A stretch of DNA of 64,000 bases from Chlorokybus atmophyticus (taxonomy: Eukaryota; Plantae; Mesostigma and Chlorokybus algae): contig RHPI01001037.1 of NCBI GenBank assembly GCA_009103225.1, positions 1,608,551 to 1,672,550 of the forward strand. Direction: 5' to 3'. Below are positions 1 to 64,000 of this stretch, in pieces (the first letter of the stretch is position 1; the number at the start of each line of letters is the position of its first letter). Under the pieces are notes generated by a model. That model saw only the letters and a list, made by a program, of their open reading frames with translations, was not told where the DNA came from and searched no databases. A program made the position numbers and the translations under genes.

Positions 1-304
1 TTGAATGGGTGAGGGTCAACACAGGCGTGTTGTGTACAGGATATGCGCGAAAAAAATTGGCGACATGCATGACGTCAAACAGCATAGCATACCAACCAGC
101 ATGCAAACAGAGTCACATACACCACCACCGGGCTATATTTACTGCCTGCCTGTTTACCTACCACACTACCCTACGTTAGACCTCCCCGTTAGGCATGCAT
201 ACATGCGTTTTGTTGGTTAATTACCTGTGCAACACACGAGCAGCAGCGTCAACCACGTTAGTCCAGGAACAGCGTAACAGCAGAAGGCACCATGCAGCAC
301 ACAC

Positions 305-440
305 CCTCTCCCGCCCTCTCTCCCCCTCTCCCTCAGTCTCCTTCTCTCCCTCTCCGTCTGTCCCTCCCCCTCCTCCTTCCCCACTTCTTCTTCCCCCGCT
401 CTGCCTGCTCTCTGTCCTCCGCCTCCCCCTCCTCCTGCTG
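305..440. repeat. Pyrimidine-rich (CT) low-complexity tract
   Basis: Almost only C/T (ctctccccctctccc...). Confidence 0.7.
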
Positions 441-786
441 TCACTGTGTAGGCTCGACTTAAACCCAGATGCGTAAACTGTGTGAGGCGCACACATCACC
501 TCCTACAGCAGTGCTCATCTCTGGTTGCCACATGCAGTGTGCTGGTGTAGATTGTATGTTATGCGCATTACATGGTCGATTATCTCAAATGAACTCCCTG
601 AAGTACCAGAACATCTAGCAGGACCAATAAGTCATGCCAAGTACGCATTGCACCTCTACATCGCAAGAGCACCGTCCGAGTTAGACAATATTGTAAGGCT
701 CGCTAGTGTGCAACATCACACGTTGGAATGCTGTGACCTTCAGCTGCAGGACCAAGTCTGATGCGTGCGGTGTCAACTGATGTGGT

Positions 787-3226
787 CTATATCCTTGCAC
801 GCATCGCCACCCACAACTCCTGCAAGTCCACATTCCCTCCACACAGTATGACACCAACCTTCCTCACCTGACAAGCAGCACATGATGTCAGGGTCAACAT
901 GATGCAATCGAGCCGATCGTGATGAAGTGACAGCTTTCCCACAACATTCTCTTACATGTTGCCGCAGCCGGAACTCCTTGAACTCATCAGACAACACAAC
1001 CGCTAGTCCCGCTGCACCGCTGGGCTCAACAACCACCTTCAGCCTTTCGTATATTAAACTCATGGCACTCACAACTTGATCATCGGTCACAGTCATGACC
1101 GCATCCACAACGTCCCTCACAACAGGCCTGTCATAACAACAACGCCATGAGCACATTTACATCAACATCAACCATAATAGATATACCCACCACTCCCCTA
1201 CCAGGTGAGGTCGCCCAGGTTGCCGCGTAACCCGTCGCAGATGGTTTTCGGGTTTGCCATGGATACCAGCTCCCCGGCCCGTTTGGATCGCGCCGCGTCG
1301 TCTGCTCCATACGGCTCGGCTGCTACCACCTGAGCAGCCCCTGTAAAGAACGGCTTGCCAACTCCACACACACTTGCACATGCAATGTTGTTGGTTGTCA
1401 CATCTTGGCTCAGGGCAGATCAGCTGTTGAATAGGACACTAGGCAAAGATGCAGTAGCAACAGGTCTGACCTTAATCCTTGGGTTCAGTCCCTTGGCAGC
1501 CAACGCTATACCGCTGATCATGCCGCCACCTGCCCAAAGATGGAAGCATCTAGGCAAAAACCTTGCATACGCGCATGCACACATGCGTGTACACAGGTAT
1601 ACAGATACATGCAACCGTCGTAATGACACAAGCATGCACGTGTAGGTAGAAACATACGTGCTGCAAGTCAACACGGTTCATAGTACCTGCACGCACATGC
1701 GCATGTGCGTGCAGGTACTTGCACAACTGTTGACCACAACAACCATAACTGACAACCCTATACAACACCATGACTTGCCACCCTCCCTCACCGCTGATGG
1801 GCACCACGACCGCGTCCATATCCCCGACCTGCTCCCTCATCTCCGTCGCGATGGTCCCCTGTCCCGCGATGACGTCGCGGTGGTTGTACGGCGGCACCAG
1901 CGCGGCGCCGCGGTCGCGACGGATCAAATCCGCCGACGTCTCGCGCGCACGCAGAGTCGGGGCGCAGTGGACAAGCTGAGCACCGTAGCCCAATATCGCA
2001 TCCTGTGGAGGATAGCGTGTATATGTGCATGCATCTACACTGTTGTGTGGTTGTACTCGTGTTGACAGACGAGTACAACAGTACAACGGTGCTGTACGCG
2101 TGTAGAGGCATATAAGTACAAGCCCGTGCACGCGTGTACACTTTACTCTACAGCCATGGAGGTTTGGTAGTTTTCACTTCACCTACTGTCAGCGGCAACT
2201 GATTATTATGGTCACGCCACGCAAGTCCTGATGTGCTACATGTACCTGCTTGACTCGCGGCGTGTTGGATGGCACCACCACCCAGGCCGGTATGCCCCTC
2301 ACGCGCGCCGCCAGCGCAACCGCCTGGCCGTGGTTCCCGCTGGCGAGGCGGGGAAGGAGAGGTTGGTTTGCAGAGAGAGTTGCAAGAGTTCCAACTTACA
2401 CAACTCAAAGCGCAGGACCCAGTTGTACAATATATGATCTCTTGGCAAAGTGCAAACACGCATGCACACGCACGCGCACATGCAAACATGCATGCTCACG
2501 CAGACACAGACACGGCACATACACACGTGCATAAGTACGCACGCACACATGCATACAGACACACGCGCGCACGCATGCATGTACGCGCTTACAAACCTGC
2601 ACGCGCATGTACAAAGCAGAACGCCACACATAAATGTCATACCTGCTGTGCGTGACGACTCCACGCGCTGCGTCCTCGTCGCTCAGACTCATGACAGCAT
2701 TGCAGGCGCCGCGGAACTTGAACGAACCGCTGCGCACAACCCAAGTGAGAATCAACCATAGCTTGAGTAAACGGATACCAATCTACCAGGAAGAACGAAA
2801 AGGACACAAGATAACTGTAATTGGAATTAGACATACTGCAAGTGCATGTGTGCATGCATGCGACATGCAAGACAACTGACCTGTTTTTACTAACGAAGTA
2901 AGGGCATCAATGTTTGTTGCAGGCTCAAAACACTCGATATGTTCCATGTATGCAGTGATTACACTGCCTTCGACATGCAAACAGTCACAAAGCTCGTTCA
3001 AAGTCACATGCATGTGTCCTTTGCACAAGGCTCACGTTTTCTGAAACGTCTCGCATTTGAAGAACAGTTGCACACCCTCGCCACCATCGCCGCCGCTGGC
3101 CAGGCGGTCGAGCGACTCGCTGGTCAGCACGGGCGTAAGCTTGACATGCGGCCTGATACGCTCCGCCGCCTGCCTGATGGACTCCAGAGACGCAGCGTAG
3201 CCGTCGAACGACGACGGCGACGCCAT
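787..3226 (-). CDS. SRR: Serine racemase / PLP-dependent Ser-Thr dehydratase family, 7 coding exons
   Basis: Spliced exons give FFKCETFQKT|GSFKFRGA (PLP lysine motif), SGNHGQAVALAA, PPYNHRDVIAGQGTIA, VVPISGGGMISG, TICDGL, VVEPSGAAGLA and ILCGGNVD, then TAG at 787-789. GT-AG junctions checked for several exons. ATG at 3226; an upstream extension is possible. Confidence 0.9.
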
Positions 3227-4300
3227 GCCTCCCACCACCGCCGCCGCCGCCGCCGCCGCCGTTCCAAGGACGACACCGTATCTCAGACACGGGTTAGCTA
3301 CAAGCTGTGTCCGAGGCACGATTGTAGTTCATTATGCACTCCCAAAATAGAATCAAGATTAGGGTTCCAAGCAATAGACTCCAATGTTTGTTGCTTGGCG
3401 GCGGCGGCGGCGGCGGCGATGGTGAGGCCATGGGGGAGCGCCACGTGGCAGGGTGGGGAGGGTGCGGAGAGGATCCATAATGCAGCGCAGGTGGCGCAGG
3501 CGGTGGATCTCGGCAGCAAGACTGTAGGCCATGCAACCGGCGACAGGAGCGGCCTGGCCAAGCTGCTGAAGCTCAAGGTCAGCTGCTTTGCTTTGCATTG
3601 TGTGTGTTATTTAGTTACAAGCGTGGCCTTTGTTATGCCAATGAAACAGCATTGAGGAGTCATGCTTGTTGTGACTTCATTAACCTTCATCCGTCCACTC
3701 GCAACAGTATGCCGCGGGTGAGCGAGCATACTTGTACTGTCTTTACTCACAAGCAACTCAAAGCAAACAGCCTTAATTCAGGAAACGTTTAGTTAATTGG
3801 TAAGTTAGATACACAAGCTACCAACTAGGTAACTCCGCAAGCAGGCAGGCCCAATGCACACAATACCACCGTTGAACACTTGTTGCTATTGCTGCTCTCA
3901 AATCAATGCCACATGGCAGTTGCTGTTTAACAGCCCTGGCATCAATGCTTTGGCGAGCGTGTTCATAGTAGTCACCACTTGCGTTCAAGGTATGACAGCC
4001 CCAATCAACAACGTGTCCTGGCCGAATCTTGTTGATGAGACGAATGTTGATTTGGATCGTCCTTGTCATCATTATATCATTGTTGTCAGTGTTGTCACGA
4101 GTGTGTTGAATGCCAGGTGGACATCTTTGCAGAAGAACTCCGAGTGGCCCGTGAGTTTAACGATGGTATGTGATTACACATGCATACAACTCAAACATGT
4201 TGAAGTCGATCAACACCTCCTGTTGTACTTGACAGTCATGAGCTTGTTTTGCCTGATGGGATGTTATTGTTTGTTGTCAATCGTTGAATACGTCATTGCA

Positions 4301-7300
4301 GCTGTCCAGTCGCTCCTCCAAGAACAAGCGCGGCGCAAACAAAGCCACGCGCACCACAATGTCACCCACACTCACACGCATACCAACAGTAACAACAGCC
4401 ACACCCCCACCAACATCAACACCAGCTCCACCTTCCCACACAACAGTGCTGACCAAACGCATAGCGACAGCAACCACAACAGCAACATGGCACCGAATTC
4501 AGCCCAGCGCATGCGACGTTTTCTCGCACGCACGTACAGCAGCACCAACAACGACGCAACCAACACCACAACTGCCGCGTCACCGACAGCACAAGCAGCG
4601 ACACACACAGGTTTGAAGCAGCGGATACATCATGACAATGATTACACACAGTTAACACGACTGTTGGGTTCTTGTTTGTGTATTGAGTGGCAATACTTTG
4701 CAATAGACTTTGAAAGGGCCGGCAGCGAGAGGGAGAGTTTCTATTCCAACATTATCATGACTCTGGCGGCTCAAGACTTGGGTATGTGTGATAGTGACTG
4801 CTTGCGTCCAGTATGGCGTTCTTCTTCCCATCAGTCCAATTGAGTGTTGCGTGCAGAAGAGCGCAAGCGGCGTGCTGCCGCCCAACAACAACAACATCAA
4901 CAACAGCAGCAGTTCCAACAGTCCTTTCGCAGTGGTGACGGCGGCAACCTCACAGAGAAGCTTGTTGCTACACTGACAGAGAAGCTCAACAACTCGCGCT
5001 ACAAAGAGCAGGTGTGGTCTTGCATGCTTTGCTCGTGAACATGTGCAGGCAACCATACATCCTTGAAGACGTTGGCGTTGTTGTTTGTTGTATCTCCATG
5101 AGCACAGCACACAAACCGGAAGAAATAGTGTAAAGATAGAAACTGCGTAAAGTTATGCTGGTGGTGTTTACCTTTGTGTGTGGCGTGCAGTCGTATGCCA
5201 GCACGCTTGCGCAAGCAGACAAGGTGCTGCGCGCTTCGGAGGCGCGCAATGCTGAACATTTGCGTCGCCAGCGGGTGAGAGAGTGTTGCCCACTCCATGC
5301 TAATGACCCATCAATATCACATGGATAGAGCTGCCAGTTGAATAAACCCCTTGTTTCAAGGAATGTGAAGACCAGATTGCAGCGATGACCAAGGGAGGCC
5401 ACAGCATGAAGCAGGTGTGTGGCACTGAACACAACATCACCACATCATGCATGCAGACTTGCGTGTGTGCCGAAGCTGCATGTCAAGCAGTTACTTGAGC
5501 GCACATTGATACATTGATGTTGTGGTCTGCAGGAGCTGGAGACAGCGCTCTCAGCTGAAAATGCACAGCAAGTCAGTGCTGCCGATGCGTGATTACATGT
5601 CTATATAACACGTTGCCTAACAGCGCAACTCACCCTCACCCTCCTCCTCAAGGCTATGGCGGAGCAACTGAAGAGCCGTATGCAGGCGCAAGAGAGGGAC
5701 CTCATCGCTCAGAATCTGGTGTGGCAGGTGCGCAGCTTTAGTTATATTCTGCCATGGTTATCTTGATTGCAAGCAAGTGTTCATGTCCACGTAAGCATCA
5801 GCAACGAGAGTCTGATAAGGTATATATGGCAGGAAAAAGAGCGCGCTTGGCAGCGCGACAAGGCTGTGGCTGCGCGCAAACATACTGAGCTGATGGAACT
5901 GAGGGTGAGCACCAACTGTGATTGCTTCCTGCTCAAGCACAGTCAGTTATGTGGCTTACAGGATCTGGCAATGATGTGGCTTACAGGATGCTATGAAGGT
6001 TTTGACTGTTCAATTGGAGCGCTCTGAGCGCGATCGGGTGCAAGAACGAAGCCACGCGCAATCAGAGCTGGCGGACCTGCAAACGGCGGTCAAGCGCATG
6101 CAGTCCGAGATTATCGATCAACAAGCTACCCACCGCGAGAGCGAAGACATCATCGAGGCGAAGAGCCGCATCGACGAGATGAGTCGACAGAGGACGAGTC
6201 TCGAGGAGGAGCTCGCAAAAGGCAAACTGGTCACTATGAACATGGAACTGGAATTGCAAACTGCTCGCGTGCAGCTGGCAGAGGCGCAATCTCAGTCCCA
6301 GTCCCAGAATTTACATGTTGATCATGAGATGGAACTGACCGCAGTTAGGGATGAGAGAGACCAGCTCAAGGCACAGGTGGCGGAGGCGAGTGTAGAACTG
6401 ACTGCAGTCAAGGGCCAGTTGGTTGATGCGAACCTGGAGCTGACCGCGATTCAGCAGCGAGCAGCAGTCGATGCACAAGGGCTCAGGTCACAGCTGGCTG
6501 ATGCGCTGTTGGCGGTGGCTGCGGTTAAGGGCCAGTTGGAGGAAGCACACCAGGAGCTGACCGCGGTCAAGAATCAAGCGGCCACAGAGGCTCAGGAGCT
6601 CAGGTCACAGCTGGCTGATGAACTGTCGGAGGTGGCTGCGGTCAAGGGCCATTCGGAGAAAGCAGGGCAGGAGCTGACTGCGGTCAAGGATCAAGCGGCC
6701 ACAGAAGCTCAGGAGCTCAGGTCACAGCTAGCTGATGCGCTGTCGGAGGTGGCGGCGGTCAAGGGCCATTTGCAGAAAGCACGCCAGGAGCTGACTGCGA
6801 TCAAGGATCAAGCGGCTACAGAGGCTCAGGAGCTCAGGTCTGAGCTGACCAAGACGCGGTCGGAGCTAACAGCCGTTCAAGGTGAAATGGAGACGCTGAC
6901 CGCGGTCAGTGCTGAGATTGAGACCAGCGCCCAGGCTCAGTCCGCACGGCATGCAGCATTGACAGCAGAGTTGGATGCTCTCAAGTCTCAGTTGAGTGAA
7001 GCTCAGTCGGAGTTGCAAGCTAGCACAAAGGCCACATCCAATGCGCTGGATGAGTTAAGTGAAGCTAAGTCTGAGGTGGCCGAGGTTAAGGCAGCGCTGC
7101 AGGAGCGTACGCAAGCGCATGCGCATGCAGAAGCCAGGTTGGATGAAGCTCAATCGACACTGACTGCGATTAGGGGGGAGTTGGAAACATGCCTACGCAA
7201 TCAGTCTGAAGCGGAGTCCCGATTGGCCAAGTCTCAGGTGGAGGTGACAACCGTTAAGCAGCAACTTGAGGGTAGTATGCGATTAGAGGCGGAGGCCAAG

Positions 7301-10300
7301 TTGCAACTGGATGAGAGCCAGTCGGAGGTAATGGCGATGCAAACGGAGATAAAAATGCGCATACAGTCTCAATCAGACAGCGAAGCCCAGTTGGCGGAGT
7401 CTCAGTCACAGTTGACTACAATGAAGCAACTGCTGGAGGACTCCGAGTCTCAGTTATCTACGAGCCAGCAGCGCCTGACCGAGGTCAAGGAGGAGCTGGA
7501 CATGCGCAGCCGCATCCAGTCAGAAACGGAGCTCACGCTAACCGACTTGCGGTCACAGCTGACGGCGGTCACGGCGGAGCTGGCGAGCCTGACCACGGTC
7601 AACACGGACCTGCAGGCACAGCTCACCCGTACTCAGTCGGAGCTGACCGCTGTCAGCAAGGAGCTCGCGGCCTCGCGACGGGCGCAGGAAGAGCTCAAGG
7701 CTTTGGCTGAAGAGTTGTGCGCGCAAGGGGAAGCGTGGACGAAAGAACGCACTGGGCTATTGCGAGACTTTGAAACCAAACATGAAGCCGTCACCCAGCA
7801 GGTAGCTTTGACTGGGGTGCATAATTGTCAGCATGCATGTTGCATGCAACCAGCATGTGTGCTTGTGTCAGCAATAGCGCTGCAGATGGGATGCATGGCT
7901 GAGACGTTGTGAATGGCAGTCGCTACAGGTTGTGATGCAATGTTGGTAACGGTCACTCGACGTTGCATGATGACTTGCAGGCAGAGAGTGCCGCAGCCTT
8001 GCGCGCTATGGTGTTGCGATTGGAGAATGAGCGCGACGAGATGGGCGACAGGATTAAGGACTGGGAGAACCTGCTGCACCTCCACAAGCAGGTACACTTC
8101 TTGATGATCGCATGCTGGCTTGCTTGTTCTCTTCTCTCCATGGTGTAATGGACGTGATGCTGTTGTTGTTACTCCAGACGATGGAGTCTAACGAGGAGAA
8201 GGCGGCTGCACGAGAGAGGGAACTCATGGAGAAAATGGCACAGCTGGCAAGTCATTGTGTGTTTGTCAGCTGGCAGTGCAGGCATTCATTGGTGGAGGCA
8301 GCACATGTGCAATGCATTCTGAATTCGAATGCATTCTGCCAACAGAGCACTGAGGCGGAGGGCTTGCGGCTGAATTGCGCGAAGCTGGAGGAGAAGCAGC
8401 ACAATCTTGCGAAAGAACTGCACCGATCCAACAAACAAGTTAGTCTCATCAATTCACCATACACTACATCTTCAAGATGTGGTTTGTTGTATGCGTGTTG
8501 GTACTCGATGGCACAAACGCATTGAACTAGAAACAGCGCGCGTGTGTATGTGTCGACATGTGTGCTCGTGCGTGACATTGTTGTTCTGCAGGTGCGCGTG
8601 CTTGTGGAGTCACACGCGTCCGAGCTCAAATCGCTGGAGCGTGAGATCATGGAGTCGCAGCGGCTGTCGCAGGAGCAGGCGGACCAGATGCAGGCGCTGG
8701 TATCGGACCGGGAGGCGCTGATATCGGAGCACGAGCGCCTGGTGACGGAGATACTTGAGCTCAAGAGGGCGACCCCGAAGTGGATATCGCAGGTCGACCA
8801 GGGAGGAGGAGCAGATATCACCGGGGCTCGAAGCGTGTTTGGCGGCTTGGAGATGCAGGAGATGGAATTGCAGCTCTCGAGGCTTAGGAGAAAGACGGTC
8901 ACTGCGGGTAATGTTGAGACAGGGGCGGATGTGAGTGGCAGTGCCAAGGGCAAGCGACCTGATAGGTGAGCAAGAGAGAATGATATGGGCGCGTACGGGT
9001 GTTGGTGAGGATGTAGGTGTGGGTGGGTGTGCGCGCGTGTGTGCACATTGTGAGTAGTAGGTTCTGATGTGTGTTCAGCAGTGACAGCGGCAGCCAGACG
9101 GATGCCGGCAGCGAATCGGAGCACATGTCTGCAGCAGGCATGCAGGAAGAGCTGACGAATACGAAGGAGCAGGTTGGCTTCATGTCGTTTTTGAAAAGAC
9201 CAGACCTGCTGACAAACGTGCACGCACTCTTGCACACTTCACCACGACAATACGTTTTGTTATCAATCCAATCTTGTTCGCGAGCATGTAAGCGTGCGCA
9301 TAAAACCAGTACTAAGTAACATGTTCACATGCATCATATTGGCATGCGCCTCTCATGTTGCCATAATGAACCGGGTCGTACGAAGCGGAAACACCCGTAC
9401 ACAACATTGTAGTACAATTCACTGCGACACGCGGTGCATTCTGTTGTACCATACAAACAACGTGCACACCCAACAGACGTGCCATATGGGTAATGTATGT
9501 CACTACGCTACATCAGCATCCCATGCATGTCTTCCTCAGCTGTGTGCCTGTTGCTTGGCAGCTTGCACAAGCAGTAGAGAGGGGCGACTCTCTTGCCACC
9601 GAGCTGTCGGCTGCGGTGGACACCGCAGAAGAGCTGCGCGAGCTCCTTTGCAAGCAGGAAGAACGGTACGTGTTCGCTTTGTCCACAGCTGCAGGCTCAA
9701 CAGGTCTCATATGATAGAGGTGATGCAATAGCATTCTCGTCTCATTCCGAAACTTGGGCACACAGTTTGGATAATAGCAAAAACACTGTGATTATTGCCA
9801 ACAACAACGATGACAAAGCGCATGCGGAGTCTGACACGGTGTTCGCGCTGCGAAACGCCAACAAGATGCTGCAACAAGAGGTGCGCTTCCTTGTCACGCG
9901 TTTATCGCAGGGGATGTGGCCACTCCATATGTAAACCTCTATGTGCATGATGCGCACACAGTATGTGTGCATTGCACATTGCACGGGCAAAGTCAGTGAC
10001 GTCCGCATCAATATACCCATGGACTATGGACTACAATAGGGGTGCACAACAACTATCCCAGACAACAGAGAGTGTGCGATAAAGCGATCAAGAACACAAT
10101 GCAGATGTCATGCTACTTTGTATGGCCATGTGATGCTGCTTATAAAGCAGCATCATTGTTTGTTCACTTAGGTGGCCCATCTCGCTGGGGAGCTTTCGAC
10201 GGCGCTGGTAGCGCAGGACGAGCTGGCGGAGAAGAATGCGCAGCTGTGTTCTATGCTTCAGGCCGGCGCCGGCAGGTCCCGGCATGAGGTGGAAGGAGAC

Positions 10301-11211
10301 TTTGAGGTGGAAGGAGCGCAGGAGGACGGATTTTGGGAGGACATGATGATGCAGGCGGACGTCGGGTTCTGGGACCGGACAGGTCCCGGGACAGTACCAG
10401 GACAGCAGCAGCAGAGAGGACCTGCAGGAAGTCCTGGAGAAGAGTGGGGACCCGGGAGCCCGCGAACACAACAAGGACGGGAGTCGCCCATGCCCACCAT
10501 AGTTGAAGAAGAGGAGGTGAGTGGTCGATTTGATGGAAGTTGGGGCTATCTTTAACAACGGGTGGAGGTGTCTTGTTGTGTTGATGTTCAGTAAGTGTTA
10601 CTCAGTGATAATCCAACATGCAGGTTGCTTCACCGCCTCTGTCCAACCCCGCGCTCTTGCCGCAAAGCGAGTACGAGGAGGAGCCCGTACAGCCGCTGCC
10701 GCAGGAAAAGGACACTGAAAACGAAGATGCCAAAAGCATGAGCGATCACAGTGAGTACAACACTCCTTCCGCGTCAAGGCGGTCGACACAAGAAAGGGTA
10801 GGTTGGGTCGCCACTTGAGTTGTATTGATTGGTTCTTGCAAAGCATGTTCATAGCAGTGACTTGCAAGTGAGAAAGTTGCTAAGTCACAGCATTGTGACG
10901 TCAGCAGATGGGACCCATCAGCGTGATGCCTATATCACCTGTTCAAGATGATATTGTCAGCCTGCAGTTGAAGATGTTTTCACCTGAAGGTGATGCTGTT
11001 TCGCCCTCTGAAGATGAAGGTACATATGCGCATGTACTACAGTTGTGGTTTTAAAAATGCCCTTTGCTTTCCGTGCATGGATGTATGCAGTTGATAGCAT
11101 CCGCTGCTGACTGTGTTTGTGTTGCATTATGTGTCAGATGGGTTGAAGCTCCTGCTTCAGCTACAAAGCCTCGCAGACCCATCCATGCTGTCCAAAACGT
11201 GTCACTTCTAG
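4301..11211 (+). CDS. Large multi-exon coiled-coil protein of unknown function (start approximate)
   Basis: A ~1.8-kb open exon (5993-7803) rich in E/L/Q/A heptads, plus many short GT-AG exons with the same composition (LRAEERKRR, EKERAWQRDK, LENERDEMGDRIKDWE, LEREIMESQR). Acidic C-terminal exons; last exon predicted as DGLKLLLQ...CHF* ending at 11211. Confidence 0.75.
6437..6850 (+). repeat. Coding tandem repeat, 117 bp / 39 aa, about 3.5 copies
   Basis: Units begin gagctgac at 6437, 6554, 6671 and 6788; peptide ELTAVKDQAATEAQELRSQLADALSEVAAVKGHxEKAxQ. Confidence 0.9.
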
Positions 11212-11741
11212 CAGAATCTCCTGGTACATTTACTCGTAGAATAGTTCAAGTTTATGACCATTTGAATACTAAGTGTATAGATGCTCCTATGAGCGAACTA
11301 CGTAGAACCATTATGTTCATTGTGTACGGCATTGTGAAGCAAATGCAGGCTAATCAATATGCTAGGTCATGTAGACCAGCAACAACAGGTCAGCAATTGC
11401 CTAGTGTACACCAATCTCAGTGCTAATTCTGCTGCATGACGGGATTGCATGGTGAAAATGACAGTGTACGGACACAACAGGTAGGATGTGCAGCTGGCAT
11501 GTCACTGTGGTTAGAGCCAAAGCTGACCAAGGCATTCATCTCTAGGCTGACAAACCGAGACAGTCGATTGACAACCGTGTGTGATGTGACTCCAATGTGT
11601 GACCAATCAACTGGAGCATCATATATACATCCACAGTACACTCCGCCAAACCGGTACCTACACTACTTACACGTCATAACTACAGATAATATACATACAT
11701 ATATAGTTGTTGACACGTAACACCTGACCGCATAGCGTATG

Positions 11742-14700
11742 CTATTGCTCCTCGGAACCTCCACCTCCTCCGCAACCAACGGCGATTAGCGTGCACAAGT
11801 CGTCAGCTTCCAATGCACCTGACACAGACAGTTGACAATCAGCGTCTCAACGTAACCACGTGAGCGTCCTTCAACGAATCCACGATAGTGAGCTCTCCCA
11901 AGCCAGTCACCTGCTGGGCGGCCGCGACGAACGAAACTGGAGAATTCGTCGTTGGGCAACATCAACTCCAAAGTGTATATGCGTGCGCGCTGGCTGTCAT
12001 CCTCCTTACTGCTGCTGGTAGTGTCAGCGTTGTCGGGCGCGCACACATTGTCCAGTCCATGCAGCGACTTGGGTGGAAACACGATGGCATCTCCTGCGCC
12101 CACGCTGAACGTGTGCCCATCGCACGCCGCAACACCCTCACCACTGCAATCAAAACAAGGCAAAGCAAAGGTGTCCATGAGAACTCATGGAAGATGCAGA
12201 GATGGACGACCGCATGCGAGTGTACAGCATGAGCAAGAGGTGTGATGAGGACTCGTGCGAAGGGACAATACCTGAGTATGAAGAACAGCTCGTGAGCGCC
12301 AGGATGTGTGTGCAACGGCGTGCGATGGCCACCCTCAAAAATCTGCGGACAACCATATTGACAAACTTTGTCAAGCAGTGGTTCGCATCGGATGCAGTGA
12401 ACACCGAGGACACTAATTACAGTAAACATGAACAGCCATTACCAAGCAGTGCAAGCACCCATTAGCTAGCAAGAATGCGTACCTCAACTGCGAAAGTGAA
12501 CGGGAGATGATCCTGTACAGGGTCAAAGACCAGAGCGAAGCGGTTTGTAGCTGCGTCCGAAAGGTGGAACGATGTCAACTCCTGAAGCCCGCGCTTAACA
12601 ACATGAGGCTGCAACAGGCAACGCAAGCCAGCAGTTAGAACATGATAGGACAACCCAGTCGCAACGACGGCGCCCACACAGCACACACACACACACACAT
12701 ATGCATGCACGCACGCGCACACGCTCCCCAGTCTCACCTCGCCATCTTGCAGTGTTAGTTGCCCTGCACCGTCTGCGGACAACCTCTTGGCGTCCGTGTG
12801 CATTGCAGCGCTGGCAGATGCGAGCGCGGGGGCAAGGATGGCCTCGACCTCTGCGGCTGACAGCGCCCCCGCGGGCGTGCCGCATGTCCACGCCGAGAAT
12901 ATCGCTTGAGCCTTCTCTGCGGCGGCCGAGAGCGCTTCCTGTGACAGACCGCCATACAACTCGCGCGCGGGCCCTTCCGACACAACATACCCTCCATCAT
13001 CACCATTTTTGTCCGTGTGGCTTGGCTGGGGCTCGCACAGGTCTGAAGGCAAGACGAGGTCTGAAGGGAGGATCAACACGAGGGTTGCGAGCGACCATTT
13101 GTTGTTGGTTTCTGTGCTTGAGGCCGGTGCAGTGGAGCGTGCCACGTTGGGCGGGAACACAATGCTGTCCCCTGCTCGCAGCCGGATGCCCTCCAGCATG
13201 GCGGGCGCCGTGCAGGCGTTGTGCGCGCTGTCTGGGCTTGATAGCGACGGATGAAACAATGCAGTACCCTCACCCTGAGACGTGCAGTTTTGTGAACACA
13301 CCACTCTAGCGACCACATTGGAAACAAAAGTACACTTGCCAAGGTCAACACGCAAAGTGATGTACTAGATTGTTCAAAATTGAGAGCAAAAGGACGTTCA
13401 GTACTACACTGCTGTCAATGCATGCTTTTGGCTGCATCACAGTGCTACCCATTGCCAAGGGAACCCAACATGATGCACTCACAAGAATTTGGCTCACTAC
13501 ACGACAGTTTGTTTTGTTCAGCATTGCTTCAGCACATGTGTGTTGAATGCTGCCAAAAACTGCCGTATGCCATGCATTTGTGCAGTACCTGCAGGACGTA
13601 ATGGAGTTCGAAGCAGGAGTCTGCAGCAGGAGGCATCAGCTCCATTGTTGCGGAAAAAGGAGCTTCCGTGCTTGCTGCTTCTTCTGCCTCAACTCCATGC
13701 TCCCAAAGCTCCAATGCGAGCGCGAACGGAAGACCGTCTGCAACGGGCGACAACAGCGGTACAACCCGGCGACAAGCGCCATGAACTGCACATAAACACA
13801 TGTTGTCAAGCAACTACTCGCCCAACAGCATGTTTTCATTCCGGTTTCACCGCTCAACACGTATTGGCTAATGGAGATCCTTGGCGCACACGCACGCACA
13901 CACAGGGAATGCCAGCAGCAGTAATTCCAACTTTTCACAAGACTCGTCACCGCCAGCGGTAGCAGATACAACACATTGCATGGGTGAGGCAGTACCGCAT
14001 TGTCTGTAGGTCTGAGCCCCCTCAAGCGACCGCCGCGGAGGCAGAGCGCAGGCGTTCTCCCCAATCCCACTGTTCGCGGCCTCTAGCACAGCGGTGGCAG
14101 CTGCTGAAGTTGACGGAGTTGGGAAGACGAACGAGTTCTCTGCTGCACAAACACAGAGAAGCAACACTCAGTAGCTGACAATCGCATCTGGTTGGTTTTG
14201 ACGACTACTACCGGTAAGCATGCAGTCAAATCAGAACAAAAACCATTGCAGGAGGACAGAGCAATATGCCCTCCCCTTCACCCTTGCGTGTTTCTTTCAA
14301 TTATTGAGCAGCTATCAGATTGATGGTAATACCAAGGAACTGGGGCGAGGAACCTTGCCGAACAACTCAACTATGATTCGTCGTTTGCAACGGTTTGGAG
14401 TACAACAAGATCGATCTCGGGGTATTGTTCTATTGACATAACCCTAACATGTAGTTCCGTCCTTTCTGCCTTAACGGCAGAACGGACGGAACTACATGCA
14501 TGGCGAATCAAGTGTCTGAGCAATTCCTGGCAAGACTTGACATCAATACCGGCACCAACAGCCTGGTTCAGTTTCAACTACATGCTCCGGTAACTTGCTC
14601 ACTGCACAGCTTCCAAAGTTTCCCATGGCACATCCAAACAGTAGGCTATTTAAATGTGCAATGCCCGCATGTCCATGAAGCACCAACCTTCAGATGGTGA

Positions 14701-14976
14701 CAGGCGATCGCTTCCTGCGTCGACTCCCCACAGAGCCTCCGCCTGACAAAGCTCGTCTCTCCCAGTTTGAGCCGCCGGTGCAGAAACAGCCAGCACTGCG
14801 GCGGCGGAGCGCCGTCGCTGCGTGTGCGCCGTAACTGACCGCTTCGGCGACGCCCGTCGCCTGGTGGACGCAGACCCCGGCAGCGATCCCCGCAACAAAG
14901 CAGGCACAGAATCCCTCACTGCCACCGCCGCCGCCGCCCCAGTCGCTGCCCCCATGGCCGCCGTGGCCACCGCCAT
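11742..14976 (-). CDS. Two-domain cupin (bicupin) protein with Ala/Ser/Arg-rich, transit-peptide-like N-terminus
   Basis: C-terminal domain: NRFALVFDP..PFTFAVE|IFEGGHRTPLHTHPGAHELFFIL, then GDAIVFPPKSLHGLDN and YTLELMLPNDEF. N-terminal paralogous domain: PFALALELWEHG..FELHYVLQ|GEG..GDSIVFPP. TAG at 11742-11744; start approximate. Confidence 0.8.
14448..14498. other. Intronic near-perfect hairpin (22-bp stem with one mismatch, 5-nt loop)
   Basis: catgtagttccgtcc-t-ttctgcc ttaac ggcagaa-c-ggacggaactacatg. Confidence 0.85.
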
Positions 14977-15508
14977 CGCCGCGGGCGACGTCTCCAATGC
15001 CTCGATGGAAAAGCGCAATTCAGTGCGTCAAGTGCACGCGCGCAATCTTTTGCGGCGTCGCGAGTGGGCGGGCGGCAGAAAGATGCTGTGTGCAGGCAGC
15101 ACGCAACACGCGACATGTTGCATGCTGCGTAGCAACGGCTTCCATATGGCTGTCCATTGTCCAATGAGTTGATGTGTTGAATAATGGCTCTACCTATGCA
15201 TCGATGTTACTGGTAGGTTGGCTTTGCTTCTCGTTTATAATTGCCCGACACCCTTTTACTACTACCAATGATGTTATTATTAACTGTTGATACAGAGCTT
15301 ATAAGGTTGTTCCAGCAGATAAAAGGAAATTTTTCATTTTTCTGTCAATGAGAAAAAATAAACCACTTTCGGTACTCGCCGCACCTCTATCGCACCCTCC
15401 ATCGCACCGCTTGTCGCGCCGCGGCGCCATCGATTCGACCATAGTGATATATGTCATTCTGTTATCTAGGCCATACTGCATTTATTGTATGTGCACGTTT
15501 AAACATAA

Positions 15509-15709
15509 CCGTAGAGACACGTACATTACAACCTACACTCACATGTGCAAATAATTTTGCATTTTAACCTTTAACCTTCGCTATAATGACCAACAAAGTC
15601 AATGAACTGCGTGGATATCACAGGTTACACGGCTCGTAATATCACTTTAAAATTACACCTTAAAGCAATTGATAACTATTTTTGAGCTGTAATGTACGTG
15701 TCTCTACGG
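15509..15709. mobile_element. MITE, 201 bp, 22-bp perfect TIRs, TAA TSD (Tourist/PIF-Harbinger-like)
   Basis: ccgtagagacacgtacattaca (15509-15530) and tgtaatgtacgtgtctctacgg (15688-15709); taa on both flanks; AT-rich interior. Confidence 0.8.
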
Positions 15710-15909
15710 TAAACAGAGGTAAAAATCAACGCTGCGCAATGAACTGTTTAGCCTCCATTTTGGTTACGAAGTATAAACTGCATATTGTGTCATTTATGAA
15801 AGATTTATCGAACGCATAACATTGTGATACTTGTCATGCATGTCGTGCAAGGAGTTCTCGACTGCGGGGTGTGTCTCGCAGTGGAAGTATGTACACGAAT
15901 GGGTACAAG

Positions 15910-16060
15910 TGTTAAAAACGAGTAAAGTTACCGTGCAGCTTGCTGGAGGCCAAGCAGGGGACACCGACGCTGTAATGTAGCAGCGTGCGCGGGGGACAGC
16001 GAGGAGGGAAAATAATTGTGCAGTCCCCTTAGCTTGATGGAAAGTGGTAATCACTTAACA
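15910..16060 (-). repeat. Putative 3' LTR of the Gypsy element (151 bp)
   Basis: Begins TGTTAA immediately after the PPT and ends TTAACA (inverted termini). No second copy found in the window. Confidence 0.6.
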
Positions 16061-16107
16061 ACCCACCCCCCCACCCCCTGGTCATCGGCGTCCTCGCGTT
16101 GAGCTTG

Positions 16108-16290
16108 GCACCGTTGACAATGCCATGGTGGTGCCGCGGAGGTGGTGGCAATATCCGGGCCAAATGCCATGGCAGGTGTGACACCGAGGCTGCATGCTAA
16201 GTGCCAGTATTCACAGTAGGTGTCACACTCTTGCAACGGCTCAACGATGGAGGCGCACCCCGCTCTTCTCATGATACAAACCTGCGCGCG
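16108..16290 (-). pseudogene. PHD-finger remnant at the C-terminus of Gypsy pol
   Basis: QVC...CDTYCEYWHLAC...WHCQRC fits C4HC3 spacing with the first Cys lost; preceded by NCFSCHLP. Confidence 0.7.
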
Positions 16291-16399
16291 AGATTTTCCC
16301 AGTCCTTCGACATACGGGAGATGACAGGAAAAACAATTCTCCACGAGGTCGGTCACGAGGGCGCCTGAGGGTCACGCAGCGACAGGGTGCTTGGAGCGC

Positions 16400-17390
16400 G
16401 CACCTGAGCCACCTTGCAAAACACGCTGTAGTTGGCTGGGTCCAGGGTGGTGGTTTGCTTCCTGCAGTAAACGTGGTCCCCCCGATGGAACCTGCAAGTT
16501 TGAGGCACGTAGCTGCCGCTGCGTATGTTTTCATAACGGCGCTTGTCCCTGCGCTGCGCGGCCTTGAGGTTGGCCAGAGCAGAGGGTACCGCGGTCCTGA
16601 GCAGGTTGGCGCGGGCCGTCAGCACTTCCATCACGTGGGTGGGTTTGATGATGATGTCTTCAACTGCTTCGGTAGCATGGCGGACGCGGAAGGGGAGCAG
16701 TGGTTCCCTTCCGGAAGTATGGGTTGAAGGAGCGCAGTGCTGCTTGCTGAGTGCAACGGTAGCCGAGGGCAAGCCAAGGCAGGAACTCATCCCATTCCTC
16801 CCGCGGATGGGTGACGCAATAAGGCTGAAGGGCCTTTTTGACTGTTTGCACCTTTTTTTTTTCAAGCCCGTCAGCTTGTGGATGATCACGGCTGGTGCGA
16901 CGGTGATTAATAAGTGAGCGGTTGAAAAGGACGTCAAATGCCCCCTGAAATTCGGTGCCCTAGTTGGTGAGATGTTCTGTGCAGGCGCCGAACCTGCTGA
17001 GTATATGATCAAGGAAGACTTGCATCACTGTTGTGGCCGACTTGTCGGGCAGGGGGATAAGCTCAACCCACTTGCTGAAGTGTTCAATAGCGACGAGAAC
17101 GTACACGTTGCCACGGCGTGTGGTGGGCAACTCACCTGCCAGGTCCATGCTTCAGCGGTCAACGCAGACCCACAATGGAGAGAGGGTGCAGCTGGGGGTG
17201 GCGGTTTGAGAAGCTTGCTCGTATACGATCACAGGAATTACATTGCCTAAGTACGTAAGCGACGTTGCGCGTGAGCCCGTCCCACCAGTAGTCGCTGCGC
17301 ACCATGGCAGTGCGCTTCATACCGAAGTGGCCTACCTGGTGATAGAGGTTGGCGATGATAGATGCCCGTCGATGCGGCTGGGGCACCTAC
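16400..17390 (-). pseudogene. Gypsy integrase (HHCC zinc finger + DDE core)
   Basis: HQVGHFG..YWWDGL..CNSC; MDLAGELP..YVLVAIEHFSKWVELIPL..FG..TN*GTEF. Confidence 0.9.
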
Positions 17391-17519
17391 TTGCGTTGAT
17401 CGTCGTTTATGACGCGCCAAAGGGTCGTTGTCCCAAGTGCAGTTTGCCCGATGCTGTGCGCGATCGATTCTTTAGAGGTAGGGCTTCTGTCTTCACCAAC
17501 TGCAGGAAGGGGGCATCTG

Positions 17520-19063
17520 TTCAGATGTCTCCCTCGGATGCAAGAGGTATAGTGGCACGGAGCACGGGGTTGCGTGCTTCTGCGCGTATGCTCGCTGACA
17601 CGATCAACATAGCGTGCTGGTGGGGAGTGTCGCCGTCATAGCGCGCGCCGATGGTGTCCACAGTGTCGGGGTTGGGGTTGCGACTCAGTCCGTCTGCATC
17701 GGTATTGATAATCCCAGGCTTGTGCATGATGGTGAAATGATACTCTTGCAGCAGCAAGGCGCAGCGAGTGTGCTTGCCAGTCAACTTGTTGCTAGTAAAG
17801 AGCCACTGAAGAGGCTGATGGTCTGTAATTAATTTAAGCTGGTAACCGAAGAGGAATGGCCGAAAGAACCGAATGGCCCAGACATCTACAAGTTGCTCCC
17901 CTTCGTAGCTGCTATAATTGGCTTCAGCAGCGTTATTGGTCCGGCTGGCGTAAGCGAACTTGTTCCTTGCACTCGTCGTTTTTTTGGGTATAGCACGGCG
18001 CCTACTAGGCTAGTAGCCCAAGCCGACTCCAATCTGTGTGAAGGATGAATGGCTTAATGTAGTCGGGGTGCACTGAAGGTGGCTCTTGAGCACCTCGAAC
18101 GCTTGCTACTAAGATTCACCCCAATGTCCGGTGATGGCCTTCTTTAGCAGGTCGTTGAGAGGCTTGACTATCTTCAGGAAGTTCCGTACGAACCCACGTA
18201 GTAGTTGGATAAACCAAGGAAGGCGCGTAGCCGCGAGATGTTGGCGAGAGGTGGCACCTCCAGTAACGTGTCCACCTTTGCTTGCTGCACCATCACACCG
18301 TTGGGGACGATGAGGTGGCCGAGGTACGGGATCTTGTCAGCGAAGAAGGTGTCACTTCTTAGGGTGTGCCGTGAGGTTGTGTTCCTTCAGTTGCTCCAGC
18401 ACCTCTTTGATGTGCTGCAGGTGGGCCTTTGCAATGTGGCTGAAAATAAGGATGTCATCATTATAGCACCTTGAATTGTCCAGCCCGCGCAGGGTTCGGT
18501 ATAACGCGTTGAAAGACAGCCGGTGCGTTTTCCAGCCCGAAAGACATAACCTTCCACTGGTAGAGAGTCCGGTTGCCCCAAAAGGTGGTCTTGCACTTGT
18601 GGTCGTCTTAGATGCCGATCCAATGAAAATATGATCGCATGTCGAGGATTGAAAAATACTTACAAGTGCCCACGATGTTGAAGTTTTTGTCTTGCGTGTG
18701 CATACGATAGCAGTCAAGAACCGTGTGAGTGTTGAGATTACGGCAATCCCCACACATGCGCTGTGTCCACTGCCCCTGCTCGTCCCTCTTCAGTGGCATG
18801 ACGGTGGCCGCGGCATACCGAGTGCTGGGAGCTTGCTCCTCGATAAAACCAGCATCCAACAGCCTCCTGCAATTAGTCTCAATGACCTCCATTTCCACCT
18901 TAGCCACGGGATGCTGCTTGCTAAAGATAGGCCCGGTAGTGTCCAGCTCTATGGTAAAGTCGTGGAAGTTACACTTGCCCAAGTCCGTAAGGGAGTGCGG
19001 GAACTGCGACTTGTGACCTTTCGAGAGGGTTTTTAGCCGATCCTCAATGTCTCTAGAGGCCAT
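17520..19063 (-). pseudogene. Gypsy reverse transcriptase + RNase H
   Basis: RMCGDCRNLN, KYFSILDMRSYFHWI, YNDDILIFS (YxDD); RNase H FILHTDWS, YASR, NYSSYEGE, TDHQPL, LLQEYHFTIMHKPG..ADGLSR. Confidence 0.92.
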
Positions 19064-19249
19064 ACAACCGATCCTCCACCCTTCTTGCTATGGCTCGTCC
19101 GTTTGAGGGATGTCCAACGCTTCCTCAAGAGTTTCAAGATCGCTGTCGTCAACAGCCATTGAGACGATTACATTCCTGATTACTGCGAGATCTTCCCCCC
19201 CAGCGGATGGCGTGGGGCGGAGACCTGGCCATTAGCTGTGTTGCAGGGC

Positions 19250-20230
19250 CAAGCACGTTCTCAGAAGCCAAACCATGCTATTTTTATCTATTGCACGGCC
19301 CAGCAGAGCGCGATAATCGCGCTCCGCGAGCTTGGGTGCCTGTGAGACGACTCCGGGCCAAAAGCCCATGGCCAACTCGCGCTCAATGACGAGTGGCTTT
19401 GGAAGGCAGGCGCAGGTTGTCATCCCACACCATGCTAATATTGCCGTTGCAGAAGGAGTAAAAGCCAGGAAAGGTCACAAGGGCGGGCAAGGCATTCATA
19501 GGCTGACCCACCTTGTTGCTATAGTGGAGTGTTTGTTGTCCGGCTTGAGCACTGATTGCGGGGTAGTCACTAGGCACGGTGCCAGCAGCCAGGATATCGG
19601 TGACCAGGAGACCTAGAGGACGCGTGTAAAAGGGCTGCGCAGCGACCACGTTCTGTGCGTTGGCGAGGTTGGTCCACTTGCTGCGCGGTGCGCACGTGAG
19701 CCGCGTGCGGCTGCGTCAACGACCACTGAGTTGTCAATAACTGTACAAATGCGCTCGTAGTCAGCACGAACATTGGCGCGGTGGTCATCCTTTGCACGTA
19801 CATTCTCCAGTATGTATGCGGGCGGTCCGTCAAGTTGTTGTTGCTAAAGCGTGCGTATGACGCGCATCAACTCGCAAAACAGCTGCGATGGTGGGTCCTA
19901 AACTTTAGGACCTTGAAGGCCGAAACCTTTGCCGGCACGAGAATGCCCTTAACATTCCCACCCAGCAACAATAATGCTTACTCCACCTAGTGCTTTTAGG
20001 TGTTCCCCTGTGACAAGCTGAATGTCTTGAGGCAATGCGCGCAGATTGTCGGCAAGTACGGACGGCCTCATTAGCGGGTATCATTTGCGCAGGTGCGCGA
20101 GGTGATGAGACACCGCTGTTTATGCTTGTTGGCTGCAATTACAATTGACTACTTGCTAACTGGTAGGCCGACATTAAGGATGGCTGCCAAGCCGCTGCCG
20201 CCGCCGCCGAAAAGCTCCAGATAGTGGAGG
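19250..20230 (-). pseudogene. C5 cytosine DNA methyltransferase domain embedded in Gypsy pol
   Basis: Motifs in canonical order: I LELFGGGGSGL (20196-20220), LPQDI, IV IIVAGWEC*GHSRAG (Cys codon 19952-19954), V SQLFCELMRVI, VI YILENV (ENV at 19799-19807), VIII DAAARGSRAHR..WTNL (~19680-19720), IX/X ERELAMGF..RALLGRAID (~19290-19385). Stops and frameshifts present. Confidence 0.9.
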
Positions 20231-20759
20231 CCTTTATGACGACGTTGCGGCGACAGGTGAATAGTGGATAGCTCCAGTGTGCAAAGGGGGTCGTTGGTGT
20301 TGGGTGGCAGTGTCAGCGGTGTAGTTGCCACGCGTGTTGCCACGGTGTGTGCGTATTGCCGGTGAAGGTCGGGTTCTTGTTTTACAATTTCGCGTGGACG
20401 GGTAACCAATGCAGGCAGTGTTTTACCACGTACTCTCGGGTGGGTTGCTAGTTGCATGCGCAGCAGTTCCAACTCCTGTTGCACTGGAATGCCCCCCCCC
20501 CCCCCTTCCTCCAAGGGCGAGCGCACGGATGCCATCACAATGTGAAAAATAACTATCTACCCTATCCCCCCCCCACCCCACACACACACAAAAAAAAAAA
20601 ACGCAGCACTGACCAATGGGTGCGAACAACAGCGCGTACCCTCAAGCCTTAAGGTGTATGTCAAGACTTGAGGTGTGCTATAATCCTCCTTGGGAACGTG
20701 TGGGTGGTGTCGCAAGGGAGTAGTGATGTAAGGAACAACGCCGGCGGTGAGGGGATACT

Positions 20760-21140
20760 GGTATGAAGTGCGAAGGCGCAGAGGGATAGCAGCAGGGGTG
20801 CCATCGCCCTGGCGCCAGCGTAGTTGAAAAATGGCATGTTCTGTCCATGTGTTGTTGGCTGCTCCGATGGGGAACATTGCCTCCATGCCGATGACGACAT
20901 CAAATAACACTGAGTTGCAGATGAGACGGAAGACGCTCAGAACGGTAGTCTCGTCCTGAAGGTAGCTAGTAAAACGGAGGTATGCATTGGCGGGTTTCAC
21001 CTCGGGTTTTTAAGTGCGCCCTGAGCGGATCTCGTGTGATGCCTCGTTGAGATCCTGGTCGTTGATGCCCAAGCGTTCTGCAGCACGTCTTTTAAGGATG
21101 ACGGGGTGCGCGCCAATGTTAAACAAGACGTGACGTGGAG
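20760..21140 (-). pseudogene. Retroviral-type aspartic protease remnant
   Basis: HVLFNIGAHPVIL (decayed D-T-G-A, ~21110-21130) and downstream FDVVIGME flap-like motif. Confidence 0.7.
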
Positions 21141-22682
21141 CTCAAGGGTGGTTGGCAAAGGTGACGTGGCGTCGTTCGTTGTTGCCCACGCCAATGTTGG
21201 GCCGATACTCAAGCCTGTTCAGTGTGCGGGGTGGCCCCTAAAGGTTCGGTGGCAAATGGAATGGAAGGGCATGCCATCCCAATTGGTGTCAGCAACATTT
21301 TCTCCAGCAGTGCAATTGACACTGTCCGTGAGCCGCCCTCTCCGCCGGGAGATGGTGGTGAACTTGGTGCACGGGTCGAGGCGCTGGGCTGACTGGGCCC
21401 AGGCTTCGGTGGGTGGGATGTACAGGGTGGCGGCTATTGCCAATTGGAGTGCTTCCGCGGTGATAGCGCGCTCCCAATGGTGCGTGCGACGATCTTCGTA
21501 CATGGTTACTATCAGGATGATCGCATACATTCGGCTGCTGCCCAAGATGGCAGCAGCCTAATGTAGGCGATCATGAGAGCATTTAGCGTTGGAGAGGGGG
21601 GTGGGGTATATGCTGTCTTGCAGTGTATCCGTTGGTGGCCCCGTGTCTTTGAGAAGCTGTCCCTCCACCAGTTGGCAAAGGTCTCTTGTCTCTTCATCAT
21701 CCACATAGTGCTGCGTGGCTCTGGGAAGCTGCTGGTCATTAGTCATCGGGCATTCGTTCTCCTAATGGAAGAGCCGATACTCATCCGACAAATGTTGCTC
21801 AGTGGCAGTAGTTCGCTGGTAGGCCATCATGGTGGGAGGTAAGGACTACCAATAATTTGCGGCCCGGGTGAGTAGGAGTGGCATCCGGACAGTGACAAGA
21901 TCTTTGATCCATGCTTCGGGGCTAACGAACAGCCGTGGATCTATTGAGTGGCTGCGGTTGGCTAGCCAAAGCATGAGGCTCCTCGGGTCATTATCGGGGA
22001 TGCCGCTGCCTAGTGGTGCCAAGCTAATTTAGGGTCCCTCCTGGCGAGCCAGTTGCTCTTGAAGAGTTTGCAGACGGGAACGTACATTGATGAGATGCTG
22101 TCTAATCTACACGGGAGTTGTACTCCAGAATGGGCGGGGCAGAGAGGCAGATGCGAGTTGCCTCGAACGCCTTTCCTAGTCGAGACGGTGTGGGCTGGGG
22201 TTGCTTAACCCTATGCGTGGGTATCCCATGCGAAGAGTGAGCGTACTAAGCAGGGTGTCTTGGTGAGTGCGCTCCTGCGTGTCGCGGGAATGCGTGTCGC
22301 GGGAATTGGCGCCCTGGAGCAACTAGGTTTAATGAAACAGCCAGAGCTCACGCCGGATGCGACGCTCTTGCTGTGCCCAGGCGGTTGATGCTGCAGCGGT
22401 GGTTGGCTGCGGCAGTGGCGCCATGTTGCCTGTGATGCTCACCACGGGCGGCTAGAAAGAGGGCCTGGTGAAAGTCCTCTTCGTGAGGGGTAACTTCGCC
22501 CCAGTAGGTAAATATGTCATGTTAATCTGCTGCCGGCGTGCGGTATCCACAATGTGCGTCGGGGTGGCCTGCTGAGGACCTGGTGGGCGAGCACCCTCGT
22601 GTGCAAAGCCAGGCTCGAGCACAGCTAACCACGACGTTTTGCAAAGAAACGCTCGGGAAGGGGGGGGGGGGGGGGGGGGGGG

Positions 22683-23296
22683 NNNNNNNNNNNNNNNNNN
22701 NNNNNNNNNNNNNNNNNNNNNNNNNNNNNNNNNNNNNNNNNNNNNNNNNNNNNNNNNNNNNNNNNNNNNNNNNNNNNNNNNNNNNNNNNNNNNNNNNNNN
22801 NNNNNNNNNNNNNNNNNNNNNNNNNNNNNNNNNNNNNNNNNNNNNNNNNNNNNNNNNNNNNNNNNNNNNNNNNNNNNNNNNNNNNNNNNNNNNNNNNNNN
22901 NNNNNNNNNNNNNNNNNNNNNNNNNNNNNNNNNNNNNNNNNNNNNNNNNNNNNNNNNNNNNNNNNNNNNNNNNNNNNNNNNNNNNNNNNNNNNNNNNNNN
23001 NNNNNNNNNNNNNNNNNNNNNNNNNNNNNNNNNNNNNNNNNNNNNNNNNNNNNNNNNNNNNNNNNNNNNNNNNNNNNNNNNNNNNNNNNNNNNNNNNNNN
23101 NNNNNNNNNNNNNNNNNNNNNNNNNNNNNNNNNNNNNNNNNNNNNNNNNNNNNNNNNNNNNNNNNNNNNNNNNNNNNNNNNNNNNNNNNNNNNNNNNNNN
23201 NNNNNNNNNNNNNNNNNNNNNNNNNNNNNNNNNNNNNNNNNNNNNNNNNNNNNNNNNNNNNNNNNNNNNNNNNNNNNNNNNNNNNNNNNNNNNNNN
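22683..23296. other. Assembly gap flanked by poly-G
   Basis: Run of N. Confidence 1.
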
Positions 23297-24567
23297 GGGG
23301 GATGCTGTCTTGCAGCTGAGTCAAGCGATGCAGCCGAATGCAGGCACGTGATTGGATGCGCTCGCATACATAGCATAAAGGGTGCACTTCGCCGCTGTGG
23401 ACGGCCCGCAATAAGGACTCGAGGTGCTACATCTGCTGAACATATGCGCCAAGCTCAGCGGCGTTAGAGGGCATGTCACCAACTACTTGCTGAAGCAACG
23501 TAGCGTTCGCAGGCAGAGGGAGGTTGGCAACCACTGGCGCGGGCCGAGGTGGCGATGGCGGAAGCAGTGCGTCAGGATGGTGTGCGGCTGCTCGTGCCTG
23601 GGCGCTGGGCTAAGGATCTTCTTCCAACAGTGGGGCAGCAAAGTCCATGCTCAGTTGAAGAGCCAGGGGTTGGCCATTCATGAGGTCGTAGGCCACCATA
23701 CCATGGTTGGCCATGGTGATAAGCCACCATTGTGTTGACTAGAGATGCTGCATGCAACCATGCACAACAAGCATACACAGCACAGTGGTAAGAGCAGAGC
23801 TACACCGCCAACAAAGTGACTAGAGAACTAATTCAATGACACGCGGCCTGTCGGCTCTGGGCCCTCAGTCTGAGTCCTACTAAAGAGCAGACCAGACTGT
23901 ACCAGTCCTAACTGCCTGCAGTCTATACATACAACTGCGGTCTATGAGTAGCTTATCAAGTACCAGCGTAATAAGCTACAATAGGGCTAGCTAAGCTGAC
24001 TGGACAATAGCACATAAGTGTCACATGCTATACATGTAGAGAACACTGCATAACATGCTATATTCTTCACACTCCCACGCAGGCAGCTTGGCCAGCTCTG
24101 AATCTTCAAAACTTGGTCTTCTTTGTCTTCATCTTCACTGTCCCGATGCCCAGTCCTTCACAGCATGCCTTGAACTTCTTCACAGGCAGTGCCTTCGTCA
24201 TGAAGTCAGCCAGCATCTCCTCAGTGCCACAGAAAACAAACTCAATCTCTTTCCTCGCCACTTTGTCTCTCACAAAATGATGGTGCATATCAATGTGCTT
24301 GCTCCTCGCCAAGAGAATGGGATTCTTCAGTAGCTTCACTGCTCCTTGGTTGTCACAGCGCATCTCTATGCTTCCACATGGATGACCAAGGTTTCCTAGC
24401 AATTTCTTAAGCCACAATGCCTCCTTCGTCGCTGCTGTAGAGGTCATGTACTCGACTTCTGTAGTGGAAGCTGCCATTGTCGGTTGCAGCTTGCTGTTCC
24501 AGCTAACCACTCCACCATCCAGCTTGAATACATATCCAGTGGTTGACCTTTTAGAATCTAGGTCACC

Positions 24568-25101
24568 TGTCACAGCCCACTCGACCACAAAAGACTTGGT
24601 GCTTTTATGGTCGATTTGTGGTACTTTAATGTACCTTCCCGTTACATTCGCCCCCACTTAAGAACGCTGACGTCCTCGGCAGCTGGCGCCCATCAGCTGG
24701 GGAATCTTCCCAGGGGTCTGATTTTAGGGTCGGTCACCGGCCCCACCATCCAAGGACCGGCCAATTTAGGCCCATACCGGTCAGCGCGCGCATAGCGCGC
24801 CGCTGCCGGCCCCACAGGTCGCGTCACCGCAATAGGCAGGTCGCGCCCTGCCGCGCCAACTGAACTGGTCAGTTCGGCGCGACTGCCATTAGGCAAGTCG
24901 CGACCCATCGATGATGGCACTCATAAAGTGACCATTTACGATGTTATTGGATCAAGAAACAACGACCGCGGAATTCGTGTGCAAGGCAGGAATCGAACCC
25001 AGGTCTCAAGCTCCGATACCAATGTCACAGCCCACTCGACCACAAAAGACTTGGTACTTTTATGGTCGATTTGTGGTTATATAATGTACCTTCCCGTTAC
25101 A
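24568..25101 (-). mobile_element. TRIM (miniature LTR retrotransposon), 534 bp, inserted in Copia RNase H
   Basis: 79-bp LTRs 24568-24646 and 25023-25101 (TG..CA, 4 differences); TSD tcacc at 24563-24567 and 25102-25106; PBS TGGTATCGGAGC (25010-25021, tRNA-iMet type); PPT AAGTGGGGGCGAA; no convincing protein ORF. Confidence 0.95.
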
Positions 25102-25763
25102 TCACCAGCATAATCTGCATCACAATAGCCTTGCAACTCCTGGTTGCCCCGCCCATACTGGATGCCAACTGTTGCTGGACCTGACAAGTAGCGCAGTACT
25201 CCTTTTGCTGCCAACCAATGCTGCATTGTTGGAGCAGACATGTACCTTGGTAATTGTCCCACAGCATGTGCAATGTCAGGCCGAGACGCTATGGACAGGT
25301 AAAGAAGGCTCCCCACAAGCTTGCTGTAGGGATACTTTGCGTTATCCAGCTCTTTATCGTAATCCAGTGCTCTCACCAACTGAACTTCCACGCTCAGTGG
25401 CACCTCTCTGACATTCGCGTTGTCGAGACCAAACTTTGTCACCAGCTGCTTCACCGCTTGCTCTTGCGAAATGGTGACGGGTCCAGCAGCTCTATCTCTG
25501 ATGACAACCATACTTAAGAAGTATGTTGTCTCGCCCAAATCTCTGCATATAAACACAGCCTGCAGATGAGTCTTCACTCGCTGCACCCCTGACATTCCTG
25601 ACGTTGCAATCAGAATGTCGTCCACGTACACCAACAGCCACACTTGCTTGCTCTCGTGGTAGATCAAGCTTGGATCTGCCAAACTTGCAAACCCCTGCTT
25701 CTGGAGCTCCTTGCACAGTCTTGCATGCCACACCCGTGGTGCCTGCTTTAAGCCATACAATGC

Positions 25764-25885
25764 TGTAACGCGGGGCTTAACCGACTAAGCCATGGTAGCA
25801 AAAGTCGCTGCCATGAGAGGGTGTGTATTGCTTATTAATACTTCATAAGCCCTTCTTAGCCTATTCCACATTAACCGGCATTACA
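25764..25885 (-). mobile_element. Solo LTR, 122 bp, inserted in Copia RT
   Basis: TGTAA...TTACA termini; TSD aatgc at 25759-25763 and 25886-25890. Removing it restores ..RLVKA-LYGLKQAPR. Orientation inferred from internal motifs. Confidence 0.9.
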
Positions 25886-26531
25886 AATGCCTTCACCAAT
25901 CTGCATGCTGTACAAGGTGGCCCCTCCTGATACCCTCTTGGTTGCTGAATGTAGATTCTCTCTTCCAGCTCCCCATACAGAAACGCTGTCTTGACATCCA
26001 AGTAATGGAACTCCAGGTTGTCTGCTGACACAATTGCCACCATAGTTCTGAAGGTTGCCAACTTCCCTGCCGGTGCAAACACCTTATTGAAGTCAACTCC
26101 TTCTTGCTGCAGAAACCCCTTAGCAACCAATCTGGCCTTGTACCCTTCAATGTTGCCATTGCCGTCGCTCTTCACCTTAAACACCCACTTGCCAGGAATG
26201 GGCTTGACCCCTGCAGATGGAACTTCAAGTTCCCATGTTGCATTGGCATGCAGCGAGGCTATCTCTTCATCCATTGCCTTACGCCAACTGTCTGCATCAG
26301 TTCTCAGGAGTGCTTCTTCATATGTCGCTGGCTCCACACTCTGTGAATCTGAGCCCGCCATATAGCCAAACTCCTTATGGAAACGAACAGGACCCTTCCT
26401 GTCGCGCCTTGGATAATGCCCCCTGCCTTGCTGTTGGTTTTGCTGCTGATATTGACTTCTCTCATCTCTGCGCGCAGCGCTGGTCACTGTCATAGGGCTG
26501 AGCTCCCTTTCTGAATCAGAACCACTGTCCC

Positions 26532-26703
26532 CTTCCTTGATAACTTCTCCAAGCTGTCATTGGTGCGTCCTGTGAAGCTCAAGTCAGATGTCCCAACTGT
26601 GGTGAAAGAGGTGGTACTGTGGTTGAAGAATGTGTCTGGTAAATGTGTGAAGACAGTCAAAAGTGACGGAGGAGGGGAGTACCTGAACAAGGAGCTGTCT
26701 GCA
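26532..26703 (+). pseudogene. Copia integrase-core fragment inverted relative to its element
   Basis: Plus strand reads FLDNFSKLSLVRPVKLKSDV..GKCVKTVKSDGGGEYLNKEL while the flanking gag and RT linker read on the minus strand. Confidence 0.85.
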
Positions 26704-27788
26704 TTTTTGATCCTTAATTTTGCCTTCAACAGGATTGGCAAAATCTCTTTGAGGGACAACTTCTGATTTGTGCTGATACCTCCAACATGATCACAACAAT
26801 CTCAAAACTCTCGCGGCAACCCAGACAACACATTCAAGCACAGATCATCCTCTGAGACTGAATCTCCTATAGAGGTCAAATCATTTCTGAGCTTTTATGC
26901 ACGTCCCAAATACTCTATAACTGTCTCACTAGCAAGCTATCTCATGTTGTTCAGCGCTTGCTTGAGCTCAATCTTACGACCAATAGAGCGTGTAGAGAAC
27001 ATATTTTCCAAAGCTTCCCATGCATGCTTGGCATCAGATTGCATCTGTAGCAGTGGCCTACGAAATGGCTCAACGCGCATACTCATCAAAGCCAAAGCAC
27101 GCAAACTGCTTCGCATCATGCAGACTCTTTACCAATTGGCGCACTCTCCTTTGGGTCAGCGTAGTCCCACAGCTCTTTGTAGATGAGCTTCATCTTCATC
27201 TCAAACCTCCAGCTGGCGTAGTTGTCATCTCCTAAAAGTTTGATGGTGAACTTCTCCTTCTCTGATCTAGTGGTTGTCATCCTGCTGTCTCCTGCTGGCT
27301 GAACTTCACAGCTAAACCCCACAGTCCTCCTGCTTGCTCGCTGTACCTCTCAGACTCTCAGCTTACAGCTCCAACATCCTCACACACAGAGGAGCACACT
27401 CTCTCACAGTAGCTAGCTCTACACACGTAGATGTGGGCCCACAACCTGTTGACTAGAGATGCTGCATGCAACCATGCACAACAAGCATACACAGCATAGT
27501 GGTAAGCAGAGCTACACCGCCAATGAAGTGACCAGAGAAGTGAATCAACTCAATAACACGCGGTCTGTCGGCTCTGGGCCCTCAGTCTGGGTCCTACCAA
27601 AAAGCAGACCCAACTGTACCAGTTCTAACTGCCTGCAGCCTATACATACAACTGCAGTCTATGAGTAGCTTATCAAGTACCAGCTTAATAAGCTACAATA
27701 GGGCTAGCTAAGCTGACTGGATAATAGCACATAAGTGTCATATGCTATACATGTAGAGAACACTGCATAACATGCTATATTCTCCACA

Positions 27789-29400
27789 CATTGCGCAAAA
27801 TTGTGGAGGCGCCCCCGAGTTTTGTGGTTTTGTCTTGCCGGACGTAGATGCCTTTAAGTACGTCTCGAATAATACGGTCCTTGGCATTCACAAGAGTGTG
27901 GAGCCGTTGTTGCAAGTGCGCATTAAGTGGAGCGTCGTTGGGGACGAGGTGAACTCGCTGTGCCATCTCTTGCACCCTTGCGGTGACAGGTAGTCAAGTC
28001 CTACCACATCCTCCGCGCGCAGGACGGGGTCCAAGACATCAGCTAAGAAGGGGTTGCGCTAAATGACCTCAAGTATTTGGAGAGCCCAGCGCTCCACGTT
28101 TCCAGGACTAGGCCATACATGTGGCCGTGGTGCCTCCTAAAGTTCGTATCGCAGCCGGGGCTGAAACTTTTGCTCCCGTGCTGCCGCTGTGGGGATTGGT
28201 CCACCTCTTGCGATTTGACGATGTTCCCACTGCAGAGTTGCCCGAAGATCCTCGTAGCAATCAACGGCTGCGTCCCATCGTTGTTGTGCACCATGCTCTT
28301 CTTGAGTGAGAGGGAGATGTCTGGTGCTTAGGCGGGGTGGTCGGCAGCGGCTGAAGAAACGGAGAGGTGCGGGGCCAAGTGGTGGCCGAGCGAGTCAGGG
28401 CCAGACGATGCTGAATGAGCCTTCGTGACCAGTTTATCTCCTCCCTCATCCGCTGCCCAGCTTCGATGATGTCGGCTAGAGTGAGCATTCAATAAAGTGC
28501 ACTGGGTAGAGTAAAGAGAGGCAGGTGGTTGGGCAACTGTTTTAGGCGATCGCGCAAGGGCTGTTCCGTTGTTGTGTTTGGCGGATTTGGTGGCGCCACC
28601 TACACCTTTCAAACAAGAAGTGTCGGGTGTTCAGTGATCCATGCTCGCAGTGCCGCCTCCTCATCTGGTTCAAGGTTTGTTTTTTTCAGTAGACTCGTGC
28701 CAACTCCGTGGCAAACGGGAGGGACGGCCAGCCACATGTCCGTCGTCTTAAGGCAACTCCTGTGGTTGTTGTTGCATACGACCAGAGGGCAGCTTGCGGG
28801 CCCTGACTAGCACTTGCCAACGTGCTTGCTTGAGTGCCCAGAGTTGAGCATTGCCTGCCACATCATGCCGAAGTAAGTCTGCTAGCGTGGGTGGTGCGGG
28901 TGCCGCCGGGTCAGCCACTAGCGGTGCCTTTAAAGGCTCCACACGCTGATGCTGTGCAGGAGGGGACTTCGATTGGTCACGCTTAGGGGGTTAAATGCGG
29001 CCTAAACGGGTGGTGGTACCCATGAAACTTCGTAATTGCGCGAAGCATGCAGCTAGGTTTTCACAATTGACGAGATCCTGCAACTCGTCTGAACGGCTGC
29101 GAAGGTCCTCAATCTGTGCGAGAAGCTCGTCATTCTCTCCCTGCAGGTCGGGTGCGCCTCTAATGACGAAGGCTACCTTGACGGCTTTGCCCTTCTGCTT
29201 GATATTGGCCTGACCAGCCTTCACTCCAATTGCTGCCCAATGTGCCGTGTAGCATGTGCGATATTCATCCTCCGTGCCCTTCAGCATCGCGTGAAGCTCA
29301 TCCATCGGTGCTGTGAGGGCAGCAACCACCTCTGTGTTCTCCGCAACAGGCGCCTTGCGGGCGGCGTTGCCTGTCGTGGATCCACCTTGGTGGTTCTGTT
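27789..29400 (-). pseudogene. Decayed coding sequence of unknown domain content downstream of gag; continues across the Copia into 23297-23732
   Basis: Protein-like minus-strand frames with scattered stops (ELLAQIEDLRSRSDELQDL; LTLADIIEAGQRMREE); the Copia TSD shows the two flanks were contiguous. Confidence 0.45.
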
Positions 29401-31000
29401 TTTATTTCGGAGGGTTGTTCTTCCTCCGATAGCCGTTGTTGGCTGGCTCCTTGCCCTTGTTGCCGTTGTTGTTGTTGTTGTTGTTATTGTTGTCGTAACC
29501 ACTGCTGCCATCGTAGATGCCTGAGGGTCTCAACTCAGGGTGCTTGGCGTAGCAGACTGCCTCCAAGTGTTTGGTCTGGTGGCAGTGGTCACACACCAGG
29601 TTCCCGTACTCCTCCATGCAATCCTTCTAGTAGTGGCCGTGTCGACCACACCGATGGCAGACGACAGGGGCGGGTAGTGCAGCGTGAGCTGACTTCGCAG
29701 GAGATTTGGGTGTGCGGATGGGATAAGACTTGCGGTCACGTTGGCTGGGGTCTGGAGCAGAGGCATGAGCATATGAGGGATCAGAGTTCATATCCAACAC
29801 TGCTCTCATCCACACCTGGCGATCATGGATCGCTTAGGCTGTTTCAAAAGCTTGAAGCAGCGAATACCCTTGTGGTCGGATATTGTTGAGAGCGTTGTCC
29901 ACCGTCTTGTTCAATGGAGGCTTCAGTTGGCTGACGAACACCACGGCGGCAGCTTTGTCGCTGAGGATCTTGTAGTTGGTGTCCTTTAGCAGCTTGACCA
30001 TACAGGTGCAAGTGCGCAGAAGATCCTCCCCTGCTTTACACATGAAGTGACGCAACTCCTCCACCTGCTGACTGGTCTGTGGTGGGAATGTGCGCCGAAG
30101 CGCCAGATACAAGTCCTGTAAGGGTGACAACGTATGGTCCACCCTGACGGTGAGGGCGGGTTCTTGCATGCTGAAAGAGCATAAAGACAGTGAACTGCCT
30201 GCAACCATGTCACGACTTCCCCGCGTCCTTGTCCGGATTGGAGTATCAAGTACGGTGACGCGTTGTCGTGCTTGTGCTTCCTCAAGCGCAATTTGTTGCT
30301 CTGCCATTAGCCTGAACGCCAAAAGTTGCACCTGGGACCGGCGTGCTTGTTGTGCTGCCGCCAACTCGCGGTCGACCAATGCAGGATCAACCGGTGGTAT
30401 ATCTGCTTCAGCTGTCAACTGCGCTGCGGTCAAAGCTTCCGTAAGGGTAGGGCCTTGCAGTGGGGCAGCTGGAACCATGGGCTTGGCAGGGACGCCAGGA
30501 GTTGATACTTCATGGGCAGAGCTCCGCTGCCGGCCAGAACTCCGTACCCTCCAATCTCATGCTGTGCAGCAACTGACTTATATATACCTCATGTGCCTCG
30601 TGGTCTAAGCAAGTTGCAGCCATGCGAGGACACATTACATCTGACCAGTTGGGAGTCTTGATTGCATGGTAGCTCATCCTGGAATCCAACTTGATGATCC
30701 ATTCGTCCAGTGGTGTTGTGCAAGGACGCCCGGAGAAGGTGAGACCATGAGTGGAACCGGATGCCTCCATATCGTCGATGTGCAGCTGATCGATGAAGCT
30801 TTCAACTTGATGAGACAAGACTTAGTATGTCTAAAACGGGGTACTAATGAAGACCGGGGGCTGTCGCTGTTGTCGTCGCCCTCTTTTTCCGTAAGATAGG
30901 TTCGAGCCCAACCAGCTGTCGAAGTCGCTGGTGATCTCCTCGGCCACAGGCGAAAGCCCGTACCGATGAGTGAACTCTCCGACTGCTGAAGACTCACTCA
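29400..31000 (-). pseudogene. Retrotransposon gag with two CCHC zinc knuckles
   Basis: FSGRPCTTPLDEWIIKLD; LRRTFPPQTSQQVEELRHFMCKAGEDL; CHRCGRHGHY*KDC and CDHCHQTKHLEAVC at ~29550-29660. Confidence 0.75.
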
Positions 31001-31735
31001 TGCAAGTCGCACGGTAAGCGCTGGAGAGAGCGAGGCAAAGTGTGTGCTCTACTGGTGCTCCCCCAATGCTACCACCCAACACACTAGTGCTTGTGAATGC
31101 ACTATGTGCTGGCAATGATAACACAACACTGACGCAACCAACGCCGCCGCAAAAATGCAAGCCACGCTGATGCACGACACTCACTTGTACAAGGAGGATG
31201 ACACTGTAAGTCAACAAGCCACTACTAGAGGTAGTGCTGGTTATATGATTCCTTGCATGAGGTCAAAATAATTCCACTGTTAAGTGAGGTGTATGAATGC
31301 GGCAACACGTGGACACCACACTCAGATGCGGACTACACAACATGCACCCACGCAACTACAGTCACATCAAGTGACGAGCAATGCATATGTGCATACACTG
31401 CATTCTCTCACGTGTAGATGTGTCTTGGCAACCGGGGCGGCGAGGTGATGCAGTCACACCAAGCCACAAACTTCAGAGAGCAAGTCCCGAGCACTCCAAA
31501 GATCAACATCCGTACTTCTTAATTCCAAGTCTTTCAGTTTTCACTTACAGTGTCATCAACGTACAGACACTAAGTCCTAAGCCTTTACAGTCAAGTGACA
31601 ACTGTTCAGTTCAAAAATAACGGCTAGTTAAAAATGAGCTAAGTCAAACTCGCAACGGATCAGCTAGTACGGCTTAAACTAGGTACCTACGAAGACTGAT
31701 TGACAACTGTATAATGTCGCGCGGGACTCATGTCG

Positions 31736-32780
31736 CTAGCCGGGGTCGAAGTTTGAAAATAGGCATGGCTCATCAACAGGGTTTCTAATGCTGGTAGCAC
31801 AGAAACGACGCCTGGCTGTAGGCATCAACGAGGAAGTTGGCCCCTCCTGGACCGCTAGCGTGACAGGCGTGTTTGCCAGGTCAGTCTTAACGTGCTTGCG
31901 GAGATTCCTCTTGAGGTTCTCCACATGCACAATGGCCAGGTGCTGAACATTGACAAGGGGCATGCCGCAAAGTGGTCTCGTCGCCCAGCCTGACGACGCC
32001 GCGCTCGTAGAGCTGGATAGGCGTTTCTTTGTGCTTTTGCCTAAGCTGGATGAGCTCCTGCGCCTTTTCGGCAGTGTAGGCCGCATCGCACACTGTCCAT
32101 ATATCGGTCATTGGACTCACAACTGCTTGATATCAATCCTTATACCATAACCACTAGTACACCAAGGACTTAGCCATTTTAAGCTGACCGATCTTGTCCA
32201 TAATATGCACCTTACAATGCAACTATGCAAGCCAACTTCTAACAGTACGCGACGCGCTGCTCCCAGTGTCAGTGTCCTCTGTGTGAGAGGGAGTGGTTTT
32301 TCGTGGAGGGCGCAAGACCACTCTTGGCGCCACGATGTGAGCGCGAGGAGCGCTAAGTCTTTGCGCTCCTGAGATGGCCGGGTCAAGGTTAGAGCTGAAG
32401 CGGAGAAGCTTCTCGTATTTGAGAAGGTCGTGTGCAACTTTGTGCCACACGGCTGCAGCGACGTCATCCAAGTAGTCAGCTGCAAGACGGAACTTCTGGT
32501 GATTATTTCAGTTGTTAGCTCGAGTCTTCACGGTAAGGACGATGGAGTTGAAGCGGTTGATCCATTCCCTCAGAGATGGAGTTCGCAGCTCCAGTGAAGA
32601 CGAGCTTCCGATTGCCGCTGCTGCTCCAACTATTGTTGCGGTTGCCATATATGGCAGCCATGGTTTCTTCGCTGACTGAATCGAGGTCGACGAGGAAAGG
32701 AAGACAGTAACTCGCAGCAGTAAGTGGGTTGTCAACACCCACTTCGTCAGCTGTTGGAGAGGAAGAATCTGGGGTGACAT
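31736..32780 (-). pseudogene. Second gag-like remnant
   Basis: REWINRFNSI and AQELIQLRQKHKETPIQLYER resemble the retrotransposon gag LxQ..E...Y..R motif; frames broken. Confidence 0.5.
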
Positions 32781-34782
32781 CCGTTAGGGATGTAGCCGAC
32801 TCAGCCCGCTTTGGGCCTTAAATGACCTTGCTTTGCGTGCTCCCCAGCTGAGTCCTTGACTCATGTGAGGCATGCACACCGCGCGCAAAGAGCACGAACA
32901 ATGCAAATGCGAGTGCACAATATCAAAGCAATGACTAAGCGCCGTGGAGTGAGTTGCAAGTCAACAAGCTCCTGAACAAGAATGCTTGCAGAATGCACAC
33001 AGCAGTCACGTTGTGTATGTGTGCGGGGATGGGTAGCTAAGACGAGATCACACACTACAAGTTCCGAGCGTCAAATGCATGCAATCACAGTCACAATTGA
33101 ACAGTGAGTGGGGTGCAAGCAAGCACTGCAGCACTGTAGGGATGCATGTAGCAAATGCGATGGCCATAAGCATGAGAGCAAGAGTATACACTTACAAGTG
33201 TACATGCAAAGGTAGGCCTGGGGGAAGAACGCTGTCTGTCGGAGTAGCTGGCACGCTAACAGCGCATACACAGCTATCATTGAACTACTTGTACTGCTGA
33301 GCTCCACTTCACTGAGCCTCGGTGCTCATCGGCTTCAAGTGGGCCAACTGGTCAGTCTCGGGCAGTGCCACCGCCGCTTCTGCTCAAGTCCGTCTACTTG
33401 CAACTCATTGCCGACACTTCTGGCGAGAGTTGCCTAAGTTGGGTGTCAACGCGGCCCGCCACAAGGACTGCGTCCCTATTGGTGGAGGCATGTGTTGGCA
33501 ATCGGCTGTCACGCGGCCCGCCAACAAAAGGGCTGCGTTCTGATTGGCAAGGCTGGGGGCCCGCAGTTTGGGCATGGATTGATCGATACGGATGTTATCA
33601 GGGTGACACTGGTGTGTGATGAAGTGCGAGGGGGAAGTGCGTGTCGAGGGTCAGCACCGTGACATGCATGTTATATATCATATGTTATCATCATTGCGAG
33701 CTCAATATAGCTCGGTATAAGCTTGTACATGTTTATGCATGCATTTATACATGATTTTACGCATCATATGTTGGCTTATTGGCGTCTGTGATATTCCGTG
33801 TCAGTGGTGTGTCTTCTTGCATAAAGGGGGCCTCCCTTAAAATTATAAATATAAGTATCTGTAAGTCTTATATAAGTCATCCCATGCACTTCCCGCGACC
33901 TTAACTCAAGCTCAGCTTACTCTTGACCTTAACCCACCAATACATGTGTGCGCGCGAGTTAAAGCACAACGTCTATTACTAATATCAAGCAACCGATGAA
34001 GTGTTGAGGTTTAGCGTGCTTAAGCATCACGCAATGCAATGTAGGAAATAATAGCACACGCTCTGACAATTATCACATCTCACAACCGCAATCATAATTG
34101 CAACAATAATAGAGTTGTCTTCTCTACATCTATGTCTTCTCCAAGAGTTAACTTCTTATTAATTTGGCCGGTCTTGTAATGCATGGCCACCGGTGGCCAG
34201 CTTATTTCTTGCCCCTTTCAGACGGGTTCACTTTGCCGTATGCAAGAGAGCGCCTCAAACACATTAAGGGTCTGAATGTGCAGACCCTTCTGTCTTAGGT
34301 GGGGCTCAGCCCCTTCCCACATCTTAGGCAACAAGCGGTGGTATCTGTCAAGCTCCTCAGCCACAGATAGTGGGCATTATGTGCCGATTTCGTTGCACAC
34401 TGACTAAAATTGCTAGATACTCTACCTACACACCTATAACTACTACACCCACCATCTCACCTAAGCGACTATCCATGCCAAAGCCAGTATTTGAAACGTG
34501 CGCACGCCCACATGCTAGCATGCGTGTGCATGGCGTGCATGCGTACGTGCACACTGCGAAGTCCGCTGAGTGGCGCAGCAAGCACACATTATCTGCGAGT
34601 AATCTAACCCACAAAAGCATTGACTTCTTACACTGCATCCGTACATTCACAGGAGATATACCATAAAACTACATCAATGCTTTTACACATCAACATCATG
34701 TGTCAGAGCGACATGCACCAAGGTATCTGTCGCAAACGTCGCAACATCTTCAGCATTAGCATGTCAGCATTTATAGAATCCC

Positions 34783-34980
34783 NNNNNNNNNNNNNNNNNN
34801 NNNNNNNNNNNNNNNNNNNNNNNNNNNNNNNNNNNNNNNNNNNNNNNNNNNNNNNNNNNNNNNNNNNNNNNNNNNNNNNNNNNNNNNNNNNNNNNNNNNN
34901 NNNNNNNNNNNNNNNNNNNNNNNNNNNNNNNNNNNNNNNNNNNNNNNNNNNNNNNNNNNNNNNNNNNNNNNNNNNNNNNN
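34783..34980. other. Assembly gap
   Basis: Run of N. Confidence 1.
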
Positions 34981-35147
34981 CCGCTATACACCAGTAATTG
35001 TTGAAAGGCAATCTGATTGTAGCCCTACCTCCCATTATACTGCAATGCGCAGCGTCTCTCAAGTTGGTACTGCAACTGACTGACACTGCTCCAGCACATG
35101 ATGCTCTACAGTCAAGTGGTTGCTTGCTAGCTCTACTAATACTACCG

Positions 35148-38100
35148 CTATGCAAATGCCAAAGCCTCCTTCTGTTGCAGCTTCAACCTCCACTTATTTG
35201 GTTGGAATACCCTGCAGAAACATATCACATCACACCACTTCTAACCACTCTGGACTTTCATTTGACCGTCATCATCACCAATTATCACCAAAATTGAAGT
35301 TCATCTTACTTGAAAAAACCGCCGCGGTCGTTACGCTCAACTCTCTCAACACTCCCATCCTCGCGCGTGATCTCAGCAACAACAGCTTCCGAGCCATCCC
35401 CCACCGTAACCTCCTCGCCAGCGCTGTCCAGCAGCCGGACGCGGGCATGCTCCACGCCCTTGGCCACCACGCCAATAGGCGCCCGCCACCTCGTATTGTA
35501 CTCCACTAACAACTCATCCTGAAAAGAGGGAGAATATTCATCGAGGAATAAATGAGGGTTGTGCTGAAACAAGGAAGGTGGAACCTGACTACAAAACCCA
35601 AGACGCTCAAGTCTAGATTGACTGTTAAGTTGCAGTTTAGTTGCAAATGGGCTCAGTACCAGTTGCGAGCAGACATAAAGCATGTGGTTGGTTTTTTAAA
35701 ACACAGATACACATTGGGTTCAGGCTTCTTACCTGAAGGGCGAGCATGCAGGAGGGACCAGCGGGGAACCACATGACGCCTTCAATGTTCTCTCCAATGA
35801 TGGAGCACTCGGTACGTCCGCAGAGGTAACCTTTGGAAGGGTCGCAGAGGAGCTCATCAACTGGGACGATGGGGGATGGAGGGTCGGGCGAGCCGAACTC
35901 GTGATGAAGGTCTAGTCTCAAGCGCGGGGCATCATCGTCGTGGTCCAGCGTGTAGACCTCATAGCCAGTCTCGATGATCTTCAGCACCCGCGAGTGCCGC
36001 TGCCCGTCCTTTGTGCACTGCCCTATCACTCCTGTCTGTACGAATGCACACCTGCACAAACCGAAGAGGGAAGAACAGCAGTTGTACAGATCAATAACCT
36101 CTGCATTGCGGCTTGCCCGGTCGGCAGGACAATAACAACATCGGTTACCTTCCTTCGGTGACTGAAATGGAGTCAGCGTAGTTATGTGACAGGTGGTAGT
36201 GTCCACTAAACCAAAGCGAAATCTAAGACATGAGAGTCAGCCACTAGCAATGGTGCTGGGTTGTTGAATACACGAGCAAGCAGCAACCACCCTGCCCTTA
36301 CCTGCGGGTTTTCCTGCACAAGCTTGATAAAGGCATCTGCGTCGTCGTCTGTGTGGTTGAGAAATGCGCATCGGTTGCGCACGTGAACCTGCACAATGGT
36401 TGAGGGGAATCCACACAAGCACAGGTGCGTGTCAATACACCACTGCTATACCTGATGCAGCACGCGAAGACCGCAGCCAAGGGGCGGCGCATGTGTAAAC
36501 ACGATGATTGGCACACCCTTGTTGTGCGCAAGCACGGTGCGGAACCACTCCACCTGCTCATCATCCACGAACACCTCGTGGACAGAGAATCGGTTATCGC
36601 GAAAGCGCACCGTGCTCATGCCGACAAGAAGGGCCGGGCCCACTCGCGCCGACTGTGGCATACAGTGTCGACGGAGTCAACATGTAATCAGGCGAGCACA
36701 GCAGCGTGTGAGCAAGTGCACTCAACATATGTGTATGCACATGCGTGCGTGCACGCATGTGTGCACGTGCATAAGTGCTTGCGCGCGTGCATGCCCGTGT
36801 ACAAGTCAGCGTGCCTGTGTGCACGTGTCTGCGCGTGTGTGTGATTGGGCGTACCCAGTAGTGCCTGTCCTGGCCAAATGCTGATCTCCAAGCCGCCAAG
36901 TTCTCGGCATCAGTTGCAAACTCGTCACCCTCAAGGTCATGGTTACCTGCGAGGATCTGCCTTAATCTCTCGAAATGTTGCATTAAGTATGCTAGAGTGA
37001 CGATTGATCACCAACCTGTGACCAGGAGGTAAGGGGACTCAAAGGAGTCAAGAAACTTTTTCGCCTCCGCAAAGCACTCGCGTGACCCTGGCCGGTGCGA
37101 ATAACCGCCCAAGTCCCCAAGCTGGACCACCCGCTTTGCTACTGATGAAGCACCCGCATTGGTGTTGTCTATTGCCTGAACAACATAGCGTGAAAGGAAA
37201 GCCAATACATAGATCGACTTGACACTGCTCTGCAAAGGTAGCATGCAGCGAGAGTGCTCTTAAACCTTGTTGAGTTGCTGGCGGGCGGCGTGGAAGAGGT
37301 GCATTTGCGCGGGTTCCAGGTGCAGGTCCCCAAGAATCGCCACCATGGCCAATGCCGCGCTCTTATCATTGCTACCGACTTGTCTTGCCTCAAAGCGGCG
37401 CTCTGCATGGCTTCTTGATTTTGTGTATGCACGTGAACTGGTATGCAAAAGAATGCACCTCAACTAGCTTCTTGCTATCAACATCACTGCCACTCGCAAC
37501 AGCTTACCAGCTTCCATCTGTGGTGGCTCAAGGTTAGAAAAGCCATTGGCGGACACGCTGCGCACAATGGCCAGCTGATGTTACATGCAGGATGGATGAC
37601 CTGAACAGAAAGTCGCAACGCACATGCATGCACGGATCGCCAGAGGTTCAGCATGCACATTGTGATAGTGAGCATACGCAAGTGGACACTACAACGCAAT
37701 GTGTGCTTAGATGTGTCAATGAGAGGTGGCAGGAGAGTCCACATCCATAAGCTGCGTGACACAACATTACGTACTGTCAACAAGCCTCACAGCACTGGCA
37801 AATAAGCAATGACGTGCGTGTTTGTCACACTAGCTCGTACCGTGCAGCAAGTACTCACTTCAAGCAAGTCACATGCTCAAGCAACATCGTAAGATGCAGG
37901 ACCACGACAGGTGGCCATCCCTTACCCGCTGTGATGGCTGTAGTTGTTGTTATCGGGTTGATTGATGATATCATGCACAGCAGCAGCCGTCACGGCAGCC
38001 ATGCCCACCACCGCCCCCTTCCCCGCGCCCCTCCTTCCCAACCTCAATGCCAGGCTGCTCCTCCCCCAAGCCTCACATCCAACCCCTCCGCCCGCCTTAC

Positions 38101-38176
38101 GCACCACCCTGGAGGACCAGGCAATCGAGCAAGTGACCAATGACGACGCCGGTGTTGCCCCCACCGCCGCCGCCAT
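35148..38176 (-). CDS. Calcineurin-like metallophosphoesterase, multi-exon, with probable organellar transit peptide
   Basis: All five MPP metal motifs in order: AILGDLH, QLGDLG, TG|NHDLEG, FTHAPP, WFSGHYH. C-terminal exons TGVIGQCTKDGQRHSRVL and VFQPNKWRLKL..FA* (TAG 35148-35150); ATG 38176. Confidence 0.88.
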
Positions 38177-38776
38177 TGTCGTCACCGCCTAGCCTGCTAG
38201 CGTAGACTGCCACGCTGGAAGCATAGCTTAACGTATGCCCAGCGCTGTAGGCATAGGCGACGGGATCAGCGGCCTCGTCGGCGGCGGTCGGGGCTCTGAG
38301 CGCAGTTGGCGTGGTCGGGAGGTCAGGGTAAGAGCCAAGTGAGTATTGAGCTTTGCTCAGAGGCCCAGCTCACTGTATGCACAGTTTCCTTGGTGAGAAT
38401 AGGGGAGTATGTCAGATTGACGAGTTGTGTTGATGTTCTCCTTGACCGTTCAAACAAAGCTTGCTACATAATCTGTGCCTGTGGACATCAACACCATTGC
38501 GTGCTGCACTGTTGGAGCAGCTTTCTTGTGTGCGGCCTATCGCAAACATGAGAAGTTCACTCTTGCACTTGGTTGATACGGTTCTTGCATGATGTGCAAA
38601 GTGTTGTACATACAATCCAAGACATCAACACCTGCTGATAGCAAGCGCATGCTTGCTGGAAACTGCACATCACAGATAAGGTCCTACACAACATCGCCAT
38701 CTGATTAGCTTCTCTGTATACCTTTGAAAGAGATGCGAACACTGGTAGACAGCAGAGCGCATGGCTGCTGCTTAAC

Positions 38777-39638
38777 TAGAGATGTAGATAAATGTACACT
38801 GAATGTACATTCATCTCATCTGGTGGGCATTGCTATACCACTTGCAAACCTTTACATTTCAAGCTGAAACTTTGTGTACACATTGCTAACATTGTAAGCA
38901 ATTGGTGTGCAAACTTTCAGCTTAATTGGCCCCTTGTGTTACAAGTTACACCTTGATAAGCGACCAACATGGCAATAGTCACGGTACACTTTTGTGTACA
39001 GTGACTTTGCCGAAAACTTACATTTTCGGATGTCAATTAAAATATAATAAAATCAAATAGAATGCAGGCGCAGTGCGGTAATATTACCTCGCACGCAAAT
39101 GATCTTGCAGCTGCATGCAGCGACGTGGTAAAGCAACAAGATTGGAAGAATAGCAGCCGCTGTTATCAAAGTTAATTTATATTAATTTAAGGTGTGATAT
39201 TGCTTGTCGAATTAATTGAGGTTTTCGTTTACTTGTCAAGGATCTAAACGTTACGTTATGCAAGGACCTTTAAAGCGTCCTTACGGCATTCGTAGAAATT
39301 TCGCGGCATTTATGCGCTCGTTATATAGCTCTCGTTCGATAGAACAACTTTCATTGGTAACTTGTTGCAAGTTTCCTTCCCTATAAGAAGGTAAGCCTAT
39401 CTAGTGAACCCAACGGGTCCCTCAACGAGTCCGATTAGCAAACCCTAATCACAGTGTCATATTGAAATGCATAACTTTCAAACCATTACGTCGATTGTGA
39501 TGCGATTACTTTTTCTCGACACGTCACGCAGAGAGCTATTCAACGATGTCACATGTTGCATTGTCACATCACCAGCCAAGAAGGCCGTGCCAGGGAGGGC
39601 CATTTAAATGTACACTTAAGTGTACCTTTACATCCCTA
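38777..39638. mobile_element. Possible decayed non-autonomous hAT-like element
   Basis: Ends TAGAGATGTA.. and ..TACATCCCTA resemble the Ac-type TIR TAGGGATG; subterminal TGTACAC repeats; AT-rich. No matching 8-bp TSD. Confidence 0.4.
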
Positions 39639-40086
39639 GTGTTCACAAAGAGCGTCAATTGCAAACGAGATATTTGTGCGCTAGCGTGCTGATTGAACTG
39701 CATAGTGAAAAACGCACGATATTCAGCACTTCCTTGTCAGTATGAATTGCAGACAATGTGTGTCTTCCTCTAGATGCTTGCGTTGCCAATGCTATGGCAA
39801 AGCTGTAGACGCGCTCAGCCTCTTGCAATGCGAGCACTGCTCGGTGTCGCATGTTTGCGCGCGCTTGCATGTAGCTGACGATGATCTAAACTCCCTGCAC
39901 GCGTAGTCGTGCAGCTTCCCTCTCCATGTGAGCAGCAAAGTTCCTTGCCTGCGCACACCTTCATTATTATAATGCATTGTATGAGTCAATATATGATTGT
40001 AGATTGTGGATTGAAAAAGTTGCTGGCTTACTCTCTGTTCCTACATAAACACTTTGATATACGTTGGGTGGGAAGGGAAGTAGTCA

Positions 40087-40953
40087 ATGCATTTATATAG
40101 AATGACAACTCAATGACTCCATCTCTACTCATAGAGGAACACATATAACGCTAGCTAGTTGCTTCTCCCAACTTAGACTTTAGAGTGGACGTTCAAATGT
40201 TGAAGCTTATAATGTTACAAGCTTGAAATGTTGCAATTCTGCAGTTGTATTGCTTTCATACACTGTCAGATACTCAAGCGGTCGGCTGATTAGCCAACCG
40301 CTCACGCGTCTTCTGCCCGTCTAACGAAGGACAATGAAATTAAAACAAACAAACCGCTGCAAACATTAGCACTGCTGACGTTTGCAGCGCCCGTAAGCAA
40401 CAAAAGCCATGCTTACCGCTACTTGACGCTGAGCAGCTTTCGCAATTGTTCTTCTTATCTTTGTGATCTTTGCTAGCGGCGGCGGCGGTGGCGACGTTGT
40501 ATTTTTACCCGCCCTCCCAACCCTTACACCACCGCAATTTGCCGCCACTTGTCGTCGCACACCGCGCGCTAAGCATTAGTGCACAAATAGCACCATTACG
40601 CGCAGTCCTTGCACGTTGCGCCACATGTTCGACATGATCACGTACATGTCATGACACACACATACGTACCCGCTCGTCATGTGGCGACATCGCCACCATT
40701 AGGCTCGAGGACACAGGTGCTCATTGCCTTTGAAATCGCGTCCATTTAATTTACGCCGTAAGTACAGCCCAAGTATTTAATGCATTTATGCAGAACGACA
40801 ACTCAACGACTAAATTTCTACACACAGAGGAACAGATCCAACGCTACCTAGTTGCTTGTCACAAGTTAGACTCTAGAATAAACGTTCAGATGTTGAAGCT
40901 TGTAGTGTTACAATTTTTAAATGTTGCAATGCTGCAATCGTATTGCTTTCAGA
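40087..40953 (+). repeat. Diverged ~175-bp direct repeat pair (40087-40262 and 40777-40953)
   Basis: aatgcatttat..gacaactcaa..gaggaaca..ctagttgctt..gttca(a/g)atgttgaagctt..aatgttgcaat..gtattgctttca present twice, roughly 75-80% identical by eye. Confidence 0.8.
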
Positions 40954-41127
40954 CATATGCTTGGTACATGTCGTATGGGTACACCCGGCATCATGTACCA
41001 GCATCAATGGGGCCTCTGGACCAGATCATGGTCGGTTAAAGTAGAGCCCCCCCCCCCCCAAGACTATCCGGCCAGCGTGGCATGCTAGGAGTCCACGCTG
41101 GCAGCCTGGGCTAGGGCGATTGCGGCG

Positions 41128-42881
41128 ATGGCGGCGGTGGTGGGGGCGTCGGCGTTAGTGGTGGCGACATCGTTGTCACTGGCCGCTTGCTCTTCCCGGG
41201 TAGTACGCACGGTGGGTGGAAGGTTTGATTGTAAGGCTGCGCGAAGCCTGGCATTGAGGTTGGGGAGGAGGGGCACGGGAAAGAGGGTGGCTTTGGGCAT
41301 GGATGCGCTAGATGCTGCTGCATGTCGCAACCACAACCAGCACATCGCGTAAGGGACTGCCACTAGTCGTGGCCCTGCATTTTTTGCCACATTGCCTGAG
41401 CATATGACTTGCTGTGAAGTGAACAATTGTCACGCGTTACCTAGCTAGGGGTAGGCACACGCCATTAGGCTTGCAAGTAATTACATCATAGACTGTTGCA
41501 AATTTTGTCTCAAGCAGTTTACCGATGTGTGTGTACCGTCCGCATAGTCTTTTATTGTCTCCTTGACATGCAACCGCATTGCGGTGTAGTGTTCAGTGTT
41601 TTAAGTGTTGCCATGTGCAAACTGTCAATAGAGATGTGCACACCAATGCAACAAAACCATCGAACCACTAAATCTGGCGTTTTGTGCATGCATGTGCATT
41701 GAGACTCCTATTCACTTCATCCATGCTGTAGTCTATGACATAAGCTAGCCACTGTGCGCAGCGTGTCCGTCAATGGCTATTTCAAAACAATATGCCACCA
41801 AAGATGGAAGCTAGTAAGCAGTTGCGAGTGCGAGTAAATCGTAAATCGTTAACATGCTAGACGTTAGCTAAGGTTTCCTTGCTTACGAATTCTTGTGCAT
41901 GATGCAAGCATCATGTCAAGAAGCCATGCAGAGCGACTCTTTGAGGCAAGACCTAACGGCAGCAGTAATACGAGAGACCTCGGCATTGGCGACGGTGGCA
42001 ATTCCTGGGGACTTGCACCTCCAACCCGCGCAAATGTGCCTCTTCCATGCCACCTGCCAGCAACTTAACAAGGTTGAAGAGCAGTCTCATTGCAATCCAC
42101 ACGATTGCACAGTTGCGGTCAGTCAATCATATGCACTCTCTACGCTGTGTGGTTTGCAGGCAATGGACAGTATAAATGCGGGTGCTTTATCGGAAGCAAA
42201 GCAGGTGGTCCAACTTGGGGACTTGGGCGGTTAATTGCATCGGCTAGGGTGACGCAAGTGCTGTGCGGAGGCAAAACGTTTCTCAATTCCTTTGAATCCC
42301 CTTACCTCTTAGTCACAGGTTGGTATTAGTTTAAGACTTCAGTGTACTTCAAGGGAAGAGTTGAGGACCGACATAGAAACCTTTAGGGAATCACGATCTT
42401 CAGGGTGAAAAGTTTGCAACAGATGGCGAAACTTGGGCGGTTTGGAAATTAGCATTTGGCAAGCACAGGTATTGCTGGGTATGCTCACTTACGCAGACGC
42501 ACCCACACATGCATGCATGCACTCGCACGCACGCACATGTGCGTACACATATGATGCAAGCATGCACTTGATTAAGCAAACGTTTATGCGTTCCTTATGA
42601 CACAATAACTGCATCATACTGCATCAAGAATGTCGTTCACAGTCGGCGCGATTGGGCCCAGCCCTTCTTGTCGGCATGAGCACAGTGCGTTCCCGCAACA
42701 ACCGCTTCTCCGTGCATAAGGTCTTAGGGGACGGTGAGCAGGTGGAGTGGTTCCGCACCCTGCTTGCGAGCAACAAGGGTGTGCCAACCATCGTGTTACA
42801 CATGCGCCACCTCTCGGGTGTGGCCTTCGCGTGCTGCATCAAGTACAGCAGTGGTGTGATTACACGCATCAGTGCTTGTGT

Positions 42882-42960
<79 letters not shown>

Positions 42961-43992
42961 NGCAGATGTTTTCAACAAGCTTGTGCACGAAAACCCGCAG
43001 GTAAGGGCAAGATGGTTGCTGCTTGCTGATGTATACAACAGCACCAGCACCAATGATAGCGGCTGACTTATGTACTAGCTTTCGCTGTGGTCAGGTGGAC
43101 ACTACCACGCGTTACACAACTACACTAACACCATCTCGGTCACCAAAGGAAGGTAAGCGCTGTTATGATCCTGCCACTTGCGCAAGCTCGCAATGCAAAG
43201 ATTATCAATATGTACACATGCTGTTCTTCCCTCTTTGGCCTGCAGGTGTGCATGCGTGTAGACATGAGTTATAGGGCAGAGCACGAAGGACGGGCAGCGG
43301 CACTCGCGGGTGCTGAAGATCTCTGAGACGGGCTACGAGGCCTACACGCTGAACCATGATGATGATGACCTGCGCTTGAGACTAAACCTTCATCACAAGT
43401 TTTACTCGCCCGACCCATCCCCCATTGTCCCTGTAGACGAGCTCCTATGCGACCCGTCCAAAGGATACCTCTGACTAAGTGCTCCATTATCGGAGAGAAC
43501 ATTGAAGGCGTCATGTGGTACCCCGATGGTCCCTCCTGCATGCTTGCCTTACTGGCAAGAGCCCTTGTCCAATTTATGTTTAAATTCAATCATGCGTGCG
43601 TTCCTTCTATATGGAAGTGATATTCAACTAGTTGCAAGCTAAAGTGCAACTCACTCCCCTACCCTAAACTCTACCGTCTCAGATCCGAGAGTTGAGCTTT
43701 CACCTTCCTTGTCTTGGTACAATCCTGATACTATTCCTCAACCAACTTTTCCTCCTTCTCGTTAGAATGAGTCGGAGTGGAGTTCGACACGAGGTGGTGG
43801 GCGCCTATTGGCGTGGTGACCAAGGGTGTAGAGGGCGCCCGCGTCCGGCTGCTAAGAAGTGCTGGTGAGGAGGTTGTGGTTGAGGATGGATTCGAGACTG
43901 CTGTTGTTGAAATCACGCGCGAGGAACGGAAGTGTTGAAAAGGTCGAGCGCAACGTCCGCGGCAGATTGTTTAAATGAGATGGACTTCATTA
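41128..43992 (+). pseudogene. Inverted, intron-retaining pseudogene copy of the metallophosphoesterase
   Basis: Exon-by-exon homology: IPGDLHLQPAQM, QLGDLGG*, GNHDLQG, GPALLVGMSTVR, GHYHALHNY, DGQRHSRVLKISETGYE, APIGVVTKGVEGARVRLL. Contains stops and frameshifts; last exon not seen. Confidence 0.9.
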
Positions 43993-44900
43993 TGTCCCCC
44001 CCCCAATCATACCTCATGGTGCAAATATTATCAACACTGTGTTTTGTGTTTTCACGATGTTTCAATCCGGCTGAAGCAGCATTTGCATAACGGATTACCA
44101 GTAAAGATAGCAACCAATTGCTTTACGTTACGCAGAGCATTATTGCAGTGGAGATTGTCAGTCAATTGATAGCAACTTGAGAAACGCTGTGCATTGCAGT
44201 GAATAGGGAGGTCTAGGGCTAGATTTGCATTGCCTTTTGCATAGTGTATTGGTTGTATGTACATTGAGGGTTGATCAACTTCACTTGCTGACATGCTGAA
44301 AGCTGGGGGAAATGGGACACTTGCGATGGCCTTGGCATAAGTCGCTCCCACACGAAAGTATACTGCATTCATGTAAGTGCCATTTTGGTGCTCTACATGG
44401 CCATCACCTTGCAACCTCACGAACATCACTATGCTAGTTTTTCTTTTAACTGTTAGCATAGTATCATCTCCTCCTTATTCCGATACGACTCGTATGACCC
44501 GAGTACAACCTGTACGACACAGCCGGGATTCCCGGACTCCAGAAGCAGCTCATAACATTGCCAGCCTGATTGTAGCCCTAATCCGGTAACAATCAATCAA
44601 CCTGGGAACTAACATTGTTTCCTTTTTGTGTTTTTTGGTACTCCAAATTCGCCACACCCGGATCCGGTGAGTGCCATACAGGGAGGGCCGAACCTAGAAA
44701 TTGACAATTGTTTCCCTGTCTCCCTGGGCGGCGGCGGAGGCGGCGGCGGCGGATTTGGCGCACGTTTGAGGAAGGGGGAGGGACGAGGCCTTTGCCTGCT
44801 CTGTCTGTGCCGTGAAAGCGCTGCTCAGCGCTGCGCCGCCCTCGCCTCAGCCCCTTTCATTAATGCGGTTTCCAGGTCAGAGAATACGCCGTCAGTGCCA

Positions 44901-44902
<2 letters not shown>

Positions 44903-44953
<51 letters not shown>

Positions 44954-45000
44954 NNNNNNNNNNNNNNNNNNNNNNNNNNNNNNNNNNNNNNNNNNNNNNN

Positions 45001-45082
<82 letters not shown>
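44903..45082. repeat. (TC)n microsatellite with internal gap (44954-45000)
   Basis: Direct reading. Confidence 1.
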
Positions 45083-45084
<2 letters not shown>

Positions 45085-45218
45085 GCGTGTGCATGTTTCT
45101 CTGTCCTATACATGCAGGATATATGCACACATGCGTGCGCACTCTATCGCTGTTGCTGCTGTACGTCAGCTAAGCTTACCGTTGCTGAAAGTCAACGTGT
45201 TGTTGCAGTATTGCGCTG

Positions 45219-48200
45219 ATGGGGGAGCCAGCTCAGGCTGCTGTGGAATGGTTGACGCGTTTCCAGTTGCTGCGCTCGGTGCTGCGCACGACTTTGAGTA
45301 ATGACGATGAGGTTGAGGACGTGTACCTGCTGTTGCTCAAAGAAGCGCGGGCGGTTGGTCACCCGGTTGTGCTGTTGATGTACTTCCAAGGAAATGACAA
45401 CGAGGTCATTAGGAGATTAATGGATTTGCTACAAGAGCAACGGCTACAAGAGCAACGGCTACAAGAGCAACAGCGCGGTATGACCAATCATTATCATCGT
45501 TTCTTTGTGCAGTCATCCAACAATTGGATTTGCCAACGCTCGTGTGTCTTTACAGTGCAGAAAGCGATGCTGATCACCAGTGGAGGAGTCGACTGAAATC
45601 GCTGACTCCTCTGCTCGGCACAGCCAATTACGAAACAATAAGAACTGGCCTGACCAAGCACCTGTTGCAAACAAACAACCGCACAGTACTGGCTAACTTC
45701 TTCCACAGCGCTGAAGATCGATTTGTTGCAAACCACCTGAGGGCCACCTTCCTGCCGTCAGTGCCAAACGTCCCATCTTCTGCTGGTAACCCTGCACCCT
45801 TTTGTCTTGGTATCTGCTTAATGAGATAATGTTGCATTGTTGTCTTTTGTTTTCTCCATGCCATAATGTGAGCAGAACGTGCGAGCACTTCACCACCTGT
45901 CTGACTGACAACGTCTTTACAGGGTCTGCAACGAGCAGTACTCATGCCCGCACGTACATCACATGGAACGACAACGGGGACGTGACAACGCATGCCATGC
46001 TGCTGGATTGCGAGGAGTTGGAGCCGAGCCGACGGGCTTTTGCCCAAACTTGGCATGAGAACAAAAGTCGGTTGCATGCTCTGCAGTTTCGAATACGACA
46101 AGTCATTGCTGAGCGACACGAGGGTCTTCATGTAATCGATGACATAGGTGACCTCGTGACAGCCATCATGGTGACCATTAATACCGAGGCCGCCGCCGCC
46201 AGCCCACCTGGAGGCATTCTACATCGCAACAAGAAAGGGTATCAAGGTCGAGCTCCTGACCTGGCTTGGTGTGGCTTTGAGAAAGAGGTATGGCGATATG
46301 CATCTGCTTTTTTACAAGATCTGTGGCATCAACATGTCCTTTACCTTCGCAGGCCAATACCTCGAGGCTGTTGCACCATTATGTGTAGCTTTTGCTCGTG
46401 TACAAAGTCGACCTGGAAGATCAATGGAAAGCCGGGTATGGCATAGAACATTGGTGTCGAGGCAGCTGATAGCTCTGAAGCTGCATGTCACATGCAACTG
46501 TGTTATTTCTCATGTTCAGGATGGGACAGCTGATCACAGGTGCCATCTCTGCACGAGATCGCTGCGATCAAGGTTATTTTCAACTGCCCTGCGTCGTCCG
46601 TGACAGCACGCATTTGCAAGCTGCAGTTGTCCAGCGCCATCAAGGCACATCTGGTGCGACGCGGATGGCACATGGTCGAGAACGACTACTATATACCAAA
46701 CCGCCACAAGATGGTTGGTGTGAGGTCGACACAACATCCGCAGGGTTCAAGGTATGATTAGTAGCGGTGTGTTGCCTTATAAACGGTGGTTGAGCGGTTG
46801 CACATGAAACTGTTAAAGTGTTGGTCTATGTGTTTTCAGGAGTTAGTCTTTTGCTGCCACCTAGCCTTGCACTCAAGGATTGCGGGCGCAGCCGAGGCGG
46901 TGATGGCTGCGCGCTTTCTTGATGCGGAGCAGGTACAGGTGGATACCAAAAGCGGACTACACACGTTTGAGGTTATCGAGCAGCTTGGCAGAGGTGTGTG
47001 CGCCGTGCGTGGTGACGCGACAGTTGGGCTGAGCACTTCTGGAGCATGCCAATATGTCCTCAAGGTTGGCCCGCGGCTGCAAGACATTGAAGCTGGCAGG
47101 AGCTTGCACGTGGACGTGCAAAAGTGGAGCCAGGTACGCGCACTTGTCGCAGTATGCATTGAGCAATTGACATTGCGTGCACGCCAACACAACAACACAT
47201 CAAGCTAGTGCTTGTTGGCATGCTGTAGGGTCCAGTCTTTTACGCGCATGAGCACCTTCAAGTGTTGTAGCAACAGGGGCTAGGGCAGTTACTTGCTACC
47301 AGTTGAAAGATGCAAAGTATCTGAATGTATGTTTCATTCGTAGCTTCCGCAAACTTGCCGTTTGCACATGCCTGCTAGTAAGCTCGTTTACTAAGAGCTG
47401 AGCTTTCCATTTGGATCTGGGAGGTGCCGAGGTTGCCTGACTGTTGCCTGACTATTGTCAATACGCGCGGTGTCTGCAGGTGGAACGAGAAGTTGCCGTC
47501 CTTCTGCACCTTGGCAACCACACCCAGCTTGGCTTACCAATGCTGGTCGCGCATGGTACTATCGTGCGGTTGGAGCCACCAGGTGGCTCCAGCATCCAGC
47601 ATGCGGAGCTGGTCGGAGCGAGCGCCATTGTGACACCGCTGCGCGGGCGTGCATTGCGCCCGGCAGGCCAGAGACTGCTGCCAGTCCTCCAGCCATCCGC
47701 GCTTCTGAAGCTGGCTGCCGATGTGCTCGAGAGCTTACACTTCTTGCACGCCAATGGAGTCTTGCATAACGACGTGTGTCCTGACAACATTGGCATCACG
47801 GAAGACCCGTCAGCAGCAGCAGCAACGCGAGGCAAGGGCGTGCCCGTGGTCACATGTGGACCACAGGTACCGTCAGCGTGCTCATACTACTTGTTTGACT
47901 TGGGCACGGCCAGCTGTATGGCTTTGGGCTTGGAGAACACAGAGCTTTTGGGGCGGGAGATGTATTCCTCCACACAATGGGTGCTGCATGGCTCTAACCC
48001 GTCCTCTGGCAATGGCGACATTGAAGCACTGATGTATACTTGCATGGCGTTGTCCGGGCGCGACTCTCTGCCATGGGCCAGTGCAGTAAAACAAGACATC
48101 GTCCAGCTCCATGATTTGCGCTCCGAGTTTATGCGATATCCGGAGAGCAACCCCGTTCTGCAAGCTTGGCCGCCACCTTTGCGGCAGGTTGCCAAGGAGG

Positions 48201-48358
48201 TCTTGGCTCGCGGTTATGGCATCCTCACACTTGCAATTGACGAAGACGAGCCGGTGCCAACGGCCGAGTGGGTGCGCTTGCTGCGTGGCGGCATCCACGC
48301 ACTGATGGAGCGCCAAGTAGTTGAAGCCCGCGCACCTGCTGAAGAAGTGCATGTTTGA
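45219..48358 (+). pseudogene. Crinkler (CR)-like gene: N-terminal region + PD-(D/E)xK-like nuclease + divergent protein kinase; one in-frame TAG
   Basis: Seven phase-consistent GT-AG exons. Kinase motifs EQLGRG, YVLKV, EREVAVL, VLHNDVCPDNI, LFDLG, DIEALMY. Upstream RAPDLAW..LLLVYKVDL..GMGQLI..VRD. TAG at 46386-46388. Kinase is confident; the nuclease assignment is inference. Confidence 0.7.
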
Positions 48359-50175
48359 CCAAAGCGTGTAGAATTGCATAACCTTGTTCTCTTTGTCAGT
48401 GCACTGGCATGTGCAGCACTGGTTTTGCTCATTTTAGTGCACGGCGTGCACTGAACGCGTGCATGGTTGCCGTGTAATTATTGAGTACTAATGCATATGC
48501 GTACCCGTATGCAACAATGCACTGCACATGGAGTTGCTAGCAACAGACAGTCCCATGAACGCTGACAGCAAAGCCGTCAGCGGTTAACACAGCATACACC
48601 ATGCAGGCATGCATGGAGCACATGTACCCGAAGGCCACTAGATGACTCAGGTGCTAGCAGGCTTTGTTGAAGCAGTGCACCTTCATTCTATGGAACCCAG
48701 ATTTTCCAACATCAATATGCGCGGCCTGTCTCAACCGGTACAAAACAACATGCGTGGCTACATGAGCATTGTGTACAAGTTGCACAATCGCGAGGTCACA
48801 GCTATGCCATGTTATTGCAACCTTGTGGCGTGCAAGCTGGTTGTGAGCAACAAGCAACGAGCGCACAACCCTGTAATGACAAGAACCACACGATGCAGCA
48901 CTGCATGACCAACGCAGTCATTGCTCACATGCATGCAGAGATGTAGCAGTTTGTACAGTCAAGTGCTAGTGCCAAATTGCGCCAGTGCGCTCGCGCAAGA
49001 GACATGCTGCGCCAATAGCCAAGGCCTTTGTCTCTATCCCAATCCCGGCCCCTTTTTTGCTCCATTTCTCTATCATCAGTGTGATCCCTGCACGGCAGCG
49101 AGCGTGTCATACGCTGACGCTTACGACAATTGTTTGTGCCACGCTAAGACAAGATTGGCTTGAACAAGGCTTGTGCCATGATTTGAAACATAGCCGAGAT
49201 CAGTTTGCAGAAGCACAGCAGGGCGCAGATATACCCCTTTCCTATCTGTCACTGTCACAACTCCCACTCTTATCTCTTGAATTGCAATCATCTTCGCTCA
49301 TGCTCTCGCCCTCCTTCCCTGTCCCGCTCCCGCTCCCGGTCCGGATCTTGGTCCCAACCTGAGTCGTGCGCCTGAGCGTCGCGGTCGTAATCGTCACGCA
49401 CAACTTTGCCGTGGTAGTCGCTGTCGGGGGCGTCTGACGCAGTGAATGTGTGCTTCTGTGTGTTTGTGGCGGCTGTTCGTTATTGCTCCTGCAGCAACAG
49501 CTCCTTCTTATGTTGCATGTTGCACGGTGCTTGAGGTTGCCAACCTCATTGTACAGCTCGCCATCATCCTCCAAAACCAGAAGGACTTGTAGGTCAGCAA
49601 GCACCAACAGCGCGTTCGTCTTGTATATGTTGTCATCGTGTGCTCGTATGCCCGCGTGACACAAACTTCATCTCGCATCTCTTCGCCGTTGTCGAGCATC
49701 CTGCAGCTCCGCCTCTTCATCCAACTCCTTGCAGCCGCCGCCACGCCCTTTGACTGTTGCTCAAGAGGTATGTTGTTGTCCGTGGGCGCCTTCAAACAAC
49801 TGGCATATGTCTGCGCAAGCGAAGAACATGACTAATGTGCTTGAACGTACCGCTGCTCGTTAGCGCCGCCTGGTTGGATGTGTTGCAATAATTGCATCTG
49901 GCTCGCTTCGCTAACTGCATACTGCTGCACCTGCGACGCACGGATTCGAGCAGCGAGCGTCTCAATACTTCAAGTTGATGGGTACTCATGCGACCATTCT
50001 CAGTAGTGCACTGTCTGTGGACACGCCCAACCTCCAGGGCCAGACAGCAGCTTTGTCCCAAGCTCGGGGCCACCACCATCCCCTCTTGTGACAAACACCA
50101 CGAGCACACAACAGCGGCACTGGCACCACAAGTTTCTGTCCCCCCCCTTCCCCCCCCCTTNNNNNNNNNNNNNNN

Positions 50176-50260
<85 letters not shown>

Positions 50261-50406
50261 GTACGCTGGAAGTTCTCATCATTAAACTTTTTGCCGTAGA
50301 TGCTCTGACCTCCAGTACCCTGTTGCGAAGCATGTCAGGACTAGCAGCATTTCCAAATTGCACCGCCTTGCGCAACATTGCACCACATGAATGAGCGTAC
50401 TGGGGC
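50176..50406 (-). repeat. Exact copy of a cyclophilin exon/intron fragment plus (GA)n
   Basis: 50260-50406 is identical to 55021-55167 ([18 protein letters not shown] exon); directly follows an N gap at 50161-50175. Confidence 0.9.
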
Positions 50407-51199
50407 CCCCCCCTTCCCCCGTCCTCACAGCAATTGTATTCACCATGGAACGCCCTGCCAGTCGAGGTCTTCTTTCTGCCAATCAAGGTTCACAACATCA
50501 GCCCCCAACCGTGCTGTTGTTGAACAACTAACATGCCAAGGTCCCGAACTGAACATTTATGTGCGCAAGTTAGAACACTACCACACAAGAGATCACCCTT
50601 CAACTGGTTGAGCTGAGTAAGCATGCTGCTGCTGTTGTGGTGCCATTGCGACAGGCAGTCTGAGCCTCTTTGCGCTGTGCAAGCAAAACCTACAGCAACA
50701 TATACATGTGCACCTGCGTGCGTGGGTGTACATGCGCACACATGCATACGAGCGCATGTGCGCCATGTCACCGACAGCGCCTACCATACACAGCATCACT
50801 CACACAAGACTTTGGCACCGAAAATCCTGATGCCACGCCATGCCACCCCTTGGCACAAAGTGCAAGGCAGTGCAAGTGTTGGTCTGACCCATACAGGGCG
50901 TTGTATCAAGCAACACATAACAGGCGGATTGGTTGGACACAGTCACCGCAGTGGTAGTGCTAGTGCTAGCAACAACACTGCTGTTACCGGCATGGACATT
51001 TTGGCTATTCTCAACTCAGCTGCTTTCCATAGAAGACAGAGTACTGCTACAACCACAAGCAGTAGTTTGACTAGGACCATTGTTTTCAAGTCTACCAACA
51101 CTGATTGCAATGGTAGCCGTGCTATTGCTACTGACTCTCCTCCTACGGCTTTCATGGAATTGTAACCTCCTACTGCCTCACTACCCTGGTCAATCTCTT

Positions 51200-52100
51200 T
51201 TCGGTTGGCAGTGCATCACATCATGCCAAGCAGCTGCATCAACCTGGCACAAACACAATGAGCATACCCACAGCCAGGAGCAGGACGCCCTGTGTCGTGC
51301 AAGAAACTGCACCTGTGCTTGACATGGTCGGCCATGTTGTTGTTGTTGCGGGTGCTCTTTGTGCTGCAAACCATGTCCACGGTTGCCACCGGCAGCTGCA
51401 CTTTGTTGATCCGCAACATTTCTTTGAGCACGTCGGAATCTTTTGTCGAAAGACAGCCCTATTTGAAGTCCTGGTTGGCCGTTAGCTTGAAGCTTGGGTG
51501 ATGGTCGCTCTGTCTGCCTTTGTCTCTCCTCTTTCAGCAAAGTAAGAAATACATCTCGCTCAGCCGTCTGTAGTGTCAACAGGTTGCACATAACGAGAGG
51601 GTCCTGTTTAATCAAGTTTGGGAATGTAAGCCGTCATGTCAAGCAGTCACGCCTTGGTGCAAAGCATACAAGCTTTCCCCGTTGCATCAGCAAATAAAAC
51701 GCACAACTTGCCTGATTGCCAAACCAAAGCTGAACCTCTTCTTCATCAGTGAGGTTGACGATTATGGCATAGAACCTGTACATCGCCTTTGTCTCCCGGT
51801 CTGCTTGCAGTGCAGTAGCCAGGAAGTCATCAGCCTGATATCGGCGTTGATTGGGCCAAGTCTCATCTGGTAAGCGGTCTCTAAACAAGCCGAGTGAGGT
51901 ACTTGATATTGCTGTACAGCTGCCTCGTTTCAATCAGTGCATCGAGCTGAGCCGGGCCATTCAAGAGCCATTTATGGTGGGAATGCCTGATGTACACGCC
52001 ATGTGCCTTGTTCAAGTACTGCCGCTTGTAGCGGCACAGCATGAAGAAGTGGCAATTGCGCCTGAACAGCGGGCTCGCTGCAGTATGCAGAAGGCTTACC
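51200..52100 (-). pseudogene. Decayed coding remnant, possibly Mutator/FAR1-like transposase
   Basis: CHFFMLCR..VYIRHSHH loosely fits a WRKY/GCM1-type DBD; RFYAIIVNLTDEEEVQLWFGNQAS..Y loosely fits the FAR1-type MULE N-terminus. No DDE core recognised. Confidence 0.25.
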
Positions 52101-53879
52101 CTCAGTATATAAAAGACTCCTGGATGTTGTGTGGATGTTTACCTTTCAACTCGATGTCCACCCTTTCCATATAGTCCAGCGCGTGTGCGAGTGCTTGTGC
52201 CTGCCTGTGTGTGTAAAAATGCGCTTAGATTTGTGTACGTACATGTATAATGTTTCACGTTCAGCAAACTCACTTGCGCGGTCCTGTTGTCCTGTGTGCA
52301 GGTATACGCTCCATCATGAACAGGTGACTCCCCTCCGCTCAGACTGTAACCTTTTGCCTCGCACGTTTCTGGGCAACTGAGTTGGAGGCCTTGTTGGCGC
52401 TGCGCGCGGTCTTGACCGTCGTTGCGGTTGTTGCTCCGGCAGCTTTGGTTACACGGCCACAACTGGACTTCGATGGGAGGCTGCCCTGCTCCCAAGGCTA
52501 TACCAATATACGTTACTTTTGAAGAGGGTATGCATATTCGTAAGCAGAGCACAACTGGGAAGTCACCTGTGGAATTGCCTTATTCTCACCCCTTGTTGTG
52601 CTGTGAAACCTTGGCCTCGAAGACTTGGCTTGTCTTATGTTGACGTCTGTGCCAGCACTTATGAACTCGACCTCTTCCGTTGTGTAACCGCATTGCTCCA
52701 TTTGACAAGCAGCTGCAGTTGGAGCCTTCTTTTCATAAGACCATGGCATGTCTTGCTGCAGTGATTGCCACGCATGGCTGCATGCAAGCCAAAAGGACTG
52801 AAGGCACCATAAGAACCTCCAGTTCTTGATCTCTAGGCATGGCACTGGCCGACACTTCCTTCACTTGAGCGTTTTACTTGCAGCTTGCTCTCGTCAGGTT
52901 GCCTACTACAGCTGCAGGCAGAACGCATGGACTGAGCCCTGCTAGCCATGCAACATGTGGCGCACCTGAATGTTGCAAACCCAAGTGCTTGCAAACACAT
53001 TGGCATGCATGGTGCTACAGCTGTCTTGTCACTTCGCATGCACACGCTGGCTTAGCCTAGGTTGAGCGCTTGGTGGCCTGGTGTGGCTGCCAGCTGAGGT
53101 GTCACGTCCTGACACATATATGATTGTCATGGTTGTCTGTTGCATGCTGTGCTGCATGGTGCAAGGTCACACACTCAAACATGGCATTGTGCCTATAAGA
53201 AGCGAAAAAGTAGCTCTCTTGGGAGTCCGACGTCATACATTGGTGCATGCATGCAACGGCGGCGTCAGGCGGCAGACTCTCGTCGGACGGCTGGCAGGCA
53301 CCGCAGCTGCAGCATGTAGAAGGACAGTCAAGTTGCAACAGCTGTGGCACAAGCTTACGCACACAACCTGCTAGGCAAGGCCGCCGTTGCCCAAGTCATA
53401 CGCCGCCGCCAACGCTGCCGCCAGCGTCGCTGCGCTTGAGGCACTGCTGCAGCTACCTGCTGAGAGCGTGTGACAGGTTCCCTGCTATGCCTTGCTGCCA
53501 GCCAACAGCGACTTGTACGCAGACCGTCAGACCTTTGAGACCAGACTCAGGGACTGGACTGTTTTCAACCCTGAGGTGATTGTAAATTAACTTGCAACCA
53601 GTGCACGGTTACAGGTAGGGGTGTTATGGAGCCCTCAAATGCTGGTGTAGCCTGCTTTTGTGCACACAGCAGCAGGCGCAAACACATGGTGAGAATGCAT
53701 AGACCTCTCAACAGAGACACGAGCGCATGACTGAGGCAGAGCTGTATGCGCACGACTCGTTTGCCAAAATAGCAAAGAATGGAAGGAGGTCACTATCTCC
53801 GGGTAACGGCAAGGAGTTTGTGAGAGTGTTATCACTGTGCAAAGGGACTTGCTGAACTCAACGCGTAGACCAACCGCAC

Positions 53880-55965
<2,086 letters not shown>

Positions 55966-56987
55966 CGTGACACCTGCGACCAATTGAATCAGCAAGATAC
56001 AGATTGTTTTGCAGCTGGCACGCATCTGACTGTGCATGGCAGGCATGCATGCACACCATGCAAGTACAACTGTTCAAAGCTGTGACAAGCTAGTCGACAT
56101 GGGCGGTTTAGCTAATGAGAACAGAACTTTTCACAGAAGACTTTGCTTTGGCTCAGTAAAGCTAGCTTTGGTGCGTTTGCGCACAACGGACGCGATTTTC
56201 AGTGGTGTGCTCTGCCCACCAATCCACCATGACGCCAAATTCGAAGACAGTGAGAGCTGTACCAGAAACTAAAGGGCTTTTGGTCTCAATCCCTAACACA
56301 GAGACTTACTGCATACACCAGACGCCACGTCCAAAGCCGTTTTGCGCACCATTTACATGGCCCAGCACATGCAAACAAACCCTAGCGCTACAAAGTCATC
56401 GCCAACGACTGCAGGAACTGCCACCGGTGACAACAACGCATGCATGAGCACAACAAAGAGCTGATTACTAAAATAATCCAGCTTCAAGCAATGGCAGCAT
56501 TTGTGCATTGAGGCGAGATCCGGCCACATACCAGAGCAAAACCCGGCCTGCAGCCTCACTTGGCGCAGCAGACTGCCGTGGCATCAAGCATGCGCAACAC
56601 GGTAGAGATCACAGACCCAACCTCACCTGACAAAGGCTCCGCCGCCGTCGCCGTGACAGAGCTCAAGCACCTCGCCAACAACCCCGCCGCCGAGCAGAAA
56701 CTGATCTTATCTACAGCTCAGCGTCACAAGCTACGCGCATGCAGCATCATTGATGCTGCCAGCATCACGCTGGTTGCATGCGTCATCTTTAACGTGACGC
56801 GTGACGGAACACGTTGCCACAGACAAACTGCTGTACAGGCTGTGCAGGCTGTAGCGGCGGCGGCAGAGGCGGCGGTGGAAGGGCAAGAAGCTACTCTTGA
56901 CTTTTGTATTTGTGTGATGGTAAATTGCGCTAGTACTTGCGGACGTCGGCTGTGAGCACCGTCTGTTTGAGCTGCTGCAGCCTAGGC

Positions 56988-59874
<2,887 letters not shown>

Positions 59875-60214
59875 CCACATCTAGTTTCTGTATAGCATGT
59901 TCAAAATAGCATTGTACATAGGCATGTAAATTGCGCGATGTGGTCGCTTGTTGGGTGGCCACATCTGTACATTCCATTTCAAGTGTGATCAGCGTACAAC
60001 TTGATTGTTGTCTATCAGATGTACGATATATCTTCACAGACGTCATGCAAAATGAAGATTGAGTTTTGCATGTGGTCACTGCTACATGTTGGTCATGTAG
60101 TCGTTCCCTTGTCATGGCTTTGTTGCCATTCAAGTAAACCAAAGGGCGAGCCCTAATACATCTACTTGGTTTTGCGTTTTTTTGTTCTTCATTGGGGGGG
60201 GGGGGGGGGGGGGG

Positions 60215-60603
60215 NNNNNNNNNNNNNNNNNNNNNNNNNNNNNNNNNNNNNNNNNNNNNNNNNNNNNNNNNNNNNNNNNNNNNNNNNNNNNNNNNNNNNN
60301 NNNNNNNNNNNNNNNNNNNNNNNNNNNNNNNNNNNNNNNNNNNNNNNNNNNNNNNNNNNNNNNNNNNNNNNNNNNNNNNNNNNNNNNNNNNNNNNNNNNN
60401 NNNNNNNNNNNNNNNNNNNNNNNNNNNNNNNNNNNNNNNNNNNNNNNNNNNNNNNNNNNNNNNNNNNNNNNNNNNNNNNNNNNNNNNNNNNNNNNNNNNN
60501 NNNNNNNNNNNNNNNNNNNNNNNNNNNNNNNNNNNNNNNNNNNNNNNNNNNNNNNNNNNNNNNNNNNNNNNNNNNNNNNNNNNNNNNNNNNNNNNNNNNN
60601 NNN
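60215..60603. other. Assembly gap flanked by poly-G
   Basis: Run of N. Confidence 1.
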
Positions 60604-62259
60604 GGGTTGATGGGGGGGGGCTTGTATTCCACAGGCGCCGCTATCCAAATAGATTACACTTGAGAAGCAAAAGTTACATATATCTCGTCAACTAGGCATA
60701 AGCATTATGTACAATATCATGTCTACACCGCAAACTACTGTTACAGTGTTGTCACGTTGACCCCTCACTTACCTACTGGTGAGGGTCACAAACGACTGCA
60801 CAAGCAGCTGAACTTGACAACACACCTTGCAACATGCAACAACCCACAAGATGGTTGGATGGGAGAGCACCCTTTGATAGCTTTAACCAGGCACCTCACA
60901 CACATGTAGTCGACCTCCTCTCCAAGCTACGGGCAAACCTCTGGGTCAAGCCAGATTTTCAGTTTGATTGCTTGTAATGCTAGTGTCACTATGTGATGGT
61001 CATGACTTGACAGAAATTGCATGTCATAGCTGTGCATGACTTGGCATGCCGTGTAACCCTAAAGGCATTGGAATTTTCACTTTGTCCTTCCTACTTACCA
61101 CATAAGTAACAAACTGAGAGTGACTTAAGCCAATCCTTTGGACGTGACAAGTGTAACACTTGCAGGCATCGAGTGCAACTCACATGGCAAAATGAGGGCC
61201 AAACCCGAGCTCCTGCATTGAAAGTTGAGGAGGTTGTGAACAGCTGGGGGGCTTTGAGCATCACACTAATACAAAGCAAGTTACATAAAGCGCCGCTGCG
61301 GCACTCTTTCGATTTCAAGGGGCTTGCGAGCCAGCAGTATTCGGGGATATATAAATAATTATTCATATCATCATGCATTGATTGCATGATAATCTTGTAG
61401 TGTCACATTCATTCTTTTGCGTCGTATTGGTGTGCACAAACGGCCTGCTGCCATTGGTTTGCTTAAAGCAATGAGTAATATTACATGCAAGATACGATAT
61501 TAATTGTTGCCGCGTTTATTTATAGGCCATATAGCTAGACACGCAGCATACGATCTATTGTTAAGTTAACAATCCACCACAATCCAGCATACTCCTGACC
61601 TCCAAATATTGGAATGAATGTAATGCATGTTGGTGCTTGGTTGTTGCACGCAGAAATGTGCGTGCAATAAATAATCACTGATGCAGAACAGAATCACATG
61701 CTTTCAAGTATGTATCAGCATGATTGCTTTAGCTACGTTTAGCATGCATTTTAAACTTTAAAAGCATGTTTGTGAGCTTACCGATAAATGTTCACAACTA
61801 ATTGCAATTGCGCATTGACGAACAACATTGTAAAATAACATTAAAATCGCCTTTTTTCACATGTGATTACATGCAAGATAAGCGTCGTCATAAAAGCGAT
61901 GACATCAAGCGATGAACAACATCATTGCTCATTAAGTCATGTTGTACAGTGTATATAATAATAATAATAGCAATATATATATACATATATAAAATCATGT
62001 GAATATTGGAATCGTTCCATACTTTGTAATGTGAGATCGTCCGTGCATAAGACTTTTGCTCATTGTATGAAATTATACGCACGACCACGAGTAGCAACTT
62101 GCGTACGTTTCACATATACACATGAATAGCCGTATTTAACATTAGGGATGTAGATGTACACTTAACGTCATGCTGTGTATCAGGGTTATGTCAATGCGCT
62201 CCGATAAGAGGTAATTGCGTAAATACTTATGACTGCCCTTACAAGTGTCTAATTTACGC

Positions 62260-62760
62260 ACACGCACACCCACACATATATGTATACATATTTATGCATA
62301 TATATATGTGTATATATATATGTGTGTGTGTATATACATATCTGTATGTTTTTATATGTGTATATGTATATGTATGTGCATATATACACATATATATACA
62401 TATACATATACATGTATATGTTTACACCCACCCACATATATATATATATATACATATAGCAGTATATATATATTTATATATATATAAGTATATATATATG
62501 TATATCAATGTATATATATGTACATATGTGTATGTGTATATATATACGCATATATATATGTGTATATTTATTTATACATATATATACATACACATATATA
62601 TATACATATATATGTATACTACCGTATGCATATACGTATATATATCAATGTATAAATATCTTTATCGTGATGTTTATATACCGTAAAATTAATATACACA
62701 TAAATAGTATTTACGAGTATATATACCTTCACATATGAACATAAACTTATATATGTGAAA

Positions 62761-62799
<39 letters not shown>

Positions 62800-62910
62800 T
62801 ACGTGTGTGTATGTGTATATACATAAAGTATATAATTATAGTACATTCATACACATGTATATGTTTATGGTTATAACACATGTACAAATGTGTATATATA
62901 TAAGCATATA
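62260..62910. repeat. Degenerate (TA)/(CA)/(TG) compound microsatellite
   Basis: Alternating purine-pyrimidine AT-rich tract (atatatacatatgtgtatg...). Confidence 0.9.
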
Positions 62911-63295
62911 TGTAATCATGTTTATGCTTTACTCAAACAAAAAGTCATTATTGATGTAGATATACAGACTGATACAGATTGACAATGCTCTATTTACAAC
63001 ATATGCACAATGAAGACTATATCAGTATCTTATATAATACAATTGCGATAGTGTGATGTTGTGGCTAGTAGCAATAGCCACAACATCATAGCCTATTGGG
63101 TCATTACCACGTGCTCAGTTGTGTTCATGTTGACATGCATGTCTTGCTTGCTTTGTGGCCCCTTCATTCCACAACACGATTTGACTACACAGTAAAGTGG
63201 GACACTGTATTGTGTAGTCCATCGGACAAGCAAGGCTTGCATCATGCAAGTTGCATGTCAACATGTGCCATAAAAGTCTTCACAAGACTCATCAA

Positions 63296-64000
63296 TCAGC
63301 TGGCCTTACAACAAGGCAACAAAGCAAGGACGACACGTGCACAGGTGGTCCTGAATGACCATGCACCTATGCAACGCGCAGTGCTCATTGAGCGCACACC
63401 GTCTTCCTGGAAAACGGTGTGTGCAATGGCAGGGAAGTCTCCTCCCTGCCGCAAGGGACCTGCTTCATCACTCGATAAAGTCTCACTGTCACTCCACGCT
63501 GTGGTATCATTCCTACAACCGGCTACTGTTATCATTGCTAGTCGTCGCCCATAGGTCGAAGGCAAGGCGTGAACTGGCTGTCGTCCGGTCGGTCTCGGCC
63601 AAACATGCTGCCGCCGCGGCACACGAGCAGTGCTACTGCTGCACACTGCGAAGTGCAGACTTGGCGTTGCCGGGCCGGCAAGCGACGGCGTGGCCGCGCA
63701 ATAATTGCGGTCTCGACTGCGTGAGAGAACAGCATTGGATGCTAGTAGCAGCCTGCGAGAGCTGCAGCGGCGGCGGCGACGTGGGCGGCGAGGTGGGAGC
63801 GGAGGTGAGCGGGAGCGTCAGTGGGATAGCGTGGTTGGTGGAAGAGAAGAGCGTGTGACAGGGATGGTGGTGCTGTGAGGAAGGTTTGGGACTACGGGTG
63901 CAGAAGCCTGCTGCTGAGCCATGGCCATGGGTGACCACCACGGGCAGGGTGATTCTGCTTCTGCTTCTGCCCCTGGTCCTGTTCCTGCTCCTCTTCCGCC
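63296..64000 (-). other. GC-rich, coding-like 3' portion of an unidentified gene running off the window edge
   Basis: Ser/Pro/Thr-rich open frames and a GC shift relative to the AT-rich flank; no recognisable domain. Confidence 0.25.

Follow-up and report, generated by a model that had tools for sequence, protein, structure and literature searches.

Retrotransposon-borne C5 cytosine methyltransferases (DNMTs) have been described in Symbiodinium and Klebsormidium, as the sequence-only reading of the present DNA had stated, and according to the main text of the 2018 report only the Klebsormidium element, KnitGypsy-Dnmt3, is a Gypsy element, the Symbiodinium ones being LINE and DIRS elements (PMC5890265). 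In the same text, de Mendoza et al. describe the acquisition of the enzyme as having taken place "in the K. nitens lineage". The available part of PMC12344493 restates this Klebsormidium result, and the available parts of PMC11982613 and PMC7027972 hold nothing on DNMT-bearing Gypsy elements. A 2026 preprint, in its accessible text, sets a further group of elements, the EpiLTRs, apart from Gypsy-DNMT3, which it still assigns to streptophytes (bioRxiv 10.64898/2026.05.21.726589).

The window analysed here (the whole 64,000-nucleotide stretch of Chlorokybus atmophyticus DNA) holds a decayed element of this already published kind, so the locus alone is no discovery. Its value is that it leads to a large family which, as far as our searches reach, is known in print from Klebsormidium only. 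Our literature search, for which subscription papers were mostly beyond coverage, found no DNMT-bearing Gypsy element reported for Chlorokybus, Closterium, Marchantia or chlorophytes, and no report of chlorophyte members with the DNMT between RNase H and integrase. The weight of the results lies in the breadth of the family, its two slots for the enzyme and a probable read-through switch, more than in the window locus.

A broken methyltransferase inside a decayed pol

Positions 20226-19249 of the minus strand hold a broken DNMT3-like C5 cytosine methyltransferase domain inside a Ty3/Gypsy pol. Pfam, tblastn and family profiles give the domain order of the element as Gag-PR-DNMT-RT-RNaseH-INT-PHD, and its parts are as follows.

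28850..30950, minus: gag with a CCHC zinc knuckle; family Gag profile at 30127-29530 (E 1.7e-23), outer limits read from the sequence
23733..27788, minus: younger Copia element between gag and PR; LTRs 92% alike, target-site duplication CAATG
20877..21228, minus: aspartic protease (PR), decayed, two stops, NIG replacing DTG; profile match 21141-20877 (E 1.4e-6), tblastn of P0025, P0018 and P0034
20227..20876, minus: PR-DNMT linker, with a poly-T/GT/poly-G tract at ~20560-20610
19249..20226, minus: DNMT domain of pol, five stops and three frame changes; Pfam, family profile and three-frame reading
20226-20142, minus: DNMT piece 1; family profile E 3.7e-3
20155-19684, minus: DNMT piece 2; family profile E 6.7e-44, 142.6 bits
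19688-19418, minus: DNMT piece 3; family profile E 3.8e-15
19408-19249, minus: DNMT piece 4; family profile E 3.3e-11
18974..19248, minus: DNMT-RT linker, frame shared with DNMT motifs IX-X and RT; stops at 19234 and 19090 (TAG CAA GAA)
18198..18973, minus: reverse transcriptase (RT), broken; Pfam RVT_1 E 8e-8, family profile 18973-18348 (E 5.8e-53)
17736..18123, minus: RNase H (RH), broken; Pfam RT_RNaseH E 2e-18, family profile
16377..17386, minus: integrase (INT), broken; H2C2 17386-17212, core 17157-16719, C-terminal part; family profiles E 3.5e-21 and 1.4e-55
16075..16368, minus: decayed PHD finger at the pol end, a weak match; family PHD profile E 0.006, tblastn of PHD-bearing relatives to 16075-16108
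15910..16079, minus: candidate PPT and 3' LTR; purine-rich 16079-16062, then TGTTAA...TTAACA 16060-15910

The motifs on which the sequence-only reading was built (I, IV, VI, VIII and IX/X) all lie where it had placed them on the minus strand: motif I LELFG at 20220-20206, motif IV GWEC at 19963-19952 with a TAA stop as the next codon at 19951, motif VI ENV at 19807-19799, motif VIII as RAHR at 19696-19685 followed beyond a frameshift by WTN at 19676-19668, motif IX ERELA at 19384-19370 and motif X LLGRA at 19306-19292. The domain keeps the catalytic Cys, ENV and the first motif-VIII Arg, the second motif-VIII Arg being lost at the frameshift. That reading had proposed a search against the Pfam profile DNA_methylase (PF00145), in which the central piece alone (P0001, stops read as X) scored 22.3 bits (E 1e-4), above the Pfam cut-off of 22 bits. 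With a family profile built from relatives, the four collinear pieces correspond to profile positions 3-321 of 322, and the top score among 20 shuffles of the same DNA was -0.9 bits, as against 142.6 bits for the real DNMT piece. Family profiles bear out the collinear placement of PR, DNMT and RT on one strand. The window pol (21228-16075) has 18 stops among its 1662 codons together with 12 frame changes; this copy of the element is dead, as had been noted.

The gag is most likely that of the DNMT element itself, judging by order, strand and family; P0025 and P0020, among the top tblastn matches of gag, are leading matches of pol too. At the other end, the Pfam scan gave no match for the PHD finger of the window pol (16075..16368), and window self-searches found no 5' LTR partner of the candidate 3' LTR and no repeat pair of any kind for this copy of the element. 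Leaving aside the Copia element, the gag-PR interval has ~3 kb (21230-23732 and 27794-28800) that gave no match in Pfam or in the relatives' protein set; it contains stretches that look coding, a gap of 614 N and, at 21517-21574, a hairpin of 58 nt. Within the Copia element, an 80-nt direct repeat (24568-24647 and 25023-25102) lies between RT and RNase H and suggests a solo LTR or a small insertion. In one DNA sequencing run (share 0.07), fragments of related copies at 80% likeness fell over INT, RT and gag, with almost none over the DNMT.

Several observations concern the rest of the window. An LTR-like stretch on the minus strand (32730-33664, ends TGTCA...TGACA), followed by a decayed gag-like frame from ~32661, has no match to the ends or proteins of the DNMT element. 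A large diverged inverted duplication pairs 35004-38208 with 41090-44237 (73% over 2.4 kb), and an identical 231-nt duplicate (50176-50406 and 54937-55167), next to N gaps and long runs of (GA)n, is probably an assembly artefact; the gene that holds it we take to be a cyclophilin. On the plus strand, 47441-48358 is an intronless frame of 305 codons with a weak Pfam Pkinase match under the cut-off (E 2.5e-5). A 74-residue exon of a serine-racemase gene (1781-2002) is 99% identical to EukProt jgi/Chlat1/4532/Chrsp29S00335, its next matches, at ~50-55%, being from chlorophytes.

The DNMT is part of pol and not a later insert, because intact relatives carry it in frame in the same slot, the DNMT tree parallels the RT tree, and there is no target-site duplication on its flanks. 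Intact relatives, whose existence had been surmised, were found (for example P0006, P0018, P0020 and P0025), and they have the enzyme inside a Ty3/Gypsy pol between protease and RT, as claimed for the window. Gag, PR, DNMT and RT lie in a single ORF in P0006, P0012-P0016, P0018, P0020 and P0025; in P0006 this ORF extends to RNase H, and its alignment to the window is unbroken across DNMT, linker and RT. Homology with the relatives' linkers spans both DNMT junctions of the window: the last ~130 nt of the PR-DNMT linker share homology with the linker that precedes the DNMT in relatives (tblastn of P0023, P0029 and P0041 to 20346-20373), and the last DNMT piece is in frame with RT. Divergence is similar in the two domains, window identity to P0025 and P0018 being 41% for DNMT and 39-41% for RT. 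Patristic distances in the DNMT and RT trees are correlated, Mantel rho being 0.68 over all 90 elements, 0.77 over the 24 with the window's domain order (layout A) and 0.44 over layout B (p 0.001).

That a gene fragment, or a bacterial or phage piece, was inserted separately and later into this pol is highly improbable. It would be consistent with the phage C5 methyltransferases, 167 records of which match the N-terminal part (~43%) of the domain at 27-33% identity, with phage enzymes being the nearest Atlas clusters (0.96), and with the simple-sequence tract in the PR-DNMT linker. Against it, a tree with phage and viral outgroups places all 52 retroelement DNMTs on one side and the 13 phage and viral ones on the other (SH-aLRT 98), and linker homology covers both junctions. 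The sequence-only reading had named a target-site duplication, or absence of the domain from other copies of the family, as signs of such an event; the sequences flanking the window DNMT share no common word of 7 nt or more, hence no target-site duplication, and the relatives' common slot and frame refute a later insertion into this copy.

Breadth and layouts of the family

The search with P0001 yielded 7 relatives among 863 candidates, and that with the DNMT of P0006 yielded 69 proteins among 7400 candidates. A search of 50% clusters returned 128,894 matches, a total that is not a count of DNMTs because the profile also spanned integrase and PHD columns; among the 144 new proteins listed from it, 122 have the DNMT and 22 do not. 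A scan of metagenome DNA gave 54 loci, of which the 37 long matches were analysed (L031-L067) and 17 short ones, probably prokaryotic, were excluded. The metagenome loci read Gag-PR-DNMT-RT-RH-INT-PHD, with ordinary LTR pairs in L036 (94% alike) and L058 (92% alike). No Klebsormidium-named sequence was among the family matches found.

Domain maps of the relatives fall into three layouts. Layout A is the order seen in the window, Gag-PR-DNMT-RT-RH-INT(-PHD), and its named members are from Closterium. Layout B is RT-RH-DNMT-INT-PHD, with the chlorophytes Monoraphidium neglectum and Hariotina reticulata as named members; in P0060 (Monoraphidium), P0100 (Hariotina) and 64 further proteins the DNMT lies between RNase H and integrase and retains its catalytic residues. 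Layout C is Gag-PR-DNMT followed by a stop, and the Marchantia protein P0008 groups with its branch. The earlier suggestion of a possibly lineage-specific family does not hold, as the same slot is found in Closterium and Marchantia and the other slot in Monoraphidium and Hariotina.

RT and DNMT trees were built from 90 elements in which both domains were well covered, all as quick searches with SH-aLRT as the only support. One branch of the RT tree (SH-aLRT 99) separates the 24 rows of layout A from the 66 of layout B. The DNMT tree, built from the same rows, unites 21 of the layout A rows in one group (90) and leaves three A rows with long branches outside. By path length, the rows nearest the window are P0018 and P0025 in both 90-row trees, whereas in two other trees, one of them with the phage outgroup, they are those of the Marchantia-containing layout C branch. 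The window always falls on the A/C side, and in the 90-row DNMT tree and the phage-outgroup tree no supported set holds it. Because most members are metagenome proteins, the link between slot and host lineage rests on four named genera and the window.

From the sequences we tentatively propose, as a reading that is possible but a little short of probable, that a DNMT3-like enzyme was captured a single time, before the chlorophyte/streptophyte split, by a Ty3/Gypsy lineage with a PHD finger, which has kept it since. The lineage would then have moved the enzyme within pol (to the PR-RT slot in streptophytes and the RNase H-integrase slot in chlorophytes) and put it before a leaky stop in the Marchantia-containing branch, many members coming to have a Glu-Cys rather than a Pro-Cys active site. 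Chlorokybus is a streptophyte placed in a class of its own, and if the single early capture is true its copy would testify to it from the deepest branch of the streptophytes.

Active site, probable read-through and proposed role

The domain appears DNMT3-like by sequence and by the predicted fold of the relative P0093, with phage enzymes matching at a similar level. Compared with solved methyltransferases in the PDB, the relative P0010 matched DNMT3B/3A best (E 2e-5, as against 0.045 for M.HhaI), and so did the family profile (E 3.5e-22). The AlphaFold model of P0093 (pLDDT 80, pTM 0.78) was matched by Foldseek to DNMT3A with E 1.3e-15 and a TM-score of 0.79 by target length.

Of 161 aligned domains, 155 conserve the catalytic Cys and 157 the ENV Glu; the two Arg of motif VIII are found in 156 and 152 of them, and the motif-I Gly in 145. 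The residue before the catalytic Cys is E in 85, P in 62, S in 6 and D in 4. The sequence-only reading had singled out E in place of P at this position of the window copy; the E is present, but it is not peculiar to this copy, and since it is the commonest state of the family the EC motif of the window is not decay. The catalytic residues are kept in E-type and P-type members alike, and each of the two main clades of the outgroup tree contains both types, a pattern more in line with a substitution that is tolerated than with a single loss of function. Pairwise dN/dS of the DNMT was 0.10-0.13 in three pairs among L031-L033 and 0.14-0.24 in four unsaturated pairs with L036, three L034 pairs being saturated; it was 0.14-0.15 for PR and 0.02-0.03 for RNase H plus integrase (one pair measured). 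The DNMT is under purifying selection in L031-L033 (dN/dS <0.2); the dN/dS values are all from P-type relatives and not from the window copy.

A stop of the form TAR-CAR-YYN (TAG or TAA) is present in the DNMT-RT linker of 23 of the 25 metagenome loci that have both domains, and it divides Gag-PR-DNMT from RT-RH-INT-PHD (among L031-L034 and L035-L061). The sole in-frame linker stop of L031, L032, L033 and L034 is TAG CAG TTA, TAG CAG TTA, TAG CAA TCA and TAG CAA CCA, respectively. As 19 of the 23 are near-copies of one family, they amount to about four independent lineages; the RTs of the leaky-stop loci form one branch (SH-aLRT 93). UAG-CAR-YYA is described, in the text available, as the TMV-type read-through signal (PMC2754532), which L031-L034 resemble in their in-frame TAG-CAR-YYA between DNMT and RT, with the difference that their stop comes after Gag-PR-DNMT and not after Gag. 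From this stop context, read-through at the linker stop is likely. If it occurs, Gag-PR-DNMT would predominate over RT-INT, the minor product, and the DNMT would be as abundant as Gag. Our literature search found no report of a leaky stop after a retroelement DNMT. We do not equate the TAG CAA at 19090 of the window with the leaky stop of the family, because 3 of the 18 window stops precede CAR, the third codon is GAA, and the nearest intact relatives, P0018 and P0025, have no linker stop. A separate observation concerns L066 (440-8752), an apparently intact element with 127-nt identical ends, whose single in-frame TAG GGG, at 3365-3367, lies upstream of the DNMT, on the other side of the domain.

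In LTR elements generally, Gag-Pol domains enter the particle and are freed by PR, and fusion to Gag-Pol is the usual route in. We somewhat favour the reading that in live family members the DNMT is active, travels in the virus-like particle and methylates the element's own cDNA before integration. On the pattern of general Ty3/Gypsy biology, the enzyme would be packaged as a Gag-Pol domain and cut free by the protease, would meet the new cDNA in the particle and would mark it there, and the C-terminal PHD finger would target integration. The mark would most likely make the new copy resemble host chromatin, or keep it quiet until inherited. The observed/expected CG ratio is 0.86 in the window pol and 0.95 in the DNMT, as against 0.81 in the host flanks and 0.50 in the Copia element; the window pol is not depleted in CG, so no footprint of self-methylation is visible in it. 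The ratios of relatives, figures that come without a host control, are 0.26-0.85.

This absence of CG depletion would also suit a domain kept for binding or structure, as a cDNA or RNA chaperone or a shield against host nucleases or deaminases, with E-type members being poor or dead enzymes. The replacement of P by E in 85 of 161 domains points the same way, as does the K. nitens Gypsy DNMT, which according to the main text gave no methylation in yeast, a result its authors call inconclusive; isolated SymbioDIRS-Dnmt3 domains are reported there to have carried out de novo CG methylation in yeast (PMC5890265). No assay of an E-type member, the type that makes up over half of the family, was found in the literature. 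We nevertheless regard a non-catalytic role as improbable, given that E- and P-types alike retain Cys, Glu and both Arg (152-157 of 161 domains) and that the mixture of E and P in both main clades suits a tolerated substitution. Another reading is an active enzyme whose main target would be host chromatin or other copies, for self-limiting silencing or the marking of insertion sites, rather than particle cDNA. A PHD finger at the pol end would tether pol products to chromatin, and the leaky-stop branch would make the DNMT in large excess over RT and integrase, beyond the need of one cDNA per particle; but Gag-Pol fusion leads into the particle, and abundance would suit particle loading as well, so that we consider this target unlikely.

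The long retention of intact catalytic residues is an argument that methylation is of importance to the retrotransposition cycle. Intact members of E-type (such as P0025 and P0012) and P-type (such as L031 and P0060), two domain orders and the likely read-through switch provide material for learning what a transposon-borne DNMT does, and family members occur in the tractable hosts Marchantia, Closterium and Monoraphidium.

Comparison with described elements

The EpiLTRs of Cymbomonas and Euglena resemble the present family in being Ty3/Gypsy-like and in joining a DNMT to a chromatin reader, one of them in a green alga. As described in the accessible text of the preprint, their DNMT groups as sister to DNMT4 and is accompanied by a Dam adenine methyltransferase and by a chromodomain (bioRxiv 10.64898/2026.05.21.726589), whereas the chromatin reader of the family studied here is a PHD finger. 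Pfam scans of 20 relatives, full-length ones included, found neither Dam methyltransferase nor chromodomain, and the domain spacing of the window pol leaves no room for either. The window element, with neither Dam nor chromodomain, is not an EpiLTR.

SymbioDIRS-Dnmt3 and SymbioLINE-Dnmt share with it the retrotransposon-borne C5 methyltransferase, and the Pol of SymbioDIRS, by the main-text account, likewise includes a DNMT3-type domain, in either of two domain orders. Their backbones are DIRS, with a tyrosine recombinase, or LINE (PMC5890265), in contrast to the Ty3/Gypsy backbone with a DDE integrase found here.

The closest system is KnitGypsy-Dnmt3, compared here by its main-text description. 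It too comes from a streptophyte alga and is a Ty3/Gypsy element whose Pol ORF includes a DNMT3-related domain, and its catalytic residues are kept with Ka/Ks <0.2, as in the present family. It is reported to have DIRS-like repeats, whereas in the relatives L036 and L058 the LTRs form ordinary pairs. The Chlorokybus copy is dead, and its relatives span chlorophytes to Marchantia, as against the K. nitens lineage of the published account (PMC5890265).
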